Shown: positions 1 to 64,000 of the stretch, piece by piece
How the letters are laid out: each line of letters begins with the position of its first letter
Position numbering within the stretch: the stretch's first letter is position 1
Source of the DNA: Patescibacteria group bacterium
GTDB lineage: Bacteria; Patescibacteriota; Microgenomatia; Levybacterales; UBA12049
Assembly: GCA_038062115.1 (NCBI GenBank)
Contig: JBBTXS010000004.1
Location: forward strand, 5,009 to 69,008
Direction: 5' to 3'
DNA: 64,000 nt
The notes under the pieces: model-generated
Database searches by the model: none
The model's input: only the letters and a program-made list of their open reading frames with translations
What the model was told of the DNA's origin: nothing
Translations under genes and position numbers: made by a program

Positions 1-297
1 CAGCATGAGAAGGGTGCAATAAAGAAATCATATTCAAATTCTCAAATAAAAACCATTGCATATAGGAATCAATTCATTTTTGTTTGGAAAAATACTACCG
101 ATCTTGATTTGAAGTTTTTACATCTTTTATGGCTCCCATATCATTTTTTCAAAACAGTGCTTAGGAAAGACATACCATTCTTTAAAGGCTTCTTTTGCGC
201 CCTTATAAGATTGTCAGAAATTATTGCTTTTAGATTAAAAGCGAAAAAGTATTATGTGAAAACAGATAAGGAAATTGTCAGTCAATTATCGGGATGA
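1..297 (+). CDS. C-terminal end of a CDS that starts left of the window; product unresolved (possibly a glycosyltransferase tail)
   Basis: Frame 1 is open from nt 1 (QHEKGAIKKSYSNSQIKTIAYRNQFIFVWKNTTDLD...) to TGA 295-297. The stop overlaps the next start as ATGA (294-297). No catalytic motif is visible in the fragment. Confidence 0.4.
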   Translation, partial: QHEKGAIKKSYSNSQIKTIAYRNQFIFVWKNTTDLDLKFLHLLWLPYHFFKTVLRKDIPFFKGFFCALIRLSEIIAFRLKAKKYYVKTDKEIVSQLSG

Positions 298-1730
298 TTA
301 AAATGGTTATAATTACATATCTGAAATTAATAAATAACTATAACAGAAATTCATTTTTAGATTATCTATCGTATATTTTTTGTTTTCTATTTATTATTTC
401 TGGATCTATTGTTTCGGTTGTAAGATACTGGCAGTATGAAGTATTTTATTATGATTTTGGCATTTTTGATCAAGCAATTTGGAACGTGTCGCGTTTAAAA
501 GCGCCTATTATTGATCATCTTGCAGTTGGAGGAAAATGGATTTTTGCAGACCATTTTAATCCAAGTATTTTTTTGCTTTCCCCACTCTATTGGCTTACAG
601 AAAGAAGTGAAATATTATTGGTTGCCCAATCACTGATTGTTGGATTAAGCGGGCTAATACTTTATAAAATAGGCTTAGAGATTACAAAAAATAGGATTGT
701 TTCCCTGAGCGTTTTGTCATGCTATTTATTATTTGTTGGAACGCAAAATGCAGTTATTACAGATTTCCATGAAGCAACAATATCGACTCTTCCTTTTTTA
801 CTTACCTTTTGGGCTGCAATTAGAAATAAGCCGTTATGGTATTTTATATTTCTTATAATTACCCTTGGGTTTAAAGAAAGTAATTTTTTATTAGGAATCG
901 GTATTGGTATAGCTCTTTTTTTTATCAAAAAAGATTGGTTTAAAATCTCAATTATTACCCTACTTATTTCTTCTTTGTGGGGATTTTTAAGTATAAAACT
1001 TATAATACCATACTTTTCAGGAGGTATATATCAATATTCCACAGAATTTCCCAACAGAATCTCACAATTATTTTTTTTATTTGATGCGGAAGTAAAAAGA
1101 AGAACGATTTTTTTTAGTTTCTTAAGTTTTGGATTCCTTTCTCTTCTTTCACCTGCATTTTATTTTTTGATCCTTCAAGATTTATTTGTTAGATTTTATC
1201 CAATTGCAACAACCCGATGGGATTTAGGACTACACTATAGTATCCAGTTAGCGGCAATTTTTGGCACATCAGCATTATATGGCTATAGATTTATTACAAA
1301 GTACATTAAATTTAAAAATATAGATATTATTATTAGCTTAGCACTTTTTATAAACATAATTTTCCTGCATAGATTCATTCTGCATGGTCCTTTTGGTCTT
1401 TCGTATAACGGATCGTTTTATAAGCATACAAGCGATTTTAGTTTTTTGGACGAACTTATAAAAAAAATTCCAAAAAACGCATCAATCATGACACAGAATA
1501 ATTTGGCGGTAAGATTTGATCACCAAAAAGTATGGATATTAAGACCAAACTATAGTAGCTATAAGCCTAATTATATTTTGATAGATAATAGAAAAGGCCA
1601 AAGTCCAAATAATTTTTTTGGATCACAAAATGTAGAAACGATAATAGCAAGTCTTTTACGCGATTCGGATTATAAGTTAGTTTATAGTACGGGAGAGCAA
1701 TATGTTTTTAAAGAAATAAACCTGAAATAG
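294..1730 (+). CDS. DUF2079-type polytopic membrane protein (GT-C-like)
   Basis: 478-aa multi-pass hydrophobic ORF. The first-loop motif YYDFGIFDQAIWN...FADHFNPSIFLLSPLYW matches the DUF2079 signature as I recall it. ATGA coupling to the upstream CDS. Confidence 0.7.
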   Translation: MIKMVIITYLKLINNYNRNSFLDYLSYIFCFLFIISGSIVSVVRYWQYEVFYYDFGIFDQAIWNVSRLKAPIIDHLAVGGKWIFADHFNPSIFLLSPLYWLTERSEILLVAQSLIVGLSGLILYKIGLEITKNRIVSLSVLSCYLLFVGTQNAVITDFHEATISTLPFLLTFWAAIRNKPLWYFIFLIITLGFKESNFLLGIGIGIALFFIKKDWFKISIITLLISSLWGFLSIKLIIPYFSGGIYQYSTEFPNRISQLFFLFDAEVKRRTIFFSFLSFGFLSLLSPAFYFLILQDLFVRFYPIATTRWDLGLHYSIQLAAIFGTSALYGYRFITKYIKFKNIDIIISLALFINIIFLHRFILHGPFGLSYNGSFYKHTSDFSFLDELIKKIPKNASIMTQNNLAVRFDHQKVWILRPNYSSYKPNYILIDNRKGQSPNNFFGSQNVETIIASLLRDSDYKLVYSTGEQYVFKEINLK

Positions 1731-1741
1731 CTAGAATTTCT

Positions 1742-2458
1742 ATGAAATTATCTATTATTATCCCTGTTTTTAACGAAGAAAAAACAGTTGCTAAAATAGT
1801 TAAAAAAGTATCTCAAGTAGAAATTCCAGGTACTACAAAAGAGATTATTGTTGTTGATGATGGATCAACCGATGCGACAGCATCGGTAATTTCCAATTTC
1901 CAATTTCCAATTTCCAATTTCAAAAAGATTAGACATAAGAAAAATAAGGGTAAAGGAGCGGCGGTTAAAACAGGAATTGAAAACTCAACAGGCGACTATA
2001 TTGTTGTTCAGGATGCGGATTTGGAGTACAATCCAAAATACATAGAAAAACTCGTAAGACCTGTTTTGGAGGGAAAAAGCAAGGTTGTTTATGGTACTCG
2101 TCTTAAGCGTTTACCAAGTTTTTCTAAAGATGAAAGGACTCCTCGTTTTTTGCTTCATTATATTGGCAATAAGTTTTTAAGTCTTATCACAAGCCTTTTG
2201 TACGGGCAATGGATTACAGATATGGAGACTTGCTATAAAGTATTTCCGAAGATTGCTGTTGAGAATATTATTCTCAAGTCAAAAAGATTTGATTTTGAAC
2301 CAGAGATTACCGCAAAGTTATTAAAAAAAGGATACAAGATACACGAGATTCCAATAACGACAAATCCGAGAGGTTATAATGAAGGCAAGAAACTGAATAC
2401 ATTTAAAGATGGAACAATTGCCCTTTTTACATTACTAAAATTTCGATTTATAGATTGA
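1742..2458 (+). CDS. Family 2 glycosyltransferase, polyprenyl-phosphate sugar synthase-like (DPM1/GtrB/ArnC class)
   Basis: 238 aa. LSIIIPVFNEE, VVDDGSTD and VVQDADLEY (DXD) are GT-A/GT2 hallmarks. Its small size and position beside GT-C membrane proteins fit a lipid-carrier charging enzyme. Confidence 0.75.
   Translation: MKLSIIIPVFNEEKTVAKIVKKVSQVEIPGTTKEIIVVDDGSTDATASVISNFQFPISNFKKIRHKKNKGKGAAVKTGIENSTGDYIVVQDADLEYNPKYIEKLVRPVLEGKSKVVYGTRLKRLPSFSKDERTPRFLLHYIGNKFLSLITSLLYGQWITDMETCYKVFPKIAVENIILKSKRFDFEPEITAKLLKKGYKIHEIPITTNPRGYNEGKKLNTFKDGTIALFTLLKFRFID
1888..1922 (+). repeat. Heptanucleotide tandem repeat (AATTTCC)x4 plus one variant unit (AATTTCA) inside the GT2 CDS
   Basis: Read directly: aatttcc aatttcc aatttcc aatttcc aatttca. 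It is translated as ISNFQFPISNFKK in a variable loop between the DGSTD and NKGKG motifs. Confidence 0.9.
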
Positions 2459-2460
2459 TC

Positions 2461-3999
2461 ATGCATCTTAAAAAAATACCTCGTTATCTAGTTATCTTAT
2501 ACACAATTGTATTCATTCTCTCTGTTATTTTTGCAATTTTTGGTTTATCAAAACAACTTACTTTCGGATTTGATCAGGCAAGAGATGCCTACGAAGCATA
2601 CGCTATTTGGCATAATCATGATTTTAAGATACTTGGACCGTCTTCAGATCTTCCAGGGGTACATCACGGTGTATTATGGTACTACCTTCTAGTCCTGCCT
2701 TATGTAATAGGATCTGGAAACCCGGCAGTTGTTGCTGCTATTTTTTTTATTCTTTCATTTCTTACAATACCTCTATGCGTTTATTTTACATATAAACTCT
2801 TTCATAATTTCCACGTTGCTTTGTTGGCATCTGTGTTATACGCTTCATCTCCTCTTTTTCAAACATTTACTCGATGGTTAGCAAATCCTCTTATCGTACT
2901 ATATATTGTTCCTTTTTTATTGTTTTTTTTGTGGAGGTATATTGATAGACAGAAAAAGACAAGCTTAATGGGTCTTTTTTTTGGGCTTCTTATACAGGCA
3001 GATTTTGCATTTGGTCTGTTCTTGATTACTTTACCTGTATACTGGTTTATTTACAAAATAAAGTCTAAATTACAGGATTTTGTATTTTTTGGCACAGGTT
3101 TTTTACTGGGAATAAGTACATACATACTTGCCGAGATACGATTTAATGGGAAAGGTATTTTAGCAATGATACATTTTTTTAACTCCAGCTTGTCTTCACC
3201 TAGATCTCCAATCGAAACGATTTTATTAATTGTTGAAAGAGTTAACGAGCTTTTATCGATAAGTATCCTGCCATTTTCTTACGCAATACTTTTTTTTATT
3301 GTCATGGTTGGCACATTTCTTTTAAAAGGTTCTAAAAATAAGCATGATAAAAATGCAATAATTTTCCTGGTGGTGTGGTTAAGTACATTTGTTCTATTCT
3401 ATCTGTTTAAGTCTGGCTTTTTACACAGCGGGTTTATGTTCGGTCCATTTCTTTTGCCAATAACAATAATTGGCAGTTATTTATTAGTGAGTACTGTTAC
3501 AAATTTTAAACTCCTCGCTGTTCTATTGGTATGCATCTTTTTGGGTCAATTCTATACTTCATATTTGTGGCTTAAAACAGAATATAGTCCTTTGTCGGTA
3601 CAGTATGGTATAAGTCTTAATCTTGAAAAAGAAATAGTTAATTATACTTATGAGCAATCATTTGGCGAACGGTTTATAATAATAACAATAACAAACCCAT
3701 TACACATAAATACTCTGTGGGCTTATCTTTATGAGATTTATGGAGAAAAGAAATATGGGTATCTTCCTTACCATGGCGGAAAAGATCAAAAAGGTTATTT
3801 AGGTAATCTTTCTCATCAGCCATTTGGAACAAAATATCGGTACATTATTATTGAGCCAACAACAGGAATCCCTGATTATTTTATACAGCAAATAATACTG
3901 GAGGAGAATAAAACGTCAGATATTATAGAAGAAAAGAAGTTTGGCCAATTTCTTGTGCAAAAACGAATGTTTAGGAAAAATAAGCATAATATAGAATGA
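2461..3999 (+). CDS. Polytopic GT-C-like membrane protein, FGFDQ family (paralog 1 of 6)
   Basis: The ORF track starts at TTG 2455. The ATG at 2461 follows the upstream TGA (2456-2458). First-loop motif FGFDQARDAYEAYAIWHNHDFKILGP...WYYLL. C-terminal soluble module with YGEKKYGYLPYHGG is shared with 13289, 14868 and 16401. Confidence 0.65.
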   Translation: MHLKKIPRYLVILYTIVFILSVIFAIFGLSKQLTFGFDQARDAYEAYAIWHNHDFKILGPSSDLPGVHHGVLWYYLLVLPYVIGSGNPAVVAAIFFILSFLTIPLCVYFTYKLFHNFHVALLASVLYASSPLFQTFTRWLANPLIVLYIVPFLLFFLWRYIDRQKKTSLMGLFFGLLIQADFAFGLFLITLPVYWFIYKIKSKLQDFVFFGTGFLLGISTYILAEIRFNGKGILAMIHFFNSSLSSPRSPIETILLIVERVNELLSISILPFSYAILFFIVMVGTFLLKGSKNKHDKNAIIFLVVWLSTFVLFYLFKSGFLHSGFMFGPFLLPITIIGSYLLVSTVTNFKLLAVLLVCIFLGQFYTSYLWLKTEYSPLSVQYGISLNLEKEIVNYTYEQSFGERFIIITITNPLHINTLWAYLYEIYGEKKYGYLPYHGGKDQKGYLGNLSHQPFGTKYRYIIIEPTTGIPDYFIQQIILEENKTSDIIEEKKFGQFLVQKRMFRKNKHNIE

Positions 4000-5981
4000 A
4001 TATTCTACAATCTTTCTTAGAAATTATATTTTTTATCATTGCTATTGTTATCTGTTTTTATCTTCCAGGAAAATTTCTGTTGGTAAAGTTAAGACTTCGC
4101 TTGAATTCCCCAGGAGATTTATTCCCTCCTTTTATTATAGGCATAATGTTGTTTACGTTAATTTCCTATATTTTTTCTTGGTTAAAATTAGAGATTATAA
4201 TTTTACCTTTACTTCTAGTGACTGACATTTTTGTTATTAAGAGTAAGAAATGGTTTCCACACAGCATAGAAAAGCGCCATCTAATTCCTATTTTTATTGT
4301 ATTTATTTTGGCATTTATTTTTAGTCTTAGCATGCTAACGTCTGGTATCTATGGTGATACGATTAAATATGGAAGGGATGATTTATGGCATCTTGCATTA
4401 ATCAATGAACTAAAAGCCAATTTCCCTCCTGATAACCCTGGATTTGCCGGAGTTCCGTTAAGAGGCTACCACTTTTTTTATAATTTTATACTGGCTAAGA
4501 TTAGTAATATTTTTTCCGTTTCTCCTCTTTCATTGTATTTTCACTTCTTTCCATTATTCATAGCTATTTTATGGGGGTTGGGTGTGTACGAGCTTATGTA
4601 TACATGGAGCAAGAAAATATCAATTGCTCTTTGGGCTGTTTTTTTGACAATGTTTGGGGGCAGCTTTGCTTTTATCTTATTCTTGCGAGGTCATGGTGGT
4701 TTAAGTTTGGATAGTGCGTTTGGAATACAACAACCAGCAACTGCGCTTATTAATCCACCCTTTGCAATATCGATTATTATTGTTATTTCTGCACTTTTTA
4801 TAATGCATCAATATATAGAATCCAAAAAGAGTGCTTGGCTTGTTCCTTTGTCTATATTTATTGGTTTAGCAACAATGTTTAAGGTTTATGCTGGTATTAT
4901 TCTTGTTGGTGGCTTTATTTTGTTTAGTGCTATTGAGGTTATTCATAAAAGGAACTACTTAATACTCGTATCGCTATTTGTTTCAGGAATTTTCTTCGTT
5001 GTCACATACGGAATCTTTAGGGATCCGTCATCTACTCTTATTTTTGCGCCTCTTTGGGCACCTCACAGCGTGCTTACAGATAATATGCCATGGTACGGAT
5101 ATGCAGAAAAAATGTATACATACACAAAGCTTTCTGTCATAAAGGGAATAGTGGAGACGGAATTATACGCTTTATATGTATTTTTGTTTGGCAATTTAGG
5201 TACAAGATTAATAGGATTGTTATTATTGCCAGTACTTATTTTAAAAGAACATAAAACTCCTTCCTTTTTTGCTCTTACTGTTTTAATAATGACTTTGATT
5301 TCTATTTTGACACCATTGTTTTTTATTCAATCTGGAAAAGTGTTTGAAATTATACAGATGGCGTGGTATTTTTTGTTTTTTATTTCTTTGTTTGCCGCAT
5401 TTGGATTTCATGCGTTGTTTAATTTTGGCTATAGTAAGATATTAAAAATCGTTTTATTTGCCATAGTTTTAATACTAACATTGCCATCAGCTTATGAGAA
5501 CTACAAAGGTTACTTTGCTTACTTTCGTTCTCAAGGCGCTCAATTATCGGATCCTTACTTCAAAGCAATGCAATTTTTAAGTTCAGAAAGAAACTATAAG
5601 GATACTGTTTTAGAAATTCCCGATAAAAATATCTCTGCAACGAAAAGAGACCTAATGAGTTGGTACGGGTGGTCGTCGCCGGCAATTGTGGCGTTTGGGA
5701 ACAAAAGAGGTTATTTAAATAATGAATATATTGATTTTGCAGGGGTAGATATTGCCCCCAGAATTGACTTTGTCCGCAAAATTATTTTACTTAATAAGAT
5801 GTTCACAAGTAATGCTTTGGAATATACAGACCTTCAAAAAGAAGTAAAGCGGGGACTAAAAGAATATAAAATTTCATTTATTTATAGTCCTTATCCCTTA
5901 TCAGCTCTTGATGCTATAAGCAACGTTGATAAGGTATTTGAGAATCAAGTTGCTACAATATATAAAGTGGATGTTAAATAA
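3996..5981 (+). CDS. Polytopic membrane protein, FPPxNP family (GT-C-like, function unknown)
   Basis: 661 aa with many hydrophobic segments. Loop motif WHLALINELKANFPPDNPGFAGVPLRGYHFFYNF is paralogous to HLSLVRSFSWGDNFPVESPFFPGTPLAYHYYFDLL in ORF 26440-28041. ATGA overlap at 3996-3999. Confidence 0.55.
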   Translation: MNILQSFLEIIFFIIAIVICFYLPGKFLLVKLRLRLNSPGDLFPPFIIGIMLFTLISYIFSWLKLEIIILPLLLVTDIFVIKSKKWFPHSIEKRHLIPIFIVFILAFIFSLSMLTSGIYGDTIKYGRDDLWHLALINELKANFPPDNPGFAGVPLRGYHFFYNFILAKISNIFSVSPLSLYFHFFPLFIAILWGLGVYELMYTWSKKISIALWAVFLTMFGGSFAFILFLRGHGGLSLDSAFGIQQPATALINPPFAISIIIVISALFIMHQYIESKKSAWLVPLSIFIGLATMFKVYAGIILVGGFILFSAIEVIHKRNYLILVSLFVSGIFFVVTYGIFRDPSSTLIFAPLWAPHSVLTDNMPWYGYAEKMYTYTKLSVIKGIVETELYALYVFLFGNLGTRLIGLLLLPVLILKEHKTPSFFALTVLIMTLISILTPLFFIQSGKVFEIIQMAWYFLFFISLFAAFGFHALFNFGYSKILKIVLFAIVLILTLPSAYENYKGYFAYFRSQGAQLSDPYFKAMQFLSSERNYKDTVLEIPDKNISATKRDLMSWYGWSSPAIVAFGNKRGYLNNEYIDFAGVDIAPRIDFVRKIILLNKMFTSNALEYTDLQKEVKRGLKEYKISFIYSPYPLSALDAISNVDKVFENQVATIYKVDVK

Positions 5982-8451
5982 TGCGCATTTTGTTTCTTTT
6001 TAAAAAAATGAATGCCAATATTGCGATAACTGATAATATGGAGACGGTAGAGCCAATCTTAAAAGAAATTGGTTCATATTTGAATGTTACTTCGTGATTT
6101 CCCTTAGGTAAATATATGCTTCTAAACGTATAGTCTGCGCGATAGATTTTGGTTTCTTTATTGTCGACATATGCTTTCCACCCTGGATAATAGTTGTCAG
6201 AAAGAAAAAGCATTTGTGGCATGTTAGTTTTTGTTATTATTTCAATTTTCTGAGGTTCATATTGGGTAATTTTTACTAATGAATCAGGAGAGACTTCTTG
6301 TAAGTCAATCATGTTTTGTGGAAACAAAAATAACTCAGAGGGTTTTTCTTCTAAAACAATATTTGATGAAAGATCAAAATTCGCGTCAAACAGCAAGTCT
6401 GCAATTTTTTGGGGATTATTTTGAATGTGTATTCTGCTTGTTAAAAAAGCTCTGGGAAACGCTTTGGAATATTCAATGCCAGTCCAATTATTATGTTGCC
6501 AAACGGGATGAAAAAGATTTCGAGGAAATTTATTTGCACCACTATTTTTTGGATTATGATCATCAAAGTAAAGTATATATTTTATTCCAAGAAGTGAAAG
6601 TAAACGAATTTTTCTATTATCCTCAAAGGGATTCTCTTTATCTCCTAACTCTGATAGTCTTGCCTCAACTCGAGGTATGTCGTTTGCGATCTTTCCGTTA
6701 TTTTTAACAGCAAAGATAAGCTCTCCGTATCGTCTTGGGAAAACTGGATTTACTCCTTCGGCAGAGTAAATCCGGCCATATGTTGATATGTTTTCTTGCA
6801 TGGGTTGACGCAGGGAGAGAAATCTGTCTAAAGAATTTCTTGATTGTAAAAAAGAGATTACAGGGTTTTTTGGATAGAGAAATTGAGGGTCGCCAATTAC
6901 GATATATTTATTAAGAAAATAAAATTGTCCGAATAGCGTCAGAATAATAATTACGATGAAAGACAGATTGGTTATCTTTTTGGTTCGTAAAAAAATAAAG
7001 AGAAAAGAAAGCATAATAAAGGGCAAGACGAGGTTTTTTAGAAGGACAAGAATATTCATTTTTGTTGGAGAGGATCCATGTCTAATTACATAATTATTCA
7101 AGTCTCTAAAAAATGTAGCATGGCTATAGTTCAATAACAGAAATCCGTAGAGAGCGATCAATAATAGAGTTATGACTAAAACAAAAATAATTAACAGCAT
7201 AAGCCTTAGGTCTTTTTCTCTTTTTTGTTTTATTAGTGTAGATATGCCAAATGCGGAAAGTGTGGCAACTGAAAAAGTTGTTAGAAAAAGAATTCTACTT
7301 GGTAAGAATGTCGGAAGTAAAGGAAGTGGAAGTTGAAAAAACCATCTTGTAAACGGTGAATCGAGCGTTAGAAAAAAAGATAGAAGGAGAGCTCCAATAA
7401 AAAAACGGATAACAGGATTTATTTTTGCTTTAATGCCTGCATATATGGCAAAGACAGATGGAATAAGTCCCGCATAAAGTATAGTTTCTCGATAGAATCC
7501 ACGGCCAAAAAAATTATATGCTCCTGGATTGCCAAAGATATCTGGTACAAAAGCATTAAACAAATGCGTGACGGGAAGAAGGTAGCCTTCAAATAAATAC
7601 CAAACCGACGATGTACTCCTTGGAGATTCTAAAAAAGCTTCTATAGATGGGAGCAATTGTATAGCAGATAGGCAAAGAGAGAAAACATAGATGCCAATAA
7701 TTTTAATTAAATAGGTTGGAGGAAGAGATAGACTTCTAATTCGAAAAATACTATAGAAGAAGGAAAATATGAATATATAAAAAGTTACTTGGAAGAATCC
7801 GGCAAGAAAAGAACATGTAAGGGCAATAATTGCTACAAGATAGTAGAGGTTTTTTTTGGTATTGAGATATCCTTCAATGCCAAAAAGGCAAAGCGGAAGC
7901 CATAAGGCGGCTTGACCGACAACGACATTTTCTTGGCTCCATATAATCATGAATCCAGAAAATCCGAAAGCTATTGCGCCAAGCCAAACAGCAGGTCTTG
8001 CCAAGCGAAAAAGGCTTAAAAAAAGGTACATAAAAAATGTTGCCATAATTGGCTGAATAAATAGAAGAAGTTGCCATGCATAAGTTTGTGGCAGGAAAAA
8101 ATAAAGAATGTTTAGTGGATAAAATATGGCAGACTGAAAATCTGCAAGAAAAGGAGTGCCTGCAAAAACATAAGGATTCCAAAGTGGAATGATTTTTTTT
8201 GCCAGCATCTCGTTTGTAAATGTTCTTTCTGGGTAAAATATTCGGATCTGATCATCTCCTATTGGCTTATGGGGTATACCGGCTTCCCAGCCTGGAAATT
8301 TCTCTGTTTTCCAAGGAGAATAAAATTGAGCAAGGAAATTTGATGGAAAAAGAATTTTTCCGTTGAAAACGACCTGTCTATATATGATTAGTATGCCAAT
8401 AGCTATAGAGAGCAATATAAAAAAATCTGTATAATGCCAATTGCGCTTCAT
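5974..8451 (-). CDS. YfhO-family membrane glycosyltransferase-like protein
   Basis: 825 aa. N-terminal region (IFYPERTF...WNPYVFAGTPFLADFQSAIFYPLN) and C-terminal beta-rich tail (YYPGWKAYVDNKETKIYRADYTFRSIYLPKGNHEVTFKYEP) resemble YfhO proteins. It is one of the few minus-strand genes in the array and is convergent with 3996-5981, overlapping it by 8 nt. Confidence 0.7.
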   Translation of the reverse strand: MKRNWHYTDFFILLSIAIGILIIYRQVVFNGKILFPSNFLAQFYSPWKTEKFPGWEAGIPHKPIGDDQIRIFYPERTFTNEMLAKKIIPLWNPYVFAGTPFLADFQSAIFYPLNILYFFLPQTYAWQLLLFIQPIMATFFMYLFLSLFRLARPAVWLGAIAFGFSGFMIIWSQENVVVGQAALWLPLCLFGIEGYLNTKKNLYYLVAIIALTCSFLAGFFQVTFYIFIFSFFYSIFRIRSLSLPPTYLIKIIGIYVFSLCLSAIQLLPSIEAFLESPRSTSSVWYLFEGYLLPVTHLFNAFVPDIFGNPGAYNFFGRGFYRETILYAGLIPSVFAIYAGIKAKINPVIRFFIGALLLSFFLTLDSPFTRWFFQLPLPLLPTFLPSRILFLTTFSVATLSAFGISTLIKQKREKDLRLMLLIIFVLVITLLLIALYGFLLLNYSHATFFRDLNNYVIRHGSSPTKMNILVLLKNLVLPFIMLSFLFIFLRTKKITNLSFIVIIILTLFGQFYFLNKYIVIGDPQFLYPKNPVISFLQSRNSLDRFLSLRQPMQENISTYGRIYSAEGVNPVFPRRYGELIFAVKNNGKIANDIPRVEARLSELGDKENPFEDNRKIRLLSLLGIKYILYFDDHNPKNSGANKFPRNLFHPVWQHNNWTGIEYSKAFPRAFLTSRIHIQNNPQKIADLLFDANFDLSSNIVLEEKPSELFLFPQNMIDLQEVSPDSLVKITQYEPQKIEIITKTNMPQMLFLSDNYYPGWKAYVDNKETKIYRADYTFRSIYLPKGNHEVTFKYEPISFKIGSTVSILSVIAILAFIFLKRNKMRII

Positions 8452-8528
8452 AGCTTAAGATTATTCTAGAAAAGAATCTTCGATAAAAGCTGCATAACTT
8501 ATTTTAGTATTATATACTACGAGTAGTC

Positions 8529-10229
8529 ATGAACGTAACGAAACCAAAAATTATACTGGTAGTAATTATTATAATAGCTGCTTTTCTGCGTTTTTATCAA
8601 TTAGGTAATAATCCTTCTTCTCTTACTTGGGATGAGGCGGCATGGGGATATAATGCTTATTCTTTAGGGATTGATGGAAAAGATGAGTTTGGTAGATTTT
8701 TGCCTCTTGATTATTTAGAGTCCTTTGGCGATTTTAAGCCCCCCTTGTATGCATATTTAGATATTATTCCTATCAAAATTTTTGGTTTAAATGAGTTTGC
8801 TACTAGATTTCCTTCGGCATTCTTTGGAGTATTGACAGTTTTGGTAACTTATTTTTTGGTAAGGAGAATATTTTCTTTTTCTCGAAATTCACCCCCGAGG
8901 AGTCGCTTTGCAACATCTCGGGGGTGGCCGAATGGGCTCCCCCGAGGTGAAAGTGTTGCGTTATTGTCTGCTTTTTTACTGGTTATTTCTCCTTGGCATA
9001 TTAATTTATCTCGAGCTGCGTTTGAGGCTAATGTTGCATCTTTCTTTATTGTTGCTGGAGTGTGGTTATTTCTAGCCGCAATTCAAAATAAGAAATGGCT
9101 TCTTTTGCTTTCTGTTTCTTCTTTCGTTCTTTCTATATACACATTTAATACGGCAAGAATAGTATCTCCAATTCTTTTTATACTTTTATCGCTAATCTTT
9201 TGGAAAGCCTTATGGAGAATCAAATACCAAGTCGTGGGAGCAACAATTGTTGGAATAGTTTTAATCCTTCCAATTGCGAGATTTTTGGTTTCGCCTCAAG
9301 CAAGTCTTAGGTTTAAAGAAGTTAATATATTTTCAGATATCGAAGTTATTGAAAGGACAAATCAAGAAATTGAAAATGACAAAAATATTATGTGGTCTCG
9401 CATACTTCATAATCGTAGGTTTGCATACGCAGTTGAATATATTAAGCACTACCTTGATAACGTAAGCCCTTCTTTTTTATTCCTCAAAGGAGATGGTAAT
9501 CCAAAATTTTCTACCCAGGATGTAGGACAAATGTATTTATGGGAGTTGCCATTTTTTATAGGTGGGATTTTATTGCTTTTTAGAAGAAGAGAAGGTAATT
9601 GGTGGATTGTTCCGTTATGGTTACTGATTGGCATCGTTCCGGCGGCAACTGCACGCGAGACTCCGCATGCTTTACGTATTGAGACAACATTGCCAACTTT
9701 TCAAATTATCGTTGCTTATGGCATCTATCAAGCAGTATCAAGTATTAAGTATTATGTATTAAGTAAAAACAAAAGATACGTTATACTTAGCTCTTTTATC
9801 TTACTACTTTTTGTGAATTTTCTATATTACATACATGGATATTATGCTCACTACCCTCGTGAGTATTCAGGAGAATGGCAGTATGGCTATAAAGAATCAA
9901 TAGAATATGTCAAGATGGTTCAGGATAAATACGATCAGATACGAATCACTTCAGCAATGGGTAGACCATATGTCTATTACGCATTTTTTACTAAGACTTT
10001 TCCTGAATCCTTTAGAAAAACTGCGATTGTTAAACGAGACGCATTTGGATTTGTTACGGTTTCAGGATTTTTAAAATATCGTTTTGCTGACAATCTAAAC
10101 TTCATTAAGGAAAAGACAAAAAAGGCACTGTACATAGATATTCCAGGAAGAGTTCACCCAAAAGGAGATATATTAAAAAGATTTTATTTGTTAAATGGGG
10201 CAGAGGTGCTTGTTGCTTATAGACTCTAA
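8529..10229 (+). CDS. GT39/PMT_2 (ArnT-like) lipid-carrier-dependent glycosyltransferase, paralog 1
   Basis: 566 aa. SLTWDEAAWGYNAYSLGIDGKDEFGRFLPL...FGDFKPPLYAY is the typical first-loop DE motif region of GT39/ArnT-like enzymes. Also ISPWHINLSRAAFEAN. Confidence 0.75.
   Translation: MNVTKPKIILVVIIIIAAFLRFYQLGNNPSSLTWDEAAWGYNAYSLGIDGKDEFGRFLPLDYLESFGDFKPPLYAYLDIIPIKIFGLNEFATRFPSAFFGVLTVLVTYFLVRRIFSFSRNSPPRSRFATSRGWPNGLPRGESVALLSAFLLVISPWHINLSRAAFEANVASFFIVAGVWLFLAAIQNKKWLLLLSVSSFVLSIYTFNTARIVSPILFILLSLIFWKALWRIKYQVVGATIVGIVLILPIARFLVSPQASLRFKEVNIFSDIEVIERTNQEIENDKNIMWSRILHNRRFAYAVEYIKHYLDNVSPSFLFLKGDGNPKFSTQDVGQMYLWELPFFIGGILLLFRRREGNWWIVPLWLLIGIVPAATARETPHALRIETTLPTFQIIVAYGIYQAVSSIKYYVLSKNKRYVILSSFILLLFVNFLYYIHGYYAHYPREYSGEWQYGYKESIEYVKMVQDKYDQIRITSAMGRPYVYYAFFTKTFPESFRKTAIVKRDAFGFVTVSGFLKYRFADNLNFIKEKTKKALYIDIPGRVHPKGDILKRFYLLNGAEVLVAYRL
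8884..8956 (+). repeat. GC-rich palindromic insertion, in-frame inside the GT39 CDS
   Basis: cacccccgag (8890-8899) pairs perfectly with ctcgggggtg (8917-8926). A third arm, ctcccccgagg (8937-8947), repeats the first. Strongly GC-rich against an AT-rich background. Translated as SRNSPPRSRFATSRGWPNGLPRGESV in a loop where GT39 homologs, as I recall them, run almost directly from ...LV.RIF to .ALLSAFLL. Confidence 0.8.
9733..9765 (+). repeat. Heptanucleotide repeat block (AAGTATT units) inside CDS
   Basis: cagtatc aagtatt aagtatt atgtatt aagta, translated SSIKYYVLS. Reverse complement of the AATACTT units at 18557 and 29936. Confidence 0.9.
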
Positions 10230-10230
10230 A

Positions 10231-12024
10231 ATGAAAAGAAAAATTGTGTATCCTGTTTTGTTCGTAATTATTGTTATAGCTTCGGTATTAAGACTGTGGA
10301 AGTTAGGAGATGTGCCAATTTCCCCTAACTGGGACGAAGTTGCTCTTGGGTACAACGCATATTCTATTATGCAGACGGGCAGAGATGAATATGGCGAATT
10401 TTTGCCAATTATTTTACGATCATTCGATGACTATAAGCCTGCCTTATATGCTTATTTTGCAATACCATTTATTAAGCTATTTGGCTTAACTGTTTTTGCT
10501 GTTAGGTTGCCCTCTGCTATTTTTGGGATATTAACAGTTCTAGCTACTTATTTTTTGGTTAAAGAAATATTTGGGATAAACCACAAATTCAAAATCACAA
10601 ATTCCAAACAAATTCAAAATTCTCCGCCAAAGGCGGATCAACCTCTGGCTAAAAATGATCAAAATTCAAAATGTGCATTGGAAAATGGAAAATGGAAAAT
10701 GGAAAATACGATTCCTTTACTTTCTACATTCTTACTTGCTATTTTTCCATGGCATGTTCAGTTTTCAAGGATTGCCTTTGAATCCAATGTTGGACTTGCT
10801 TTTAATATATTTGCTGTGTTGTTTTTTCTGTGGGGATTACGACGTCCATGGCTTCTATTGCTATCTGCGCTAACTATGGGTATAAATTTATATGTTTATC
10901 AAAGCGAGAAAGTTTTTACTCCGTTACTGCTTCTTACTTTAATTATAATTTTTAGAAAATCACTTTTTTTGCTCCCAAAAAAATATATAGTAATGGCTGG
11001 AGCCTTAGGTCTTATTATCTCTTTGCCAATAATTCATTATACATTTACTAACAGAGAGGCATTATCTAGAGCTCAAGATGTAAGCATACTTGCCAATACA
11101 ACGCCACTTCTTGAAGAAAATGTCCAAAGACTTGTTAGAGATAAAGAAAAACAGGACTATCTTGGTCTTATTTTAGACAACAGACGAGTCACGTATCTAA
11201 AAAACATTGCTTCAGGATATTTGTCTCATTTTGATCTCAACTGGCTGTTTATAAAAGGAGATATAGCACGTCATCATGCTCCAAACATGGGGATTTTGTA
11301 TCTCTGGGAATTACCATTTTTAATGATTGGAATATATAAGCTATTGTTCGGTTCGTCAGTTGACGGATTTACTAAAAAAATAAAAGCGTTTATATTCATC
11401 TGGTTTTTAATAGCTCCCATTCCTGCTTCTGTAACCAGTGATGTGCCTCATGCTGTACGTACTTTAAACTTTCTGCCGACTTTTCAGATATTTATATCAA
11501 TAGGGTTAATAACAGCTATAGGGTTGGTATCAAGTATTAAGTATCAAGTATTAAGTATAAGGATAAAATATATATCCTTTGTTTTTTTCTTTTTCTTTTT
11601 TGCCTTTAATTTCTCATATTATGTTAATCAATACTTTGTTCAGCAGAATTATTTTCATGCTCAATACTGGCAATATGGATATAAGGAAATTGTTGAATAT
11701 CTTATGCCTATTCACAATAAATATAATAAAATAATAGTTTCCAATACGCAACCTTTAGATCAGTCCTATATATTTTTCCTATTCTACTCAAAATATGATC
11801 CAGTAAAGTATTTAGCAACAGGCGGAACTAGATCAGGTATTCAAGAGGAAGACGGAAATAAATTTTTAAATTTTGAATTTAGGAAATTCAATTATTATGA
11901 AGAAAAAGGGCATAATATTCTTTTGGTTGGAAGCGGGTCAGACTTTAAAGAAATCTTTAAAACTATAAAAAGAGTTGATTATCCAAATGGGGAAGTAGCT
12001 ATTAGAGTTGTTGAGAAAGATTGA
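10231..12024 (+). CDS. GT39/PMT_2 (ArnT-like) lipid-carrier-dependent glycosyltransferase, paralog 2
   Basis: The track ORF starts at 10195, inside the upstream gene. The ATG at 10231 directly follows the upstream TAA (10227-10229). ISPNWDEVALGYNAYSIMQTGRDEYGEFLPI...FDDYKPALYAY and IFPWHVQFSRIAFESN are colinear with 8529-10229. Confidence 0.75.
   Translation: MKRKIVYPVLFVIIVIASVLRLWKLGDVPISPNWDEVALGYNAYSIMQTGRDEYGEFLPIILRSFDDYKPALYAYFAIPFIKLFGLTVFAVRLPSAIFGILTVLATYFLVKEIFGINHKFKITNSKQIQNSPPKADQPLAKNDQNSKCALENGKWKMENTIPLLSTFLLAIFPWHVQFSRIAFESNVGLAFNIFAVLFFLWGLRRPWLLLLSALTMGINLYVYQSEKVFTPLLLLTLIIIFRKSLFLLPKKYIVMAGALGLIISLPIIHYTFTNREALSRAQDVSILANTTPLLEENVQRLVRDKEKQDYLGLILDNRRVTYLKNIASGYLSHFDLNWLFIKGDIARHHAPNMGILYLWELPFLMIGIYKLLFGSSVDGFTKKIKAFIFIWFLIAPIPASVTSDVPHAVRTLNFLPTFQIFISIGLITAIGLVSSIKYQVLSIRIKYISFVFFFFFFAFNFSYYVNQYFVQQNYFHAQYWQYGYKEIVEYLMPIHNKYNKIIVSNTQPLDQSYIFFLFYSKYDPVKYLATGGTRSGIQEEDGNKFLNFEFRKFNYYEEKGHNILLVGSGSDFKEIFKTIKRVDYPNGEVAIRVVEKD
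10578..10709 (+). repeat. Composite low-complexity insertion in CDS: degenerate heptamer arms, a small GC hairpin, and (TGGAAAA)x4
   Basis: cacaaat tcaaaat cacaaat tccaaac aaattca..., then tccgcc-aaa-ggcgga (10623-10637), then tggaaaa x4 (10679-10706). Translated NHKFKITNSKQIQNSPPKADQPLAKNDQNSKCALENGKWKMENT. Same loop position as the insert at 8884-8956 in the paralog. Confidence 0.85.
11527..11559 (+). repeat. Heptanucleotide repeat block (AAGTATT/AAGTATC units) inside CDS
   Basis: gtatc aagtatt aagtatc aagtatt aagtata, translated SSIKYQVLSIR. 29 of 31 nt identical to 9735-9765. Confidence 0.9.
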
Positions 12025-12025
12025 T

Positions 12026-13279
12026 ATGAATAGAAGCCTAATACTATTTATTCTTATTTTTGTCTTATTAGTGCTTCTAAGATTTTACGACCTTGATACA
12101 AGAACTCCGTTTGGATTTGATCAGGTAAACAATGCGTGGGCTGCAAAAAATATTATTGTAAACCACGAATTCCCCATTCTCGGATTTCAAGCAAAGGTCA
12201 ATAGTGGAATATATATTGGACCTTACTATTATTATCTTATTGCAATTGTTTATTTTTTAACAAATCTAAATCCAATAGCTTCTGGAGTTATAGCTGGTAT
12301 AACAAGTATATTTACATTTTTTACCCTTTTTTATATCTCAAAGAAATTGTTCTTTGTAAATGCGGCGCTTATTGCAGTTTTTTTAAATAGCGTATCGTTT
12401 TTTGCGATAAATTTTGATAGAGTGCAGGGTGCAGTTAATTTTATTCCATCGATAGCGCTCACTATTTTTTTTAGTCTTTATAAAATAATAACAGGAAATC
12501 CAAAATTTATTCTATTGTTAGCGTTTGCATTTGGTTTTTCTCTTCATATACACGTTACAGCTATTTACTTCCCAATTATCATATTACTTTGTTTGCCTTT
12601 TTTTCCAAGGACAAAAGAAATGCTTAAATATATATTTCTAAGTATTCCTATATTTTTGTTTTTTCTTTTTCCAATGGTTATTGCATTTTTACAAAATGCA
12701 GGGCATGCTTCAGATGCTATTAATTATGGCAATACATACTTCCATGGCTTTCATCTAAAAAGAGTAATGCAACTAACAAATGATGCATTTATTCAATTTG
12801 AACCCTATTTCAATTATTCAAATATCATTAAGTATTTAAAGTTTATTCTGATTCCCTTATTTATACTTATGTATCTTTATAAAAATATATCCAAAGATAA
12901 ATTACTATTTTGTTATTTAGTCTTACTTTGGTTTATGATACCTTGGTTAGTGCTTTCTGCTTACAGTGGGGAAATAAGTGATTATTATTATTCTGCGAAT
13001 AGGTTTATTGCGTTGTTGATCATAGCTTATTTAGTATCAAAAACATTTCAATTTAGAAATATTGCAACAAAAGTGACAATAATAAGTCTTTTAATTTTTT
13101 ATATGGCATTTAATTTACAAAAATTTTTCTTGTCAAGAGTTGTTGATAATTTGAAGGACAAAGCAGATTCTGTTCAGCGAGCAATCAAAGAGGAAAGAGA
13201 AGTTGGATTTTATGAAGGAGCTCCTGAACCATATTTATACTATTATTATATGAGAAAAAAAGGAAAAGAAGTCTATTAA
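12026..13279 (+). CDS. Polytopic GT-C-like membrane protein, FGFDQ family (paralog 2; short C-terminus)
   Basis: The track start is TTG 12008. The ATG at 12026 follows the upstream TGA (12022-12024). FGFDQVNNAWAAKNIIVNHEFPILGF...GPYYYYLI. It ends at ...PYLYYYYMRKKGKEVY, which is inside the module that reads PYDYLISWYGKKKYGYVP in the longer paralogs. Confidence 0.6.
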   Translation: MNRSLILFILIFVLLVLLRFYDLDTRTPFGFDQVNNAWAAKNIIVNHEFPILGFQAKVNSGIYIGPYYYYLIAIVYFLTNLNPIASGVIAGITSIFTFFTLFYISKKLFFVNAALIAVFLNSVSFFAINFDRVQGAVNFIPSIALTIFFSLYKIITGNPKFILLLAFAFGFSLHIHVTAIYFPIIILLCLPFFPRTKEMLKYIFLSIPIFLFFLFPMVIAFLQNAGHASDAINYGNTYFHGFHLKRVMQLTNDAFIQFEPYFNYSNIIKYLKFILIPLFILMYLYKNISKDKLLFCYLVLLWFMIPWLVLSAYSGEISDYYYSANRFIALLIIAYLVSKTFQFRNIATKVTIISLLIFYMAFNLQKFFLSRVVDNLKDKADSVQRAIKEEREVGFYEGAPEPYLYYYYMRKKGKEVY

Positions 13280-13288
13280 ATAACAAAC

Positions 13289-14824
13289 ATGAAATATAAC
13301 ATATTCTATAAAACAATAGATTTTAAGTTTATTGCCTACATACTACTTTTTGTTGCACTTGCCAGTGGTGTAATTTTGAGGTCGGTAGAGGTTGTGAATG
13401 GAAATTTTCTTTTTGGATTTGATCAGGGAAGAGATTATCTTGCGGTAAAAAATATTGTCGTAGATCACAAGTTAACTCTCATTGGATCAGAAATAGGAGC
13501 TGGTGTTGCTGGATTTAGCGGTATTTTCCATGGACCTTTTTATTATTATTTACTAGCATTGCCCTTCATAATTTTTAAGGGAAATCCTTATGGAGGAATG
13601 ATATTAATGTTTGTATTAGGAATTGCAACGATTCTCCTTTGTTATATCATTGGAAGGAGGCTCTTTGGGACAAAAGTTGGATTGTTGGTAGCCGCCATAG
13701 TTGCTGTCTCTCCGCCTTTTATTGCATATTCAAGGTTTGTTTGGAACTCTAACCCTTCGCCATTATTTATTTTGCTTGCTTTTTATTTCGTATTCCTCTT
13801 TACTAAAGAAGGAAAAACGAAATACCTTTTTTGGGCTTCCTTTTTCTCAAGTTTTGTATATAATTTTCAATTGGCCATGGCAATTCCTCTGTCTATAGCT
13901 CTTATTATATATTGCGTATTAGTAGTTAGCCTTAAACAAATTAAGCAGTATGCAGTATTGTTTCTAGGAACAATACTTGCTTTTTCACCTATGTTGTTGT
14001 TCGAAATTCGTCATGGATTTCAAGCGATAAAAGGACTATTAATTTATATGTTTAATCATCCAGAAACTGCAACGACGCAAACATTTTGGGTATTGCTTTT
14101 ACGTGATCATCTGTTGATGTTCTTTGATAATTTTTTGTCTACATTTCCTTCGCAAACCATTAGTTCCTCAATAGCAGTTATTACGATTCTTCCTGTGGTT
14201 TTTTATTTTGTCCTGAAAGAGAAGGATAAACAAAGAAAGAAATTTATTTTGTATCTTTTGATTCTCATGCCCGTTACATTTATTGTTTTAGGATTCTTGA
14301 GAAACTTTGTATACAATTATTATCTCATTCATCTTAATCTTGCCTACATATTTTTAGTCGTTTTTGCCATTGTGTCTACTTTCAAAGCACGACATAAGAT
14401 AGTAAATGGCATAGTTATAGGATATGTAGCAATATTGTTGTTTTCTGGGATCTTTTCTAATATTCGAACGTTTTATTACGATATTACCGACTATGGCGGA
14501 ACCCATAAAATTAGAGGAAAGCTCGATGCGATAGATCATGTCTATAAAAACGCTGATGGAAAACGATTTGGGCTACTGGTATTTAGTCCCCCTATATATA
14601 TCTACCCCTATGATTATCTTATTTCTTGGTATGGAAAGAAAAAATATGGATATGTTCCACATCAGGAGAAAAAAGGACTTGTGTATCTTTTGATTGAAAA
14701 AGACACATCAAAACCATGGAGCTATCAGGGTTGGCTCGAAACAGTAATAAAAGGAGGCGATGTTATAAATACAGAACAACTTACAAATGGTTTTATTATA
14801 GAGAAACGTTTATTTAAAGAATAA
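13289..14824 (+). CDS. Polytopic GT-C-like membrane protein, FGFDQ family (paralog 3)
   Basis: 511 aa. FGFDQGRDYLAVKNIVVDHKLTLIGSE...GPFYYYLL. C-terminal module DYGGTHKIRGKLDAIDHVYKNADGKRFGLLVFSPP...WYGKKKYGYVP...GWLETVIKGG. Confidence 0.65.
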   Translation: MKYNIFYKTIDFKFIAYILLFVALASGVILRSVEVVNGNFLFGFDQGRDYLAVKNIVVDHKLTLIGSEIGAGVAGFSGIFHGPFYYYLLALPFIIFKGNPYGGMILMFVLGIATILLCYIIGRRLFGTKVGLLVAAIVAVSPPFIAYSRFVWNSNPSPLFILLAFYFVFLFTKEGKTKYLFWASFFSSFVYNFQLAMAIPLSIALIIYCVLVVSLKQIKQYAVLFLGTILAFSPMLLFEIRHGFQAIKGLLIYMFNHPETATTQTFWVLLLRDHLLMFFDNFLSTFPSQTISSSIAVITILPVVFYFVLKEKDKQRKKFILYLLILMPVTFIVLGFLRNFVYNYYLIHLNLAYIFLVVFAIVSTFKARHKIVNGIVIGYVAILLFSGIFSNIRTFYYDITDYGGTHKIRGKLDAIDHVYKNADGKRFGLLVFSPPIYIYPYDYLISWYGKKKYGYVPHQEKKGLVYLLIEKDTSKPWSYQGWLETVIKGGDVINTEQLTNGFIIEKRLFKE

Positions 14825-14852
14825 ATCCAGCACCGAATCGGTGCTGGATAAA
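14822..14852. repeat. 23-nt palindromic element flanked by TAAA direct repeats (intergenic copy)
   Basis: TAAA tccagcacc-gaatc-ggtgctgga TAAA. With the flanking a/t the perfect stem is 10 bp (14825-14834 pairs with 14840-14849). The left TAAA contains the stop codon of 13289-14824. No U-tract follows. Confidence 0.85.
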
Positions 14853-14867
14853 GCGCAATCCAAATCT

Positions 14868-16400
14868 ATGAAAAAATTGTTTATTTTTTTTGGGTTATTG
14901 ATTATATTAGCAATTGGTTCTTGGCTTAGGTTAAGCGGAATTATAAGTAATTCTTTTGCATTTACTTACGATGTAGGGCGAGATATGCTTGCTGTTGAAA
15001 ATATAGTGGTTAATCATAAAATTACTCTTATTGGGCAAACAACAGGAGTAGAGGGTATTTTCTATGGGCCTTGGTGGTACTTTATATTAAGTATTCCATT
15101 TTTTATCTTTTCCGGTAACCCGCAGGGAATTGCATTTTTTATGGCGTTTATTGGAATTATCACTATTTTCCTGAGTTACATTGTTGGGGAAAAGATAGGT
15201 GGAGTTTTTTTAGGAATAATTTTTTCTGCTTTTATTAGCATTTCTTCTATAATGGTTTTGTCTTCTTCCCAAATATGGAACCCAAATCCAATACCCTTTT
15301 TTGTCTTACTTGTCTTTCTGATGCTTTATATGCTCTCTTTTGACAGTAAACCCCGCACCCACGGGGTGCGGGGTAAACCTAAAACTTCTAAAGCAAAATA
15401 TCTTTTCCTACTTGGTTTGCTCTTGGGCATTACCATAGATATGGAAATAGTATTTGGAATTCTGCTTTTTTTGGGTACTTGCATATCTTTAATTCTTATT
15501 TTTAGAAAAAGATTGAGAATAAAAGAAGTACCTTTTTTTGCCTTAGGATTATTATTTATTTTTTCTCCACGGATTATTTTTGAGGTTCGGCATGATTTTT
15601 TGATGACCAAGACATTTATTAACGCTTTTAGCAATGGATTCATGTCGCCTAAGCACTTTTCTATTTTTGACGCACTTTTTAGCAAACTAGGCTCTTTATT
15701 TAACGTATGGAATGCTACATTAGCAGGACAAAACAGCACAGTTGGTTTTATTTTGATAGCCTTCGTTTCTTTATGCTTGCTATTTTTCTATAAAAAGATA
15801 GAGGATACACAGAAACAATTTATGCAGACTATTTTTATTGTAATTGTAATTTTTTTAATAGGCTTTATTTTTTTAAATCAGGCTATTTGGCCTCATTATC
15901 TTGTTGGTATTCCAGTTTTTTATATTCTTCTTGTAAGCTTAATCATTAATACAACAAAGATTGTCTTAAAAAAATCTTGGGTTATTTTCTTTATATTGCT
16001 TGTTTTATTTTGGATTAATCTAAACCCTATGCAGGTTTTAGACAATATTAGGAAGCCTATATGGGAGGGAAATGCCGCAGTATATCGTAATCAAGTTGCT
16101 GTTATTGATTATGTTTTTAATGATGCAAAAGGCAAAGATTTTAAATACATTGTTTATACCCCAGCCGTACATGATTATACTTACAGGTACTTGTTTTCTT
16201 GGTATGGAAAGAAAAAATATAGCTACATCCCTGGCCAAAAAAACACTGGATTATTTTATGTAATACTGGAGCCTGACTATGATTTGCCGTTTCGATTAAA
16301 AGATTGGTTAAACGATAGAGAGGACGATGGAACAATACAAAAAGAAAAGATAGTAAAAGGAGGGATAACAGTTCAGACAAGGATATTGAACATTGAATAA
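14868..16400 (+). CDS. Polytopic GT-C-like membrane protein, FGFDQ family (paralog 4)
   Basis: The track start GTG 14841 lies inside the hairpin, so the ATG at 14868 (MKKLFIFFGLL) is preferred. FTYDVGRDMLAVENIVVNHKITLIGQ...GPWWYFIL. C-terminal ...YLFSWYGKKKYSYIP. Confidence 0.65.
   Translation: MKKLFIFFGLLIILAIGSWLRLSGIISNSFAFTYDVGRDMLAVENIVVNHKITLIGQTTGVEGIFYGPWWYFILSIPFFIFSGNPQGIAFFMAFIGIITIFLSYIVGEKIGGVFLGIIFSAFISISSIMVLSSSQIWNPNPIPFFVLLVFLMLYMLSFDSKPRTHGVRGKPKTSKAKYLFLLGLLLGITIDMEIVFGILLFLGTCISLILIFRKRLRIKEVPFFALGLLFIFSPRIIFEVRHDFLMTKTFINAFSNGFMSPKHFSIFDALFSKLGSLFNVWNATLAGQNSTVGFILIAFVSLCLLFFYKKIEDTQKQFMQTIFIVIVIFLIGFIFLNQAIWPHYLVGIPVFYILLVSLIINTTKIVLKKSWVIFFILLVLFWINLNPMQVLDNIRKPIWEGNAAVYRNQVAVIDYVFNDAKGKDFKYIVYTPAVHDYTYRYLFSWYGKKKYSYIPGQKNTGLFYVILEPDYDLPFRLKDWLNDREDDGTIQKEKIVKGGITVQTRILNIE
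15347..15377 (+). repeat. 23-nt GC-rich palindromic element flanked by TAAA direct repeats, in-frame inside CDS
   Basis: TAAA ccccgcaccc-acg-gggtgcgggg TAAA (arms 15351-15360 and 15364-15373). 23 + 4 = 27 nt = 9 codons, translated within DSKPRTHGVRGKPKT. Paralogs have a much shorter loop here (TKEGKTKYLF, LQGSGKFFLL). Confidence 0.85.
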
Positions 16401-17924
16401 ATGAAAAAAATATTTAATAAATTTATAAAAAAGAAGAATTTTACATTTTTCCTATTGGCTATTGTAATTTTGGGGTCTATTCCGCGATCAATAGAGATAA
16501 TTAGTGGAAATTTTCTTTTTGGGTATGATCAGGGAGTTTTTTTCCAAGCAGTTAAGGAGATTATTGTTAATCATAAGCTTACTCTTATTGGTACGGAAGT
16601 AGGGGGTGGAGGTTTTTTTCAAGGTCCAGGATGGTACTATCTATTGTCAATATCTTTTTATCTATGGAGGGGAGATCCTTATGGAGGAATGATGCTCATG
16701 CTTATAGTAGGGGTTTTGACCATAGCGCTAAGTGTAGTTTTTGGAAGAAAAATATTTGATGGCAAAACTGCGTTAACAATTGGATTTTTTGTAGCCGTAT
16801 CTCCAGCAATTATAGCTCAATCTAGATTTATTTGGCCTCCTTTTGTGATATCTTTACTTTCTGTTTTCTTTGTTTTTTTTCTCTATAAAATTTTGCAAGG
16901 GTCGGGTAAATTTTTTCTTTTACTCACATTTATAGTTGGGCTCATGTTTCACTTTGAGACTGCTACGGGAGCAACTCTTCTTATTCAATTATTAATTATC
17001 TCGCTCTTATTTTTTATAAAGAAAATGGTTTCCTTGAAGTTTTATACTCTTGGCTTGTTGAGTTTTCTTTTTACGCAATTAAGTCTTTTTGTATTCGATA
17101 TCAGGCATGATTTTTTTAATATAAAGGGAATTATTAAAATGTTTACAAATAGCAATAAAGAAGATTCATTATTAAATAGAGTTGATTTGATAAGTAATCA
17201 TATTAGCGTTTTTAGGCAAAATTTCCTTTCTACTTTTCAGATGGCTGATTTGATTTGGCCACTTTTGCTTATAGTTTTATTTATTGGTCTAACATTTTAC
17301 TTTAAGGACAAAAAAAATAAAAAAGAAAAAAAATGGTTGGTTCTATATCTTGCAACTAGCCCTTTAACTTTATTTATTGTGTTTATTTTTTACCCATCAA
17401 CTATGTGGGAATGGTGGATTTTGGAATTAATGATTTTTTACTGTTTTTTATTTGGAGTTATTTTAACTTATTTATTAAAAAATAAATTAATGAGATTTTT
17501 AGTAGTGGCAGTATATATTATTTTCTTTTTATCTTTTGTAAATAAAACCATATTTTTTTATAACAATGACTTTAACGACTTTGGGGGTACGCAAAAAATA
17601 AAGGGAAAGATTGAGGCAATTGATTATATTTATAAAGACGCAAAGGGAAAGCAATTTGGGCTTTTGGTTTTTACTCCACCGGTTTACACTTATGCTTATG
17701 ATTATTTAGTATGGTGGCATGGAAAGAGAAAATATGGTTACATTCCTTTTCAAGAAAAGAAAGACACATTTTATCTACTTATTGAGCAGGATTATGCAAA
17801 GGCATGGAGTTATAAGGGGTGGCTCGAGACGGTTATAAAAACTGGTACAATACTTACGACAAAAGAACTGCCTAGTGGTTTTATTATTCAAAAACGTTTT
17901 AAAGATGAAAAAAGTAAGATATAA
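16401..17924 (+). CDS. Polytopic GT-C-like membrane protein, FGFDQ family (paralog 5)
   Basis: 507 aa. FGYDQGVFFQAVKEIIVNHKLTLIGTE...GPGWYYLL. The C-terminal module is nearly colinear with 13289-14824 (DFGGTQKIKGKIEAIDYIYKDAKGKQFGLLVFTPP...WHGKRKYGYIP...GWLETVIKTG). Confidence 0.65.
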   Translation: MKKIFNKFIKKKNFTFFLLAIVILGSIPRSIEIISGNFLFGYDQGVFFQAVKEIIVNHKLTLIGTEVGGGGFFQGPGWYYLLSISFYLWRGDPYGGMMLMLIVGVLTIALSVVFGRKIFDGKTALTIGFFVAVSPAIIAQSRFIWPPFVISLLSVFFVFFLYKILQGSGKFFLLLTFIVGLMFHFETATGATLLIQLLIISLLFFIKKMVSLKFYTLGLLSFLFTQLSLFVFDIRHDFFNIKGIIKMFTNSNKEDSLLNRVDLISNHISVFRQNFLSTFQMADLIWPLLLIVLFIGLTFYFKDKKNKKEKKWLVLYLATSPLTLFIVFIFYPSTMWEWWILELMIFYCFLFGVILTYLLKNKLMRFLVVAVYIIFFLSFVNKTIFFYNNDFNDFGGTQKIKGKIEAIDYIYKDAKGKQFGLLVFTPPVYTYAYDYLVWWHGKRKYGYIPFQEKKDTFYLLIEQDYAKAWSYKGWLETVIKTGTILTTKELPSGFIIQKRFKDEKSKI

Positions 17925-19578
17925 GAAATATTTATTTTTTATTGGCTTAATAGTTTTATCTTTTATTCCTCTTTTTGACTTACTTCATCCAGGGCTTCCA
18001 ATTACGCATGACGGTCAAGACCACGTGGCTCGTATTGCTAATTTTTACCAAAATCTAAAAGAAGGAAATATTATTCCAAGGTGGGCGCCGAATCTAAATT
18101 GGGGATACGGACATCCAATTTTGATGTTTTTGTATCCTCTGCCTTCGTATTTAGCTTCATTATTCCACTTTTTTGGATTCAGTCTGGTTGATAGCGTAAA
18201 ATTAGTTTTTGGCATATCTTTTATTTTGAGTGCTGTGGCAATGCATCTTTTTACTAAGGAATTACTAAATGATGAAAAAGCAGCATTTTTAGCAAGTTTA
18301 CTTTATGTGATTGCTCCATATAGATTCGTTGATTTATATGTGCGTGGTGCTGTTGGTGAACATGTTGCGTTTATTTTTCCACCCCTTATTTTTTATTTTC
18401 TCTTGAAGTTATCTAAGAAGTTTTCCAAGTGGTATCTTTTGGGAGGATCTTTGTCTTTGGCAGGACTGATTCTGTCACATAACGCAATAAGCTTAATGTT
18501 TTTTCCATTATTTTTTTTATACATTATATATCTTGTTTGGGGAAGCAAAGATAGAAAATACTTAATACTTAATACTTTCTACTTAATACTTTTGGGTTTA
18601 GGCTTATCTGCATTTTTCTTTATACCTGCATTTATGGAAGGAAAGTATACCTTGCGAGATATAGTTACAAGTGGTGGAGAATATAAGGCCAGTTTCGTAA
18701 TATGGAAAGACTTTTTCTACTCAACATGGAGTTATGGAGGTACGCTTGCCTTTAGTAAGCAAATAGGCATGATGCATTGGATTGGTATATTTAGTAGTGT
18801 TATTGCCACATATTATCTATATAAAAATAAAAATAAATTATGGATGGTGAGCTTAGGTGGCTTTCTTATTTTCTGGATAACGCTATTTTTAATGACATCT
18901 GCGTCTGCCACAATTTGGCAATCGATAACCCTACTTCAAAAGTTTCAATTTCCATGGAGATTTCTTTCCCTTACTGTTTTTTTAAGCGCATTGTTGGGCG
19001 CAATAGGATTGCAATTATTTAATGGTAAACATAAGACAGCTTTTCTATTAATACTTACCGTAGCCCTTTTGCTGGTAAATAAAGACTATTGGCATGCAAA
19101 TGGATTCTTGCAAAAACAAGAGAGTTTTTATAGCGGAATCTATAACGGTACTACAGATACCGGTGAGAGCGCGCCCATTTGGTCGGTAAGATTTATGGAA
19201 AAGAGGGCAAAAGCCAATATGGAGGTGATTGCAGGTGACGCAAGAATACGAGGAATAAAAAGAACCTCAACGAGTCATAAATACAAAATAATCGCAACGG
19301 AAAGATCAAGAATTAGGGAGAATACTTTATATTTCCCGGGTTGGGATGTTTTTGTAAACGGGAATAAGGCAGATGTTGAATTTCAGGATTCTCTCAATAG
19401 GGGTCTTATAACATTTTTTGTAGAAAAAGGAGAGAATGACGTTTATATTAAATTTAACGAGACAAAACTGCGGCTAGTTGCAGATATAATTACCGCCGCA
19501 ACATTGGCAGTTGTAGTATCCTATTTAGCATTTGGGCTCAAAAAGAAGTATAATCCCCGGGATGAAAAAGAAAAATAA
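17905..19578 (+). CDS. Polytopic membrane protein, THDG family (PTPS-related-domain / YfhO-like GT-C candidate), paralog 1
   Basis: Start at ATG 17905 (MKKVRYKKYLFF) by analogy with paralog 29290. HPGLPITHDGQDHVARI...PRWAPNLNWGYGHPILMFLYPLPSY. QFPWRFLSL. C-terminal YFPGWDVFVNGNKADVEF...ENDVYIKF is like YfhO tails. Confidence 0.55.
   Translation: MKKVRYKKYLFFIGLIVLSFIPLFDLLHPGLPITHDGQDHVARIANFYQNLKEGNIIPRWAPNLNWGYGHPILMFLYPLPSYLASLFHFFGFSLVDSVKLVFGISFILSAVAMHLFTKELLNDEKAAFLASLLYVIAPYRFVDLYVRGAVGEHVAFIFPPLIFYFLLKLSKKFSKWYLLGGSLSLAGLILSHNAISLMFFPLFFLYIIYLVWGSKDRKYLILNTFYLILLGLGLSAFFFIPAFMEGKYTLRDIVTSGGEYKASFVIWKDFFYSTWSYGGTLAFSKQIGMMHWIGIFSSVIATYYLYKNKNKLWMVSLGGFLIFWITLFLMTSASATIWQSITLLQKFQFPWRFLSLTVFLSALLGAIGLQLFNGKHKTAFLLILTVALLLVNKDYWHANGFLQKQESFYSGIYNGTTDTGESAPIWSVRFMEKRAKANMEVIAGDARIRGIKRTSTSHKYKIIATERSRIRENTLYFPGWDVFVNGNKADVEFQDSLNRGLITFFVEKGENDVYIKFNETKLRLVADIITAATLAVVVSYLAFGLKKKYNPRDEKEK
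18557..18591 (+). repeat. Heptanucleotide repeat block (AATACTT)x3 + TCTACTT + AATACTT inside CDS
   Basis: Read directly; translated KYLILNTFYLIL. 33 of 35 nt identical to 29936-29970 in the paralog. Confidence 0.9.
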
Positions 19579-19604
19579 ATTCCCATCGGCAGAAACTCTT
19601 GTAG

Positions 19605-20030
19605 CAACCAATTTCGGGAAATGTCGCAGAATCTTGCATAGAAATAAAACTAAGAGAGGCAGGATTAAAAAAAGATCTAAATTACAAACGAAGGTATAAG
19701 CGGAGCGATTTTACATTTTTTCATCCCGGTTTTAAAAGTTCTAGTGATATTCATAGGGTAGAAGTTAAGAATGTTGCCCTAAGAGAGAGGGGTGTTAGAG
19801 GATTATCATTTGACGGTGATAGTATGGTAGGGTTTTTTAATGAGGCTAAAGAATTTACTAAAGAGACTGTTAAAATTATAGATAAGTATTGTCGTAAAAC
19901 TGGAGGCTACTGTTATGTTCCGCCTGAAATCTTGAAAGAAATATTATCAAAACACAAAGCGAAAAGATTTAAATCAAACGACGAATTTGTAAGCGATATG
20001 AATCAATTTGTGAAATCAGGAATTATTTAA
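19605..20030 (+). pseudogene. Open frame without a credible start, convergent with the DNA methyltransferase; possible truncated restriction-endonuclease remnant (only the last 68 codons follow an ATG)
   Basis: The frame is open from 19605 (after TAG 19602-19604) to 20030: QPISGNVAESCIEIKLREAGLKK...HRVEVKNVAL...MVGFFNEAKEF... The first ATG is at 19824. An E-x-K-like string (ESCIEIK) sits at the extreme N-terminus with no upstream PD/D element. The 3' end overlaps the MTase 3' end by 15 nt. Confidence 0.3.
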
Positions 20031-20978
20031 GGGTGGTCTCCAAAAATCTAATATGTATTCAAACGTTGTTCCGAGTGTAATATAATTTGAAGGCCAACCA
20101 AAAATCCCGACGCCATTAACTAAATTCCTTCTGTCCCAAATTATAGTATTTCTAAGTTTGTATCCTGCTCTTTCGATCTCCTCGATTACATATATGTGAA
20201 GTGGAACCCTGTTATTTTCCCACCAAAGGTCAGTAATATTAATTACGCAATGGGCTTTGGGCTTGTGGAGCGGTAGCAATTTTTTGTAAATCTCTCCTAT
20301 TGCTTTTGCAAATTTTTTTGGCTCCATAGTCCCGAGATCTCTTGGATTACTTGAGTATTGTTGAACACTATCGTAATGTTCGTTTTTACGTTGATCTCCT
20401 CGTATGCTTTTGTTTTTTCTTTTTCTATTTAGCATGTTGGCATATGGAGGAGAAGTAACAGAGAGTGAAACAGTGTTTTTGTTGAGATAGTTAGAAATAT
20501 TGATGGCATCGTCACATATTGTTATTTGTTTGGTATCATCATAGATATCCAATTGTGATAGTCTTGTATTTGCATAATCAAGATATTTTTGACTTAGGTC
20601 AAAACCCACAGCGTTTCTTTGCAAGTCTTTTGCAGCGACCAAAGTTGTTCCAATGCCTACAAATGGATCCAGAACAAGCTCTCCCTTGTGAGTGAATATT
20701 TCTATACACTTGGTCGGAAGGTCTATAGGAAATACTGCTGGATGGATTTTTTTGTCTCGAACATCTCTTTTCTTGTACGCAAATTCCCATATAGCGACCT
20801 GATTTTTCATCCATTGTTTAGCGTCTAAACAGTTTATATGATTTGGTGGACAGGAACATGCTTTTTCGTGTCCTATGGAAAGTTTTAAAGAAGTTTTATC
20901 TTTTTTAGTTTTATATTTTTTAATATCACTTCCAAGTTCCATGTATGTTGGAACAGTTATAAGGTTAGGCATAGACAT
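20016..20978 (-). CDS. DNA methyltransferase, N4-cytosine/N6-adenine (N6_N4_Mtase type) with permuted motif order
   Basis: 320 aa. HPAVFPIDLPTKCIEIF...LVLDPFVGIGTTLVAAKDLQRNAVGFDLSQKYLDYANTRL (AdoMet motif I region) precedes VSLSVTSPPYANM (catalytic motif IV). A typical IIWDRRN-type block lies near the C-terminus. Confidence 0.8.
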   Translation of the reverse strand: MSMPNLITVPTYMELGSDIKKYKTKKDKTSLKLSIGHEKACSCPPNHINCLDAKQWMKNQVAIWEFAYKKRDVRDKKIHPAVFPIDLPTKCIEIFTHKGELVLDPFVGIGTTLVAAKDLQRNAVGFDLSQKYLDYANTRLSQLDIYDDTKQITICDDAINISNYLNKNTVSLSVTSPPYANMLNRKRKNKSIRGDQRKNEHYDSVQQYSSNPRDLGTMEPKKFAKAIGEIYKKLLPLHKPKAHCVINITDLWWENNRVPLHIYVIEEIERAGYKLRNTIIWDRRNLVNGVGIFGWPSNYITLGTTFEYILDFWRPPLNNS

Positions 20979-21243
20979 AGCATATCATATAATAGATAAG
21001 TCAATCAGTGCCCAGTATTAACACTTTGGGGGACGGTTCTGAGAAGGGTTGATAGGACAATCTAAGACGAAAGCTCTTTAATTTTATCCTCGATAAATCT
21101 CCGACTTAATCTTGATTTCGCCTGACAATCACAATCCAAGACATTGTCTCTACAGCTCCTCTTCTTTCGTTCCAACATTCTTCCTTCGGCGAGCTCAGGA
21201 CAAGTAATAACATTGGAATAAAAGATTATTGTATAATTAGCAT

Positions 21244-21355
21244 ATGACTGGGTCATAATTGTCATTTCGAGCTTGCCGAGAAATCTCCTTCAAAGAGATT
21301 CCTCGACTCGCTACACTCGCTCGGAATGACAAATGAGTATTTATGTCCCAGTCAC
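21244..21355 (+). mobile_element. MITE copy A (about 112 bp) with terminal and internal inverted repeats and a 9-bp target-site duplication AATTAGCAT
   Basis: Direct repeats aattagcat at 21235-21243 and 21356-21364. Termini are atgactgggtcataa and the reverse complement of gtgactgggacataa. Internal IR gtcatttcgagc/gctcggaatgac. About 90 percent identical to 37915-38027. The right TSD abuts ATG 21365. Confidence 0.85.
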
Positions 21356-21364
21356 AATTAGCAT

Positions 21365-22129
21365 ATGGCGACGGTTTCGGTGGTTTTAGCAACGTATAAC
21401 GAGGAAGAAAACTTACCATCGTGTTTGGAGTCGGTAAAAGACTTGGCAGATGAGATAGTAATAGTTGATGGATCATCAACGGACATAACTGTTCATGTTG
21501 CCAAAAAATATAAAGCAAAGATTTTAGTAACAGATAATCCGCCAATTTTTCATATTAATAAACAAAAAGCTATAAATATGGCGACAAAAGACTGGATTTT
21601 GCAACTTGATGCGGATGAAAGGGTTACGCCAGAACTTGCTAAAGAAATCAAATCACAAATCACAAATCACAAATCACAAATTCATGGTTATTGGATTCCT
21701 AGAAAAAATTGGTTTTTGGGAAGGTTTTTGATGAAAGGCGGACAGTATCCTGATTATACTCTAAGGCTTTACCGCAAAGGCAAAGGGAGGCTACCTCAAA
21801 AAAGCGTTCATGAGCAGGCTATTGTTGATGGAAAAACAGACTATCTTATACATCCTTTAATTCATATTGCGGATCCTAATTTTGCTAGGTATTTGAAGCG
21901 TTTTGATCGTTATACAGACTTAATAGCAAAAGAATTAAAAAGAAAAAAAATAGGATATAATCCAATGGTAGGAATAAAATATATGTTTGGTTTGCCTGTT
22001 TGGTGGTTTTTGTTCACATATATTCGTCATAAGGGTTTTATGGATTTTTGGCAAGGGTTTGTATTTTCATTTTTTTCGGCAATGAGATTTAGTGTTGGAT
22101 ATATAAAATATATAAAAATGCATGGTTAA
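21365..22129 (+). CDS. Family 2 glycosyltransferase
   Basis: 254 aa. VSVVLATYNEEENLPSCLESV...IVIVDGSSTD...LQLDADERV (DXD-type) are GT2 hallmarks. Confidence 0.75.
   Translation: MATVSVVLATYNEEENLPSCLESVKDLADEIVIVDGSSTDITVHVAKKYKAKILVTDNPPIFHINKQKAINMATKDWILQLDADERVTPELAKEIKSQITNHKSQIHGYWIPRKNWFLGRFLMKGGQYPDYTLRLYRKGKGRLPQKSVHEQAIVDGKTDYLIHPLIHIADPNFARYLKRFDRYTDLIAKELKRKKIGYNPMVGIKYMFGLPVWWFLFTYIRHKGFMDFWQGFVFSFFSAMRFSVGYIKYIKMHG
21645..21681 (+). repeat. Heptanucleotide tandem repeat (AAATCAC)x4 with partial flanking units inside GT2 CDS
   Basis: aaatca aaatcac aaatcac aaatcac aaatcac aaat (perfect units 21650-21677), translated KSQITNHKSQI in a loop after LDADERVTPELAKEI. Confidence 0.9.
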
Positions 22130-23654
22130 TAAAAATTTACATTTACCCAATAGCTATTTCTTTAAGAGGAAATGGTATCTTTGCTTACTGTTTTTTCTCA
22201 TCTTTTTTGCACTATTTCTTAGATTCTACAACTTTCCGTTACGATACGGTCTAGGTGATGAAACAGTTAGGGATGCGGTTGTCGGCATTCAAGGCGCAAG
22301 AGATCTACAACTTCCTCTGGTAGGCGCGTTTTCCTCCGCTGGGCCATTTACTTTTGGTCCCTGGTATTATTATCAATTAATAATATTTTCTCTTGTTTTT
22401 CCATCTCCCTACGCTTCTTGGATTTATCTAAGTTTAGGATCTGTGCTTTGCGTAGTTGTTCTTTATAAAATTGGAGAATTGGTAGAGAACAGAGCTTTTG
22501 GCTTGTTTCTTGCATTTCTTGGAACTTTATCTCCTGTTCTTATTATTGCTGGAACACATCTTACTACTCAAAACTTAACCAACATCTACGCATTATTAGC
22601 TGTATGGATATTTCTTAAGCTATCGCTTCAAAAGTTATCTAATTGGTGGGGTTTTATTTTTGGAATTGTTCTAGGGATCGGGGTCAATCTTCACTATCAA
22701 ATGGCTGGATTGCTCATCTTACCTATTATTCTTTTGGCGTACAAGCCTAAAAGGTTTTTGTATTTTTTTACTTCCCTTGTTGGTATAGGTGTTACATTTT
22801 TGCCCCTCCTGTTTTTTGATTTGAACAATCATTGGTTTACGTTTAGGAATCTCCTCTACTATTTTCAGTACGGAAAAAATGCCATTTATGTTCCAAATCG
22901 ATGGTTATTTTATCTTCGAGATTTCTGGCCATCATATTGGGGAGATGTTATTGGCATTTCGACAATTTTTGCATCTTTAATTATGCTGGTTTTCATTCTT
23001 ATTATTATTAGGCAAATTCAAAAAAAGAAATTGTCTATATATATGATTCTTTTGCTTCTTGCTTTTGCGGTTAATTTTATTCTCTTAAGATATTATTGGG
23101 GACCGCGTTTTTTTGGATATCTAAATTTCTTACGTCCCTTTGTTTTTCTGTTTACAGGATATGTTTTTTTTACAATATATAAAACAATAAATAAAAAATA
23201 TGCGCTTTTACTAATCGCGGCGTTTTTGGCTATCATTATATTGCCCAAAAGCATTAAACATCTTGATATTGATCCATTTTCTACAGAAATGATTAAAAGA
23301 GTTCAGGCTATAGAGGTAAACTATCCAGACAAAAAATTTAAGGTATATGGCTGTAAGGGTGTGTTTGGTGGTTGGCACACAGCGACAACAAAATCACTTG
23401 TTTTCCTGCTGGAGGGCAAAAATAAGTTTAGCGATTCGGGAGTGAAGCTGGGAGTACATGACTCCAGTTGTAAATATTCATCTTTAGAATCTTTAACAAT
23501 TAATGACGAGCAGTATCCCCTAATTTCCAATACGGGAATTATAGATTTTTCTCGCGCGACAGATAGTTGGCTTAAAGAAACTGGGTGGATTCCAATCTCT
23601 TTTCGGTCTATATCCGATGAGATTACGCGTTGGTGGTTCAAGGAGCAACCATAG
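22122..23654 (+). CDS. Polytopic GT-C-like membrane protein, FGFDQ family (divergent paralog 6)
   Basis: 510 aa. LGDETVRDAVVGIQGARDLQLPLVGA...FGPWYYYQL aligns with the FGFDQ.RD...GP.YYYLL loop of the other five. It has a different C-terminal domain. Overlaps the upstream stop by 8 nt. Confidence 0.55.
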   Translation: MVNKNLHLPNSYFFKRKWYLCLLFFLIFFALFLRFYNFPLRYGLGDETVRDAVVGIQGARDLQLPLVGAFSSAGPFTFGPWYYYQLIIFSLVFPSPYASWIYLSLGSVLCVVVLYKIGELVENRAFGLFLAFLGTLSPVLIIAGTHLTTQNLTNIYALLAVWIFLKLSLQKLSNWWGFIFGIVLGIGVNLHYQMAGLLILPIILLAYKPKRFLYFFTSLVGIGVTFLPLLFFDLNNHWFTFRNLLYYFQYGKNAIYVPNRWLFYLRDFWPSYWGDVIGISTIFASLIMLVFILIIIRQIQKKKLSIYMILLLLAFAVNFILLRYYWGPRFFGYLNFLRPFVFLFTGYVFFTIYKTINKKYALLLIAAFLAIIILPKSIKHLDIDPFSTEMIKRVQAIEVNYPDKKFKVYGCKGVFGGWHTATTKSLVFLLEGKNKFSDSGVKLGVHDSSCKYSSLESLTINDEQYPLISNTGIIDFSRATDSWLKETGWIPISFRSISDEITRWWFKEQP

Positions 23655-23660
23655 AATAAT

Positions 23661-24635
23661 ATGAGAATTTTAGTAACCGGTGGCGCTGGATACATTGGAA
23701 GTTTTATGACAAAAAGACTTCTTGATGGTAGGCATAAGGTGACTGTTATTGATAGTTTAGAAAGAGGAGACAGGGATGCAGTTGATAAAAGAGCACAGTT
23801 TAAGCAGGGGGATTTAAAAAACCTAAGTTTTCTTGAAAGCTTTTTCTCTAAAAATTCCTTTGACGCAGTCATGCATTTTGCAGGATATATATCTGTTGAA
23901 GAATCAACCAAGAATCCAAGCTTATATTACAAAAATAATGTAGTTGGTTCTAAAAACCTTTTTTTATCAGCAGTAAAGAAAGGCCACGTTAACAAGTTTA
24001 TCTTTTCATCTAGTGCTGCTGTTTATGGAAATCCTAAAGTTATTCCAATTCCGGAAAGCCACCCCAAAAATCCGACCAGCCCTTATGGAAAAGGTAAACT
24101 TGAAGTTGAAAAAATGCTTGAGTCTTTTCAGAAAGAGAAAGGATTAAACGTTGTAAGCCTTCGCTATTTTAATGCTGCAGGCGCAGCATTTAACGGTTCA
24201 ATGGGGGAAGAACACAATCCCGAAACCCATATTATTCCACTGGCAATAAATGCTGTACTTAAGGGTAAAGAATTTATCCTCTACGGAAACGATTATAAAA
24301 CTCCTGATGGAACTTGCATTCGAGATTATATTCATGTTGTTGATCTTGTGGATGCTCATATTTTGGCTCTTGATAAATTAAAGAAGGACAAGGGTGGATT
24401 TTTCTATAATGTAGGGACTGGAAAAGGATATTCCAATAAGGAAGTTATAGAAATGGTCAAGAAGATAAGTGGAGTTGACTTTAAGGTAAAAATTGAAAAC
24501 AGACGATCAGGCGATCCAGAACGACTAATCGCTGATCCGACGCTTATTCAAAAAGAATTAGGATTTAAACCACAGTATTCAGATATTGCAACTATAGTGG
24601 AAACTGCTTGGGAATGGCATAAAAAAAATTATTAA
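23661..24635 (+). CDS. galE: UDP-glucose 4-epimerase
   Basis: 324 aa. MRILVTGGAGYIGS, SSSAAVYG, YGKGKLEVEKML (YxxxK), LRYFNAAGA and IRDYIHVVDL are colinear with GalE. Confidence 0.8.
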   Translation: MRILVTGGAGYIGSFMTKRLLDGRHKVTVIDSLERGDRDAVDKRAQFKQGDLKNLSFLESFFSKNSFDAVMHFAGYISVEESTKNPSLYYKNNVVGSKNLFLSAVKKGHVNKFIFSSSAAVYGNPKVIPIPESHPKNPTSPYGKGKLEVEKMLESFQKEKGLNVVSLRYFNAAGAAFNGSMGEEHNPETHIIPLAINAVLKGKEFILYGNDYKTPDGTCIRDYIHVVDLVDAHILALDKLKKDKGGFFYNVGTGKGYSNKEVIEMVKKISGVDFKVKIENRRSGDPERLIADPTLIQKELGFKPQYSDIATIVETAWEWHKKNY

Positions 24636-24653
24636 TTCATGTTACGCATCTTT

Positions 24654-24797
24654 TGTCATTTCGAGCTTGACGGGTTACCGTACGGTAACCCGTCTTGTCG
24701 AGAAATCTTTATCACCGTAGTTGCGAGAGATCCCTCGGCTTCGGGAGGCACTGTCTGGTGTATCCCTTCGCTCGGGATGACAGGTTATAAGGCGAGC
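24654..24797 (+). mobile_element. MITE-family variant carrying a nested 24-26-nt perfect palindrome
   Basis: The 5' end tgtcatttcgagcttg matches MITE A/B. Then comes gacgggttaccg-ta-cggtaacccgtc (24669-24694) bracketed by cttg...cttg, then tcgagaaatc as in A/B. The 3' end gctcgggatgacaggttataaggcgagc resembles the 3' end of the CDS-embedded copy at 30306-30327. Confidence 0.7.
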
Positions 24798-24804
24798 TAT
24801 TTCA

Positions 24805-25350
24805 ATGAAAGTTAAAAATTTCAAATTGAAACCTATTCTGTGTTACCTTATTGCTACACTATACTTCATGTTTTTAACAACAGCAATATTTGCAGAATCA
24901 AGCTACGTTCTTCCTTATCCATCCGCAATGCAGGGAAGCAAGTTTTATACAATTAGCTTGATATGGGATGAAATTAGAAAATATTGGTATTTTGGTGATT
25001 TTGGGCAGTTTAAATATAATCTTGGTGAATCAGATAAGTATTTAGTTGAGGCCAAAACGCTTTTTGAATATAAGCAGTATTTTTTAGGACTTAATGCGCT
25101 TCGTAAGTCAAAAGACTATTATAATAAATCTCATCCATTTTTATTAAAAGCTCACTATAAAGGAAAAGATACGAGGAAGAATTTGATATTATTTGAATCT
25201 GCATCAGCAAAACATATAGAAATTCTACTAAAGATGAAGAGTGAGGTTCCAGAAGAATTTACTTGGGAGCCAGAAAAGTCACCTCCAACAAAGCTTTACT
25301 TACATAAAGAAATAGAAAACTCTATAAATGTTAGACAAAAAGAGGGATGA
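24805..25350 (+). CDS. Hypothetical exported/anchored protein (DUF5667-like N-terminal region)
   Basis: 181 aa. N-terminal hydrophobic helix, then SSYVLPYPSAMQGSKFY...GESDKYLVEAKTLF, reminiscent of small helical CPR exported proteins. ATGA coupling to the next gene. Confidence 0.4.
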   Translation: MKVKNFKLKPILCYLIATLYFMFLTTAIFAESSYVLPYPSAMQGSKFYTISLIWDEIRKYWYFGDFGQFKYNLGESDKYLVEAKTLFEYKQYFLGLNALRKSKDYYNKSHPFLLKAHYKGKDTRKNLILFESASAKHIEILLKMKSEVPEEFTWEPEKSPPTKLYLHKEIENSINVRQKEG

Positions 25351-26462
25351 AAAAAATTTTATATATTAGTTATTTTGTTTTTTTATGTTTTGTTTGTTTT
25401 TTCTCCTATTTATTTGTTGATAGAAATTTAAAATTTATCAGTTTATTCTTCTCTGGGTTTAGTTCCAGCAACAGGTTTTCTACCTCCATAATTTATACAG
25501 GTATTGTAATAATTTTTTTTCTATTTTACTTGCTTTTCATAAGATTTTTTTCCAAAAATAAGCTTGATGGCAAGGATATCAAAACACTCATTGTACTTAC
25601 CTGCGTTGTATTATTTTTTTCTTATCCTGCCATGTTATCCTATGATATTTTTAATTACATTCTTACTGCAAAAGTAACCTTTTTTTACCAGGAAAACCCA
25701 TATATAGTAATGCCAAATGAATTTGTAAACGATCCATTTTTGGCATTTACAAGAGCAACTAATAAAATTGCCCTGTATGGTCCGGTATGGCTTATTTTAA
25801 GCGGTTTTCCTCACTTTTTAGGTTTTGGAAACTTTGTCCTGACGCTTTTTGGCTTTAAACTTGTTGCTCTCGTATTTTATTTATTATTTTTATTAATTTT
25901 AAAAAAAATTTCTGGAAATGATAAAGCTGTTTTATTGTTTGGGCTAAACCCTTTGGTAATTTTAGAGACATTGGTAGGAGCGCATAATGATATTGTAATG
26001 ATTTTTTTGGTTTTATTTGCGATGTATCTTGCAAAAGCAAAAAAATTGTTTTATATGATCACATTTTTTGTTCTTTCGTTCTTGATAAAGTACTCAACTA
26101 TAGCTCTTCTTCCAATTTTTATTTTTATTTTTATAAAAATAGTTAGAAAAGAACAACTAAATTGGTCAAAAATTTATCTCGTAAGCTTAATCTTGATGTT
26201 TCTGATTTTTTTACTCTCTCCAATAAGAGAAGAAATGTATCCTTGGTATGCAATATGGTTTTTGCCATTTGTAGTATTGCAGTACAAAAATAAAATTTTT
26301 AAATATTTGTCAATATCTTTATGTTTTGGTTTGCTTCTAAGGTATATTCCATTTATTTATTTGGGGACATATCTCGAACCTACTCCAACTATTAGGCAAA
26401 TAGTGACTTTTGTTCCAACTGCTTTATTTTCTTTATTTTATGTTATTAAAAAGAAGATTTGA
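25347..26462 (+). CDS. Polytopic membrane protein, GT87/DUF2029-like mannosyltransferase candidate
   Basis: 371 aa. SYDIFNYILTAKVTFFYQENPY...ALYGPVW...GLNPLVILETLVGAHNDIVMIFL resembles the DUF2029/GT87 pattern (NP...HND). Confidence 0.55.
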   Translation: MKKILYISYFVFLCFVCFFSYLFVDRNLKFISLFFSGFSSSNRFSTSIIYTGIVIIFFLFYLLFIRFFSKNKLDGKDIKTLIVLTCVVLFFSYPAMLSYDIFNYILTAKVTFFYQENPYIVMPNEFVNDPFLAFTRATNKIALYGPVWLILSGFPHFLGFGNFVLTLFGFKLVALVFYLLFLLILKKISGNDKAVLLFGLNPLVILETLVGAHNDIVMIFLVLFAMYLAKAKKLFYMITFFVLSFLIKYSTIALLPIFIFIFIKIVRKEQLNWSKIYLVSLILMFLIFLLSPIREEMYPWYAIWFLPFVVLQYKNKIFKYLSISLCFGLLLRYIPFIYLGTYLEPTPTIRQIVTFVPTALFSLFYVIKKKI

Positions 26463-28041
26463 CATTTTTATCATTATATTGTTTTTTCTTTTTTCTTGGT
26501 GGTTAATGGATAAGTCTTTTCGATACGATAATATTAGCCATCAGTTCTTAATTGCCAGGCATCAGATTGGAGATTTTGGACTCCACTTGTCGCTTGTTCG
26601 TTCTTTTTCGTGGGGCGATAATTTTCCAGTAGAGTCTCCATTTTTTCCGGGCACACCGCTTGCGTATCATTATTATTTCGATTTGCTGGTCGGGTTATTG
26701 GAGAAGGTGGGTGTTCGCATAGACGTTGCATTTAATGGCTTAAGCATTTTGTTTTTTTCATTATTATTATATGTCATATATAGGTTACCTCAGATAATCT
26801 TTAAAAAAAGTAAGCTTTTAGGCATGTTATCTGTTATCTTATTCGTATTTCATAGCAATCTTACTTTCATTGATTTTTTAAAGGAGAAGGGATTATCTCT
26901 TTATGCTATTTCTGATCTTTGGCGTCTTCCTGACTACATAAACAAAGGCCCGTTTGACGGGTCGTTAATATCAATTTTTTTTACTATGAATGTTTATCTT
27001 AATCAGCGGCATTTAATTGCTGCTTTAGCGATAAGCTTAATAGCGTTTCTTATTTTGATACCTATGGTTACAAAACATCATAAGAGTCCATACAGAATTA
27101 TTATATTCTTAGGTTTGATTTTAGGCTTAGTATCCCGCGTACATACTCTAGTATTTTTTTCTGCGGCAATTAGCATACTGATCTTTCTTATTGTATTTAG
27201 ACGTTTTCGCTTTATTTTCTTATTCTTTGTTCCATTAACAGTTGTTTTTTTCTTTCATGCAAAAGATATCCTTACGCAAGATCTTAACCATGCATTATTT
27301 AATATTGGATTTTTATCTGAAAAACCTTTTTCTATTTTGAATTTCGCTTCTTTTTGGTTTGCAAATTTAGGACTGGCAATTTTTATGGCGCCTGTTGGAT
27401 TTTTTCTATCCAATAATAAACAGAAGAAAATTTTCTTATGTTTTTTCTCTCTTTTTATCCTAGCCAACATTCTCCAATTTAGTTATAGAATAGACCACAA
27501 TCACTCAATGCTTAATTTATTTATTATAATTGCTAATTTCTACATAGCTAATACTTTGCTAATGCTATGGAAAGGGAAAATAAAAAAGATTATTTTCTTC
27601 TTTTTGCTTTTTCTGTTAACTTTTTCAGGAATCATAGATCTTATGGCAGTTAAAAATGATTTTCATTATCCGCTTCTTGATGCTCCTTCCAATAAGTTTA
27701 TGCAGTGGGTTAAAAATAATACAAAAAAAAAGGATATTTTTTTAGCAAAACAGGAGATTCTTGATCCAATAACATTATCGGGAAGATATAATTACTTAGG
27801 CCACGATTACTATCTTTCTGTAATGGGATACGATACAACACAGAGGAAATTCCTTGCGAAAACATTTTTTGAGGCAGATAGTCTTGAAATAATAGATGAA
27901 ATGAAAAAAGATAATATTAAATATATTGTAATACCTCAAAAGCCCATTGCTGATTTTGCCTATAAGACAAATAAGGTTTTTTTGGATAGAAGTTTAAAAA
28001 AAGCGTATAAAGATGAAAATGTGATTGTCTATCAATTATGA
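26440..28041 (+). CDS. Polytopic membrane protein, FPPxNP family (paralog of 3996-5981)
   Basis: The start is ambiguous (ATG 26410 or 26440, both overlapping the upstream gene). Carries HLSLVRSFSWGDNFPVESPFFPGTPLAYHYYFDLL. Confidence 0.55.
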   Translation: MLLKRRFDIFIIILFFLFSWWLMDKSFRYDNISHQFLIARHQIGDFGLHLSLVRSFSWGDNFPVESPFFPGTPLAYHYYFDLLVGLLEKVGVRIDVAFNGLSILFFSLLLYVIYRLPQIIFKKSKLLGMLSVILFVFHSNLTFIDFLKEKGLSLYAISDLWRLPDYINKGPFDGSLISIFFTMNVYLNQRHLIAALAISLIAFLILIPMVTKHHKSPYRIIIFLGLILGLVSRVHTLVFFSAAISILIFLIVFRRFRFIFLFFVPLTVVFFFHAKDILTQDLNHALFNIGFLSEKPFSILNFASFWFANLGLAIFMAPVGFFLSNNKQKKIFLCFFSLFILANILQFSYRIDHNHSMLNLFIIIANFYIANTLLMLWKGKIKKIIFFFLLFLLTFSGIIDLMAVKNDFHYPLLDAPSNKFMQWVKNNTKKKDIFLAKQEILDPITLSGRYNYLGHDYYLSVMGYDTTQRKFLAKTFFEADSLEIIDEMKKDNIKYIVIPQKPIADFAYKTNKVFLDRSLKKAYKDENVIVYQL

Positions 28042-29285
28042 AACGTTTTTTGCCTCCTGTTATTATTTTTTTTATTGCATTTTTTGTTTATTTTGCAGTA
28101 GGAACACAATACAGGTTCAATCCCAAATGGACACTGGATTATCACAATTTATTGACGCAATCACTTATCAATTTTCGACTGGATATACCAAATCCTCCAA
28201 CAACATACGATCTTGCTTACTTTGGTGGAAAGTGGTATACGACATGGGGTATCATTCCTGCCTTAATCCTCATTCCATTACAGTATATTAGAGGACAATT
28301 TACTCCAACGTTTTACCTTTCTATCTTTTTTTCTAGCATGAACATCGTGCTTATGTATTTCCTATTGCTTCGTATTAAGCGAGAGTTCTTGCCACAAATG
28401 TCTTCTTTTAGGATATTCATTTTTCTTCTCCTTTTTGCATTTGGAACAACGCAGTTCTACGTTGGTACGCTAGGGAGTGTGTGGCATGTTGATCAGATAA
28501 CAACATCGTTTTTGGGAATGGTAGGTATTTACATTGTTTTTCGAAAGAAGCGAAGATTTATCCATTACCTAACTTCGATAATATTTTTTAGCGCAACACT
28601 TCTGGGAAGACCAACAAACGTACTTTTATGTCTTTTACCCATAACGCTTTATGTATGCGATCCTTCGGTAAGAACTATGCTTACTTTTGCAACTAAGACG
28701 AGAGCGGTTTTTGCAAGGCAGGTAATCCTTTTATGCCTGCCATTTTTCATTTTTTTATCTATGTTTTTCCTTTTCAATTACGTCAGATTTAACAACCCAC
28801 TTGAGTATGGATTTAATTACATTCATGAAACCGAGCATCTACAGCAGTTACGAGAAAAAAATGGACCGTTTTCGATTAGAAATGTTCCGCAAAATCTTTG
28901 GTATATGCTGCTTGAAATACCAAGCTTAAGCTTCGAAGAAAATATTGATCTTAATTTTAATCTTAAAGGTAATTCCATATTTTTCTTAACTCCGCCGCTT
29001 CTTGCTATATTTTTGGCGTCTCCAGTTATGAAAAGAGGAAAAAGAATCGTGTTTCATCCATACATAAGTTCTTTATGGATTACCTCAATTATTACAATTA
29101 TCCCAAGCTTGATGCATCACAGCAGTGGTTGGATGCAGTTTGGATACAGATACGCATTAGACGTTAACGTGCTATTAATGGTTCTTTCTGTTTTCGGGAT
29201 GAATGGCAAAGTAAATATTCTATATATTGCTGGTACCTTGTTTGCTATAGTGCTTTACATGGTAGGAATCACAAAATTGATGTAG
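28038..29285 (+). CDS. Polytopic membrane protein, GT-C-like (ArnT/PMT_2-like candidate)
   Basis: 415 aa with about 10 hydrophobic segments. First-loop DLAYFGGKWYTTWGIIPALILIPL resembles the D.(S/A)YY.GK.Y.Y.GP.P pattern of ArnT-like proteins. ATGA overlap at 28038-28041. Confidence 0.5.
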   Translation: MKRFLPPVIIFFIAFFVYFAVGTQYRFNPKWTLDYHNLLTQSLINFRLDIPNPPTTYDLAYFGGKWYTTWGIIPALILIPLQYIRGQFTPTFYLSIFFSSMNIVLMYFLLLRIKREFLPQMSSFRIFIFLLLFAFGTTQFYVGTLGSVWHVDQITTSFLGMVGIYIVFRKKRRFIHYLTSIIFFSATLLGRPTNVLLCLLPITLYVCDPSVRTMLTFATKTRAVFARQVILLCLPFFIFLSMFFLFNYVRFNNPLEYGFNYIHETEHLQQLREKNGPFSIRNVPQNLWYMLLEIPSLSFEENIDLNFNLKGNSIFFLTPPLLAIFLASPVMKRGKRIVFHPYISSLWITSIITIIPSLMHHSSGWMQFGYRYALDVNVLLMVLSVFGMNGKVNILYIAGTLFAIVLYMVGITKLM

Positions 29286-29289
29286 TAAT

Positions 29290-31032
29290 ATGAAAGGTAG
29301 ATTATATTCGTTCTTAGCAGTTGTCACAATTCTATTTTTTGCGTTTTTAGCAGGTTTTGCTCTTTTGCATCCTGGGCTGCCGCCTACTCATGATGGCGAG
29401 TATCATGTTATTAGGTTTTATGAATTTGACAAGACATTAAGAGATGATGATTGGTACCCTCGTTGGGCTCCAGACTTAAATAACGGTTTTGGGATTCCAC
29501 TTTTTAACTATGTCTATCCCTTGCCAAACTATTTTTCCTTCATATTGCATCTATTTGGAGTAAGTTTTATTGATGCTTTTAAGCTTAATATGTTTTTTGC
29601 CACAATAATTGGTTCAGCATTTTTTTATTTATGGGCAAGAGAGTTTTGGGGAACAATGGGCGGCGTTGTTTCTTCGGTTTTCTATACCTTTTCTCCATAT
29701 CATTTCGTAGAAATTTATATTAGGGGTTCTGTTGGAGAGGTGTGGGCATTAGCTTTTTTCCCTGCGTTTTTGTGGGCATTTACAAGATTTGTTAAAAATA
29801 AACAAAAAATATTTTTGGCATTTTCTTCTTTATTTTTGGCATTAATTATATTTTCTCACAATATTCTAGCCTTAATGTTTTTCTTTTTCGCTTTATCTTA
29901 CATTGTTTTTTTAATTGCTCAAGTAACGAATAAGAAATACTTAATACTTAATACTTTACACTTAATACTTATTAGTCTTGGCTTATCTTCTATATTTTGG
30001 TTACCTGCAATACTGGAGAGTAACCTTGTAAAAGGACTTGAGATTTTTGATTTAACCGCTCATTTTCCAGATTTATATCAATTGTTAATTCCTTCTTGGG
30101 GATCGGGATTTTCAGGCGAAAGCTTAAACAATCAACTTTCATTTCAAATAGGAATTGCGAATTTATTGGCAGTATTATTAAGTATATTGTTGGTTACTTT
30201 TAAAATATGTAATTTTCGCATTTTTCGTCATTCTGGGGAGCGTAGCGACTCCAGAATCAAAAACAGATTCTGGACAAGACGGGTACCAGACGGTAACCCG
30301 TCAAGCCAGAATGACGGTAAGGCGAGCGCCGTTATTTTCTTTCTGGTTTTCTTTTTCTTTACTTTCTTTTTGATGCTCAAAGCATCTCAACCCATCTGGA
30401 ATAATGCTCCACTAATGAATTACTTTCAATTCCCATGGCGTTTTTTAAGCCTTGAAATTATATTTTCCTCATTTTTGGCTGGAAGCATTATATATTTTTG
30501 TAAATCTAAGATTCTCGCAATTTTCTTGATACTTCTTACTTTTTCTTTAGGGATAGGATACACAAAACCAGCTTATTATCATTACAGAGATGATAATTAT
30601 TATCTCACCCGGTCAAATTTTATCGATGGAACAAATAGCCCTGGTAATGTTTTTAATACAATCTTTTTTAAAACAGATCTAAAAAAACAAAAAGAAAAAT
30701 TATTTTTTTTAGAGGGTAGTGGAAAAATTAATCAAGAGATAGTTAAAAGCACGCGGTATGCTTTTGATATAAAAGCAGAGAAGGATTCAGAAATAAGAGT
30801 AAATACAGCTTATTTTCCGGGATGGGTTATTAAATTAGATGGCAAAAGAATAAAACCTAAAATAGCGAGTAGTGGACTATTTTCATTTAGTATTCCAGAA
30901 GGCCAACACCTTGTTGAGATCAAGTTTACGGATACTCCTGCAAGGATTATAGGAGCATTTGGCTTTATTTTATCATCGTTTATTCTTATTGCTTTGTCTA
31001 TTAGGGTTGTGTTTGCTACAATTAGAAGATGA
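29290..31032 (+). CDS. Polytopic membrane protein, THDG family (PTPS-related-domain / YfhO-like GT-C candidate), paralog 2
   Basis: 580 aa. HPGLPPTHDGEYHVIRF...PRWAPDLNNGFGIPLFNYVYPLPNY, QFPWRFLSL and C-terminal YFPGWVIKLDGKRIKP...QHLVEIKF are colinear with 17905-19578. Confidence 0.55.
   Translation: MKGRLYSFLAVVTILFFAFLAGFALLHPGLPPTHDGEYHVIRFYEFDKTLRDDDWYPRWAPDLNNGFGIPLFNYVYPLPNYFSFILHLFGVSFIDAFKLNMFFATIIGSAFFYLWAREFWGTMGGVVSSVFYTFSPYHFVEIYIRGSVGEVWALAFFPAFLWAFTRFVKNKQKIFLAFSSLFLALIIFSHNILALMFFFFALSYIVFLIAQVTNKKYLILNTLHLILISLGLSSIFWLPAILESNLVKGLEIFDLTAHFPDLYQLLIPSWGSGFSGESLNNQLSFQIGIANLLAVLLSILLVTFKICNFRIFRHSGERSDSRIKNRFWTRRVPDGNPSSQNDGKASAVIFFLVFFFFTFFLMLKASQPIWNNAPLMNYFQFPWRFLSLEIIFSSFLAGSIIYFCKSKILAIFLILLTFSLGIGYTKPAYYHYRDDNYYLTRSNFIDGTNSPGNVFNTIFFKTDLKKQKEKLFFLEGSGKINQEIVKSTRYAFDIKAEKDSEIRVNTAYFPGWVIKLDGKRIKPKIASSGLFSFSIPEGQHLVEIKFTDTPARIIGAFGFILSSFILIALSIRVVFATIRR
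29936..29970 (+). repeat. Heptanucleotide repeat block (AATACTT)x3 + TACACTT + AATACTT inside CDS
   Basis: Read directly; translated KYLILNTLHLIL. Same architecture and codon phase as 18557-18591. Confidence 0.9.
30226..30327 (+). mobile_element. MITE-family element embedded in-frame in the THDG-family CDS (about 102 nt, 34 codons)
   Basis: Perfect 11-bp IR cgtcattctgg (30226-30236) / ccagaatgacg (30306-30316). Inner palindrome acgggtaccagacggtaacccgt is bracketed by caag...caag. Tail gtaaggcgagc is shared with 24654-24797. Translated FRHSGERSDSRIKNRFWTRRVPDGNPSSQNDGKAS. The paralog 17905-19578 has no counterpart (YKNKNKLW). Confidence 0.8.
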
Positions 31033-32093
31033 CTATAGCAATAGATATATCCCCATTAGAAGGTGGCCGTTTTCTCAAACATAGAGTGCGCGGAACCGGC
31101 TTTTACATAGAAAATTTGAAAAGCTCATTGCTAAAGTATTTTCCAGAAAATAAGTACATTTTTTTTACCCGAGGAGAAAAATTACCCAATAATATAGATT
31201 TAGTTCATTATCCTTACTTCGAACCATTTTTTTTATCTCTTCCTATTTTTAGTAAATGTAAAACAATCGTTACAATTCACGATCTAACTCCTCTTGTTTT
31301 CCCCAAAAAATTCCCCCCGGGAATAAGAGGGGCAATAAAGTGGCAGATTCAGAAACTTGCTTTAAGAAGGACAAGTCACATAATTACGGATTCCGAATCT
31401 TCGAAAAGTGATATTATCAAATTCACAGGCATTTTCAGAGATAATATTAGCGTTGTATTCCTTGCGGCATCGGAAATATTTAGGCCGGAGGCAAATACTC
31501 TATTACTGCGCCGTATGAGAGTAAAATATAAGCTTCCAGAAAAGTTTGTTTTGTATGTTGGGGACGTAACGTGGAATAAAAATTTACCAAGACTTATTAA
31601 AGCAGTTCAGAAGATAGACACTTCACTAGTGATGGTAGGCCAAGCATTATTCGAGAAAGACTTTGACAAAACAAATCCTTGGAATCAGGATTTAGTAGAG
31701 GTACAAAAACTCGCAGAATCTGATAAAAAAATTATTCGTTTAGGTTTTGTTCCGCAAGAGGATTTAGTTATGTTATATAACGCAGCAACGGTTTTTGCCA
31801 TGCCAAGTATTTATGAAGGATTTGGATTACCTGTTTTAGAGGCTATGGCTTGCGGATGTCCAGTAGTAACATCAAAAGAGGGCTCTCTTAAAGAAGTAGC
31901 AGGAGACGCAGCTTACTTTGTGGATGCTTATAGTATAGATAGTATTGCCGATGGAATTGGAGAAGTATTTTTTAGTTCAAAAGTTCAAAAAGATCTATCC
32001 GAGAATAGTTTGGTTCAAGCGAGAAAATTTGGCTGGAAAAAAACTGCAGAAAAAACGATTGAATCTTATAAGGGAGCAGTTAAACGACATTAA
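31029..32093 (+). CDS. GT4 (GT-B fold) glycosyltransferase
   Basis: 354 aa. EGFGLPVLEAMACGCPVVTSKEGSLKEV is the classic GT4 E-x7-E region. ATGA overlap with the upstream gene. Confidence 0.8.
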   Translation: MTIAIDISPLEGGRFLKHRVRGTGFYIENLKSSLLKYFPENKYIFFTRGEKLPNNIDLVHYPYFEPFFLSLPIFSKCKTIVTIHDLTPLVFPKKFPPGIRGAIKWQIQKLALRRTSHIITDSESSKSDIIKFTGIFRDNISVVFLAASEIFRPEANTLLLRRMRVKYKLPEKFVLYVGDVTWNKNLPRLIKAVQKIDTSLVMVGQALFEKDFDKTNPWNQDLVEVQKLAESDKKIIRLGFVPQEDLVMLYNAATVFAMPSIYEGFGLPVLEAMACGCPVVTSKEGSLKEVAGDAAYFVDAYSIDSIADGIGEVFFSSKVQKDLSENSLVQARKFGWKKTAEKTIESYKGAVKRH

Positions 32094-32147
32094 AAATATA
32101 GGTTTATTAAAATTATTCTTCGTACCTTATAGCGATTGTAGATCTTA

Positions 32148-32176
32148 TTGACAAGTGGACAAATACTGCCTAGAAT
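32148..32176 (+). promoter_or_regulatory. Sigma70-type promoter TTGACA-17 nt-TAGAAT
   Basis: ttgaca (32148-32153), a 17-nt spacer, then tagaat (32171-32176), in the 83-bp gap after the GT4 gene. ATG codons at 32177 and 32183 follow immediately. Confidence 0.5.
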
Positions 32177-32737
32177 ATGCTTATGGTAAAAGATCTTTCA
32201 TCCAATGATGTTGCTCCAAAAATCAAAGACAAAGTTTACTCCATGGATTACAAAACAAAGAACCAGATCGATGGAGTAAAGATACTTACATTAAAAACGT
32301 TTATTTCCGAAGAGGGAGATTTTGGCGAAATAATTAGGCTTAATTACAGGGGTGAATTTGAGGATATTCCTAATTTTTCAGTTGCTCAAGTAAACAGAAC
32401 CACGCTTCTTCCAGGATCTATAAAAGCATGGCATTTGCATTTCAGACAAGACGAGATGTGGTTTGTAATTCCATCCGGGCAAGTTCTGGTCGGATTGTGG
32501 GATGTTCGCAAAAATTCTCGAACTACTGACGCAATAATGAGGGTTGTGTTGGGAGGAGGACACTCGAAACTTCTTTTCATACCAAAAGGGGTAGCGCATG
32601 GTTCTCTGAATATCTCTTCCCAATCTACTGAACTATTCTATTTTGTAAACAAGCATTTTGATGCTAATGATTCAGATGAAAAAAGAATTCCATGGGATGC
32701 TAAAGGCAAAGAATTTTGGAAACCACAGGGTGACTAA
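32177..32737 (+). CDS. RmlC-like cupin (sugar-nucleotide 3,5-epimerase/ketoisomerase family)
   Basis: 186 aa (or 184 from ATG 32183). QVNRTTLLPGSIKAWHLHFRQDEMWFVIPSGQVLVGLWDVRKNSRT...LFIPKGVAHGSLN follows the RmlC pattern (N.S...G..RG.H.Q..Q.K...V..G...DV.VD.R..S.T...IP.G.AHG). Confidence 0.65.
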   Translation: MLMVKDLSSNDVAPKIKDKVYSMDYKTKNQIDGVKILTLKTFISEEGDFGEIIRLNYRGEFEDIPNFSVAQVNRTTLLPGSIKAWHLHFRQDEMWFVIPSGQVLVGLWDVRKNSRTTDAIMRVVLGGGHSKLLFIPKGVAHGSLNISSQSTELFYFVNKHFDANDSDEKRIPWDAKGKEFWKPQGD

Positions 32738-33885
32738 TGTTTAAAAAACGTTCTCTCAACTTCTTTTTTAATCACGCAAAACTTGCTGGAAACAAACATA
32801 AGGCAAGAAGAATTAGACTATTTTCGCGAATATTAAAAACTGGTGTTTTCTTTTCGGGCCACCAAACAGATAGGCTTATAAAGAACCTTCATTTCTATCT
32901 TCGTGAAGATGGTTTTATTACCACAGTTGCATCCGGTCACGATGCTATTTTATTATCACTTCAGGCTCTTGGTATAAAACCAAATAGTGAGGTTATATTT
33001 CCAGTTAATTCTTATCCAACTGCATTTCCAATTACGTTATCGGGCGCAAAAGCAATTCCTGTTGATGTAGATAAGAATGGTCAAATGGATATTACTGCTA
33101 TGAAAAAAAAGATTACAGAGAATACTAGAGCTGTTGTATTGGTACATTTATATGGAAATACAACAGACATAGAAGCTGTTACGTCTTACTTATCTAATAA
33201 AAATATCTTTTTTATAGAAGACGTAGCGCAGGCTTTTGGAACGCGCTTTAAGGGAAAACATGTTGGTACCTTTGGCGATATTTCTTGTTTTTCATTTTAT
33301 CCTACAAAAAATTTAGGAACAGTTGGTGATGGAGGAGCAATATGGACAAAACATAAATATCTATATGACTATATAGTAAAAGCAAAATCTTATGGAGAAG
33401 GGGTGCGCTATTTTAGTGAATTTATAGCTGGACATAGCAGAATGCCTGAACTGCAAGCTGGAATACTTAATTTATATTTTTCAAGTATTGAAAAGGATTT
33501 TGCAAGAAGAAAAAACGTACGATCTTATTATTTACAAGGAGTAAATGATGTTAATCTATCATCAGTTGCGAGACCTCTTGGGTCTAATGCAAATTCTGAT
33601 CCTGTTCCACACCTTTTTGTTTTGGACGTTCCAAACAGAGATTCTTTAAGAAAGTTTCTAAAAAAATATGGTGTTGAATCCCATATTCATTATCCTACAC
33701 CTATTCATCTTGTTCCAGCATTTTCTTTTTTAGGGTATAAAAAAGGAGACTTTCCTGTTGCTGAAAAATTGTCTGAGCGGATTCTCTCTTTACCTTTTCA
33801 TCAGGGCCTTTCACACAAGGCGATTGACTATATACTTTCTGCTGTTCGCGAATTTTACCGCTTACATACAAGAAGGATTAAATGA
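32737..33885 (+). CDS. DegT/DnrJ/EryC1/StrS-family PLP-dependent sugar aminotransferase
   Basis: 382 aa. DISCFSFYPTKNLGTVGDGGAI contains the Schiff-base lysine context. TAATG junction with the upstream cupin. Confidence 0.8.
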   Translation: MFKKRSLNFFFNHAKLAGNKHKARRIRLFSRILKTGVFFSGHQTDRLIKNLHFYLREDGFITTVASGHDAILLSLQALGIKPNSEVIFPVNSYPTAFPITLSGAKAIPVDVDKNGQMDITAMKKKITENTRAVVLVHLYGNTTDIEAVTSYLSNKNIFFIEDVAQAFGTRFKGKHVGTFGDISCFSFYPTKNLGTVGDGGAIWTKHKYLYDYIVKAKSYGEGVRYFSEFIAGHSRMPELQAGILNLYFSSIEKDFARRKNVRSYYLQGVNDVNLSSVARPLGSNANSDPVPHLFVLDVPNRDSLRKFLKKYGVESHIHYPTPIHLVPAFSFLGYKKGDFPVAEKLSERILSLPFHQGLSHKAIDYILSAVREFYRLHTRRIK

Positions 33886-35021
33886 TAAAAAAAACATTAT
33901 ATTTTTTACTTGAGTGGAAAGCGATCGTTCTTATTTTTGCAATTATCTCAATACTTATACTTCCTCTTAATTTTATTTTTACTCCTAATACACTATACAA
34001 ACTTAATTATCCATACCTTCTTTATATTTGGGGAAACTTTGATGGTATACATTATCTTAGTATTGCAAAAAGTGGATATTTTACTTATCAACAGGCATTT
34101 TTCCCATTTTATCCACTAATAATTCATTTTGCAGCAAGTCTTATTCACTACCAATACCTAATAGCAGGTCTAATTGTTTCCCACATAAGTTTTTTTCTTG
34201 CCATTCTTACGGTTTGGAAGCTTCTTGTTTTGGATAATTATAAAAAAATGTTTTTTTTCTTATTGTTAGTTTTACTTATGTTTCCTACATCTGCCTTTTA
34301 CGGAGCAGTTTATAATGATTCTTTATTCTTTTTTCTTGCAACACTTTGTATATACATGGGAAGACAAAATAAATGGATTCTAGGAGGTGTAGTTGGGGCA
34401 CTTGCAACATTAACGCGATTAAACGGGCTGGCGCTTTTTTTCTATCTTCTTTTTGAATACTTATATGCAAATAAATTCACTCTCACTTCTATTTCTTTTA
34501 CAAAGATTAGATATTTTTTTACGAAACACGTATATGCAATTTTATTGATTCCTTTTGCATTTTTGGGCTATCTGTTGTATGTACAGAGTACACAAGGAGA
34601 TTGGAACATGGTTTTTTCCTCAATGAAGATTTGGAATCAAGATAAGATTACTTTTCCTCTCCAAGTAGTATGGCGTTATTTAAAGATCATATTTTTGGAT
34701 AGAAGTTTTAACACTGTATATTGGGTAGCAATCATAGAATTACTATTTGTTGTTTGGTATAGCATTATTATTATATATTCATACAAAAAAATTAGATTTT
34801 CCTATTGGATATTTATGGTCTTGTCATTTCTTATACCGTCTTTGACGGGAACATTTTCTGGTATGCCAAGATATGGTTTACATCTCTATCCTTTCTTTTT
34901 GTCTTCAACAATGTTTATTTCAAATAAAAGATCTCTATTCAAAACTCTATATTTTTCTATCTCAATTATACTCATGTTTATTGTGGTTATGTTTTTTACA
35001 AGAGGTTACTTTATATCTTAA
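33882..35021 (+). CDS. Polytopic membrane protein, PIG-V-like mannosyltransferase (GT-C) candidate
   Basis: 379 aa. WGNFDGIHYLSIAKSGY...QQAFFPFYPLII matches the W..WD..WY..IA..GY...AFFP.YP pattern of bacterial PIG-V/GT76-like proteins. Confidence 0.6.
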   Translation: MIKKTLYFLLEWKAIVLIFAIISILILPLNFIFTPNTLYKLNYPYLLYIWGNFDGIHYLSIAKSGYFTYQQAFFPFYPLIIHFAASLIHYQYLIAGLIVSHISFFLAILTVWKLLVLDNYKKMFFFLLLVLLMFPTSAFYGAVYNDSLFFFLATLCIYMGRQNKWILGGVVGALATLTRLNGLALFFYLLFEYLYANKFTLTSISFTKIRYFFTKHVYAILLIPFAFLGYLLYVQSTQGDWNMVFSSMKIWNQDKITFPLQVVWRYLKIIFLDRSFNTVYWVAIIELLFVVWYSIIIIYSYKKIRFSYWIFMVLSFLIPSLTGTFSGMPRYGLHLYPFFLSSTMFISNKRSLFKTLYFSISIILMFIVVMFFTRGYFIS

Positions 35022-35022
35022 T

Positions 35023-35733
35023 ATGAAGATAAAAAGTCTTTCGATATTTTTCCCTGCATATAATGACGCGAAGAGCATTGAAGAGTTGATTAATAAAGCA
35101 AATATGGTTGCCCAAAAAATTACAAAAGATTACGAAATTATTGTGATAAATGACGGATCAAAAGATCATACAAAAAATATTCTTGAAAAGCTGCAGAAAA
35201 CCTATAAAAAATTAAAAGTTATTCATCACTCTGAAAATCTAGGCTACGGGGCAGCATTGTCAGCAGGTTTTAAAAACTCAAATAAAGAGTGGATATTTTA
35301 TACAGATGGCGATGGTCAGTACGATCCTAAAGATCTATCACTGTTGATAAAAAATATTAATCCCAATACAGATGTAGTAAATGGATATAAGTTGAGACGA
35401 GCAGACAATTTTATTAGAAAAATTCTTGGGTATCTCTATAATTCTTTTCTACACCTACTATATCCAATTCCAATTAAAGATGTAGATTGCGATTTTAGGC
35501 TTATTAGAAGATCAAAAATTAAAGATATAAAACTTAATAACAGCGGAGGATCTGTTTGTCTTGAGCTTATCTTGAAACTTCAAGAGAATAGAGCGAGGTT
35601 TATCGAAGTTGGAGTGCATCATTACGAAAGAATGCATGGACATTCAGAATTTTTCAATGTGAAAAACGTTTTCAACCTAGTTATTCAAACTTGCGTCTTA
35701 TATGTTAGATATCGGATTCTTAGAAAAATATAA
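35023..35733 (+). CDS. Family 2 glycosyltransferase, polyprenyl-phosphate sugar synthase-like
   Basis: The true start is ATG 35023 (MKIKSLSIFFPAYNDAKSI), right after the upstream TAA. VINDGSKDHT and FYTDGDGQYDP (DXD) are present. Confidence 0.75.
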   Translation: MKIKSLSIFFPAYNDAKSIEELINKANMVAQKITKDYEIIVINDGSKDHTKNILEKLQKTYKKLKVIHHSENLGYGAALSAGFKNSNKEWIFYTDGDGQYDPKDLSLLIKNINPNTDVVNGYKLRRADNFIRKILGYLYNSFLHLLYPIPIKDVDCDFRLIRRSKIKDIKLNNSGGSVCLELILKLQENRARFIEVGVHHYERMHGHSEFFNVKNVFNLVIQTCVLYVRYRILRKI

Positions 35734-36480
35734 CTTTTTTGCAACAAGAATAATAGAAGATCCAATAGGGAAATCTATAAATCGCAATAATCTATTTTCA
35801 ATAAGCTGAATAGAAAAGAAAGCTTGGTTTAAAATATATGGAGTTAAAGTTTGATCAGTATTGTCTCCAGCAATCTTCCAAAGAATTTTTTTTATAAGTT
35901 TTATTGAAGCAACAATTGGAAATAAGAAAAATACTCTATAACTACACTTTAAGATATTCCAATGGGAGTAAGAAACATATGATTTTAGTTTATCTTTTAA
36001 AAATCTTACTCGAAAATTTGTAACTGCATCGTGTGGAGAGCGAAGCCATGGAAGAGCGGCGCAATGGATTAGTAAAAGTCCGTTTGGTTTTAATACTCTA
36101 TAGAACTCTTCTAGGGCTTTTTGGATATTCTGATCCGAGGTCATGCTTCCCAGAACATCTATGCAAATAACCGTATCAAAATAATTCTTACAGAATGGAA
36201 TATTAAGGATAGATCCTTTTTTAGCGGTCTTTAAACGCCTTTTTTTACACAAAGCAACTGCATCGGTTGAGAGATCTATCCCATATGCCAAATGCCCTTT
36301 TGATAACAAAAATTTTATATTCATTCCTGTCCCGCATCCAGCATCTAATATGCGTAATTTTTGTCCTTTTTGTGAAAGATGATATTGGAGAAGATCTCGC
36401 AGTCCTTTATTCCACCACATATTCTTTTCTGTTTTATACATAGTATAGTATTCGTGTTTTTGCATAAGAGACGATTTCAT
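35698..36480 (-). CDS. Class I SAM-dependent methyltransferase
   Basis: RILDAGCGTGMNIKFLLSKGHLAYGIDLS (motif I). The track start 36507 is TTG; ATG candidates are at 36480 and 36465. The 3' end overlaps the convergent GT2 by 36 nt. Confidence 0.7.
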   Translation of the reverse strand: MKSSLMQKHEYYTMYKTEKNMWWNKGLRDLLQYHLSQKGQKLRILDAGCGTGMNIKFLLSKGHLAYGIDLSTDAVALCKKRRLKTAKKGSILNIPFCKNYFDTVICIDVLGSMTSDQNIQKALEEFYRVLKPNGLLLIHCAALPWLRSPHDAVTNFRVRFLKDKLKSYVSYSHWNILKCSYRVFFLFPIVASIKLIKKILWKIAGDNTDQTLTPYILNQAFFSIQLIENRLLRFIDFPIGSSIILVAKKLYFSKNPISNI

Positions 36481-36581
36481 ATCTAAAGTATACAGGAAAC
36501 TTTGCAAATATATTGAGTTTTTAATAGAATTGTTATATAGAATTTATTGTCCTTATAACCCTTATAAAATGTTTTATATTA

Positions 36582-37910
36582 ATGAAAGATAAATCTTTGT
36601 TGTTGGCGAAAAAAATTTTGAGGCAAGAATTAATAAGCGGAAGCGTATATATTTTTATCGGCTCCATTTTTGCCAATATATTCAATCTTTTTTTTAACTT
36701 ATTTATGAGTAGAAATCTGGCAGTGGAAGAGTATGGTATTTTTACGAGCTCTATATCTTTAGTTATGCTTATAGCGATTCCTGTGGGATCAATAACCCCT
36801 ACAGTAGTTAGCTTTGCAGGCTCGAGATTTGCAAAAGAAGATTACGGGTCTGTTAAGGCGCTTTTTCTAAAAATTACAAAACCCCTTCTTATTATAGGAG
36901 TTGTTATTTTTTTTTGTTTTGTCATCTTTGCAAGATACATAGGAGATTTTTTTCACATTGAGGATAAATCTATAATTGTTATTGCTGGGTTTATTGCGGC
37001 TATGGCTTATATCGGCGCAGTCAATAGTGGACTTCTCCAGGCAAGATTGGCGTTTAAATTTATTTCTTTCTCAAATTTTATTTCTACTCTTTCAAAATTA
37101 TTGATTGGAGTCGTCTTGGTTTTTTGGGGGCTTAGTGTAAAAGGAGCTATGCTCGCGGTATTTATTTCAGGAGTAATTCCACTTATTCTTAGTTTTATTT
37201 ATTTAAGGTTTGTTTTCTTAAGTAATGCCAATAATTCAAATAAATTACGTTTTAAGAATCTTCTTTCTTATGGTTTACCATCCTCTCTTGCTACTTTAGG
37301 CATGGCATCCTTGATCTCTACAGATATTCTTTTGGTAAAACATTTTTTTGATCCTCTCTCGGCAGGCATTTATGCTGGTTTGTCTCTGGTTGGAAAAGTA
37401 ATCTTCTTTTTTACCGCTCCCATAGGAAGCGTAATGTTTCCTTTAATCGTTAAAAAATACGCCAGAAATGAAAGTTATAATAATATTTTTAAGCTAGCGA
37501 TTGCTTTGGTTTTTGTTCCTTCTATTCTTATTTCCATATTTTACTTTTTGTATCCCGATATATCTATTAGTTTTTTTATAAAAAATGAAATTTATTTATC
37601 TGCTTCTGGCATTCTTGGATTATTTGGAATATTTATAGCAACTTATTCTTTAATTTCGCTTTTTGTGTACTATTTTTTATCGATTAAAAAAACCAAAGTT
37701 TACATTCCTGTTATTTTGGGAGCCATAAGTCAAATACTTCTTATTATTTTTTATCATGATCGTCTTTTTACAATTGTGGTTATTTCTCTTGTTATATCAT
37801 TAATTCTTCTTGCGATGCTTGTAATTTATTATCTAAAAATTTATAGAGAATATAAAAAGATTAATAAGGAAACTATTATTATTGGAAAGGAAGGAGGGAT
37901 TACTTACTAA
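36582..37910 (+). CDS. Wzx-type oligosaccharide flippase (MOP superfamily)
   Basis: 442 aa with about 12-14 TM segments. It has the typical flippase architecture and lies in a glycan cluster. Confidence 0.65.
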   Translation: MKDKSLLLAKKILRQELISGSVYIFIGSIFANIFNLFFNLFMSRNLAVEEYGIFTSSISLVMLIAIPVGSITPTVVSFAGSRFAKEDYGSVKALFLKITKPLLIIGVVIFFCFVIFARYIGDFFHIEDKSIIVIAGFIAAMAYIGAVNSGLLQARLAFKFISFSNFISTLSKLLIGVVLVFWGLSVKGAMLAVFISGVIPLILSFIYLRFVFLSNANNSNKLRFKNLLSYGLPSSLATLGMASLISTDILLVKHFFDPLSAGIYAGLSLVGKVIFFFTAPIGSVMFPLIVKKYARNESYNNIFKLAIALVFVPSILISIFYFLYPDISISFFIKNEIYLSASGILGLFGIFIATYSLISLFVYYFLSIKKTKVYIPVILGAISQILLIIFYHDRLFTIVVISLVISLILLAMLVIYYLKIYREYKKINKETIIIGKEGGITY

Positions 37911-37914
37911 TATT

Positions 37915-38027
37915 ATGACTGGGTCACAATTGTCATTTCGAGCTTGCCGAGAAATCTCCTTCAACGAGATTCCTCGACTCGCTCACGCTCGCTCGGAATG
38001 ACAAATGGGTATTTATGACCCAGCCAT
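37915..38027 (+). mobile_element. MITE copy B (about 113 bp) with a 9-bp target-site duplication ACTAATATT
   Basis: Direct repeats actaatatt at 37906-37914 (containing the flippase stop TAA 37908-37910) and 38028-38036. Termini are atgactgggtcacaa and the reverse complement of atggctgggtcataa. Same internal structure as copy A. Confidence 0.85.
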
Positions 38028-38075
38028 ACTAATATTATGGCAATAAAGCTTAGTATTTGATAATATGGGCTAGCT

Positions 38076-38648
38076 ATGGAGTTTATTACTCTTGCAAATA
38101 AAGATAAAGTAAAGCTTATTAAAGATGTCTTATTACATCCGCTCAAGATTAATAGCGATAAGACTGGAGTTTTGGTTGAGACACTTAGAACCGATTGGAA
38201 AGGAATTTATGGAAAAGATAGAGAATTTTTTATGCAATATTATTCTATTACGGCCCCTGGAATTGCACGAGACGAAAACATTTGGCATTATCATCCAACA
38301 ATCCAAGAGGATAGATTTTTGGTGGCAAAAGGGGAGATTGTCGTTGCAGTTTTTGACAATCGAAGTAAATCTTCAACAAAGGGCATTTTAAACTTATTTT
38401 ATATGCAGGCAGATAAAGATCCATATATATTATTGATTACCAAAAGAGTTCTTCATGGATTTTTGGTTGTCTCAAAAGAGCCCGCAGTTGTTCTTAATTC
38501 CCCAACGTCTATTTATGATCCCAAAGAAGAATCTCGCATTTCGTTTAGAGAGGCTCAAGTTAAGGTTGGGAATGGCTCTTTGTTCTCATGGGATCAAGTT
38601 CGTAAATTTTTCTCCCAAGAAAGCATTAGATCAAATGGAAAAGCTTGA
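38076..38648 (+). CDS. RmlC-like cupin protein
   Basis: 190 aa. NIWHYHPTIQEDRFLVAKGEIVVAVFDNRSKSSTKG...VLHGF follows the cupin epimerase pattern. Confidence 0.55.
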   Translation: MEFITLANKDKVKLIKDVLLHPLKINSDKTGVLVETLRTDWKGIYGKDREFFMQYYSITAPGIARDENIWHYHPTIQEDRFLVAKGEIVVAVFDNRSKSSTKGILNLFYMQADKDPYILLITKRVLHGFLVVSKEPAVVLNSPTSIYDPKEESRISFREAQVKVGNGSLFSWDQVRKFFSQESIRSNGKA

Positions 38649-39378
38649 TTTACTTTCTATTGTTATTCCTGCCTATAAGCAAGAGAAAACGATAGCCAAA
38701 GATATTAAAAGATTAAATAAGGTAATACAGGGCTTTGGTATTAAATACGAAATTATTGTTGTAGTTGATGGGTTCATGGATAGGACTTATAAAAAGCTTA
38801 AATCTATTAAGATTAATAATTTAAAGATATATGGATATAAGGATAATCGAGGCAAAGGTTATGCTGTAACTTATGGAATGTTAAAGGCAAAAGGAGACAT
38901 AATCGGTTTTATAGATGCGGGTATGGATATTGATCCTTCTGCAATTTCTATGCTTCTTGATTTTATGAAATTACATGATGCAGATATAGTTGTAGGAAGT
39001 AAGCTTCATCCGGATTCTATAGTGCGTTATCCTCTGAAAAGAAAAATTCTTTCCTGGGGATATAGAACTTTTACCCATTTATTGTTTGGTTTTAATATTA
39101 GAGACACTCAAGTTGGGCTTAAATTATTCAAAAAAGAAGTTGTGAGACGTGTATTTCCGAAGATTTTAGTAAAACAGTTTGCATTTGACGTTGAGGTTTT
39201 AGCTGTTTCGTATGCTTATGGATATACAAAAATCTATGAAGCACCGATCAAACTTACTTTTAAAGATAACAGCAGTATTACATCGGGAAGTTTTTGGAAA
39301 ATTATCTTGCTTATGCTCTGGGATACTACAGCAGTATTTTATAAATTAAAAGTTTTACATTACTATAACAAGCAATGA
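38635..39378 (+). CDS. Family 2 glycosyltransferase, polyprenyl-phosphate sugar synthase-like
   Basis: True start is ATG 38635 (MEKLDLLSIVIPAYKQEKTI). VVVDGFMDRT and FIDAGMDIDP are present. Confidence 0.7.
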   Translation: MEKLDLLSIVIPAYKQEKTIAKDIKRLNKVIQGFGIKYEIIVVVDGFMDRTYKKLKSIKINNLKIYGYKDNRGKGYAVTYGMLKAKGDIIGFIDAGMDIDPSAISMLLDFMKLHDADIVVGSKLHPDSIVRYPLKRKILSWGYRTFTHLLFGFNIRDTQVGLKLFKKEVVRRVFPKILVKQFAFDVEVLAVSYAYGYTKIYEAPIKLTFKDNSSITSGSFWKIILLMLWDTTAVFYKLKVLHYYNKQ

Positions 39379-40493
39379 AAATTCTTATTTTGAATTGGCG
39401 CGACATTAATCATCCATTGTCGGGAGGTGCAGAAATTTCCCTTTTTGAACATGCAAAATATTGGAAAAGCAAGGGAGCAGAAGTTTTATGGTTTACGTCA
39501 TGCTTTAAGAGGGCAAAGCTTGAAGAAGAAATAGAGGGGATAAAAATTATTAGAAGGGGTTCTTATTATACTGTTCATATTCATGCACTATTTTATTATT
39601 TATTAAAGATACGTAAAAATGTTGACATAATAGTTGACAACTTTCACTTTATACCATTTTTTACTCCTTTTTATGCTCCAAAAAAAAAGATTATTGCTTT
39701 CATCAATGAACCGGCAAAGAACAACTGGTTTAACAATATCTATTTTCCTATTAGTCTTCTGGGCTTTTTAATTGAGCCACTTTTTTTTATTTTTTATCGT
39801 GAAATTCAATTTATAACTGCTGCTTCATCTATAGCAAAAGAATTAAAAGATTACGGTATAAGTTCAAATAGCATTCATATTATCCATCATGGAGCGTCTG
39901 CTGTCAGACTAGAAAGAGATATAGATAAGAAGCAGCCTCCAGCAATTATATATCTTTCTCAACTTTCTCAGGATAAAGGAATAGAAGATGCTCTTAACGC
40001 ATTTGCTATTTTCTCAAAATATAATAAAGAATTAAGATTTTGGGTTGTTGGAAAAGCTAAAAATAAATCATACGAAAGAGAAGTTAAAAATCTTACCCAT
40101 AGACTTAATATAGCTGATAAGGTGAAGTTTTTTGGTTTTGTTTCTGAAGATAAAAAATTTCAGCTACTGTCTAAATCTTGGGTTTTAATTCATCCATCAG
40201 CGAGGGAAGGGTGGGGATTAAATGTTATTGAAGCAAACTCCGTTGGAGTTCCTACGGTTGGATATAATGTTACAGGTCTTAGAGATTCCATATTGCATAT
40301 GAAAACGGGTATACTAACAGAAAATAATACGCCTCAAGGTTTGGCGAAGTCTTTGGGTTTACTTATTGAAGACCCCAAACTATACGATAAACTCTCGAAA
40401 AACGCTTTAGATTGGTCTGAAAATTTCTCATGGAATAAAGCAGGAGAAATGAGTTGGAAATTAATAGGAGATGTTTATGCCAAAAAAAACTAA
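39375..40493 (+). CDS. GT4 (GT-B fold) glycosyltransferase
   Basis: 372 aa. REGWGLNVIEANSVGVPTVGYNVTGLRDSI (E-x7-E region). ATGA overlap. Confidence 0.75.
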   Translation: MKILILNWRDINHPLSGGAEISLFEHAKYWKSKGAEVLWFTSCFKRAKLEEEIEGIKIIRRGSYYTVHIHALFYYLLKIRKNVDIIVDNFHFIPFFTPFYAPKKKIIAFINEPAKNNWFNNIYFPISLLGFLIEPLFFIFYREIQFITAASSIAKELKDYGISSNSIHIIHHGASAVRLERDIDKKQPPAIIYLSQLSQDKGIEDALNAFAIFSKYNKELRFWVVGKAKNKSYEREVKNLTHRLNIADKVKFFGFVSEDKKFQLLSKSWVLIHPSAREGWGLNVIEANSVGVPTVGYNVTGLRDSILHMKTGILTENNTPQGLAKSLGLLIEDPKLYDKLSKNALDWSENFSWNKAGEMSWKLIGDVYAKKN

Positions 40494-41319
40494 TCCACCA
40501 ATGAGTCCCCCTTTAATTTCTGTTGTCATAGCCTCTTTTAATTCTAGAAGAACAATAGAAAAATGCCTTCTTTCTATAAAAAAGCAGACTTATCCAAATT
40601 TGGAAATTATAGTAGTCGATGGTTTAAATTATAACCCCTTAGAGCAAAAACAGTGCAAAGCTATAATTGGAAAATATGCAACATACTATCAGGATGGTCC
40701 AGAACGCAGTATTCAGAGAAATAAGGGAATTAATGAAGCTAAGGGAGAATTTATTTTGGTTATAGATCAGGATATGTATCTAACGGAAAATGTGATTAAG
40801 GATTGCTACGCAATGATTTTGAGCGGTAATTATATAGCCCTTACCATACCTGAAGTTTCCATAGGCGTTGGATATTGGACTCAATGCGTTGCTTTTGAAA
40901 GACATATAACGACCTTTTTAGAAGAGGGAATGAATGAGTGCTGTAGGTTTTTTAGGAAAAAAGATGCCCTAGCAATCAACGGATTTGATCCAGCAATTGT
41001 TGGAGTTGAAGATTCTGACTTTCACTATAGGATGAAGATGAAAGGGAAAATAGGTAAAATCAAAGAGTTTATATATCATGACGAAGGAAAAACGAGTTTT
41101 TTTGGCAGGATTAAAAAGAAATATTATTATAGCAAGGCATTTAGAATGTACTTAAGAAGGTATCCGGATATAGCTGCTGCGCAATTTTTTCCTATTAAAA
41201 AAGCTTATATAAAGCATTTTGGTTTATTATTAAAACACCCATTCCTAACAGCAGGTTTTATATTGTTGCGTACAGGAGAAGTTTTAGCTGGTTTTTTTGG
41301 TATAATATTTAAAATTTAA
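40477..41319 (+). CDS. Family 2 glycosyltransferase
   Basis: AGGAG at 40466-40470 sits 6 nt before ATG 40477. LISVVIASFNSRRTIEKCLLSIKKQTYPNLEIIVVDG and VIDQDM are present. Confidence 0.75.
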   Translation: MPKKTNPPMSPPLISVVIASFNSRRTIEKCLLSIKKQTYPNLEIIVVDGLNYNPLEQKQCKAIIGKYATYYQDGPERSIQRNKGINEAKGEFILVIDQDMYLTENVIKDCYAMILSGNYIALTIPEVSIGVGYWTQCVAFERHITTFLEEGMNECCRFFRKKDALAINGFDPAIVGVEDSDFHYRMKMKGKIGKIKEFIYHDEGKTSFFGRIKKKYYYSKAFRMYLRRYPDIAAAQFFPIKKAYIKHFGLLLKHPFLTAGFILLRTGEVLAGFFGIIFKI

Positions 41320-41322
41320 TTT

Positions 41323-42261
41323 ATGCAAGCTGATAGCATTGAAGGGAAACGGGTACTGATAACAGGGGTAACGGGTTTTGTCGGAAAGGCGCTTGAGAAA
41401 CGTCTTGGGGAATTAGGCGCTAAAGTTTTTGGAATTTCAAGATCTATTAATAATGATAAGAAAAATTTAAGAGCAAATATATTGGATTATTCGACAATCA
41501 ACAATTTTATAATAGATTCAAAAATACAAATATGCTTTCATTTGGCGTCAGAGTCTTTGGTAGAGGCTGGACAGAAAGATCCTTACCTCACATTCAAAAT
41601 TAACATTGAAGGTACACTAAATATTCTTGAGAGCGCAAGGAAGAATAACTTAGAAAAGATAATAATTGCTTCCACATCTCATGTATATGGCAAAAATAAG
41701 GTTCCTTATCTTGAAAGTTATATGCCAAGACCAACAAGACCATATGAAACCTCAAAAGCGTGTACAGATATAATGGCTCAATCTTATGCTGAAAGTTTTT
41801 ATCTTCCTGTTTTGATACCAAGATTCGTAAATATTTATGGCCCAGGAGATTTGAATTTCCAAAGACTGATTCCCAAAACAATAAAAAGCGTTCTTGGTGG
41901 GCTATCGCCCACAATGTGGGGAGGAGAAGCAATAAGAGATTACTTGTTTATTGACGATGCGATAGACGCATATTTATTACTTGCTAAAATCAATATAAGC
42001 AAAGTTGGAGACAATAGAGTCTTTAACTTTGGAAGTTCAAATATGATTAGCGTTGAGGACTTAATAAAAAAAATTATCAAGATATCAGGTAAAAATCTCA
42101 TAATTAAAAAAGAAAGCATTGAAAGAGAAGGTGAAATAGTATCCCAATATGTTTCCTTTAATAAGGCAATTCGGGTGCTTGGTTGGAATCCTAAAATTTC
42201 ACTTGATGAAGGCTTGAAGAGAACTGTTGCTTGGTATTCAAAATTTCTATATAATAAATAA
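41323..42261 (+). CDS. NAD-dependent sugar-nucleotide dehydratase/epimerase (extended SDR; CDP-glucose 4,6-dehydratase-like)
   Basis: 312 aa. VLITGVTGFVGKAL, YETSKACTD (YxxxK) and RFVNIYGPGDLNFQRLIP. Paralogous to 51627-52559. Confidence 0.65.
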   Translation: MQADSIEGKRVLITGVTGFVGKALEKRLGELGAKVFGISRSINNDKKNLRANILDYSTINNFIIDSKIQICFHLASESLVEAGQKDPYLTFKINIEGTLNILESARKNNLEKIIIASTSHVYGKNKVPYLESYMPRPTRPYETSKACTDIMAQSYAESFYLPVLIPRFVNIYGPGDLNFQRLIPKTIKSVLGGLSPTMWGGEAIRDYLFIDDAIDAYLLLAKINISKVGDNRVFNFGSSNMISVEDLIKKIIKISGKNLIIKKESIEREGEIVSQYVSFNKAIRVLGWNPKISLDEGLKRTVAWYSKFLYNK

Positions 42262-42284
42262 TAGTTTGTATTAGGAAACGAATA

Positions 42285-43238
42285 ATGAATTTAAAGAATA
42301 AAAAAATCCTTGTGACTGGGGGAAGTGGTTTTTTAGGTAGACATGTTATTGAAAAATTGAAAGATTTTGATGTTGAGATATTGTTTCCTAGTCACAAAGA
42401 ATTAGATCTGACAAAAGACGAGAATTGTCAAGATTATTTTTTTAAACAACGACCCCATCTGGTGATTCATTGTGCCGGTTCAATTAGTGGTCTCTTGAAT
42501 ATATTAAAAAATCCTGCAAATATCTTTGATAATAATCTAAGAATTAACCTAAATGTTTTGAAATTTTCCCAGATTTTTGGAGCTGAAAAGCTGGTAAATA
42601 TTGGTTCGACATGTGCTTATCCGGGCGAATTGCCAACAGGGTATTTTCGAGAAAAGGAATTTCTAAACGGACCAATGCATGAAAGTGTTGAGTCTTATGG
42701 TTTTTCAAAGCGGGCAATGTATATTGGCGGTAAAGCTTACAGACAACAATTTAGTTTCAACTCGATAACTTTACTTTTAACAAATATGTATGGACCAAGG
42801 GATGTTTTTACTATAGAGCGGGCTCATGTCGTTTCGGCGTTGATTAAGAAATTTGTTGATGCAAAATTAAAAAGCGAACCCGAGGTTGAAGTCTTAGGCA
42901 CAGGACGAGCTATTCGCGAGTTTTTATACGTGGAAGATGCGGCTGATGCTATTATTAAAGCTGCCGAGATTTACAACGAAGACATGCCGCTAAATGTGGG
43001 TACAGGTATGGAAACGCCTATATCAGAATTAGCTAAGTTAATAAAAGAAATTTCTAATTATTCTGGCCAAATAAAATGGAATCCCGGAGGTCCTGACGGA
43101 GCGTTAAGAAAAGTCTCAGATATATCGCGAATAAAAAATAAACTTAACTGGGAACCTAAATATAGTCTCAAAGAGGGTTTACGTAAAACCATTAGGTGGT
43201 TTGAGGATAATTATGAGTCTGCAATTTCAAAAATATAA
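42285..43238 (+). CDS. GDP-L-fucose synthase-like 4-keto-6-deoxy sugar epimerase/reductase (Fcl/ColC class SDR)
   Basis: 317 aa. ILVTGGSGFLG, SHKELDLTKDENCQDYF..RPHLVIHCAG, NIGSTCAYP, YGFSKRA and LLLTNMYGPRD are colinear with Fcl-type enzymes. Confidence 0.65.
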   Translation: MNLKNKKILVTGGSGFLGRHVIEKLKDFDVEILFPSHKELDLTKDENCQDYFFKQRPHLVIHCAGSISGLLNILKNPANIFDNNLRINLNVLKFSQIFGAEKLVNIGSTCAYPGELPTGYFREKEFLNGPMHESVESYGFSKRAMYIGGKAYRQQFSFNSITLLLTNMYGPRDVFTIERAHVVSALIKKFVDAKLKSEPEVEVLGTGRAIREFLYVEDAADAIIKAAEIYNEDMPLNVGTGMETPISELAKLIKEISNYSGQIKWNPGGPDGALRKVSDISRIKNKLNWEPKYSLKEGLRKTIRWFEDNYESAISKI

Positions 43239-43249
43239 AACTTTTATTC

Positions 43250-44131
43250 ATGAGTCAAACAGTACTATTTGGTGGCAGCGGCTTCCTAGGGTCTATAATT
43301 CTTGAAAAGTATCCTGATATTATATCGATTGGTCGTAGTCCGTTACCAACTCAGCTTAAAAATAAACATATAACACTGAGCAGTCTTGATGATTTAACAG
43401 TTCTTGATTCCGTGGACTTTGACAAGGTCATTTTTTTAATTGGCAGCTCCAATCACCATGTGATTAATACAAAGCCGAGCATGGGCATTGAGTATAATGT
43501 TTTGCCACTTAAAAAAATACTTTTTTATCTTAAGAAGAGAAAAATTAAAAAATTTATTTGTTTTACAACAATCCTGCTTTATGATGTTAACAAAATGAAA
43601 TTACCAGTGGGCGAAACTCAGCCGATCAATCCTTATATCAACGACTATGTATTTAGCAAATATTTGTCTGAAGAATTGATTAAATTTTATTCTGATAAGA
43701 TTCCTTCGATTATTGTTCGCTTTAGTAATATTTATGGACCAACCAAATTAATCAGGCCTGATTTGGTGCCAACCTTGATTCGAAAGGCGCTGTCTCTAGA
43801 TGAAATTACAGTCTGGAATACAAAACCAGTTCGCGATTTTTTATATACTTATGATGCAGCAGATGCGATTATAAAGTTGCTTGATAACGATTATATTGGG
43901 CCGATTAATTTGGGAACGGGAAAATCAGTTAGTGTTGGACGTATTGCGGAGATTATAGGAGATTTATCAGGGAAAAAGATTAAGGACTTAGATCAACCAG
44001 TATCTGGTCCTATGAATTTTGTTTGTAATATATCTCGCGTGAAAAATCTTACTGGTTGGGAGCCTAAATATTCCATTGAAGAGGGGCTCAGGGAAACATA
44101 TGAGATTATGAAACAATATGCAAAAGGATAA
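43250..44131 (+). CDS. NAD(P)-dependent sugar-nucleotide reductase/epimerase (SDR)
   Basis: 293 aa. VLFGGSGFLGS, YVFSKYLSE (YxxxK) and RFSNIYGP. Confidence 0.6.
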   Translation: MSQTVLFGGSGFLGSIILEKYPDIISIGRSPLPTQLKNKHITLSSLDDLTVLDSVDFDKVIFLIGSSNHHVINTKPSMGIEYNVLPLKKILFYLKKRKIKKFICFTTILLYDVNKMKLPVGETQPINPYINDYVFSKYLSEELIKFYSDKIPSIIVRFSNIYGPTKLIRPDLVPTLIRKALSLDEITVWNTKPVRDFLYTYDAADAIIKLLDNDYIGPINLGTGKSVSVGRIAEIIGDLSGKKIKDLDQPVSGPMNFVCNISRVKNLTGWEPKYSIEEGLRETYEIMKQYAKG

Positions 44132-44143
44132 TTTATTAGTTTT

Positions 44144-45319
44144 ATGATAAAGCTTATAAAATCAACTTTTTATAAGGAGCAAGAGACAAAAAATGCTCTT
44201 TGTAAGTTTATACAAAAATCCCAATATTTGAGTATTGGAAAAGAATGTAAAAAATTTGAAAATAAATTTGCTTCCTGGCAGGGAAGAAAGTATTGTGTTA
44301 TGGTAAACAGCGGTAGTTCTGCGAACCTCGCTGTAGTTCAGGCGCTTCTAAATTTGGGAAATTTAAAAAAAGGAGACTATGTAGGATTTTCAGCAGTAAC
44401 ATGGTCTACCAACGTTATGCCCCTAATCCAACTCGGATTAAAAGCTGTTCCTATAGATATTGAGCTTGATACGTTAAATGTTTCAAGTAAAAAATTAATT
44501 GAAAAACTTAAAAAATTTCCAATAAAAATGCTTTTTCTTACTAATTTGCTTGGATTTTGTGATGATATAGATGAGATAAAAAAAGTATGCGATAAAAAAG
44601 AGATAATATTAATTGAGGATAACTGTGAATCTTTAGGGACAGTATATAAAGGTCGTAAGCTTGGGAATTTTGGACTTGCTTCTACAGTCTCTTTTTATGT
44701 AGGCCATCATCTTTCAACTATTGAGGGTGGAGCAATTTGTACAGACAATGTAGAGTTTGAAACAATGCTTCAAATGGTCAGGGCTCATGGTTGGGATAGG
44801 AATTTGACAGAACGTAAACAACTAAAAATAAGAGTTGAGCATAATGTTAATTCTACATTTTATTCCCGCTATACTTTTTATGATCTGGGATACAATTTTA
44901 GAACAACAGAAATAAACGGATTCATAGGGAATACCCAAATGAAATACATAGATGAAATTATAAATAAAAGAAAAAATAATTTTTTAAAGATTGCAACGTC
45001 TATTTATAAAAATATAAACAGGTATTACCCGATTAAATATGATCACATCGATTTTATTTCTAATTTTGCTGTGCCTGTGATTTGCAAGTCTCGGAAGATT
45101 CGAAACGAATTGGTAGAAAAATGCAAAGATAAGATAGAAATTAGGCCTATTGTGGGAGGAGATATGGTTATGCAGCCATTTTTCAAAAAATATGTCAATG
45201 ACTTTATGGGAGATAACTTAAACGCTAAAATTGTACACGAACAAGGTTTGTATTTTGGAAATAATCCTGAGCTTACGGAAGAAGAAATAAACAAAATAGT
45301 TAAAATATTTACGGCTTAA
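44144..45319 (+). CDS. DegT-fold PLP/PMP-dependent sugar 3-dehydratase (ColD/E1 class) rather than an aminotransferase
   Basis: 391 aa. In [19 protein letters not shown] a His occupies the position of the Schiff-base Lys (compare FSFYPTKNLGTVGDGGAI in 32737-33885). This is the hallmark of ColD/E1-type 3-dehydratases. Confidence 0.6.
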
Positions 45320-45324
45320 ATTTT

Positions 45325-46395
45325 ATGGGAAGTTCTCAGCACAATAAAAAAGTTTTAATTACAGGATCTGCAGGATTAATTGGGTCCGAATCTGCTAAGT
45401 TTTTTGCAGCATTGGGGTTTGAGATCCATGGAATAGATAATGATATGAGGAAATATTTCTTTGGAAAAGAAGCAAGTACAAAATGGTCATTAAGAAATCT
45501 CAAAGAACAGTTAAGGAATAAATATATTCATCACAATATTGACATTAGGGATAGTAAGAAGCTAACAGAAATATTTAAGAAGAACAAATTTGATCTTATT
45601 ATCCACACAGCAGCGCAACCATCTCATGATTGGGCAGCGAAAGAGCCAATAACAGATTTTACAATAAATGCACTTGGCACATTATATCTTTTGGAAAATT
45701 TTAGAAAATATTCACAAGAAGCCGTATTTATATTTACCTCTACCAACAAAGTTTATGGTGATCTTCCAAATAATCTTCCTTTAATAGAACTTGAAACCAG
45801 GTTTGAACTTCCTAAAGATCATAAATATTACAAAGGCATAGATGAGTCAATGAGTATTGATAATTCTATGCATAGCATATTTGGTGCCTCAAAGGTAGCA
45901 GCAGATGTAATGGTACAGGAATACGGAAAATATTTTGGTTTAAAGACAGCTATATTCAGAGGCGGTTGCTTGACAGGGCCAGCTCATAGCGGAGCAAAGC
46001 TTCACGGATTCTTGGCTTTTCTAATAAAATGCATTGCAAAGGGTGAAAAATACACAATTTTTGGCTATAAAGGGAAACAGGTTAGGGACAATATTCATTC
46101 TTATGATCTTGTAAATGCATTTTATCATTTTTACAAAAAACCAAGAAAGGGGGAAGTATACAACATTGGCGGCTCAAGACATTCGAATACGTCAATTCTT
46201 GAAGCTATCGAAAAAATAGAACAAGTCTTAAATAAAAACGCAAAAATAGAATACAGTGATAAAAATAGAAGCGGAGATCATCAGTGGTATATTTCAGATG
46301 TGTCTAAGTTTAAAACTCATTACCCTGATTGGGACTTCATGTATAATAACGACATGATAATTAAGGAGATATGTAAAAGCGGTCACTTTCAATAA
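45325..46395 (+). CDS. CDP-paratose/tyvelose 2-epimerase-like SDR
   Basis: 356 aa. [63 protein letters not shown] and [14 protein letters not shown] track the RfbE (tyvelose epimerase) sequence as I recall it. Confidence 0.65.
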
Positions 46396-46400
46396 GCCTC

Positions 46401-47552
46401 ATGAATTTTGAAGAACAAAAATTTATTGTTGCAACCCACCAAATGGTCTATGGTGCCCCACAAGCTCTGAAAGATTATTTAATACAGAAAAACACCAAAG
46501 AGCTGGTATTTATTGGTTTGCCTTTTCATGAACAGCGAACGACCTTTTTTGAAGTATATGAAAAAAATAAAAAAATTTTTAGCAAATTATTTTCACGAAA
46601 ATTTTCTTTTGGATTTCTTGATTATATTCTGGATTTTCTAACGGTATTCTACTTAATACTTAAACAAAACCATAAGTACGACTTTTTTTTTGGTGTTGAT
46701 GGGCTTAATTGTTTAGCAGGCTTACTGCTTAAAAAAATGAAGAAGGTCAATCACGTCGTGTTTTATTCAATAGATTTTGCGCCAATTAGGTTTAAGAATA
46801 AAATTCTCAATTATATATTTCACGCAATTGAAAAAATATGCGTCAATAAATCTGATTTAGTTTGGAACGTTTCGCCTCGGATTGCAGAAGGCAGGGAGCA
46901 GTTTCTTCAGATAAAAAACGATCCTACGCATCAGGTTGTAGTGCCAATAGGTATTTGGAATAAAAATATTAAAAAAAGAGATTTTAAAGATGTAAAAAAA
47001 CACCAATTATTGTTTGTTGGACATTTACTTGAGAAGCAAGGAGTACAACTTGTCCTTGATGCAATTCCGGATATCGCGAAAAGAATTTCTGATTTTAAAT
47101 TTGTTATTGTAGGCGGAGGAGAATATGAGAATGCATTAAAAGAAAAAATAAAAAAGCTTCAAATTGAAAAATATGTTTATATTACAGGTTGGATACGAGA
47201 GAGGGAAAAGCTTGATGATATGATGAGCGAGAGTGCCTGTGCGATTGCGGTTTATAAGCCTGAGAAAGAAAAACTGTATAATTTTACTTACTATTCAGAT
47301 CCCACAAAGTTAAAAGATTATCTTGGAGCCGGACTTCCCATAATTCTAACAGATGTTTCGTACAACGCTTCGGAAATTCAGGAACAAAAGTGTGGCATAA
47401 TTGTCGACTACGAAAGGAAAAGCGTAGTAGAAACAATATTAAAATTGATGGGAGATTCAAGGAAACTTCAAAAATATAGAGAAAATGCAATTAGTATGGC
47501 AAATAGGTATGAATGGAGTAATATCCTTGATAAAGCGTTCAAACATGAGTAA
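46401..47552 (+). CDS. GT-B-like glycosyltransferase candidate (paralog of 48305-49411)
   Basis: 383 aa. LLFVGHLLEKQGVQLVLDAI...FKFVIVGGGEYE has the GT-B C-terminal domain layout. KLYNFTYYSDPTKLKDYLGAGLPIILTD is shared with the paralog. Confidence 0.5.
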   Translation: MNFEEQKFIVATHQMVYGAPQALKDYLIQKNTKELVFIGLPFHEQRTTFFEVYEKNKKIFSKLFSRKFSFGFLDYILDFLTVFYLILKQNHKYDFFFGVDGLNCLAGLLLKKMKKVNHVVFYSIDFAPIRFKNKILNYIFHAIEKICVNKSDLVWNVSPRIAEGREQFLQIKNDPTHQVVVPIGIWNKNIKKRDFKDVKKHQLLFVGHLLEKQGVQLVLDAIPDIAKRISDFKFVIVGGGEYENALKEKIKKLQIEKYVYITGWIREREKLDDMMSESACAIAVYKPEKEKLYNFTYYSDPTKLKDYLGAGLPIILTDVSYNASEIQEQKCGIIVDYERKSVVETILKLMGDSRKLQKYRENAISMANRYEWSNILDKAFKHE

Positions 47553-48291
47553 AAATAATAACAGTGACCATTATAAAAAGCAACTTGATTATTTTAGCAG
47601 TGAGTTTGGGGAAAATAATCAATATAAATTGTTTTCTTGGCAAAAAACTTATATTGATAGGATTAAAAAAGAACTTCTTGGCAGAAACTACAAGGGGAAA
47701 ACGTTGATCGACATAGCCTCGGGATCTGGTTACGTGGCAGTTGAGATAGCGAGGCTTGGACTAGATGTAGTAGCGACTGATTTAACTCCTGAAGCAATAA
47801 AAAATCTGAATAAATACAAAAAACAATTTTCTCTTTTTAATTTAAGAGTGGTCAAGTGTTATGCGGAAATAATTCCACTACCAGATAAAAGTGTTGATTT
47901 TGTCGTTGCAAATGCTATCCTAGAGCATATTCCTAATGAAAAAAAGGCAATTGATGAATGGAAACGATTATTAAAAAAAAATGGAAAAATCTTTATAACA
48001 GTGCCATTGCGTTTTCGTTATATATGGCCATTTCTCTGGCCGATAAATTACTTTCACGATAAGCGCATTGGCCATTTGCGAAGATATGACTTGCAAAATC
48101 TGCAAGAAAAGTTCAATCTAAGAGTCTTAAAAGTTTTCTATACAGGACATTTACTTAAAGTTATTAGCGCTATAGCATCCTTACTTATAAAGAGTGAAAG
48201 ATTTAGTGAATTTTTTGAAAAAATTGATACTAAGCAAGAAAGTAAACGGTATGGAGCAAGTAATATAATTGTATTGTTTGAAAATAAATAG
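47545..48291 (+). CDS. Class I SAM-dependent methyltransferase
   Basis: True start is ATG 47545 (ATGAGTAA overlap with the upstream stop). LIDIASGSGYVAVEIARLGLDVVATDLT (motif I). Confidence 0.75.
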   Translation: MSKNNNSDHYKKQLDYFSSEFGENNQYKLFSWQKTYIDRIKKELLGRNYKGKTLIDIASGSGYVAVEIARLGLDVVATDLTPEAIKNLNKYKKQFSLFNLRVVKCYAEIIPLPDKSVDFVVANAILEHIPNEKKAIDEWKRLLKKNGKIFITVPLRFRYIWPFLWPINYFHDKRIGHLRRYDLQNLQEKFNLRVLKVFYTGHLLKVISAIASLLIKSERFSEFFEKIDTKQESKRYGASNIIVLFENK

Positions 48292-48304
48292 ACCCACATG
48301 ATTT

Positions 48305-49411
48305 ATGAAAAAAAAATACCGTTACAAAAATCTCTTTTTATACTCAAGTCTGCAATTTATAGGAAACATTGAAGAATACTTTGCAGATAGTACAGAGAAG
48401 CTAGTAGCCTTTATTATAATGCCAAGGCTAAAGCATACATATAATCTTATAAGACTATACAAAAGAGGTGAATTAATTGAAGAAAAAAAAATAAGATTTT
48501 CTGAGAATATTATTTTGTATTATCTCTTATGGTATATCTATCAAATATTCTTTTTAATTAAGTATTTTTCAAGACAGGAGAAGGTTTTTGTAATAACTTT
48601 TCATCCTCTTTCATTTTTAGGCATGAGTATTCAAAAAATGGTACGGAATATAGAATATGTATATTGGATGGGCGATTATTTTCCTCCTGTAAATTTATCT
48701 CTTCGGCTATTCGAGAAATTAAAAAAACATTATCATGATAAAATGCTTTATTGTTGTTACTTAAGTAATAGAATTAACGAAAAACTTAATGGGAAAATTC
48801 TTGATACCCCTTATCGAAAAACTATAATGTGGGGAGTAGACGCGAAGCCTATAAAGAGGGAGTCTAATAAATATAATTTTTCCTTTCTTTTTGTTGGTCA
48901 GGTAACAGATTCTCAGGGGTTAGATTTTTTTTATAAATTTCTTAAGTCTCATAAAAGATATTCAATAAAAATTATTGGTATCTGCGATGAGATGTTATAT
49001 GAAAAACATCAGAGGTTAATTAAGGATTATAGCATTGACAATCAAGTATATTTTCCAAATAAATTTTTTTCCAATGAAGAATTGGAGGATATCTCAAGGA
49101 GTTGTCATGTTGGGGTAGCTTTGTATAAAGTTGGTAAGCTAAACGCGACTTACTATACTGATCCAGGAAAAATAAAAACCTATGTACAATTAGGGTTACC
49201 CATTCTTATGTCTGATATCTCAGCAATAGCAAGCTATATAAAAAATTTTAACGCAGGAGAAGTAGTTGCATTAAATAAGAAGTCAATCTATGAGGGAATT
49301 ATAAAAATTAGAAATAACTATGAAAGTTATACTAGGGGTATTGCAAAGCTTAACCAGTTCTTTTATTATAAAAGCTATTATAAGGGATTATTTACCTTTT
49401 TAGAGAATTAA
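48305..49411 (+). CDS. GT-B-like glycosyltransferase candidate (paralog of 46401-47552)
   Basis: 368 aa. FSFLFVGQVTDSQGLDFFYKFL and KLNATYYTDPGKIKTYVQLGLPILMSD. Confidence 0.45.
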   Translation: MKKKYRYKNLFLYSSLQFIGNIEEYFADSTEKLVAFIIMPRLKHTYNLIRLYKRGELIEEKKIRFSENIILYYLLWYIYQIFFLIKYFSRQEKVFVITFHPLSFLGMSIQKMVRNIEYVYWMGDYFPPVNLSLRLFEKLKKHYHDKMLYCCYLSNRINEKLNGKILDTPYRKTIMWGVDAKPIKRESNKYNFSFLFVGQVTDSQGLDFFYKFLKSHKRYSIKIIGICDEMLYEKHQRLIKDYSIDNQVYFPNKFFSNEELEDISRSCHVGVALYKVGKLNATYYTDPGKIKTYVQLGLPILMSDISAIASYIKNFNAGEVVALNKKSIYEGIIKIRNNYESYTRGIAKLNQFFYYKSYYKGLFTFLEN

Positions 49412-49421
49412 TTAATATCCT

Positions 49422-50414
49422 ATGGAAAAGATAGAAAAAATTGAAATATCTGTGGTTATGCTTGTTTATAATTCGGAAACTACAGTATTAGAGTCACTAG
49501 AGAGTATAAAAAAGCAAGACTATAAAGTAAAAGAAATTATTGTTATCGATAATCATTCAACGGATAATTCTATTAAAATTGTCGAAGATTTTAAAAAAAA
49601 GAATAAAAATTTAGAAATAATAATAATAAAACGAGAGAAAACGCATGCTGTTTCAGCAAGTTACAATCTTGGAGCAAAGCTTGCGAGAGGAAATTACTTA
49701 GTAACATATCATTCAGATTCAAGTCTTCCAACGAATCAAGAACTTCGAAAACTCCTAATGCCATTCCTAGAAGATCCGACAGTTGTTGCGAGTGGCTCTA
49801 TTACGATACTTCCCGAAGATATCTGGAATAAATATGGATTTTGGCAAAAGTATGTATACGCTGGTGCAGCAGGAAGAGAAGTTGCATCAGGAAATTGTAA
49901 ATTTGATTGTTATAAAAAAGATGTTTTTTTAAGAATTGGCGGATGCGATGAGATAAATTTTGGAGGCAAAGACCATGTAGGAGGTGAAGATGCGGATCTT
50001 CATATAAGATTGCGACAAGTAGGAAAAGTAGCGTTAAGCAAGGGAAAAGTAATTCACCTTCATTACATGGGAACTAATTATTCATTACGTGACGTTATAA
50101 AAAATAAATGGAGACTTTCACGCGCCTATGGAAGGGTTCTGAGAATTAGAGGCAAGCAGCTTACTATAAAGTCAATCTCACTTTTGTTAGCAAAACCTGC
50201 TTTGGGAATTTTACCCTTAATTCCATATTTTCATGCACTTGGAATAGTATTACTGATTCTTTACTCTTTTGCTTACTCACAAAAAATGTTTTTAACTCGC
50301 TCAACACATATGGATTTTCGCATACTGGTAGTCCCTTTGCTCAATATTTTTTTAATTTACTATGAAACTTTTTGTATGATGCGAACGTTTTTTATTATTA
50401 ATAAAGACAAATAA
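49422..50414 (+). CDS. Family 2 glycosyltransferase with C-terminal membrane helices
   Basis: 330 aa. ISVVMLVYNSETTVLESLESIKKQDYKVKEIIVIDNHSTD and GGEDADLHIRL. Confidence 0.75.
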   Translation: MEKIEKIEISVVMLVYNSETTVLESLESIKKQDYKVKEIIVIDNHSTDNSIKIVEDFKKKNKNLEIIIIKREKTHAVSASYNLGAKLARGNYLVTYHSDSSLPTNQELRKLLMPFLEDPTVVASGSITILPEDIWNKYGFWQKYVYAGAAGREVASGNCKFDCYKKDVFLRIGGCDEINFGGKDHVGGEDADLHIRLRQVGKVALSKGKVIHLHYMGTNYSLRDVIKNKWRLSRAYGRVLRIRGKQLTIKSISLLLAKPALGILPLIPYFHALGIVLLILYSFAYSQKMFLTRSTHMDFRILVVPLLNIFLIYYETFCMMRTFFIINKDK

Positions 50415-50421
50415 GATCTTT

Positions 50422-51195
50422 ATGAAAGTTATAATTTTGTGCGGAGGAATTGGATATAGATTAAAAGAGGAAACAGAGTTTAAACCCAAACCCATGGTTC
50501 TTATTGGCGGAAAGCCTATTTTGTGGCATATTATGAAAATATATGCACACTATGGTTTTAATGATTTCATTATAGCGTTAGGATATAAAGGGGATTATAT
50601 AAAACAATATTTTCTTAATGAAAAAAACATGACTCATGATTTTACTCTTAATACCTTAACCGGCGATACAAAAATACATGAAAATAATATCGGTTCTGAT
50701 AATTTTACAATAACTTTTGTTAATACAGGAGAAGGAACCCTTCCCGGAGAAAGAATACTAAGAGTTAAGGACTACATTCCAAAGGAAGATAAAAATTTCA
50801 TGGTTACTTATGGCGATGGATTATCTGATATTAATATTAAAGAATTAATAAAATTTCATGAAAAACAGAGAACAATAGGAACTGTGACAGGCGTTCATCC
50901 GCGCAGTAAATATGGATTGCTTGGTACCGACAAAAATAAAATAGTAACTTCGTTTATCGAAAAACCCGTTCTAAAAGAATGGGTAAATGGAGGATTCATG
51001 ATTTTTAAAAAAGATTTTTTTAATTTTTTAAGAGAAGGTGAAATGGAGCACGAAGCGTTAAAACGCCTTTTAGGAAAAAAACAACTTTCTCTCTATATAC
51101 ATGATGGATTTTGGCATTCAATGGATACATATCCTGATGTAGATAGCCTCAATCGCTATTGGAAAGAAGATCCAAGATGGAAAGTGTGGCGATAA
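50422..51195 (+). CDS. rfbF: Glucose-1-phosphate cytidylyltransferase
   Basis: 257 aa. MKVIILCGGIGYRLKEETEFKPKPMVLIGGKPILWHIMKIYAHYGFNDFIIALGYKG is nearly the canonical RfbF N-terminus. Confidence 0.85.
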   Translation: MKVIILCGGIGYRLKEETEFKPKPMVLIGGKPILWHIMKIYAHYGFNDFIIALGYKGDYIKQYFLNEKNMTHDFTLNTLTGDTKIHENNIGSDNFTITFVNTGEGTLPGERILRVKDYIPKEDKNFMVTYGDGLSDINIKELIKFHEKQRTIGTVTGVHPRSKYGLLGTDKNKIVTSFIEKPVLKEWVNGGFMIFKKDFFNFLREGEMEHEALKRLLGKKQLSLYIHDGFWHSMDTYPDVDSLNRYWKEDPRWKVWR

Positions 51196-51206
51196 ATGAA
51201 TTTCAA

Positions 51207-51592
51207 ATGAACGAGAAAAGTTACGATATTCACGAGAGGATTTTTAACTTTGTAATAAGTGTTATTGAGTTTTTGAATAAAATTCCAAAAACTTCTACGA
51301 ACCTAATCTTTATCGGTCAGTGTACACGTTCGGTTACTTCTATGGGGGCAAATGACCAAGAAGCGGATGAGCACTAACTAAAAAAGATTTCGTTCATAAA
51401 TTTACGGATGTTCGAAAAGAAGGTAAAGAAACAATTTTCTGGTTAAGAGTTATAATTCGAACAAACGATAAGAACTATTCACCAGAAGGAGAAAGACTGA
51501 CTTCTGAGGGAAACGAAATAGTTGGAATCGTTAGTACAATTATCAAAAATGCTTCAAAGAACGAAAAAGCGCGAAAACAATTTGATATTTGA
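51207..51592 (+). pseudogene. Frameshifted four-helix-bundle protein (23S rRNA intervening-sequence protein / Avd-like family)
   Basis: The N-terminal half (MNEKSYDIHERIFNFVISVIEFLNKIPKT...SMGANDQEADEH*) stops at 51375-51377. The family continuation ALTKKDFVHKFTDVRKEGKETIFWLRVI... runs in the -1 frame from 51371 to TGA 51590-51592. A 1-nt loss near 51369-51371 explains it. Confidence 0.7.
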
Positions 51593-51626
51593 AATTTGAA
51601 ATTGGTATTATTTGAAATTAAATGAT

Positions 51627-52559
51627 ATGAAAGTATTGGTGACGGGTGGTGCTGGATTTATCGGAGGGCATTTAGTTTTTGAATTAATAAAACATGGCGC
51701 ACAAGTTTTCGTCATAGATATAGAAGTTAACCCCAAGTCATTTTTTGCCTTACAGAATTTATCGTCACATGCTTCGCTTGATATCGTGGATATTAGAGAT
51801 AAGGAAAAAGTATCTAGGTACTTTGATAAATCCAGTTTTGATTATGTTTTTCATTTGGCGGCGGAGCCTATTGTTGAAGAGGCGTTTATAGATCCTTATT
51901 CTGCATTTGAAACAAATATAATGGGAGCTGTTAATATTCTTGAGGCGGTTAGGAAACACAAAGAAATAAAAGGAATTATTGTTGCATCTTCGGACAAGGC
52001 ATACGGGAAAACAAAAAAAGCATATACAGAAGAATCACCTCTTAGGGGAGATCATCCATATGACGTTTCGAAGTCGTCTATGGATCTTATTTGTCAGTCA
52101 TATTTTACAACGTATAACCTTCCCATTGTAATTACTCGTTTTGGAAATGTATATGGGGAAGGAGATTTGCATTTTAATAGAATTATCCCCGGTATTTGCA
52201 AGGCGGTGATAAAAAATGAAGTATTAGACATAAGAAGCGACGGGACTTATATTAGGGATTATTTATATGTAAAAGACGTAATAAATGGTTATATATTTTT
52301 ATTAAAGAATTTTGAAAAAATAAAAGGAGAAGCTTTTAACTTTTCATCAAGTGATACGCTTTCAGTTGTTGATGTTGTTAAAAAAGCAGAACAAATATTA
52401 AGAGTAAAAATCCCTTATAAAATACTAGATATTGCCCAAAACGAGATTCCATACCAACATTTAAATGATGCTAAGATCAGAAAACTTGGCTGGAAATCAG
52501 AATACGATTTGGATGCAACTTTAAAATCTACTGTTCAGCGGTATAAACTCGTATTATGA
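51627..52559 (+). CDS. CDP-glucose 4,6-dehydratase-like extended SDR
   Basis: The track start is TTG 51612; ATG 51627 gives MKVLVTGGAGFIGGHL. YDVSKSSMD (YxxxK) and RFGNVYGEGDLHFNRIIPG. It lies next to rfbF. Confidence 0.65.
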   Translation: MKVLVTGGAGFIGGHLVFELIKHGAQVFVIDIEVNPKSFFALQNLSSHASLDIVDIRDKEKVSRYFDKSSFDYVFHLAAEPIVEEAFIDPYSAFETNIMGAVNILEAVRKHKEIKGIIVASSDKAYGKTKKAYTEESPLRGDHPYDVSKSSMDLICQSYFTTYNLPIVITRFGNVYGEGDLHFNRIIPGICKAVIKNEVLDIRSDGTYIRDYLYVKDVINGYIFLLKNFEKIKGEAFNFSSSDTLSVVDVVKKAEQILRVKIPYKILDIAQNEIPYQHLNDAKIRKLGWKSEYDLDATLKSTVQRYKLVL

Positions 52560-53080
52560 TTTTTACAAAAACTAAAATTGAGGGAATCTACATAGTTGAG
52601 CCGGAGCCAAAAACAGATGGGAGAGGATACTTTCAGCGTGTTTATGATATTAAGGAATTTAAAGACCATGGTATTGACTTTAAGATAGTTCAGGTTAATA
52701 ACGCTATGTCTTTGCGTAAGGGAACAATTCGGGGTCCTCATATGCAAAAAGCTCCCAACTCCGAGGATAAATTAATGCAATGCGTCAAAGGTTCTATATT
52801 TGACGTATCAATTGATTTTCGGAAAGAATCACCGACTTTTGGTCAATGGATTAACAATTTATTAACAGACAAAAATAAGAAAATGGTATTTATACCAAAA
52901 GGAATTATGCACGGCTATCAAGTGTTAGAAGATAATACTGTCGTTCAGTATCCCGTCTCGCAATTTTATTCACCTTACGATGTAATAGGAATAAGATGGA
53001 ATGATCCTTTTTTTAAAATAGAATGGCCAATAAGAGATGTTATTGTTTCTAAGATAGATAAAAGTTGGCCTTTGTTTTAA
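52556..53080 (+). CDS. dTDP-4-dehydrorhamnose 3,5-epimerase-family (RmlC-type) sugar epimerase
   Basis: 174 aa. IEGIYIVEPEPKTDGRGYFQRVY, IRGPHMQKAPNSEDKLMQCVKGSIFDVSIDFRKESPTFGQW, FIPKGIMHGYQVL. ATGA overlap. Confidence 0.8.
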   Translation: MIFTKTKIEGIYIVEPEPKTDGRGYFQRVYDIKEFKDHGIDFKIVQVNNAMSLRKGTIRGPHMQKAPNSEDKLMQCVKGSIFDVSIDFRKESPTFGQWINNLLTDKNKKMVFIPKGIMHGYQVLEDNTVVQYPVSQFYSPYDVIGIRWNDPFFKIEWPIRDVIVSKIDKSWPLF

Positions 53081-53083
53081 CTT

Positions 53084-54094
53084 ATGAAAAAATATCCATC
53101 TATTTCTATAGTTACGCCAACTTGGAATTCGCCGCTTCCTCTTTTTGAGCGGGTTTTAAGAACCTTAAAAAATCAAGAATACCCAAAAAACTTGCTAGAA
53201 CACATTGTTATAGATGCAGGATCAGTAAACAACACTATAGAATTAGCGAAGAAGTATGGATGTGATATAACCGTACGTAGCGATCTAAAAATTCAAGAAC
53301 AAGTTCGCGCAAGTCTTGGAATAAAAAAAGCAAAGAATGATATTATATTAATGCTTCAGTCGGATAACATTCCAACATCAAAAAATTGGCTTAAGGAAAT
53401 GGTACAGCCATTTATAGACAATAAAAAAGTTTTTTGCACATTCAGCGCTTACAATGATTATGAAAAAAACATGTCAATAACTACTCGTTATGGGGCGTTT
53501 TTTGGCGCTGGAGATCCAACTCTGTATTATTTAGGTAAATCAGAAAAAATTCCACTTCTGCAAAAAAGATACAATAAGGGGAATATAATTGACGAAACAT
53601 TGGCTTACTGGCTTGTTAGGTTTACAAAAAATACTTTGCCAACATTGGGAGACAATGGGCATATGTTTCTAAGGAGTGCTATGAATAAGGTAAATAAGGA
53701 CCCAAACTTATATGTTCATCTGGACGCATTTGTTGACATGCTAAATCAAGGATATGATACTTGTGGAGTTATAAAGAACTCAGTTATTCATGTTATAACA
53801 CCAAGTATTTTTACTTATGCAAAAAGAAGAGTCCAAGTTAAGCAAACATTTTATGATGGAAGACGGGGAAAGAGAAAATATCTTGTTTTTAGTTGGCGGT
53901 CTGGAAAGGATGTATTGAATCTCATAAAATTTACAATTTTTTCATTAACTTTTATTTTTCCGCTATATGAAAGTATTAAAGGGTATATAAGAATTAGAGA
54001 TAAGGCATGGTTTTTGCATCCGATAATTTGTTTTTTGATAATACTTTCGTATGGACAATCAGAAATTGTGTGGTTTTTTAGAAAGAGATCTTAG
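53084..54094 (+). CDS. Family 2 glycosyltransferase
   Basis: 336 aa. ISIVTPTWNSPLPLFERVLRTLKNQEYP...HIVIDAGSVNNT. Confidence 0.7.
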   Translation: MKKYPSISIVTPTWNSPLPLFERVLRTLKNQEYPKNLLEHIVIDAGSVNNTIELAKKYGCDITVRSDLKIQEQVRASLGIKKAKNDIILMLQSDNIPTSKNWLKEMVQPFIDNKKVFCTFSAYNDYEKNMSITTRYGAFFGAGDPTLYYLGKSEKIPLLQKRYNKGNIIDETLAYWLVRFTKNTLPTLGDNGHMFLRSAMNKVNKDPNLYVHLDAFVDMLNQGYDTCGVIKNSVIHVITPSIFTYAKRRVQVKQTFYDGRRGKRKYLVFSWRSGKDVLNLIKFTIFSLTFIFPLYESIKGYIRIRDKAWFLHPIICFLIILSYGQSEIVWFFRKRS

Positions 54095-54888
54095 AATGTT
54101 TTCTTCTGCCCAATAAATATGACGGATGGACTAAAAAAGTCAGTTTCAAATCCTTTACTTCCAAATAGTAATCTAAACATAGGATTTAAGACGTAATCCA
54201 AACTACAGATGCCTTTTAACAAATAATATTTTAAATTTTTTTTATCCATAGGAAGTCTTAATTTGAATGTTCCATAATTTCCGCAATATATTTTTTTAAC
54301 GTTAGACCTATTGCATAACTTTTCTAATACATCCTCATTCATAATATCAAGATTGTGGTTTTTTAATAGGTCAGGTCTGAAGAATCTAAGCCTTAGAAAA
54401 TTAAATCCTCTGAATCGCGGAATTTGAATTATAAAGTACCCTCCGGGTTTTGTTAAATCCAAATGCAGCTTAATTGCTTTTTCCGGTGGAATTATATGCT
54501 CTACGAATCCATAGGAAAAAACTGCGTCAAAGTGATTTTTAAATTTATTAAGTACTTTTTTATCAAAAGCATCACTCACAAAGACATCTACGCCATTCTT
54601 CCTAGAAATTTTTGCAGCTTCTTTTGAGTATTCTATTCCATAAGGTTTGTATCCAAGCAAGTCAGCTATTTTCTTCACTAACTTTCCGTTTCCACTACCT
54701 ATTTCACAAATAGTGGGTTGAGCTTTTAATTGTTTAGTATATTTTGGTATATATTTTTCCAATATTGAATCGCAAAGAAAAATATCGTAAGAAGTAAATA
54801 TTCCAGCCTTTAGTTTTACCTGAAGAGGGATGTTCTCGTTGTAATAGTTTTCCCAATCTTGTAGTTTATGCAGATTTTTAACTTTCAC
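54091..54888 (-). CDS. Class I SAM-dependent methyltransferase
   Basis: 265 aa with a GTG start. ICEIGSGNGKLVKKIADLLGYKPYGIEYS (motif I). Convergent 4-nt overlap with the GT2. Confidence 0.7.
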   Translation of the reverse strand: MKVKNLHKLQDWENYYNENIPLQVKLKAGIFTSYDIFLCDSILEKYIPKYTKQLKAQPTICEIGSGNGKLVKKIADLLGYKPYGIEYSKEAAKISRKNGVDVFVSDAFDKKVLNKFKNHFDAVFSYGFVEHIIPPEKAIKLHLDLTKPGGYFIIQIPRFRGFNFLRLRFFRPDLLKNHNLDIMNEDVLEKLCNRSNVKKIYCGNYGTFKLRLPMDKKNLKYYLLKGICSLDYVLNPMFRLLFGSKGFETDFFSPSVIFIGQKKTF

Positions 54889-54993
54889 ATATCGATTCTA
54901 ATAAAAAATTACCCATATGGCAATATGTAGTAATATGACACATTTCCAAAGTTTTATAATATTCAGTAAGATATATATAGTTGTTGTTTTTAT

Positions 54994-56475
54994 ATGTTAT
55001 TTAACTCAATTTCTTTTTTAATATTTTTTCCTGTTGTAATATTTCTCTACTTTCTCTTACCACACAAATTTAGTTGGGTTATTTTGCTTATTGCTAGTTG
55101 CATTTTTTATATGGCATTTATTCCTATCTATATTTTCATTTTGTTTGTTTTAATAATCATTGATTATATTGCGGGAATTAAAATACAACAATCCAAGGGT
55201 AAATTGAGAAAAGCGTATCTATTGTTGAGTATTTTTTCTACTATTGCATTCTTATTTATTTTTAAATATTTTAATTTTTTCAATGCTAATTTTGAAGTAA
55301 TCGCACATTTTTTACATCTCAATTACCCTCTTCCCGTATTAGAACTTATCTTGCCGATTGGATTATCATTCCATACGTTTCAGAGCCTAAGTTATGTGAT
55401 AGAAGTCTATAAAAGAAAGCAAAAAGCGGAACGCCATTTCGGTATATATGCATTGTATGTTATGTTTTATCCACAGCTTGTTTCTGGGCCAATTGAGCGT
55501 CCACAACATCTATTGCCTCAATTACATAAACATCATATATTCTCAAATGCTGATACAACAGAAGGATTAAAACGAATGATTTTTGGTTTTTTTAAAAAAA
55601 TAGTTATTGCCGATAGGTTATCGCTTGTTGTTAACCAGGTGTATGCAAGTCCTCAGGATTACACGGGTATACCCCTTATTATTGCAACCGTTGCGTTTGC
55701 TTTCCAAATATATTGCGATTTCTCTGGCTACAGCGATATTGCTATTGGATCTGCTCGCGTGATGGGAATTACTCTGGTAGAAAACTTTAACTATCCATAT
55801 GTTGCATCTTCAATACCGGAGTTTTGGCGTCGTTGGCATATGTCTCTCTATTCCTGGTTTCGTGATTATATTTATATTCCATTAGGTGGCAACCGAGGCA
55901 ATTCCATTTTCCATTTTAGAAATATCCTTATAGTTTTTACGATAAGTGGATTATGGCATGGTGCACAATGGACATATGTTTTATGGGGGTTTTTACATGG
56001 TTTATATATGGTAATCTCTACGATTCTGAAAGGATATTTAGTGACTTTTAAGAATCTTTTTAAAACTAAGAATTTACAATCTTTCTGGCGTATGCTTTGT
56101 GTTGCTGCGACATTTTTTCTTGTTTGTGTTGCATGGGTATTCTTTCGAGCGAGTACCATAACTGATGCATGGTATATCTTGACACATGGGTTTATTGATT
56201 TAGAAAAAGTATCGCTGGCTATTTTTATAAATGACACCTTGACTCTTGATAAGTTAATTTTTGGTCAAGGAAAAGGTTTGGGGCTACTTCCAGAAGAGCT
56301 TTTGATCGCCGTAGTAAGCATAGGCGCAATGGGAATATATGAATGGATGCATGTAACAAAAAAAATAACGATGATTCCACAAGTAATACGATATGCAATT
56401 TACATCTTACTTATTCTAGCAATACTAAATCTTGGCATAACAAAAAAAATCCCTTTTGTATATTTTCAATTTTAA
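54994..56475 (+). CDS. MBOAT-family membrane O-acyltransferase (AlgI/DltB/PatA-like)
   Basis: 493 aa. FHTFQSLSYVIEVY, WRRWHMSLYSWFRDYIYIPLGGNRG and SGLWHGAQWTYVLWG (conserved His). Confidence 0.85.
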   Translation: MLFNSISFLIFFPVVIFLYFLLPHKFSWVILLIASCIFYMAFIPIYIFILFVLIIIDYIAGIKIQQSKGKLRKAYLLLSIFSTIAFLFIFKYFNFFNANFEVIAHFLHLNYPLPVLELILPIGLSFHTFQSLSYVIEVYKRKQKAERHFGIYALYVMFYPQLVSGPIERPQHLLPQLHKHHIFSNADTTEGLKRMIFGFFKKIVIADRLSLVVNQVYASPQDYTGIPLIIATVAFAFQIYCDFSGYSDIAIGSARVMGITLVENFNYPYVASSIPEFWRRWHMSLYSWFRDYIYIPLGGNRGNSIFHFRNILIVFTISGLWHGAQWTYVLWGFLHGLYMVISTILKGYLVTFKNLFKTKNLQSFWRMLCVAATFFLVCVAWVFFRASTITDAWYILTHGFIDLEKVSLAIFINDTLTLDKLIFGQGKGLGLLPEELLIAVVSIGAMGIYEWMHVTKKITMIPQVIRYAIYILLILAILNLGITKKIPFVYFQF

Positions 56476-56486
56476 TTTATGAATTT

Positions 56487-57518
56487 ATGAAGTATTTTTT
56501 TATTAAGTTGTGCGTATTCTTATTTATTATTTATCTGTGCCAATTGCTTATTTCGAATGTGTTTCCTGCCAAAATTCCAACAACCGCAATAAACTTCAAT
56601 CTCGCTAAGAAACAGGGGAAAATAGATATTGTTTATTTCGTAGACAGTGTCAATGACACAGTAGATAAATCAGACAAGGATGGTAGTGCGATTAGTACGT
56701 TTTTGGAACATTTGTTAGTTCGTAAAAGAATTGGGCTGCTTGGACAGCCTGCATCTCAACCGGATGTTTACGCAGCATATGCAGCATATGTTTCCCGTCT
56801 TAAGCTACTCCCAGATTATCTCATTATTGCAATCAATATGCGTGCTTTCGGTTCTATATGGGATAAAGAGTCTTCGTATCAATTTGAAGAGCAAAAACTT
56901 TTTTTTAATACATTTGCAGGTACACTGCTCATGCCTTTTTGGCCATTTTTTTCCAATAGTGGATTTTTGAATCTAGAGCCGATTTCCAATCAATCAGATT
57001 TAGACCCTATTTCTAATAAAGTTAAAAATATATCTTTTAAGGCATTACGTAAAATTGGTTTTATAAGCGATCCAAAAAATAAAAGTAACGATGATTACAA
57101 TACTTATTCAGAAGATCGTATACGGAACTTAATTCATGCTAATTATATGTATAATTTGACAAAAGATCACAGAAAGGTACAGTCACTTCTTCAAATCGTT
57201 AACACCTTTGAATCTAAAAAAACGAAGCTTATTTTTTATTTTACCCCAATTGATTACAAATTAAAAAAAGCCTACATGGGTAATGACTTCGAAGCTCATC
57301 TGAAGAAAAATATAAATCTCGTTAAATCACTACTTATAAAAAAACACGTAGCTGTATTAGATCTATCGATGAGTCTTCTTACGGAAACATTTACTTCGCT
57401 TTCCATAACAAGTCCAGATGTAAATATAGAGAATTTTTATAATAATGAGCATTTGACAGAGCAGGGAAGACGATTTGTCGCACAATCCCTAGCAATTGAG
57501 ATACAGAAAGAAAATTAA
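56487..57518 (+). CDS. Membrane-anchored partner of the MBOAT (AlgX/AlgJ/DltD-like role inferred)
   Basis: The in-frame ATG 56487 (MKYFFIKLCVFLF) follows the MBOAT stop. One N-terminal TM helix plus a soluble domain. The call rests on gene order only. Confidence 0.35.
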   Translation: MKYFFIKLCVFLFIIYLCQLLISNVFPAKIPTTAINFNLAKKQGKIDIVYFVDSVNDTVDKSDKDGSAISTFLEHLLVRKRIGLLGQPASQPDVYAAYAAYVSRLKLLPDYLIIAINMRAFGSIWDKESSYQFEEQKLFFNTFAGTLLMPFWPFFSNSGFLNLEPISNQSDLDPISNKVKNISFKALRKIGFISDPKNKSNDDYNTYSEDRIRNLIHANYMYNLTKDHRKVQSLLQIVNTFESKKTKLIFYFTPIDYKLKKAYMGNDFEAHLKKNINLVKSLLIKKHVAVLDLSMSLLTETFTSLSITSPDVNIENFYNNEHLTEQGRRFVAQSLAIEIQKEN

Positions 57519-57560
57519 AGAAGAGATGCCTAATCAACGCTTTTTTCTTCGTATAATTAA

Positions 57561-57589
57561 TTGTCTTCTCAGCATGTAAGTGATATACT
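57561..57589 (+). promoter_or_regulatory. Sigma70-type promoter candidate TTGTCT-17 nt-TATACT
   Basis: ttgtct (57561-57566), a 17-nt spacer, then tatact (57584-57589), in the 190-bp gap upstream of the epimerase/heptose operon. Confidence 0.4.
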
Positions 57590-57606
57590 CATTTTCGTAA
57601 TTTAAA

Positions 57607-57717
57607 ATGAAAAATGCACAAGAAAAAAAATAGTAGTGACAGGAGGAGCAGGATTTATCCAGCACCAGCCTTATAGTTTGGTTTTAAAACAAAAATTAAT
57701 ATTAAAGTATGGATAAA
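57607..57717 (+). pseudogene. Remnant of an SDR epimerase 5' end (first ~18 codons), frameshifted in an A8 run
   Basis: atgaaaaatgcacaagaaaaaaaaTAG. Shifting by one nt reads ...KKIVVTGGAGFI, followed by unrelated sequence. It parallels MDKRRKKILVTGGAGFIG of the intact gene 100 nt downstream. Confidence 0.55.
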
Positions 57718-58650
57718 AGAAGAAAAAAAATTCTAGTTACAGGTGGTGCTGGATTTATTGGCTCGCATATTACAGAGCTTCTTTGCGACAAAGGATATAC
57801 GGTTGCTGTTGTTGACGATTTGCGTTTTGGCTATAGATCCTTTGTAGATAAACGCGCCAAGTTTTTTCGGATTGCCATTGAAGATTCAGAAGCTATAGAA
57901 AAGGCACTTGCGGGAGTAGATGTTGTAATGCACCTTGCCTCATCAAGCATTATTACTTTCTCCTATGAGCACCCGATTGAATACTTTGAAAATAACCTTC
58001 TCAATGGCATAAAACTGCTTGAGGCAATGAGAAAAAAGGGTGTTGGGAAAATAATTTATTCCTCAACTTCATCTGTCTATGGAGAACCCAAAAAAGTTCC
58101 AATTAAAGAAGATAATCCTACAAATCCATTGAATGCATACGCTGCATCTAAACTTGCTTTTGAACAGGCATTAATTTCTTATTACCATTCATTTGGCATA
58201 GAAAGCGTTTCATTACGTTACTATAATGCTTATGGCCCAAGGGATGAGCAAAAGCCAAGAACTCGTGCTGTACCTATGTGGATTGAGGCTATTCTAGAAA
58301 ATAAACCCATTCCGTGGCATTGGCAGGGAAGACAAGTTAGAGATTATATATACGTCAAAGATGTAGCTCAGGCACATTTTGATGTCCTAAATCTTAAAGG
58401 AATTTACTGTTTTAATATTGGTTCAGGTAAAGGAGTTGTGATGAAAGACGTATTGAAAACACTTGAAAAGATTGTAGGAAGAAAACTCAAGACGCAAGAT
58501 TTAGGAGAAAGAAAAGGAGATCCAATGAAATCTTTTGCTGATATTTCAAAAATTAAAACAGCTGTGGGTTGGATTCCCAAAGTAACGCTAGAGGATGGAT
58601 TAAGGGAAACATTTGAATATTACAAAAATAAGAAACATGAAAACGATTAA
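57709..58650 (+). CDS. NAD-dependent sugar-nucleotide 4-epimerase (GalE-like SDR)
   Basis: 313 aa. ILVTGGAGFIGSH, SSTSSVYG, YAASKLAFE (YxxxK) and LRYYNAYGP. Confidence 0.7.
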   Translation: MDKRRKKILVTGGAGFIGSHITELLCDKGYTVAVVDDLRFGYRSFVDKRAKFFRIAIEDSEAIEKALAGVDVVMHLASSSIITFSYEHPIEYFENNLLNGIKLLEAMRKKGVGKIIYSSTSSVYGEPKKVPIKEDNPTNPLNAYAASKLAFEQALISYYHSFGIESVSLRYYNAYGPRDEQKPRTRAVPMWIEAILENKPIPWHWQGRQVRDYIYVKDVAQAHFDVLNLKGIYCFNIGSGKGVVMKDVLKTLEKIVGRKLKTQDLGERKGDPMKSFADISKIKTAVGWIPKVTLEDGLRETFEYYKNKKHEND

Positions 58651-59818
58651 ACAGGCAGTTATTCTAGCAGGAGGAAAAGGAGTAAGGCTTAGACCTCTTA
58701 CGTTAAAAACTCCAAAACCGATGATCAAAATTCACGGAAAGCCTTTTTTGGAATATATAATTGAACTTCTTAAAAACAATAGAATTGAAAAAGTTTTGAT
58801 ACTAACTGGATATTTACACGAGCAAATAGAAAATTATTTTAGAGACGGAAGAGAATTTGGTTTATCAATTTCTTATTTGTATAGTCCGATTGAAGACGAC
58901 ACTGGGACAAGGGTTCAAAAAGCGAAAGATTTGATTGAAGGTACATTCCTCCTTTTATATTCAGATAATTATTGGCCGCTTAGATTGGGCAAACTATATT
59001 CATTTTATAAAAAAAAGAAGAAGGAAGCATTAGTTACAGTATATTCAAATTTAGATAATTATACAAAAAACAATATCCTTGTTAGCGATAAAGGATTCGT
59101 TGAGGTTTACGATGAAAGCAGACAAGCACCAGGACTAAATGGTGTAGATATAGGATTTTTTATTTTGAATAAAGACATTTTGAAAAATCTTCCAAAAGAA
59201 AATTTCTCGTTTGAAAAAATAGTAATCCCAGAGTTAATTGCAAAAAAAGAGCTCGCCGGATTTTTGACTCATCATAAGTATTATGGATTAAGTAATCCCG
59301 AGCGCATTCCTGCTATTGAGGATTTTTTTATTCCTAAGAAAGTGGTGTTTTTAGACAGAGACGGTGTTATCAATAAGCGGCCGCCAAAAGCAAAATATAT
59401 TACATCATGGGACGAGTTTGAATTTTTACCAAAAGTAAAAGATGCGTTAAGGTTGTTGAAGAAAAAAGCATATATAATTTTTATTGCTACAAACCAGCCT
59501 GGAATTGCCAGGAAAATGCTTACAGAAAATCAGTTAAACAATATTCACAAAAAATTAATAAAAGAGTTAGAAAAAATAGAAGTTGAAATAAAAGATATAT
59601 TTGTTTGTATGCACGGATGGGATGAGGGATGTTTTTGCAGGAAACCGAAGCCGGGCATATTCTTTGAGGCTGCAGCAAAATACAATATCAACTTATTCAA
59701 GAGTTATTACATTGGAGATGATACCCGTGATATTATTGCTGGCAATATGGCAGGGTGTAAAACATTCTTAGCTAACTCAAGGAATAGCCTATACTCAATA
59801 GTTAGTAAATATTTATGA
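58637..59818 (+). CDS. Bifunctional heptose-1-phosphate nucleotidyltransferase (HddC-like) / D,D-heptose-1,7-bisphosphate phosphatase (GmhB-like) fusion
   Basis: N-terminal KQAVILAGGKGVRLRPLTLKTPKPMIKIHGKPFLEYII (nucleotidyltransferase). C-terminal VVFLDRDGVINK...IATNQPGIARK...VCMHGWDEGCFCRKPKPGIF...IGDDTRDIIAG (HAD GmhB motifs). Start ATG 58637 is preferred over 58613. Confidence 0.75.
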   Translation: MKTIKQAVILAGGKGVRLRPLTLKTPKPMIKIHGKPFLEYIIELLKNNRIEKVLILTGYLHEQIENYFRDGREFGLSISYLYSPIEDDTGTRVQKAKDLIEGTFLLLYSDNYWPLRLGKLYSFYKKKKKEALVTVYSNLDNYTKNNILVSDKGFVEVYDESRQAPGLNGVDIGFFILNKDILKNLPKENFSFEKIVIPELIAKKELAGFLTHHKYYGLSNPERIPAIEDFFIPKKVVFLDRDGVINKRPPKAKYITSWDEFEFLPKVKDALRLLKKKAYIIFIATNQPGIARKMLTENQLNNIHKKLIKELEKIEVEIKDIFVCMHGWDEGCFCRKPKPGIFFEAAAKYNINLFKSYYIGDDTRDIIAGNMAGCKTFLANSRNSLYSIVSKYL

Positions 59819-60795
59819 TTATTTCAAGAACGCCGCTTAGAATTAGTTTTGTTGGCGGAGGAAGCGATATTGCTTCTTTCTATCGTAATACTCCCGGCGC
59901 TGTTGTTTCAACTGCAATTAATAAATATATCTATATTGCGGTAAACAAGCAGTTTGATGGAAGAATAGTCCTTTATTATTCAAAAACGGAAATTGTTAAG
60001 AAACTTACCGATATTGAAAACAACTTAATTAGAGAGGCGCTTCGATTAACAGGTATTGAAGGAGGAATTCATATTACATCAATTGCCGATATTCCCTCTG
60101 AGGGTACAGGAATGGGTTCTTCGAGCTCTTATATTGTAGGACTTCTAAACGCATTGTATGCGTATCAAGGTAAGCATGTAAATGCTGAAAAGTTAGCAAG
60201 AGAAGCATGCCAAATTGAAATAGATATATTAAAAAAACCTATTGGGAAACAAGATCAATACATTGCAGCATACGGTGGATTTCAGTACGTCAAGTTTAAT
60301 TCCGATGATTCTGTTTATGTTGATCCAATTGTTTGTAAAATAGAAACAAAAAAAATGCTTGAAAAAAGATTATTGCTTTTTTATACTGGAATCACGCGAT
60401 CATCAGCTCCAATTCTGGCAAAACAGACAAAAAATATGGCAACACAAACTGGGAAAAGAAAATTTATGATTAATATGGTACATCTGGCAAAAGAAATGCA
60501 CAACGCGTTAAATAAAAATAAGCTTGATAATTTTGGTAAAATACTTCATGAGAATTGGCTTTTGAAAAAGCAAATGGCGGAAGGAATAACAAATTCACAA
60601 GTTGATAAATGGTATAAAGCTGCATTAAAAAATGGGGCAACCGGAGGAAAGCTTTTGGGAGCGGGTGGGGGAGGTTTTCTTCTTTTTTATGCGCCTGAGG
60701 AGAAACATGAAAAAATTAAAAATAGCTTGTCTAATCTTACCTATCAAAAATTTACATTCGAGCCGCAAGGAAGCAAAATTATTTTTGTTGATTAA
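59815..60795 (+). CDS. hddA: GHMP kinase, D-glycero-D-manno-heptose-7-phosphate kinase-like
   Basis: 326 aa. ISRTPLRISFVGGGSDIASFY, PSEGTGMGSSSSY and GGKLLGAGGGGFLLFY. ATGA overlap. Confidence 0.7.
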   Translation: MIISRTPLRISFVGGGSDIASFYRNTPGAVVSTAINKYIYIAVNKQFDGRIVLYYSKTEIVKKLTDIENNLIREALRLTGIEGGIHITSIADIPSEGTGMGSSSSYIVGLLNALYAYQGKHVNAEKLAREACQIEIDILKKPIGKQDQYIAAYGGFQYVKFNSDDSVYVDPIVCKIETKKMLEKRLLLFYTGITRSSAPILAKQTKNMATQTGKRKFMINMVHLAKEMHNALNKNKLDNFGKILHENWLLKKQMAEGITNSQVDKWYKAALKNGATGGKLLGAGGGGFLLFYAPEEKHEKIKNSLSNLTYQKFTFEPQGSKIIFVD

Positions 60796-60798
60796 GTT

Positions 60799-61452
60799 AT
60801 GAAAAAAAACACACTTCTTGATCCAAAAGATTTTATAAACGAATACTTGTTTGAGTTGAAGCGTTGTCTTTCGTCTTTAGACAAAACAAAGATAGAGCTT
60901 GTCATAGACTTATTGGTTGAAACATACAAAAAAGACAGAAAAGCATTTATTTTAGGTAACGGTGGGGCCGCGACAACAGCTTCTCATATGGCTTGCGATT
61001 TAGGAAAAGGAACCCTACAGCGAGTTTATGATAATTCAGAAAAGCGCTTCAGGGTTATTTCGCTTACGGATAATGTAGCTATTATGACAGCTTTTGCGAA
61101 TGATTTAAGTTTTGATGATATTTTTGTTCAACAGTTACGCAATTTGCTTGAGACAGGAGATGTTGTTATAGCGCTTTCTGGGAGTGGAAATAGTCCAAAT
61201 ATTGTTAAGGCAATTGAATATGCTAAATCATGTGGTGCAGTAACAATTGGTATATTAGGATTTAAAATAGGGGGTAAGCTTGGAAAGATGGTCGATTACT
61301 CAATTGTAGTTGACAGTAATCATTATGGTCCAATTGAAGACATTCAACTCGTATTGAATCACATGATTGCTGCATGGATTGCAAAAGTTAAAAATATTCA
61401 TGATGGAAAGGAAGAGTTAGTGAACGAAAACAAAGCAGTGCCTTTCAAATAA
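60799..61452 (+). CDS. gmhA: SIS-domain sedoheptulose-7-phosphate isomerase
   Basis: 217 aa. ILGNGGAATTASHMACDLGKG, TDNVAIMTAFANDLSFDDIF and VVIALSGSGNSPNIVKAIEYAK. Confidence 0.75.
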   Translation: MKKNTLLDPKDFINEYLFELKRCLSSLDKTKIELVIDLLVETYKKDRKAFILGNGGAATTASHMACDLGKGTLQRVYDNSEKRFRVISLTDNVAIMTAFANDLSFDDIFVQQLRNLLETGDVVIALSGSGNSPNIVKAIEYAKSCGAVTIGILGFKIGGKLGKMVDYSIVVDSNHYGPIEDIQLVLNHMIAAWIAKVKNIHDGKEELVNENKAVPFK

Positions 61453-61476
61453 ATCTAATGAAAGCAAAATAGCTAC

Positions 61477-62556
61477 ATGCAAAAAAGACCTTTTTTTTCA
61501 ATCGTAGTTCCAACGTATAATAGAGCATCAGATTTACAATTTGCCCTATATTGCATTTTTCAACAGAGCTTTTCGGATTATGAAGTAGTTATTTCTGATA
61601 ATTGCTCAACAGACAATACTGAAAATATTTTTAATAAGCTAAAAAACAAAAAAATACGTTACTTTAGAAATAGAAAAAATATTGGGATGATCCTAAACCA
61701 AAAAAAAGCAATAGAGTATGCAAGGGGAGAATACGTATTCCTTCATGGTGATGACGATTTTCTTTTATACGATAATTCTCTTGGAGAAGTACACGAGCAG
61801 ATTATTGGGCGTAGACCAGGATATGTTCGACTTAATTATGTTAGTTTAGCTTTTGATAGGAAACATATATTTTCCTACAAAGTTAATAAACCGTTTGAAA
61901 AAAATTACTACTTACGCCCTCATGCAAAAAGCGAAGATGTATTGTCATTTATTGTGGATTCAGACAATTATTTTTTTACGGGAATAATTTTCAGAAATGA
62001 CTTACCAAAATCTATTACTATGATCGATACAGATCCATCTCCATGGATAGATATCCTTTTTTATATGACTAAAAATTATGGTGCTTATTTTATTCCTAAA
62101 CAACATCTTGTCGCCTCTTGGTCTCGAAGAACGAAAAAAAATGAGGACCATGGTTTCTACGATCCAGTAGAAGGAAAATTAAAAGCTGAAAATTATTTTG
62201 AAATAGTTAGGGGGAAAATAAGCAAAGAAGTATATCAGAGATTTTTACATAAGGAACTTATGACAATTTATGTTAACTTATTTCCAGCGATCAAAGTAAG
62301 TGTGGGAAATAAAAAGATGCTACAGATTTCCAAAAGAATATACTCATTAGATCCGACAATAACAAAAAATATTAGTTATTGGATATATTTTATTGCGACA
62401 TTAGTTCTTCCAAGGAGTGTGCTAAGGATTGTTAAAGACATATATCTCTATTTATATATGAGGTTTTCAAAAGTAGATGACGAAAAACAGATTGTTAATA
62501 GATTAAACGAGCTGGAAAGCAAATATGCTTATGCAAGGGAGAATGTTTTAAAATGA
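61477..62556 (+). CDS. Family 2 glycosyltransferase
   Basis: 359 aa. FSIVVPTYNRASDLQFALYCIFQQSFSDYEVVISDNCSTD and LHGDDDF. Confidence 0.75.
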   Translation: MQKRPFFSIVVPTYNRASDLQFALYCIFQQSFSDYEVVISDNCSTDNTENIFNKLKNKKIRYFRNRKNIGMILNQKKAIEYARGEYVFLHGDDDFLLYDNSLGEVHEQIIGRRPGYVRLNYVSLAFDRKHIFSYKVNKPFEKNYYLRPHAKSEDVLSFIVDSDNYFFTGIIFRNDLPKSITMIDTDPSPWIDILFYMTKNYGAYFIPKQHLVASWSRRTKKNEDHGFYDPVEGKLKAENYFEIVRGKISKEVYQRFLHKELMTIYVNLFPAIKVSVGNKKMLQISKRIYSLDPTITKNISYWIYFIATLVLPRSVLRIVKDIYLYLYMRFSKVDDEKQIVNRLNELESKYAYARENVLK

Positions 62557-63425
62557 TAGAGTTTAATTACGATGTAGAATTCATGAATGCTAGGGGTGCA
62601 AAGCCGAAAACGTATCGTATATCTTTTAATCAAGATTATAGGCTTTGGTCTTTGGCGAAAACAATTAAGCTCAATAAAGGACAAATGTTGGATATTGGAT
62701 GCGGTGGAGGGATATTTACAGAAAGCCTTCCTTATTACTTTCCAAACGCGAAAATATTTGGCTGTGATATAAGCAGTACTGCTATAGACTATGCTAAAAA
62801 GTTTGGTAGCGGGAAAATAAAGTATTCCGCATATATAAAAACAAAAAGACTTCCCTATAAAGATAATTTCTTTGATGTTTGTGTCTGTTTAGATGTTCTT
62901 GAGCATGTATCTGATGTGAATTTTTTTTTGAAGGAAGTAAAAAGGGTGCTCAAAAAAAATGGCAAATTTTTCTTAATTGTACCGTGTGAAGGACAACCAT
63001 TCACCCATACGTGGCTATTCCAAAGAATACGTATTGGTCAGAATCTAACTAATCGATGGTTTGGACACATTCATCCCGAGTATACTCACCAATATGTCAT
63101 AGCGCTTCTCAAAAAGTACAGGTTTGATATTAAAGAAACAGCCTACAGCGAACATTTTTTTTATCAGTTTATACACTTATTAATCTTATTTTTGCCAAAG
63201 CGTATATTAGAGATTTTCATTGGGGAAGAAAAGGTACATGAATATAATGCTGCTAGCACTATTAGATCGCCAAAAAGCAAGTTTGACCCTGTTTTTATTG
63301 TTCGAAAATACTGGCTTGCATCTTACAACTTTATGATGAAGTATCCATTGTTTTGGGAAACGGTGCTTTTCAGAAGGATTTCTCAGACAGCATGGAAATT
63401 ACATGTGCTTACAAGTAGAAAATAG
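62553..63425 (+). CDS. Class I SAM-dependent methyltransferase
   Basis: 290 aa. MLDIGCGGGIFTESL...IFGCDIS and FDVCVCLDVLEHV. ATGA overlap. Confidence 0.75.
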   Translation: MIEFNYDVEFMNARGAKPKTYRISFNQDYRLWSLAKTIKLNKGQMLDIGCGGGIFTESLPYYFPNAKIFGCDISSTAIDYAKKFGSGKIKYSAYIKTKRLPYKDNFFDVCVCLDVLEHVSDVNFFLKEVKRVLKKNGKFFLIVPCEGQPFTHTWLFQRIRIGQNLTNRWFGHIHPEYTHQYVIALLKKYRFDIKETAYSEHFFYQFIHLLILFLPKRILEIFIGEEKVHEYNAASTIRSPKSKFDPVFIVRKYWLASYNFMMKYPLFWETVLFRRISQTAWKLHVLTSRK

Positions 63426-63445
63426 AAGTAGAGCAATCGCTGAGG

Positions 63446-64000
63446 CTATAACTTTTTTCCTACGATAATAATGTTAGAAGCAAGCGAGACGATCTGAGAG
63501 AATACCCTATCTATAAATAATAAAAGAGGCGGAAAGGCAAGAAATTCCGCGCCGGCAGTCTTAATAATCTTAAATCCATACAGTCCCAAAAGATCTTTAA
63601 GGGAGCCATGAGTAAAAATTCGTAAATGGCCAAGCGGACTTCTAAGCGAAGTGAATTTTCTTGTAAACTTTAATCCGAGTGTTTTATCAACAGTACTCAC
63701 TTCGGTAAAAAAAGGCTGAAACCCTACCAATAGCAAAATTCGGTTAAACCATGCTGCGAGATTTGGAGTAGCAACAATAAATAATCCGTTTTTTTTTAAT
63801 ACTCGTTTTGCTTCTAAAATAAGGTAATCAGGACTAACAACATGTTCAATAATATGTGAAGCGACAACGATATCAAAATATCCATCAGGATATTCCCATT
63901 TTTTTTCGACATCTCCAAGTCTTGCTTTGACACCGTTTTTTTGAGCAACTTTTACTGCTTCCGGGTTCATATCGAATCCATATACATTATTACCAAATGT
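63446..64000 (-). CDS. Class I SAM-dependent methyltransferase (N-terminus beyond the right edge of the window)
   Basis: The minus-strand frame stays open to nt 64000 (...GNNVYGFDMNPEAVKVAQKNG...FDIVVASHIIEHV). Motif I is presumably outside the window. Confidence 0.65.
   Translation of the reverse strand, partial: TFGNNVYGFDMNPEAVKVAQKNGVKARLGDVEKKWEYPDGYFDIVVASHIIEHVVSPDYLILEAKRVLKKNGLFIVATPNLAAWFNRILLLVGFQPFFTEVSTVDKTLGLKFTRKFTSLRSPLGHLRIFTHGSLKDLLGLYGFKIIKTAGAEFLAFPPLLLFIDRVFSQIVSLASNIIIVGKKL

Follow-up and report, generated by a model that had tools for sequence, protein, structure and literature searches.

A GC-rich three-armed palindromic element as the probable source of an in-frame loop insertion in a GT39 glycosyltransferase gene of a Microgenomates bacterium

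Bacteria of the candidate phyla radiation have tiny genomes and odd gene insertions. In the stretch of 64,000 nucleotides analysed here (the window, 64 kb), a GT39 glycosyltransferase gene contains a short, GC-rich, in-frame palindromic segment, which raises the question of whether this segment belongs to the protein that it now encodes or to a family of DNA elements that entered the gene.

The palindrome described in the initial annotation is present in the sequence: CACCCCCGAG at 8890-8899 and its complement CTCGGGGGTG at 8917-8926 form a perfect 10-bp stem, and CTCCCCCGAGG at 8937-8947 repeats the first arm. The additional pairing that had been proposed is found between GCAACA (8910-8915) and TGTTGC (8954-8959), which in the RNA fold join loop X to the 3′ flank. 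The segment is an insert, as had been claimed, with boundaries that had to be revised from 8884-8956 to 8888-8951 (64 bp) based on family comparison (Table 1). Arm 2 is able to pair with arm 1 or arm 3, and the element therefore contains two alternative hairpins. The host open reading frame (ORF) runs through it and reads ...RIFSFSRNSPPRSRFATSRGWPNGLPRGESVALLSAF..., including the stretch SPPRSRFATSRGWPNGLPRGES, so that an Arg/Pro/Gly/Ser-rich loop of 22 residues is encoded as originally described. The striking GC richness noted earlier is borne out by the insert codons (62% GC vs 34% in the rest of the host gene), by a 60-nt sliding window (60-62% at the element vs 25-40% around it) and by the Pro codons, which are CCC or CCG in 4/4 cases in the insert vs 5/23 elsewhere in the gene.

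With at most one mismatch, the arm 10-mer has three matches in the 64-kb window, all within the element, while shuffled controls yielded a mean of 0.48 and reached three in 2 of 100 cases. The element is the strongest of four GC-rich perfect hairpins (stem of at least 9 bp) in the window, and shuffles yielded none. All four of these hairpin inserts are in frame and lie within envelope-glycan enzymes. Fold z-scores of the window element are -3.2 (RNA, + strand), -3.7 (RNA, - strand) and -3.1 (DNA), those over six family copies range from -3.1 to -3.9, and the covariance model R1 scores the window copy at 71 bits on the + strand and 61 bits on the - strand. The identity of the element with a known structured RNA was rejected, since an Rfam scan of 8000-11500 with E up to 10 returned only two chance-level matches, both outside it. 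No tRNA or tmRNA genes were found.

Table 1. Features of the element and of the two GT39 genes in the window, and locations of related copies.
Feature	Position or contig	Strand	Basis or remark
Three-armed palindromic element, 64 bp, TTCA...TGAA, encoding residues ~120-141 NSPPRSRFATSRGWPNGLPRGE	8888..8951	+	10-copy family alignment
Arm 1, CACCCCCGAGG	8890..8900	+	Invariant in 10 full copies, though the scan pattern demanded the arm
Loop X, AGTCGCTTTGCAACAT (N' type), reverse complement of the canonical second loop	8901..8916	+	Compared with L004, L067, L001
Arm 2, CTCGGGGGTG	8917..8926	+	Pairs with either arm 3 or, over 10 bp in this copy, arm 1
Loop Y, (TG)GCCGAATGGGCT (M' type), reverse complement of the canonical first loop	8927..8938	+	
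Arm 3, CCCCCGAGGTG, direct repeat of arm 1	8939..8949	+	
3′ flank, GTTGCGTTATTGTC, codons V-A-L-L-S, accompanies the element in GT39 genes	8955..8968	+	Sequence comparison
Host gene, GT39/GT-C membrane glycosyltransferase, paralogue 1, 566 aa	8529..10229	+	ORF and Pfam
GT39 paralogue 2, 37% identical to paralogue 1, long insert in homologous loop	10231..12024	+	
Different 30-bp GC-rich insert of paralogue 2, CCGCCAAAGGCGGATCAACCTCTGGCTAAA, peptide PPKADQPLAK	10624..10653	+	
GT39 TM3-TM4 loop, forward copies	Window, L001, L003, L004		
GT39 TM3-TM4 loop, reverse copies	L046, L067		
Other loop of neighbouring GT39 gene	L046 791-849		
PurS-PurL gene copy	L024		
Transketolase copy	L037		
GatB copy	L066		17 extra residues vs T. 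maritima GatB 3al0_B
Intergenic spacer copy	L015		

The host protein is of the GT39/PMT type, matching PF02366 at 32.1 bits (cut-off 22.7) and PF13231 at 28.1 bits (cut-off 26.1) in Pfam, and the PMT_2 match is interrupted exactly at residue 116. Its AF2 model (pTM 0.85) matches ArnT (5ezm/5f15), STT3, AglB and PglB in Foldseek with E-values of 1e-7 to 6e-6. Based on the PMT and PMT_2 matches above the curated cut-off and on the predicted GT-C fold, the host gene is a member of GT39/GT-C. Residues 117-138 of the model form a coil between two transmembrane helices, with pLDDT <50 at residues 120-135 and the remainder of the GT-C fold confident; the model thus shows the 22 encoded residues as a disordered loop that joins the third transmembrane helix to the fourth (TM3 and TM4). 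As to its side of the membrane, the order of the GT-C fold suggests an extracytoplasmic position, and the Arg/Lys-rich native loop suggests a cytoplasmic one. P0001, a protein encoded on a 375-kb contig of an NCBI metagenome-assembled genome, is 100% identical to the host protein, and the same sequence was found on four contigs from three sources (NCBI, Logan and ENA), which indicates that the element is not an assembly artefact.

Across 120 orthologues the most common loop length is 8 residues (68/120), and the closest relative (P0004) has an empty site with the loop WNSKSKKL, which shows the segment to be an insertion relative to the ancestral loop of 8 residues. Any form of the element is found in only seven of the orthologues. 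A peptide resembling SPPRS.F.HLGGVA..PRGET is encoded in three other orthologues. Length variation in the host protein is confined to the TM3-TM4 loop and residues 409-417. The earlier suggestion of a permissive or targeted site agrees with the unrelated insertions, each 12 residues or longer, found in this loop in 38 of 120 orthologues. The loop is a hot spot in which indels concentrate, and it also gathers slippage-type low-complexity expansions. Paralogue 2 was likewise said to have a different insert, and this was acquired separately: the orthologous genes of the close relatives L070 and L073 lack exactly the 30 bp of CCGCCAAAGGCGGATCAACCTCTGGCTAAA, which form a hairpin, and align exactly around the gap. 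The 30-bp sequence occurs once in the window and is surrounded by an expanded A-rich low-complexity loop. A decay series of the three-armed element is present at the GT39 site, with two-arm copies in P0107 and P0081 and a solo arm, TTCCACCCCCGAGGTGAA, in P0017 (the L071 allele), which may have arisen through deletion between arms 1 and 3. The source metagenome JGI 3300021357 contains empty, solo-arm and reverse alleles; SRR22388045 and SRR22387996 are further source metagenomes.

The search for the unit elsewhere, as proposed earlier, was positive: other Microgenomates carry it in unrelated genes. Its exact three-arm pattern was identified in four species-representative genomes of the Microgenomates group and in further metagenome contigs, and the family consensus is TTCA-CCCCCGAGG-loop-CCTCGGGGG-loop-CCCCCGAGG-TGAA, 62-64 bp in length. 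Mean column identity of the 10 full copies is 85%; because the exact patterns used in the scans prescribe the arms, part of the arm conservation among these copies reflects the way in which they were collected. The same sequence of about 64 bp is present at non-homologous sites in other genomes. Most copies (11/12) are intragenic, and all 11 of these keep the host frame and are stop-free; the GatB insert coincides with a gap when the protein is aligned to 3al0_B. Five of the six reading frames are in use (SPPRS.., HPRGVHSATSGV.., PRGSRSATPPRW.., LGGAALQHPRGG.. and TSGEP..), and the unused forward frame contains a stop. With five frames and both orientations, the family has no conserved peptide and no single preferred frame.

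Diverged relatives carry covarying arms (CACCTCCGAGG/CCTCGGAGG, CACCCCGGGGG/CCCCCGGGGTG and CACCTCGAAGG/CCTTCGAGGTG), with double changes in four of 11 stem pairs and 98.3% of cells paired; 0 of 500 shuffles attained the observed score, and slid controls dropped to ~50%. This pattern shows a stem that is maintained at the nucleic-acid level, by compensatory changes in the diverged relatives. Exact three-arm copies occur once per genome in whole-collection scans and once in the 384-kb L001 contig, and an unfiltered covariance-model search of the 64-kb window likewise recovered one copy. Diverged two-arm relatives are locally commoner, with three in the PurS-PurL gene of L024. Scans of the genome collection gave 59 matches, mostly from high-GC taxa, and the four matches inspected from outside the candidate phyla radiation (L017, L021, L023 and L027) proved unrelated, differing in loops and termini. 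The two-arm pattern had no match in viral contigs. Searching the concatenated five-frame translations against a set of 5.8 billion proteins returned 12 word-sharing candidates, none scored.

The window, L001 and the solo-arm L071 have identical 14-nt flanks 3′ of the element, and L003 and L004 match them at 12 of 14 positions. A different sequence is present in L070 and L073, which are close relatives, and in P0064 and P0059, two orthologues without the element. Sharing of this flank implies that common descent or gene conversion links the GT39 copies and that not all of them arose independently, so that the claim of independent acquisitions applies to the insert of paralogue 2 and not to every same-family copy in GT39. 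The common flank suggests gene conversion, and its distribution shows spread that was evidently by homology and not by transposition for at least part of the copies. Recombination over long tracts was rejected based on sliding-window identity, in which only ~14 nt on the 3′ side of the element switch affinity and the upstream side does not. Compared with the canonical order A-M-A'-N-A, the window copy reads A-N'-A'-M'-A, with loops reversed and arm cores forward. A single inversion between the inverted repeats of the element was rejected as the source of this order, as no one event works from a canonical or a reversed start.

We consider it likely that 8888-8951 is a copy of a selfish or neutral palindromic insertion element, carried as a passenger in a permissive loop, and that the family probably consists of small, non-coding, GC-rich palindromic repeats of Microgenomates. 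The element would have landed in, or been converted into, the short TM3-TM4 loop of GT39, where the ribosome would read through it to produce a tolerated, disordered loop of 22 residues. The insert peptide would have no function at the protein level, and the element would persist by being harmless at permissive sites. Its spread would be rare and hairpin-dependent. One candidate route is transposition of the hairpin as a single strand, by an enzyme whose gene lies elsewhere; in the other, foreign DNA would be taken up and short-patch gene conversion would follow, as is suggested by the 14-nt flank that travels with the element among GT39 genes. After insertion, the element would rearrange through its own repeats: loops would flip, deletions from one arm to another would leave remnants with two arms or a single one, and such events may likewise have produced the unusual order of the window copy. 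As for target-site duplications, no direct repeat is common to the flanks of 10 copies, whose boundaries are uncertain by a few bases, and no transposase-like ORFs were seen among the window ORF translations read by eye. A further point against a mobile element is that mobile repeats usually reach far more copies than this one, and 62% GC with ~85% identity across deep lineages of AT-rich genomes could also mean a selected function.

Several of these features could also be accounted for by a palindrome made locally in GT39, through template switching or slippage at a seed such as CACCCCCGAGGTG, and spread by homologous recombination between GT39 alleles and paralogues alone, in which case it would not be mobile. 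The low copy number, the flank common to the GT39 copies and the slippage-type expansions in the loop are consistent with such an origin; the solo-arm allele could represent the seed instead of a remnant, and the loop flips and rearranged window copy could reflect active local rearrangement. We nevertheless regard a local origin as improbable, since the ~64-bp sequence, with both loops and the TYCA/TGAA termini, is found in GatB, PurL, transketolase and a spacer, none of which has homology to GT39. The variety of configurations in one GT39 loop (forward, reverse, single-loop-flipped and chimeric, with the same flank) raises a further idea, that of a bistable self-rearranging cassette which, together with the other hairpin inserts of the window, would represent a pervasive and undescribed class of protein-remodelling elements in bacteria of the candidate phyla radiation. 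We think this unlikely. Such a class could spread via DNA uptake and gene conversion, and, if rearrangement happens in place and repeatedly, it would mean peptide switching in an envelope glycosyltransferase loop, that is, hairpin-driven phase or antigenic variation.

A cis-acting RNA or DNA structure under selection, in which the two alternative hairpins serve in ribosome pausing, mRNA stabilisation or protein binding, would explain the stable hairpin on both strands, the stem preserved by compensatory changes and a sequence so well conserved between lineages of AT-biased hosts. Most orthologues, the closest included, lack the element, it decays to remnants and has no Rfam match, and arm-to-arm conversion can generate covariation of a DNA palindrome without RNA function; this explanation is accordingly very unlikely. 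The ribosome pausing at a membrane-helix boundary that had been put forward earlier is unsupported, because the element is also found within genes for cytosolic enzymes and in a spacer between genes, and in either orientation, a distribution that misfits a role specific to membrane insertion. Could the segment be simply an odd protein loop, an Arg/Pro/Gly-rich peptide selected in the glycosyltransferase with an incidental palindrome? The open frame and the similar peptide in three other orthologues would fit, but this notion is close to refuted by the presence of any form in only 7/120 orthologues, the five frames used for the same DNA elsewhere, the disorder in the AF2 model, and arms that are identical at synonymous positions and built of GC-rich codons rare in the host. 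Translational bypass or excision, as for the byp GC clusters of Magnusiomyces mitochondria, in which the insert is transcribed and then skipped or removed, has in its favour that bypass elements were found in just such surroundings, as GC-rich hairpin inserts of AT-rich genes (PMC8811140). It appears extremely unlikely here: all 11 intragenic copies preserve the frame and are stop-free and the stop-bearing forward frame is unused, a filter that would be absent if the element were skipped, and matching take-off and landing codons were not seen. Elements of the byp type disrupt the frame or bring in stops and have matching take-off and landing codons on either side, and the family differs from them on both counts.

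The passenger element therefore remains our preferred reading, and the family shows that at least some lineage-specific loops come from horizontally shared GC-rich palindromic DNA and not from innovation at the protein level. For annotation, such loops should not be taken for functional motifs, and for analyses of protein families and structures it is relevant that the inserts interrupt domain models. The family also bears on mobile DNA, gene conversion and hairpin-driven rearrangement in the genomes of uncultivated organisms. With four in-frame GC-rich hairpin inserts in a single window, the phenomenon may be common.

By analogy, the element resembles Rickettsia palindromic elements (RPEs) and the GC clusters of yeast mitochondria, and it appears to depart from both in having about one intact copy per genome, a 14-nt flank in GT39 genes and reversed loops in the window copy. 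Two other classes resemble it in part. Like MITEs, it is small and non-coding and lies at unrelated sites. Its inverted termini (TTCACC/GGTGAA) are conserved among copies, only 6 bp long and part of the arms, and the element is shorter than most MITEs, has a very low copy number and lacks a recognisable target-site duplication. REPs are RAYT-associated, extragenic, high-copy repeats with a terminal GTAG or CGTC tag, whereas the consensus of this family has neither tag, and the family is low-copy with 11/12 copies intragenic. The two-arm unit CACCCCCGAGG-14 nt-CCTCGGGGGTG is nevertheless a GC-rich imperfect palindrome similar to REP/BIME units, and its 36 nt agree with the 20-40 bp given for REPs (PMC3733652).

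RPEs are interpreted as selfish DNA incorporated into proteins; they measure ~150 bp, fall into ten families, number 44 copies in R. conorii and encode a conserved peptide (review PMC10969869). Similar to RPEs, the family described here is a hairpin-forming repeat inserted in frame into unrelated housekeeping genes of a small-genome bacterium with ORFs left intact, at structurally tolerant positions of the host protein (the AF2 coil; the GatB alignment gap). Set against RPEs by description, it differs in its length of 62-64 bp with three arms and about one intact copy per genome (~100-150 bp and tens per genome in RPEs), in its use of five frames and both orientations without a conserved peptide, and in being GC-rich in an AT-rich host of a different phylum. 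In yeast mitochondrial DNA, GC clusters provide an in-frame insertion polymorphism of var1, their loops change fastest, and they undergo merging and shuffling and have been linked with both gene conversion and cluster-to-cluster deletions, with terminal AG/TAG repeats interpreted as target-site duplications (PMC8811140). Those clusters are organellar, abundant per genome and mostly intergenic, whereas the present family is bacterial and its junctions lack AG/TAG-type repeats. The two are alike in being GC-rich palindromes in an AT-rich genome (62% vs 34% here) with in-frame presence or absence among orthologues and in having loops as their fastest-changing parts, and the loop flips, arm-to-arm deletion and travelling flank of the Microgenomates family add to this likeness.

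The palindromic element lies, with the frame kept, inside ORF 8529..10229, which matches PMT/PMT_2 (GT39) above curated cut-offs and whose PMT_2 match ends exactly at the insert. [quoted passage not shown] Four contigs of three independent origins carry the identical protein (P0001), so the element is not an assembly artefact. Among 120 aligned orthologues with 61–100% identity, the loop has eight residues in 68 (consensus RIF-WNSKSKEL-YALLSA) and 10 or fewer in 82, and P0004, the sister of P0001 in a neighbour-joining tree calculated with the loop left out, has an empty site (WNSKSKKL). This comparison shows that the element is an insertion into a hypervariable loop. The permissive or targeted site proposed by the initial annotation is borne out by loop inserts of at least 12 residues, many of them unrelated, in 38 of the 120 orthologues, and by the concentration of indels of this protein family in two loops (the insert loop and residues 409–417). 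In an AlphaFold2 model (mean pLDDT 80.7, pTM 0.85), which resembles the GT-C enzymes ArnT, STT3, AglB, and PglB, residues 117–138 form a coil between helices 89–116 and 139–152 with pLDDT below 50 at 120–135, showing a loop that is predicted to be disordered and permissive. Many of the remaining inserts expand the native AATTCAAAATCAAAA into A-rich low-complexity sequence (e.g., in P0002) and look like slippage products. The closely related orthologue P0003 carries another GC-rich insert (…TPSGKRRDSGVVAYAPPQNDEW) in this loop, which is unrelated to the three-arm family and therefore a third kind of element there.

All three arms are present (see table), and GCAACA (8910–8915) can pair with TGTTGC a little 3′, confirming the palindromic insert described from the sequence. 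Local GC reaches 60–62% in a window of 30–35%, and the insert uses codons unusual for its host (Pro only as CCC or CCG, no AGA). With up to one mismatch, the arm 10-mer is found at three places in the 64-kb window, all within the element (shuffle mean 0.48), and a hairpin scan identified four perfect GC-rich hairpins in the window, the element among them, and none in shuffles. The element folds better than shuffles both as RNA of either strand and as DNA (z −3.1 to −3.7); arm 2 can form 11 bp with either arm 1 or arm 3, and pairing of arms 2 and 3 is preferred in predicted DNA folds.

Features of the element, its relatives, and other GC-rich palindromes
Feature	Locus	Coordinates	Sequence or remark
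Arm 1	Window	8890–8900	CACCCCCGAG(G)
Arm 2	Window	8917–8926	CTCGGGGGTG, complement of arm 1
Arm 3	Window	8937–8949	(CT)CCCCCGAGG(TG)
Paralogue 2 insert, 30 bp	Window	10624–10653	CCGCCAAAGGCGGATCAACCTCTGGCTAAA
Perfect 11-bp GC hairpin, in-frame	Window, ORF 14841..16400	15350–15374	ACCCCGCACCC-ACG-GGGTGCGGGGT; peptide SKPRTHGVRGKP
GC-rich composite palindromic stretch, ~110 bp, in-frame	Window, ORF 29290..31032	~30230–30340	Peptide FRHSGERSDSRIKNRFWTRRVPDGNPSSQNDGKASAV; perfect 9-bp inverted repeat TCCAGAATC/GATTCTGGA
GC-rich hairpins or imperfect palindromes at or between gene ends	Window	14826–14848, 24671–24692, 24706–24797, 37939–37997	TCCAGCACCGAATCGGTGCTGGA, CGGGTTACCGTACGGTAACCCG, and two longer GC islands
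GT39 loop, forward	Window, L001, L003, L004		
Same GT39 loop, reverse	L046 (Chisholmbacteria), L067		Two different frames
Different loop of neighbouring GT39 paralogue	L046	791–849	Two-arm variant
PurS-PurL	L024		
Two-arm relatives in the same PurS-PurL gene	L024	1432–1481, 1625–1693, 3821–3894	CACCTCCGAGGTG...CACCTCGGAGGTG
Transketolase linker	L037		
GatB	L066		17 extra residues relative to 3al0_B
Intergenic spacer	L015		

The window represents a single large envelope-glycan cluster (1–64000) encoding at least nine GT-C/PMT_2/YfhO-type membrane proteins and many GT2/GT4 enzymes, epimerases, and sugar-nucleotide enzymes, with no phage gene or transposase evident. Within this cluster, the 11-bp hairpin, in another membrane protein, is a second type of GC-rich palindromic insert; the composite stretch lies in a large membrane protein, and the palindromes at or between gene ends may represent terminators or additional repeat families.

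The orthologues P0026, P0041, and P0072 (62–65% identical to P0001) have almost the same DNA segment as the element at the corresponding loop position. Scanning 185,579 species-representative genomes for the exact three-arm pattern returned 59 stretches, mostly in high-GC taxa. Four matches outside the CPR were examined and are unrelated to the element; four others (Curtissbacteria, Chisholmbacteria, Microgenomates, and a Patescibacteria MAG) have its loops and termini. A stricter scan of metagenome contigs added two new stretches among the five that it returned. Across the ten full copies, mean column identity is 85%, the length is 62–64 bp in nine cases (61 bp in L015), and the consensus reads TTCA-CCCCCGAGG-AGTCCATTCGGCCA-CCTCGGGGG-TGTTGC..AGCGACT-CCCCCGAGG-TGAA. 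The unit, for which the initial annotation advised a genome-wide search, thus recurs in PurS-PurL, transketolase, GatB, and a spacer of other genomes, which shows that the family is dispersed. The PurS-PurL gene of L024 contains four palindromic inserts (one three-arm and three two-arm), at least two of the two-arm relatives being in-frame (peptide HLRGEG..ATKLHLGGV). In addition to its element, the GatB gene of L066 (ORF 5061–6515) has a low-complexity insert, NTTNTTNATNTTN, and additional sequence, FDFLRLRSGQVAQGK, at a point where it aligns poorly and with gaps to Thermotoga GatB; both may represent further insert types.

Family copies use five of six reading frames, and the unused forward frame is closed by a TGA from GGTGAA, often with a second TGA, which shows that selection filters for open frames and preserves no peptide. 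A covariance model derived from the ten full copies and run on the compared loci found diverged relatives with arms changed on both sides: CACCTCCGAGG/CCTCGGAGG in P0107 and three copies within the L024 PurS-PurL gene, CACCCCGGGGG/CCCCCGGGGTG in L046, and CACCTCGAAGG/CCTTCGAGGTG in L067. In an 11-sequence alignment, double changes affect 4 of 11 stem pairs and 98.3% of cells are paired, dropping to ~50% in slid controls; none of 500 shuffles reached the observed covariation score. These results show that the stem is conserved at the nucleic-acid level. Because covariation in a DNA palindrome can result from conversion of one arm by another as well as from selection, it points to a hairpin-dependent process and not necessarily to an RNA function. 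Reduced or rearranged forms at the GT39 site include two-arm hairpins (P0107 and P0081), a single flipped loop (L003), and a solo arm, TTCCACCCCCGAGGTGAA (P0017), as would be expected if arms 1 and 3, which are direct repeats, had undergone a deletion between them. The window copy alone combines loops of the reverse type with 5-nt arm cores of the forward type, scoring 71 bits on the plus and 61 bits on the minus strand (other copies ~90 and ~45). Derivation by one inversion was tried and does not yield this arrangement.

The initial annotation had read the different inserts of the two paralogues as independent acquisitions. The paralogue 2 insert, precisely the 30 bp that its close orthologues lack and unique in the window, is indeed a separate acquisition. 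In its loop (10578–10709), it is surrounded by an expanded A-rich low-complexity tract ending in four tandem GGAAAAT heptamers (ENGKWKMEN), where close orthologues have GGCAATTAGAAATT; this tract suggests slippage. The forward GT39 copies, however, share a flank: the 14 nt directly 3′ of the element, GTTGCGTTATTGTC (8955–8968), do not differ between the window, L001, and the solo-arm allele, and match at 12 of 14 positions in L003 and L004. This region reads differently in L070 and L073, close relatives of the window, and in the element-free P0064 and P0059 despite the same amino acids; upstream of the element, no matching shared-flank signal was identified among GT39 copies. Either descent or short-patch gene conversion therefore relates these copies, and because of the tree they probably reflect homologous exchange between lineages instead of repeated de novo insertion. 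The copies outside GT39 do not have this flank and must be separate events. The earlier interpretation is thus supported with the caveat of gene conversion.

The element is probably a selfish or neutral passenger, translated as part of a loop that tolerates it. It probably spreads rarely and by a hairpin-dependent route, for which the candidates are single-strand transposition with an enzyme whose gene lies elsewhere and gene conversion after uptake of DNA, and would afterwards be rearranged or deleted through its own repeats. A simple mobile repeat is disfavoured by the presence of about one intact copy per genome, by the lack of a recognisable target-site duplication at the element, and by the lack of a transposase among the window ORFs, whose translations were read by eye. 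A further point against it is that a GC-rich sequence stays so well conserved in AT-rich genomes, a pattern behind which a function could be hidden.

Full-text literature searches returned, within the texts searched, no description of such elements in CPR/Patescibacteria. The element lacks the tag and extragenic location of REPs and the target-site duplication of MITEs and, unlike bypass elements, is always in-frame. Its behaviour matches that of Rickettsia palindromic elements (RPEs; PMC10969869), although it does not share their size, copy number, or conserved peptide. Even closer in flavour are the yeast mitochondrial GC clusters, which show in-frame insertions in var1, loop-biased change, merging and shuffling, and gene conversion (PMC8811140).

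Follow-up and report, generated by a model that had tools for sequence, protein, structure and literature searches.

The 31-nt block shared by two tandem GT39 genes in the window (here, the whole 64,000-nucleotide stretch of DNA that was analyzed) is an imperfect (AAGTATT)x4.6 heptanucleotide repeat. We consider it fairly likely that this block is a coding heptanucleotide SSR that is kept in frame by selection at a turn-encoding hot spot and is maintained by slippage, and that it does not serve as an ON/OFF switch.

The shared block and its host genes

The two genes and their arrays are as follows.
8529..10229, + strand: GT39-1 (G1), upstream paralog; ORF of 566 aa, GT-C membrane glycosyltransferase
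10231..12024, + strand: GT39-2 (G2), downstream paralog; ORF of 597 aa from the ATG
9735..9765, + strand: G1 heptamer array, gtatcaa gtattaa gtattat gtattaa gta, encoding VSSIKYYVLS
11527..11558, + strand: G2 heptamer array, (gtatcaagtattaa)x2.3, encoding VSSIKYQVLSI

Both proteins are placed in GT39/PMT_2 (GT-C) by the curated Pfam cut-offs. G1 clears the PMT cut-off of 22.7 bits with a score of 32.1 and the PMT_2 cut-off of 26.1 bits with 28.1, and G2 scores 36 bits for PMT_2, also above the curated cut-off. The reading frame of G2 is open from 10195, with the ATG at 10231, and its orthologs in Candidatus Levybacteria (55-100% identity) carry the NCBI name GT39. G1 and G2 are 37% identical by BLASTP, and the tandem pair was found in 67 of the sampled genomes.

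The initial annotation described 9735-9765 and 11527-11557 as identical at 29 of 31 nt, in codon phase 0 in both genes and set in diverged flanks. All of this holds: the letters are exactly those first quoted, the offsets are 1206 (from the ATG at 8529) and 1296 (from the ATG at 10231), and a global codon alignment of the two genes gives identities of 38% for amino acids and 52% for nucleotides. The block reads GTA TCA AGT ATT AAG TAT TAT GTA TTA AGT in G1 and GTA TCA AGT ATT AAG TAT CAA GTA TTA AGT in G2. No other 31-nt window of the G1/G2 codon alignment scores as high (mean 16.4, sd 4.2), and the runner-up independent window reaches 26; the binomial probability of the match is 6.7e-7 per window, or about 1e-3 when corrected for ~1,700 windows. 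At identical residues within the block the same codon is used in 9/9 cases, as compared with 43% gene-wide (P = 5e-4). Each of 9734-9765 and 11527-11558 is called by Tandem Repeats Finder as a period-7 array of 4.6 copies with 88% matches, and the G2 array scored at period 14 shows 100% matches; in the G1 array, the longest perfect 7-nt periodicity covers about 2 units.

The placement of the block had to be corrected. It had been assigned to the junction between the membrane and soluble domains, but in the AlphaFold2 model of G2 it corresponds to residues 433-443, in the turn that joins the final two membrane helices (H415-438 and H445-474), with the soluble domain starting from about residue 478. 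The turn itself (residues 438-441, pLDDT <50) is presumably cytoplasmic.

Heptamer arrays in the window and across Levybacteria

The window contains about eight period-7 arrays, the G1/G2 block among them, and among periods 4-15 near-perfect arrays are present at period 7 alone. The AAGTATT unit occurs in four genes from two unrelated families and in both orientations, with all four arrays being translated. The additional hosts and arrays are listed here.
17875..19578, + strand: g3, PTPS_related membrane protein, host of an antisense AAGTATT array
18556..18594, + strand: g3 array (AATACTT)x5, reverse complement of AAGTATT, encoding KYLILNTFYLILL
29290..31032, + strand: g4, PTPS_related/YfhO-like membrane protein, g3 paralog
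29935..29973, + strand: g4 array (AATACTT)x5, encoding KYLILNTLHLILI
1888..1921, + strand: perfect (AATTTCC)x4.9 array in a GT2 gene (1742-2458), encoding ISNFQFPISNF
21649..21681, + strand: perfect (CAAATCA)x4.7 array in a GT2 gene (21365-22129), encoding KSQITNHKSQI
10578..10707, + strand: composite in-frame insert in G2, in the loop following membrane helix 3

The g3 and g4 arrays are identical at 35/39 nt and, with a score of 34/36, form the top window of their comparison (mean 19.0, sd 4.1). Against orthologs that are ~66% identical in protein, the g4 array still matches at 34-37/39 nt. The G2 insert combines a ccgccaaaggcgg hairpin with two arrays, one AAATTCA-like and the other a perfect (TGGAAAA)x4.1, and its region (residues 121-155) has a pLDDT of 30-42 in the AlphaFold2 model.

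The wider comparison considered ~80 Levybacteria genomes, of which 694 kb of loci were used for the array census. Among arrays of at least 3.5 copies in these loci, 48 have period 3 and 27 have period 7, and none have periods 4-6 or 8-15; the largest contain ~9 units at most. The period-7 arrays have a median of 4.6 copies, and 24 of the 27 are contained in ORFs of 150 aa or longer, and not in the intergenic location typical of Xanthomonas/cyanobacteria-type heptameric SSRs. The other traits of heptameric SSRs are all present, namely head-to-tail 7-nt units, an excess of period 7, and unit number and sequence that vary at orthologous loci. The G1/G2 turn is a hot spot for such repeats, where 21/75 G2 and 10/74 G1 copies score 9 or more for period 7; random 84-nt windows reach this score in 1.4% of cases for period 7 and in ~0.3% for other periods.

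At this orthologous site the unit differs by lineage (AATTTCA, GTATCAG, ATATCAA, GTATTCA, GACTTAA or AAGTATT) and is homogeneous within each array. Two genomes, L018 and L019, differ by exactly three ATATCAA units (21 nt), and the lengths of the G2 loop segment peak at 63-66 nt and 84-87 nt. Variant units are spread within arrays, and a concerted change separates (gtatcgagtattca)x2.3 in L030 from (gtatcaagtattaa)x2.3 in the window. That 7-nt units are gained, lost and homogenized at this site over evolutionary time is borne out by clean three-unit steps between orthologs and by the propagation of variant units, and slippage on this timescale is supported by the pattern of sequence variation. 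In 11/11 comparisons, codons are shared more often within the block than across the gene as a whole (P from 0.06 to 0.0003), with the same codon at 9/9 to 11/11 identical residues, versus 36-70% gene-wide. The block is decoupled from its flanks, so that evolution at an equal rate in block and flanks, which the initial annotation had named as evidence against its readings, is not what is seen.

Reading frame and the proposed switch

A perfect AAGTATT array contains TAA in all six frames, and a perfect tract is therefore impossible within an ORF. Both mismatches between the G1 and G2 blocks fall on the would-be in-frame TAA codon, which is TAT in G1 and CAA in G2; the corresponding codon is TTC in the g3 array and TTA in the g4 array. 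All 151 homologous copies are in frame, with frameshifted or stop-containing copies numbering 0/151. The comparison of sibling assemblies from one population, which are consensus assemblies (L081 and L085), likewise revealed no change in length and no indels across five arrays, and thus no slippage event as such.

These observations bear on the suggestion that the arrays form a contingency locus, in which 7-nt slippage by one or two units would reversibly switch the GT39 genes OFF and ON and so vary surface glycans. A 7-nt unit breaks the triplet frame, the arrays lie inside ORFs at phase 0, the hosts are envelope glycosyltransferases, which are classic switch targets, and the cluster has three perfect heptamer arrays in other genes for glycosylation; gain and loss of units is also evident over evolutionary time. 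However, no OFF alleles were found among the 151 copies, as compared with 65.6% of genomes for neuO, with its 3-53 repeats (PMC13001214). Moreover, the tract is not long and perfect, but is interrupted, contains 4.6 units with 88% matches and lies 72% into the ORF, the siblings carry no indels, and no array in the 694 kb exceeds ~9 units. We thus regard such a switch as improbable. The initial annotation's reading of 7-nt slippage is supported over evolutionary time, given the 21-nt steps, but not in the form of ON/OFF phase variation. An array that is always in frame reads as an unusual coding microsatellite, and not as an on/off switch or a recombination site.

The second proposal was that the two blocks, which lie 1.8 kb apart in direct orientation, recombine with loss of the intervening DNA, so that the catalytic domain of G1 is joined to the C-terminal domain of G2. 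As the blocks are direct repeats that share phase and homologous positions, the deletion product would be in frame, and patch exchange near the block is indeed found in relatives (G1 of L082, L001, L003, L005 and L052). Nonetheless, 145/146 full-length genes are concordant (G1/G1 or G2/G2) on either side of the block, and the lone discordant gene is a near-tie (175 vs 169), so that no convincing case of the in-frame chimera is found among the 146. The tandem pair was recovered in 67 of the sampled genomes. Exact identity between the blocks extends over 18 nt at most, which is shorter than efficient RecA recombination usually requires. A role as a deletion substrate is accordingly highly improbable.

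Constraints on the peptide and on the nucleic acid

The repeat could, alternatively, be a by-product of selection on the peptide (VSSIKYxVLS or KYLILNTxYLIL), with AT-rich codon bias providing the DNA likeness and the periodicity. The g3/g4 peptide is strongly conserved in 120 aligned orthologs, none of which differs in length from the g4 of the window, and codon choice is narrow because the genome has a GC content of 33%. However, the G1/G2 peptide is not conserved among orthologs but follows the DNA unit, giving ISNFKFQISNFQ, VSGIRYQVSGIR, FSIQYSVFSF and others, and the periodicity of 7 nt is kept throughout. Codon sharing in the block exceeds that of the gene as a whole, and AAG, TAC and CTT, minor codons that the repeat calls for, are used in the array. 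Selection on the peptide alone is hence doubtful, and we give it little weight.

Another possibility is that AAGTATT DNA or RNA is a mobile or functional element that was inserted, or is kept, for a role of its own, such as protein binding or as an insertion target. The presence of one unit in four genes of unrelated families and both orientations speaks for this, as do the conservation of synonymous sites across distant orthologs, an identical 32-mer in distant genomes and the GC-rich mini-inserts nested within arrays. (AAGTATY)3 arrays are, moreover, widespread in unrelated metagenomic contigs (at least 120 stretches), with 0/80 of those examined being homologous to the genes considered here. 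On the other hand, the arrays occupy fixed orthologous positions, are always in frame and have units that vary by lineage at one site. A simple consensus scan detected neither promoter-like nor terminator-like sites at the arrays, no Rfam match was obtained, and terminal repeats and target duplications were not seen; as array orientations are opposite, a shared RNA function is also disfavored. Taken together, such an element is an unlikely explanation.

Origin of the G1 copy

The G2 block of the window matches that of L082, from a sister lineage, at 30/31 positions, which marks the G2 AAGTATT array as old. The G1 block, by contrast, matches close G1 orthologs at no more than 23/31 positions, versus 29/31 for its own G2. 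It carries G at four unit positions where the G1 of L082 carries A, and its best matches among 75 G2 segments are the G2 of L082 and its own G2. Judging from these sequences, the G1 array was probably overwritten by a short patch from G2, by non-allelic conversion or template switching. The recipient patch is nearer to the paralog than to orthologs and the donor is conserved, as in gene conversion. Similarly, the G1 genes of the five relatives named above carry a G2-like array and last membrane helix, and exchange between the paralogs at this segment occurs as short patches, not deletions.

It should be noted that no flanking homology of the G1 patch to G2 is recognizable, and classical gene conversion is therefore not demonstrated. 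Convergence on a small set of ORF-compatible sequences is a live alternative to the patch, as the same array recurs elsewhere: the 32-mer in the G1 of L054 is identical to that of the window G2, with the proteins being 37% identical, while the G2 of L054 is 55% identical to the window G2, and the G2 of L005 matches the window G2 array at 30/32 positions.

Proposed mechanism and its meaning

In the explanation that we favor, a coding SSR held in frame by selection at a long-lived hot spot, slipped-strand mispairing or an equivalent within-array copying would regenerate and homogenize the array, as the pattern of variation suggests, while selection for an intact protein would remove out-of-frame and stop-containing products. 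Under such selection, only net 21-nt or compensated changes would survive, arrays would stay at ~4-5 units, and units with a stop, such as AAGTATT, would last only where the in-frame TAA is interrupted. The G1 and G2 blocks would be nearly alike because they share both the site and the array type.

Neutral slippage alone does not obviously explain why, at the g3/g4 site, none of the 120 aligned orthologs departs in length from the window g4 although the array remains a repeat in the DNA, the identical 32-mers in distant genomes (L054 G1 and window G2), or why the frame-breaking period 7 prevails over periods 6 and 9. A further reading is that arrays of ~35 nt are actively maintained at the DNA level in Levybacteria envelope-glycosylation genes, as low-rate reversible frameshift switches or as binding, recombination or insertion-target sites. 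Active maintenance would account for period 7 as the sole non-triplet repeat class in these genes, for periodicity and synonymous sites being kept across genes that are 37-66% identical in protein, and for the same units in unrelated genes and both orientations. Nevertheless, we consider this rather unlikely.

If the picture of a frame-locked coding SSR holds, then Levybacteria, a candidate-phyla-radiation lineage, possess a translated, frame-breaking (7-nt) class of microsatellite that is long-lived in evolutionary terms and tied to fixed turns and loops in membrane glycosyltransferases. This bears on the origin of heptamer-specific slippage, an old unexplained over-representation in bacteria, and on that of low-complexity peptide segments and small in-frame inserts in candidate-phyla-radiation proteins. 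In terms of annotation, short near-identical blocks in diverged paralogs need population data before recent recombination or contingency is called. Here, the 29/31 match is expected from the shared repeat type and offers no evidence for a switch.

Comparison with known systems

As in non-allelic gene conversion, a near-identical patch is found in diverged tandem paralogs, with the recipient departing from its orthologs and the donor matching its own; unlike in such conversion, flanking homology is not visible and the patch sequence recurs in distant genomes. The arrays resemble the repeats of Haemophilus influenzae hmw1A/hmw2A in having a 7-bp tandem unit tied to surface-structure genes. In hmw1A/hmw2A the repeats are upstream (promoter or 5' region) and their copy number grades expression, whereas the G1/G2 arrays are translated.

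A closer parallel in position is neuO of E. coli K1 (CUS-3 prophage), a surface-glycan-modifying enzyme gene that likewise bears a 7-nt unit within its ORF, namely coding (AAGACTC)n of perfect units at the 5' end; full-length protein is made only at a frame-keeping unit number, and every three units lengthen the protein by one peptide repeat of 7 residues (PMC13001214). The G1/G2 array differs in having 4-5 interrupted units, late in an ORF that is in frame in every copy.

Heptameric SSRs are over-represented in many bacteria, with those of Xanthomonas mostly having ~4 units, and examples include GGGAATC in Xanthomonas, GGGGAYT in Nostoc and three tandem heptanucleotides in Calothrix PCC7601 (PMC4692102); the over-representation was reported in 2007, as cited in that paper. 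The Levybacteria arrays are similar in their tandem 7-nt units, mostly in ~4 copies, in the over-representation of period 7 among non-triplet periods, and in length and sequence that vary between related genomes at one locus. The bacterial heptameric SSRs are, however, described as intergenic and often G-rich (G-quadruplex-forming), whereas the Levybacteria arrays, 24/27 of which are in long ORFs, are A/T-rich, translated and frame-locked, and are found again and again at fixed sites in turns and loops of GT-C membrane glycosyltransferases.

A repeat shared by two GT39 paralogues

The initial annotation had reported near-identical 31-nt strings in two diverged GT39 genes, and both were confirmed in the window, letter for letter. 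The features referred to are:

8529-10229 (+), G1 (GT39-1), the upstream paralogue
10231-12024 (+), G2 (GT39-2), the downstream paralogue
9735-9765 (+), the block in G1
11527-11557 (+), the block in G2
17875-19578 and 29290-31032, g3 and g4, PTPS_related/YfhO-like paralogues with antisense AAGTATT arrays

G1 and G2 present Pfam PMT and/or PMT_2 matches above the curated cut-offs, and their products share 37% identity by BLASTP; a global codon alignment puts the pair at 38% for amino acids and 52% for nucleotides. The G2 product as read from the ATG at 10231 has no exact database match, the database entry starting upstream. The block begins 1206 nt past the ATG at 8529 in G1 and 1296 nt past the ATG at 10231 in G2, in phase 0 in both, and encodes VSSIKYYVLS and VSSIKYQVLS, respectively. 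With 29 of 31 positions identical (corrected binomial P ~1e-3), it is the top 31-nt window of the codon alignment (mean 16.4, s.d. 4.2), the next independent block reaching 26, and the same codon is used at 9 of 9 identical residues, as compared with 43% gene-wide (P = 5e-4). The similarity is real and exceeds chance.

Tandem Repeats Finder describes both blocks as period-7 repeats of 4.6 copies, and that of G2 also as a perfect 14-nt repeat, (GTATCAAGTATTAA)x2.3. In a perfect (AAGTATT)n, from three units upwards, every frame of either strand contains a TAA, so that no gene can accommodate it. In the frame of G1 and G2, it would read GTA TTA AGT ATT AAG TAT TAA GTA, and both mismatches between the blocks fall in the seventh codon, where the would-be TAA is TAT in G1 and CAA in G2; in g3 and g4, it is TTC and TTA, respectively. 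Near-perfect arrays elsewhere are built of units that have no stop on the coding strand.

Heptamer arrays in the window

When AAGTATTAAGTAT was searched with up to 2 mismatches, 28 matches were found in the window against 6.8 ± 2.7 expected, clustered at four places, namely the two blocks and, antisense, 18556-18594 and 29935-29973. The latter two lie inside g3 and g4, membrane proteins of about 35-40% identity, and their arrays, identical at 34 of 36 positions, form the top window of their codon alignment (mean 19.0, s.d. 4.1). A second, unrelated paralogue pair thus shows the same phenomenon, with the AAGTATT unit on the other strand. Among periods 4-15, the near-perfect arrays of the window are of period 7 only, and three are perfect:

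1888-1921, (AATTTCC)x4.9, in a GT2 gene, as ISNFQFPISNF just after the DDGSTD motif
10679-10707, (TGGAAAA)x4.1, in G2
21649-21681, (CAAATCA)x4.7, in another GT2 gene, encoding KSQITNHKSQI

Both GT2 arrays are in soluble-domain genes and, because they are perfect, would be the best candidates for slippage in the window. A genome-specific preferred unit was considered and rejected, since arrays of the G2 and g4 types occur in orthologues of other genomes and since AATTTCC, TGGAAAA and CAAATCA arrays coexist in the window.

A heptamer hot spot across Levybacteria

The homologues come from Candidatus Levybacteria (Microgenomates, candidate phyla radiation), and the source population is present in Hainich groundwater assemblies. 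The comparison set comprised 80 loci from species-representative genomes, together with the closer relatives L082, whose G2 has 84% protein identity to that of the window, and L083/L084 (such handles denote the Levybacteria loci or contigs compared). The tandem G1-G2 pair is widespread, both copies being found in 67 sampled genomes. The site of the block, bounded by the conserved anchors PHA(L/V)R...LPTFQ and WQYGY, holds arrays of differing but internally homogeneous units.

Table. Repeat units at the orthologous site.
AATTTCA x5: L009
GTATCAG x4: L011
ATATCAA x4: L019
GTATTCA x4: L010
GACTTAA-type: L004, both paralogues
AAGTATT-type: the window, L082, L005, L016, L027 and L054 G1

A period-7 score of at least 9 was reached at this site by 21 of 75 G2 copies and 10 of 74 G1 copies, as compared with 1.4% of random 84-nt windows from the same loci (about 0.3% for periods 5, 6, 8 and 9). 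Segment lengths form classes spaced 21 nt, with G2 peaks at 63-66 nt and 84-87 nt. L019 is L018 with exactly three ATATCAA units added; L012 and L009 differ by two units and a compensating 1-nt indel. The G1 array of L030 is (gtatcgagtattca)x2.3 and that of the window G2 is (gtatcaagtattaa)x2.3, both differences being present in each copy, so that variant units propagate within arrays. In 694 kb of Levybacteria loci, arrays of at least 3.5 copies were of period 3 (48) and period 7 (27) only; 24 of the 27 period-7 arrays lie within ORFs of at least 150 aa, with 3.6-8.9 copies (median 4.6).

In some lineages, the last membrane helix itself (KLFAICYLLFAIF) is encoded by (CTATTTG)x4 and (TTGTTAT)x4 arrays (L023, L033, L008, L039 and L044 in the G1/G2 region), and the repeat-prone zone thus reaches beyond the turn in which the block lies. 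In an AlphaFold2 model of G2 (33-sequence alignment; mean pLDDT 74, pTM 0.75), block residues 433-443 run from the end of one helix (415-438) through a turn of low confidence (438-441) to the start of the next helix (445-474), the well-predicted C-terminal domain beginning near residue 478. The turn, rich in K/R, is followed by the helix leading into the soluble domain, and is probably cytoplasmic and tolerant of sequence change.

A second hot spot of in-frame inserts follows membrane helix 3 in the GT39 genes, in a loop (8880-8969 in G1; 10560-10710 in G2) where orthologues have 0-45 extra residues, such as KLEIGNWKLEI, an antisense (AATTTCC)n. The G1 loop holds a GC-rich palindrome (cacccccgag...ctcgggggtg); that of G2 holds an AAATTCA-like array, a ccgccaaaggcgg hairpin and the perfect (TGGAAAA)x4.1, and its residues 121-155 are predicted to be disordered (pLDDT 30-42). 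In this window of 33% GC, small islands of 45-85 nt reach at least 60% GC and are often palindromes (15331-15395, 30270-30338, 24710-24788 and 37956-38006); several such islands are in frame within genes. Two relatives (L083 and L001) have a 30-nt insert, cccgccttcgccaaggcttcggcgggcagg, within the G2 heptamer array, and G1 of L001 has a different 24-nt insert. These islands and inserts resemble in-frame palindromic mini-elements.

The block and its flanks

Identities of the block are decoupled from those of its flanks, so that it does not evolve at the flank rate.

Table. Identity of the window G2 block to that of relatives (flanks in brackets).
L082: 30/31 (82%)
L083: 23/31 (81%)
L003: 21/31 (76%)
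L005: 29/31 (67%)

The G1 block matches its closest orthologues at 21/31, 13/31 and 23/31 positions (flanks 72-79%), while reaching 29/31 both with its own G2 and with L054 G1, where the flanks are 61% identical. Codon identity at identical residues was higher in the block than gene-wide in 11 of 11 comparisons (P 0.06 to 0.0003), and the g4 array keeps 34-37 of 39 positions in orthologues ~66% identical in protein. The block follows its own dynamics, apart from its flanks.

As for the origin of the G1 copy, most G1 orthologues lack an array, the commonest G1 length class being the short, array-less one. G1 is variable in the close clade: in L082, L001 and L003 it has an A-type array and a last helix that are both G2-like, in L083 and L002 it has no array, and in the window it has a G-type array, with G at four unit positions where the sister L082 G1 has A. 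Compared with 75 G2 segments, the window G1 is closest to those of L082 and of the window itself. The G2 array is older than the divergence of the window lineage from L082, and the most economical reading of the G1/G2 match is that a short patch was copied from G2 to G1 in the window lineage. Flanking homology to G2 around the G1 patch was looked for and none is visible, and an identical 32-mer occurs in G1 of the distant genome L054; it is for these reasons conceivable that the G1 block arrived by convergence at one of the few versions of the AAGTATT repeat that an ORF allows. General within-genome concerted evolution was rejected as an explanation, as G1 finds its best match in the G2 of its own genome in a single genome out of 67, with a median score at background.

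Slippage, switching and chimera formation

Of the mechanisms proposed in the initial annotation, slippage is supported over evolutionary time, while an ON/OFF switch and a deletion chimera are not, so that the specific mechanisms put forward are for the most part not confirmed. The arrays of 4.6 interrupted units lie 72% into the ORF, and the reading frame is intact and free of stops in each of the 151 G1/G2 copies. In neuO, a genuine coding heptanucleotide switch, the repeats, 3-53 in number and perfect, stand instead at the 5' end, the gene is OFF in 65.6% of complete genomes and repeat numbers are mixed within a culture (PMC13001214); none of the 151 GT39 copies is out of frame. Sibling assemblies, which are consensus sequences, show no indels: L085, which aligns without gaps at 99.965% identity, spans the loop-1 arrays and the two GT39 arrays, and L081, likewise gap-free at 99.85% identity, spans the g4 array. 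A flank-anchored variable-gap search of metagenome contigs, a collection evidently without close relatives, revealed no unit-number variants of the G2 array. As judged from the arrays compared, slippage evidently happens over evolutionary time, so that rare OFF variants must arise; no sign of their being maintained was found in the 151 copies or the sibling assemblies, all consensus sequences.

Recombination between the direct repeats had been suggested to yield an in-frame chimera by deletion. However, 145 of 146 full-length genes are of the same type N- and C-terminally, the exception being a score tie. The longest exact match between the two blocks is 18 nt, and exchange between G1 and G2 around the segment takes the form of patches in which the array is replaced, sometimes together with the last helix, and not of deletions.

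An assembly artefact was ruled out, as the arrays are identical across independent assemblies and present in dozens of genomes. It should be noted that L083, L084 and L085, three contigs that are independent of one another and come from the same population or related ones, start ~870 nt 5' of the G2 start, within G1 (window ~9340-9360), which suggests a recurrent assembly break.

Selection and possible function

Selection on the protein alone fails to explain the G1/G2 arrays, since a change of unit brings a change of peptide there and yet leaves the 7-nt periodicity in place. Such selection is more plausible for g3 and g4, whose peptide is conserved and where 0 of 120 aligned orthologues differ in length from the window g4, although the minor codons required by the repeat are retained there.

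At the nucleic-acid level, the arrays showed no internal sites resembling promoters or terminators, and the stretch from 8 to 32 kb of the window gave no Rfam family. Scanning metagenomic contigs for (AAGTATY)3 yielded at least 120 stretches on contigs of 22% to 70% GC; none of the 80 examined had homology to the four host genes, and 13 of 55 on contigs with sufficient flank lay within ORFs. The AAGTATT unit is thus a widespread heptamer repeat, mostly non-coding elsewhere. That the arrays function at the DNA level, or are actively maintained by some mechanism, is unlikely, yet keeps some room, since a frame-breaking period dominates inside genes, since g4 orthologues hold periodicity and synonymous sites with no length variation among those examined, and since identical arrays recur in distant genomes.

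Two other features of the window should be mentioned. An ORF at 20016-20978 (-), which from its translation looks like a putative DNA methyltransferase, lies between g3 and the GT2 gene and interrupts a glycosylation cluster that is otherwise on the + strand. The stretch 51190-51610 has no long ORF and one stop-interrupted frame, is followed by a short intergenic AATTTGA heptamer array, and presumably resembles, by eye, a four-helix-bundle gene (23S rRNA intervening-sequence protein-like).

Comparison with known heptameric repeats

According to PMC4692102, heptameric SSRs are over-represented in many bacterial genomes, one proposal being that 7 nt is the DNA length held in the polymerase active site, and three tandem heptanucleotides are reported there for the cyanobacterium Calothrix. 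In Xanthomonas, most heptamer arrays are four units long, with variation between related species (PMC4692102). For Patescibacteria or the candidate phyla radiation, the searchable literature yielded no account of heptamer repeats. The Levybacteria arrays are like the known heptameric SSRs of Xanthomonas and cyanobacteria in period, typical copy number and turnover. They differ, however, in being A/T-rich, translated and frame-locked, and in their association with certain turns and loops of GT-C glycosyltransferases, within a lineage of the candidate phyla radiation.

Follow-up and report, generated by a model that had tools for sequence, protein, structure and literature searches.

The two GC-rich palindromes at 14822-14852 and 15347-15377 of the window, by which we mean the whole 64,000-nt stretch of Patescibacteria DNA that was analysed, are real and recent insertions of 27 bases. 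They belong to an apparently undescribed family of short hairpins, which recurs at non-homologous sites both inside single genomes and in different phyla and whose hosts are groundwater bacteria from several phyla. In our judgement, the family is probably dispersed, non-autonomous mobile DNA that depends on its hairpin and inserts at (R)TAAA with a short (4-nt) target duplication. The relevant features of the window are summarized in Table 1.

Table 1. Palindromes, their flanks and related features in the window.
Feature	Position	Strand	Remarks
Copy 1, left TAAA	14822..14825	+	TAA is the stop of glycosyltransferase gene 13289-14824, which lies upstream; including the A before it, the repeat is 5 nt (ATAAA)
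Copy 1, core TCCAGCACCGAATCGGTGCTGGA	14826..14848	+	Intergenic; the ATG at 14868 lies 19 nt downstream
Copy 1, right TAAA (target duplicate)	14849..14852	+	
Copy 2, left TAAA	15347..15350	+	Within codons AGT AAA; with the preceding G the repeat is GTAAA
Copy 2, core CCCCGCACCCACGGGGTGCGGGG	15351..15373	+	CCCC..GGGG stem variant; in frame in gene 14868-16400
Copy 2, right TAAA (target duplicate)	15374..15377	+	
Host gene of copy 2	14868..16400	+	GT-C/PMT_2-like membrane glycosyltransferase paralogue, 510 aa
CTTG + 24-nt perfect palindrome ACGGGTTACCGTACGGTAACCCGT + CTTG	24666..24697	.	Like anatomy, other sequence
Possible third member, long or rearranged	57654..57757	-	TTTA TCCAGCACC (78 nt) GGTGCTGGA TTTA on the + strand

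The initial annotation had reported two 23-nt GC-rich palindromes, each between TAAA repeats, with 15 of 23 core positions in common and with the first TAAA making use of an existing stop codon. Re-reading the DNA confirmed the exact boundaries, a recount gave the same number of common positions, and the TAA at 14822-14824 is indeed that stop. The direct repeat measures 5 nt at both copies. Together with the inner A and T of its flanks, each core folds into a perfect stem of 11 bp closed by a 3-nt loop, and the DNA folding energies of copies 1 and 2 (-13.1 and -14.9 kcal/mol, respectively) were equalled by none of 200 shuffles. The pattern TAAA-N4-GCACC-N5-GGTGC-N4-TAAA was matched twice against 0.00 expected matches, and GCACC-N5-GGTGC twice against 0.01. 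Chance is ruled out as the source of the two window copies, and the suspected enrichment was thereby borne out. Since the bare TAAA-N23-TAAA spacing was not enriched (26 versus 28.7 expected) and perfect 10-bp hairpins of any composition were so only mildly (3 versus 0.93 expected), the signal lies in the specific GC-rich palindrome with its flanks.

Judged from the orthologous DNA, both window copies are insertions relative to the orthologues, in which empty sites with a single TAAA were sought and found at both positions. At site 1 this DNA reads gaaTAAAacgaaatcc, and the core is missing from the spacers of L006 and L001; at site 2 it reads GACAGTAAACCTGAA / GACGGTAAACCTAAA. Copy 2 is translated as S-K-PRTHGVRG-K, with the core and one TAAA giving PRTHGVRGK, and exactly these nine residues are missing in 36 of 36 orthologues (65-83% identity), in agreement with the earlier claim that the copy sits in frame in its host gene as an added segment. 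The orthologues are 498-503 aa long, as opposed to 510 aa for the window gene. The insert is located in a short basic loop flanked by two hydrophobic segments; in an AlphaFold model of this protein, residues 158-174 fall between helices, at low confidence (pLDDT 46.6; secondary structure only).

A pattern scan over 185,579 species genomes, in which TAAA flanks were required, returned 74 matches. Of these, 45 constitute the NCC.GCACC..GGTGC.GGN family, and the 29 others, outside the family, were mostly ordinary AAAAGCACC..GGTGCTTTT terminator-like hairpins. The search for further TAAA-N23-TAAA palindromes in other genomes was thus rewarded with about 45 copies, which have the consensus [T/C]CC[A/C/T]GCACC-N5-GGTGC[T/G/A]GG[A/G] between the TAAA repeats. 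The core of copy 1 is the most frequent variant and occurs identically in Levybacteria L033, L057, L073, L298, and L312. Levybacteria were also the richest in copies, with up to five strict copies in one genome, the maximum for any genome; this low copy number is a point that we counted against the explanation preferred here. Copies were further present under the MAG labels Omnitrophota, Nitrospirota, Elusimicrobia, Zixibacteria, Planctomycetia, and Gammaproteobacteria, among which mis-binned contigs are possible. Additional metagenome copies were recovered by a scan without imposed flanks. The source genome has two to three copies in about 84 kb, with no extra ones within 10 kb on either side of the window. 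No family copies were present in PLSDB plasmids or GenBank phages, and a scan of viral contigs did not rise above background; neither a preferred gap nor TAAA flanks emerged. Each site holds a single copy and arrays are lacking, which excludes CRISPR repeats.

The stems of the family co-vary, so it is the ability to pair, and not the sequence itself, that is conserved. At positions 1 and 23, 23 copies have T-A and 20 have C-G; positions 4 and 20 form A-T in 21, C-G in 12, and T-A in 5. Several self-complementary stem variants occur within the single genome MFOC01. The compensatory nature of the stem differences, first noted between the two window copies, therefore extends to the family as a whole. 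At the centre of the core, 23 copies have A and 14 have T.

Most family copies lie in frame within genes. Thirty-six of 48 (∼75%) were located within ORFs of at least 150 aa, on either strand, and 3-4 of the 48 directly 3' of a TAA stop. Because insertion leaves (R)TAAA on both sides of the 23-nt core, it adds exactly 27 nt, or nine codons; this frame-keeping logic had been put forward for the window copies and is upheld by the distribution over long ORFs. In addition, 42 of 48 copies were free of stops in the other five frames, compared with 22% of random cores, and the sole frame that contains a stop is the one where TAA already served as the host stop. Protein genes bearing copies include MurC, RecG, PNPase, TopA, and ComEC. 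Alignment to solved MurC and RecG structures gave gaps of ∼9 residues; for PNPase the gap spans 5 residues and falls in a variable region. One RecG site shows turnover: three lineages carry the element there, and P0245, which groups with the element-bearing P0246, cleanly lacks it.

The flanks were also assessed with a flank-free scan for TCCAGCACC-N{3,7}-GGTGCTGGA, with contigs split at 48% GC. Among the gap-5 copies in contigs of at most 48% GC (n = 11), eight had TAAA/TAAA and one TGAA/TGAA, so that the TAAA repeats re-emerged independently from a scan that imposed no flanks; TAAA- or TGAA-type flanks were seen in none of 16 copies from GC-rich contigs, and likewise in none of the gap-5 viral matches. 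Where the flanks were not TAAA, left and right still matched (TGAA twice, and TTAA once, in a long member), and this identity at both sides argues for a true duplication. Identical 4-mers were present at both sides of 47 of the 48 copies; in L262 the left flank is TGAA but the right one TAAA. The repeat often reaches 5-7 nt, on one side only, so that its length varies between 4 and 7 nt; L284, for instance, has GGATGAA, and the inner copy of L241 has GATGAA. The position immediately 5' of the left TAAA carries the same base as the 3' end of the element in 37 of 48 copies, namely A for TCC.. cores and G for CCC.. cores. Such a one-sided match at -5 would not be expected from a simple 4-bp duplication and suggests that the element end may pair with, or be homologous to, the target. 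The window contains about 1,500 TAAA or TTTA sites, and an apparent preference of the two stem types for opposite gene strands mostly tracks the target frequency per strand.

Longer members of 66-129 nt have their ends in common with the 23-nt form. They show the flanking duplication and an extended 13-bp repeat GCACCTTT..AAAGGTGC, and one of them carries a nested mini copy. A tRNA-derived interior of the long members was rejected, as ARAGORN gave no tRNA overlapping any element. Compared with orthologues, the possible third window member adds 100 nt, inserted at the TTTA within the codons for GGAGFIG (a Rossmann motif) in the epimerase gene 57709-58650. The ancestral N-terminus MKNAQEKK... 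of this gene is now an upstream frameshifted remnant, and the insert provides a new start, MDKRRKK.... Its origin is ambiguous, since the interior includes a diverged second copy of the 5' end of the epimerase gene. The CTTG-flanked palindrome is missing from the two sister copies of its host repeat.

In the mechanism that we favor, the minimal mobile unit would be the 23-nt hairpin palindrome [T/C]CC[N]GCACC-N5-GGTGC[N]GG[A/G], and an enzyme encoded elsewhere would recognize the folded hairpin or cruciform. Folding could bring together both ends of so short an element, and a target cut with a 4-nt stagger would produce the duplication. Clean loss would be easy, because a palindrome is combined with short direct repeats. 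Counted against this is that conventional transposase complexes with paired ends need more length than a duplex of 23 bp offers. The search for the enzyme yielded no transposase or autonomous copy with the same ends in the window, in ∼20 kb of flanks, or in the element loci examined, and no end pairs 0.6-5 kb apart in the element loci or viral contigs examined. In viral contigs, the matches to the extended end TAAAYCCNGCACCTTT were all due to chance or to coding sequence (KGAGF codons), with no partner end. The 30 ORFs scanned in the window up to 43.2 kb contained no transposase or recombinase; they were envelope-glycan genes, except for one DNA methylase and ORFs without a Pfam match. Precomputed Pfam matches for L322 (overlapping the window at 59.8-64 kb) and L320 (window 1-11.7 kb) likewise included no transposase or recombinase.

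In a rival model, the element is a hairpin of single-stranded DNA whose movement depends on an HUH/Y1 enzyme (IS200/IS605 TnpA- or RAYT-like) or on a hairpin-recombining tyrosine recombinase. The mobile unit would then be the core plus RTAAA (27 nt), joining 3' of a matching RTAAA in single-stranded DNA and excising precisely, and since this unit carries its own RTAAA, the apparent duplication would consist of target plus element end. A tiny, perfect, covarying hairpin is consistent with this, as are the asymmetric AT-rich target of 4-5 nt (a kind of target typical of IS200/IS605), the one-sided match of the -5 base with the 3' terminal base of the element, the off-target flanks of L262, and the clean absence from a nested RecG lineage. 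We nevertheless consider it rather unlikely. The orientation of copies relative to local GC skew was 24 to 26, that is, without a replication-strand bias, and both orientations occur in the window as well as on one replichore beside the origin in L258, which has three copies. Furthermore, three copies have identical non-TAAA flanks on both sides, the central base is A or T as if the core enters either way round, and a Y1 gene was not found in the loci examined. Copying could alternatively proceed without any enzyme, when the hairpin stalls replication and the nascent strand switches template at RTAAA microhomology, copies the core with RTAAA, and returns, with clean loss through slippage between the direct repeats. 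Slippage deletion is known for palindromes with flanking direct repeats, and the variable repeat length in L284 and L241 and the mere 525 bp between the window copies would fit such a process. However, 5-nt microhomology is very common, yet it is one specific palindrome family that is spread over many phyla, and this spread requires a vehicle. Since the window copies also differ in their stem variant, neither served as the template for the other, which we counted against enzyme-free copying. Altogether, it seems an improbable source of the family.

That the hairpins are not mobile at all, but functional (as a terminator, an RNA stability or regulatory structure, or a protein-binding site) or ancestral palindromic coding sequence, is a reading that has been largely refuted and that we regard as highly improbable. 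It could draw on the position of copy 1 directly after a stop codon, with a terminator-like score on the minus strand, and on the mostly terminator-like hairpins among the 29 out-of-family matches. Against it stand the three-quarters of copies within ORFs on either strand, the absence of copy 2 from all 36 orthologues, and the lack of a T-run after copy 1 on the coding strand, which continues as TAAAGCGCAATCC and does not share the terminator-like score. A terminator or regulatory hairpin was rejected as most copies are intragenic and the orthologues are without them. No Rfam RNA family was returned at gathering thresholds, and relaxing these to permissive values added nothing meaningful. Nothing specific speaks for an artefact of assembly or sequencing (adapter, chimeric hairpin), which has a negligible probability: both window copies recur in independent NCBI and ENA assemblies of the same aquifer population, where other assemblies of the source population have both sites filled and no empty allele, and an artefact would not be expected to combine compensatory variation, target duplications, and a kept frame within conserved genes.

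If we return to hairpin-dependent mobile DNA as the preferred explanation, a more far-reaching and tentative possibility is that the element is among the smallest known mobile DNA, a translation-neutral 23-nt hairpin that moves within and between genomes of several phyla by a structure-specific mechanism so far not tied to a known transposase family. It would then be translation-neutral by build, with 27 nt, stop-free usable frames, and a TAA target that doubles as a host stop. The same machinery may place other perfect palindromes with 4-nt duplications, for which the CTTG palindrome is an example. In streamlined CPR genomes, such insertions would then generally supply loops lengthened by nine residues and, now and then, remodelled genes such as the epimerase with its new start. 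The genomes of CPR/Patescibacteria are tiny, gene-dense, and not noted for abundant repeats, and a nine-codon, frame-open element shows how selfish DNA can persist despite scarce non-coding space. It also offers a concrete origin for lineage-specific loop insertions in the conserved MurC, RecG, TopA, PNPase, and ComEC proteins. In practical terms, filled and empty sites can mark strain divergence in aquifer metagenomes, and the element produces annotation errors; one gene caller took a GTG within the hairpin as a gene start. Finally, the size of the element challenges standard models of transposase synapsis, and its enzyme could be a new hairpin-specific DNA insertion activity.

The initial annotation knew of no 23-nt TAAA-duplicating element, and the literature searched likewise contained no paper on a TAAA-flanked 23-nt element, nor on MITEs in Patescibacteria. 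Elements of the IS200/IS605 group and their hairpin-only derivatives similarly have hairpin ends and insert beside a specific asymmetric AT-rich tetra- or pentanucleotide, but they make no duplication and have a strong lagging-strand bias, whereas here non-TAAA flanks appear to be duplicated and the bias is absent; an RTAAA target would fit this group, as would the unequal flanks of L262. The GC clusters of yeast mitochondria are also short, GC-rich, palindromic, and mobile in an AT-rich genome, with AT-rich flanking repeats and sometimes in frame; they are organellar and eukaryotic, with another sequence and length, and no relation is implied. Bacterial MITEs (Correia/NEMIS, ERIC, Nezha) share terminal inverted repeats, which in the present element have arms of 9-11 bp (13 bp in long members), as well as an apparent target-site duplication, non-autonomy, and size variants with the same ends, and the 66-129 nt members resemble ordinary small MITEs. 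Known MITEs, however, measure ∼50-500 bp and are usually traceable to a parent insertion sequence, unlike the present element, for which no parent was found and whose dominant form is just two repeats around a 1-5 nt centre. The cyanobacterial small dispersed repeats of Elhai and colleagues (2008, Genome Res 18:1484; cited in PMC3116915) are reportedly ∼21-27 nt long, mobile, in some cases hairpin-forming, and nested in other repeats; they are of a similar size class but differ from our element in sequence and host phylum, and neither a TAAA duplication nor a 27-nt in-frame habit is known to have been described for them.

REP/REPIN elements are dispersed, non-autonomous palindromes, hairpin-forming and 20-40 nt long, that bear a conserved tetranucleotide as a tag (GTAG/CGTC); they are thought to move as single-stranded hairpins via RAYT (Y1 HUH), and a minority of them lie within genes (PMC3733652; PMC3116915). 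They have GTAG or CGTC at one end, and the present element has neither, but TAAA (RTAAA) at both sides. Moreover, the great majority of REPs lie outside genes, and their imperfect palindromes often number in the hundreds and stand as inverted pairs beside a RAYT gene, in contrast to the perfect, ∼75% intragenic palindromes of low copy number described here; the element loci examined, including L258 with its three copies, contained no RAYT gene. Rickettsia palindromic elements are palindromic selfish DNA found in frame in protein-coding genes, where they are tolerated as an extra peptide (PMC10969869). The present element resembles them by inserting in frame into ORFs, but they are ∼100-150 bp long and occur in Rickettsia only, as against 23+4 nt in Patescibacteria and under other phylum labels. 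To our knowledge, no defined short target duplication has been described for them. The likeness that the initial annotation saw to these elements thus holds for behavior, namely in-frame insertion, and fails for membership in view of size, sequence families, and host. Of the kinds already described, REP/REPIN elements, Rickettsia palindromic elements, MITEs, and the cyanobacterial small dispersed repeats come closest.

The two palindromes singled out in the initial annotation read exactly as claimed, and if the flanks' inner A..T is included, each folds into a perfect stem of 11 bp with a 3-nt loop. As DNA they fold with -13.1 and -14.9 kcal/mol, and no shuffled sequence folded as well as either hairpin. 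GCACC-N5-GGTGC occurs in the window at copies 1 and 2 only (0.01 expected), and the same holds for its TAAA-flanked form (0.00 expected); TAAA-N23-TAAA spacing by itself is at chance level in the window, without enrichment. As had been noted, copy 1 takes its TAAA from the upstream stop codon (TAA at 14822-14824 ends gene 13289-14824), and copy 2 lies in frame in the membrane glycosyltransferase gene 14868-16400 (AGT AAA CCC CGC ACC CAC GGG GTG CGG GGT AAA CCT). The copies are spaced 525 bp apart in a window with ∼1,500 TAAA or TTTA sites; by a rough estimate, two insertions placed at random in 64 kb would be this near each other ∼1.6% of the time. Their stems are of different variants, so neither copy served as the template for the other. 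The ENA gene call starts gene 14868-16400 early, at a GTG (14841) within copy 1, with a product (P0241) of 519 aa instead of the 510 aa that the ATG at 14868 gives; this is an annotation artefact caused by the hairpin.

The contig belongs to a Patescibacteria (CPR) metagenome-assembled genome (MAG), and the window has a GC content of 32%. Window proteins match NCBI 'Patescibacteria group bacterium' entries, and the Hainich aquifer assemblies Hain_H51 and Hain_H41 contain the same DNA on contigs of up to 375 kb. Nearly all window genes are on the + strand and serve cell-envelope glycan synthesis, and a row of GT-C/PMT_2-type membrane glycosyltransferase paralogues surrounds copies 1 and 2. The window contains neither tRNAs nor Rfam matches. 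A lone DNA methylase ORF, in which the Pfam profile was matched in the C-terminal part only, lies amid this otherwise + strand cluster.

A protein search with gene 14868-16400 gave 36 orthologues (65-83% identity), all 36 without exactly the nine residues of copy 2 (local reading ...FDS-KPKTSKAKY...). Orthologous DNA was compared at both sites on four contigs with conserved gene order. At site 2, loci L001 (GACAGTAAACCTGAAACT) and L002 (GACGGTAAACCTAAAACT) have the window sequence minus 27 nt; at site 1, locus L006 reads gaaTAAAacgaaatccaatttATG, the window gaaTAAA[23 nt]TAAAgcgcaatccaaatctATG. The empty sites sought in orthologues were thus found, with a single TAAA at site 2 and copy 1 absent from site 1 of L006. 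Both copies are also present in other assemblies of the same population. Judged from this orthologous DNA, copies 1 and 2 are both insertions. At the empty site of copy 1, L001 carries an 8-nt tandem near-duplication starting with TAAA (TAAAGCAATAAAGCGA), which is probably slippage and not an excision footprint.

We scanned 185,579 species-representative genomes with TAAA-N4-GCACC-N5-GGTGC-N4-TAAA. Of 74 matches, 29 fall outside the TAAA hairpin family and are mostly ordinary A-rich terminator-like hairpins (AAAAGCACC..GGTGCTTTT) in assorted bacteria. The other 45 are family members, which provide the further copies that the initial annotation had proposed to look for, and they agree at unconstrained positions ([T/C]CC[A/C/T] left, complementary bases right). 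A dozen Levybacteria MAGs account for approximately 20 family copies, at most 5 in any one genome; the remainder carry the MAG labels Gottesman-, Magasanik- and Paceibacteria, Omnitrophota, Nitrospirota/Thermodesulfovibrionia, Elusimicrobia, Zixibacteria, Planctomycetia, Terriglobales and Gammaproteobacteria. The identical copy-1 core was found at unrelated sites of other genomes. Among the 45 members, stem pair 1/23, free in the pattern, is T-A in 23, C-G in 20 and unpaired in 2, and pair 4/20, also free, is A-T in 21, C-G in 12, T-A in 5 and none of these in 7. Complementarity extends to all four outer pairs in 32/45 copies (0.4% expected by chance), and the MFOC01 genome has several stem variants together, each self-complementary. 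This covariation and these variants indicate that pairing is kept and not sequence, in line with the compensatory stem differences reported for copies 1 and 2. A different GC-rich perfect palindrome in two Levybacteria genomes, CCTGCCTGCCGGCAGGCAGG, may be another hairpin family.

In a metagenome scan with free flanks (TCCAGCACC-N{3,7}-GGTGCTGGA; 122 matches), the 5-nt-gap form on contigs with at most 48% GC had TAAA/TAAA (or TTTA/TTTA) in 8/11 copies, with one further copy each for TGAA/TGAA and TTTA/TTCA. Such flanks occurred in 0/16 copies on GC-rich contigs and in 1/95 matches with other gap sizes, and a scan of the viral collection gave background only. The TAAA flanks are real, and not produced by the search pattern. 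Duplicated non-TAAA flanks (TGAA twice, TTAA once) speak for the repeat being copied from the target, and against its being part of the element. In 37/48 copies, the nucleotide preceding the left TAAA is the same as the final one of the element, a one-sided rule; TCC.. types thus have the repeat ATAAA and CCC.. types GTAAA, and the repeat is sometimes 6-7 nt long.

ORFs of at least 150 aa contain 36 of the 48 distinct copies (18 per strand), and 3-4 copies lie directly 3' of a TAA stop, like copy 1. Element-bearing genes include MurC, RecG, PNPase, topoisomerase I, ComEC, PBP1A and GlgB. Alignments to solved structures have gaps opposite the element-encoded peptides in MurC (about 9 residues, FTPHRSGAG, before GISVTGTHGKTTT), RecG (about 9 residues, FTQHHHGAG) and PNPase (5 residues, within a variable region). 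Leaving aside the TAA frame, 42/48 copies have no stop in any of the remaining five frames, compared with 22% of random cores matched in composition. When 28 full-length RecG relatives were aligned, the element was found at one shared site in locus L058 and in proteins P0246 and P0247 (decayed); the other 26 are without element or scar. By distance, P0245 (empty) and P0246 (filled) are sisters and L058 lies outside both, and this nesting of an empty site among filled lineages implies precise loss or repeated insertion at one site.

Longer members of 66-129 nt (L052, L241, L258, L262) have the same ends and flanking duplications and share an extended 13-bp repeat (GCACCTTT..AAAGGTGC); one of them hosts a nested mini copy with a TGAA duplication. 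By these shared ends, the 23-nt form is the minimal derivative of a MITE-like family, consisting of the two ends alone. L258 (metagenome contig Ga0209515_10013545) has three family members within 8.5 kb in its replication-origin region, one directly 3' of the rnpA stop codon.

Coordinates of hairpins, related insertions and neighbouring features (window positions unless a locus is named)
Feature	Position	Sequence or flanks	Context
Copy 1	14822-14852	TAAA both sides	intergenic
Copy 2	15347-15377	TAAA both sides	in gene 14868-16400
L258 family members	3561-3591, 5278-5351, 6673-6703 (L258)	both orientations	gene order dnaN-dnaA, rnpA-yidC-jag-rnhA
100-nt insertion, hairpin-element ends	57654-57757	TTTA TCCAGCACC[78 nt]GGTGCTGGA TTTA	versus orthologues L326, L327
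Perfect 24-nt palindrome	24666-24697	ACGGGTTACCGTACGGTAACCCGT, CTTG both sides	
Inverted-repeat element, ∼100 nt, three copies	21246-21345, 24655-24781, 37917-38020		intergenic
57-nt GC-rich multi-hairpin segment	8892-8950		in ORF 8529-10229
DNA methylase ORF (N6_N4_Mtase)	20016-20978		- strand
8-nt near-duplication	3350-3375 (L001)	TAAAGCAATAAAGCGA	empty site of copy 1
Other GC-rich palindrome	1697-1716 (L013), 256-277 (L020)	CCTGCCTGCCGGCAGGCAGG	

The 100-nt insertion sits at the TTTA of the GGAGFIG (Rossmann-motif) codons of epimerase gene 57709-58650. Epimerase orthologues start MKN.Q..., and a matching frameshifted remnant (MKNAQEKK) lies upstream in the window (span 57607-57757); the current start, MDKRRKK, falls within the insert. 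The insert's right arm matches the motif codons GGT GCT GGA TTT A exactly, and right arm plus flank (GGTGCTGGATTTA, the GAGFI codons) also occurs at 51648-51660. The insert may have begun as a hairpin insertion that recombination patched later. The CTTG-flanked palindrome has the same anatomy as the TAAA hairpins but a different sequence and target. Its 28 nt are missing from two sister copies of its ∼100-nt host repeat (GAGCTTG followed directly by CCGAGAAATC), and the compared loci hold no other copy. In a general palindrome scan of the 64 kb, identical 4-mers on both sides were found only for this palindrome and copies 1 and 2. The ∼100-nt inverted-repeat element (GTCATTTCGAGCTTGCCGAGAAATC ... 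GCTCGGAATGAC, outer GACTGGGTCA..TGACCCAG), without an Rfam match, is a second MITE-like family in the window. The 57-nt segment has three mutually complementary arms (CCCCCGAG / CTCGGGGG / CCCCCGAG) and adds 19 residues that orthologues L003 and L006 do not have; no other copies were found in the compared loci.

Altogether, these comparisons show that the element inserts at (R)TAAA and has duplicated flanks, that it depends on self-complementarity, and that it is both gained and lost. We infer that an enzyme is involved; no transposase was found in any sequence examined. We favour insertion that would depend on a hairpin or cruciform and proceed with a 4-nt stagger, an account that, with the parts just stated included, we regard as reasonably probable. 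A single-strand, HUH-like or recombinase-like route would suit an element too short to bend, an asymmetric, AT-rich target and the one-sided match of the preceding base (37/48), and we consider it rather unlikely. Staggered-cut transposition is favoured by the duplicated non-TAAA flanks, by the lack of replication-strand bias (24:26 against GC skew), by the presence of both orientations beside the L258 origin and in the window, and by the roughly equal frequency of A and T as the central base.

Full-text literature searches returned no description of a TAAA hairpin element. Nearest to it in size are the cyanobacterial small dispersed repeats. It resembles Rickettsia palindromic elements in its in-frame behaviour, but it is not 100-150 bp long and is not in Rickettsia (PMC10969869). 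REPs, defined by a GTAG or CGTC tag and a predominantly extragenic position (PMC3733652), look alike as small tagged hairpins, whereas the TAAA hairpin is without either tag and is not predominantly extragenic. With MITEs it shares the formal anatomy of inverted ends plus duplication, but a search of the compared loci and viral contigs gave no parent insertion sequence, and its length lies far under their size range. The TAAA hairpin lacks some defining feature of each of the three, Rickettsia palindromic elements, REPs and MITEs.
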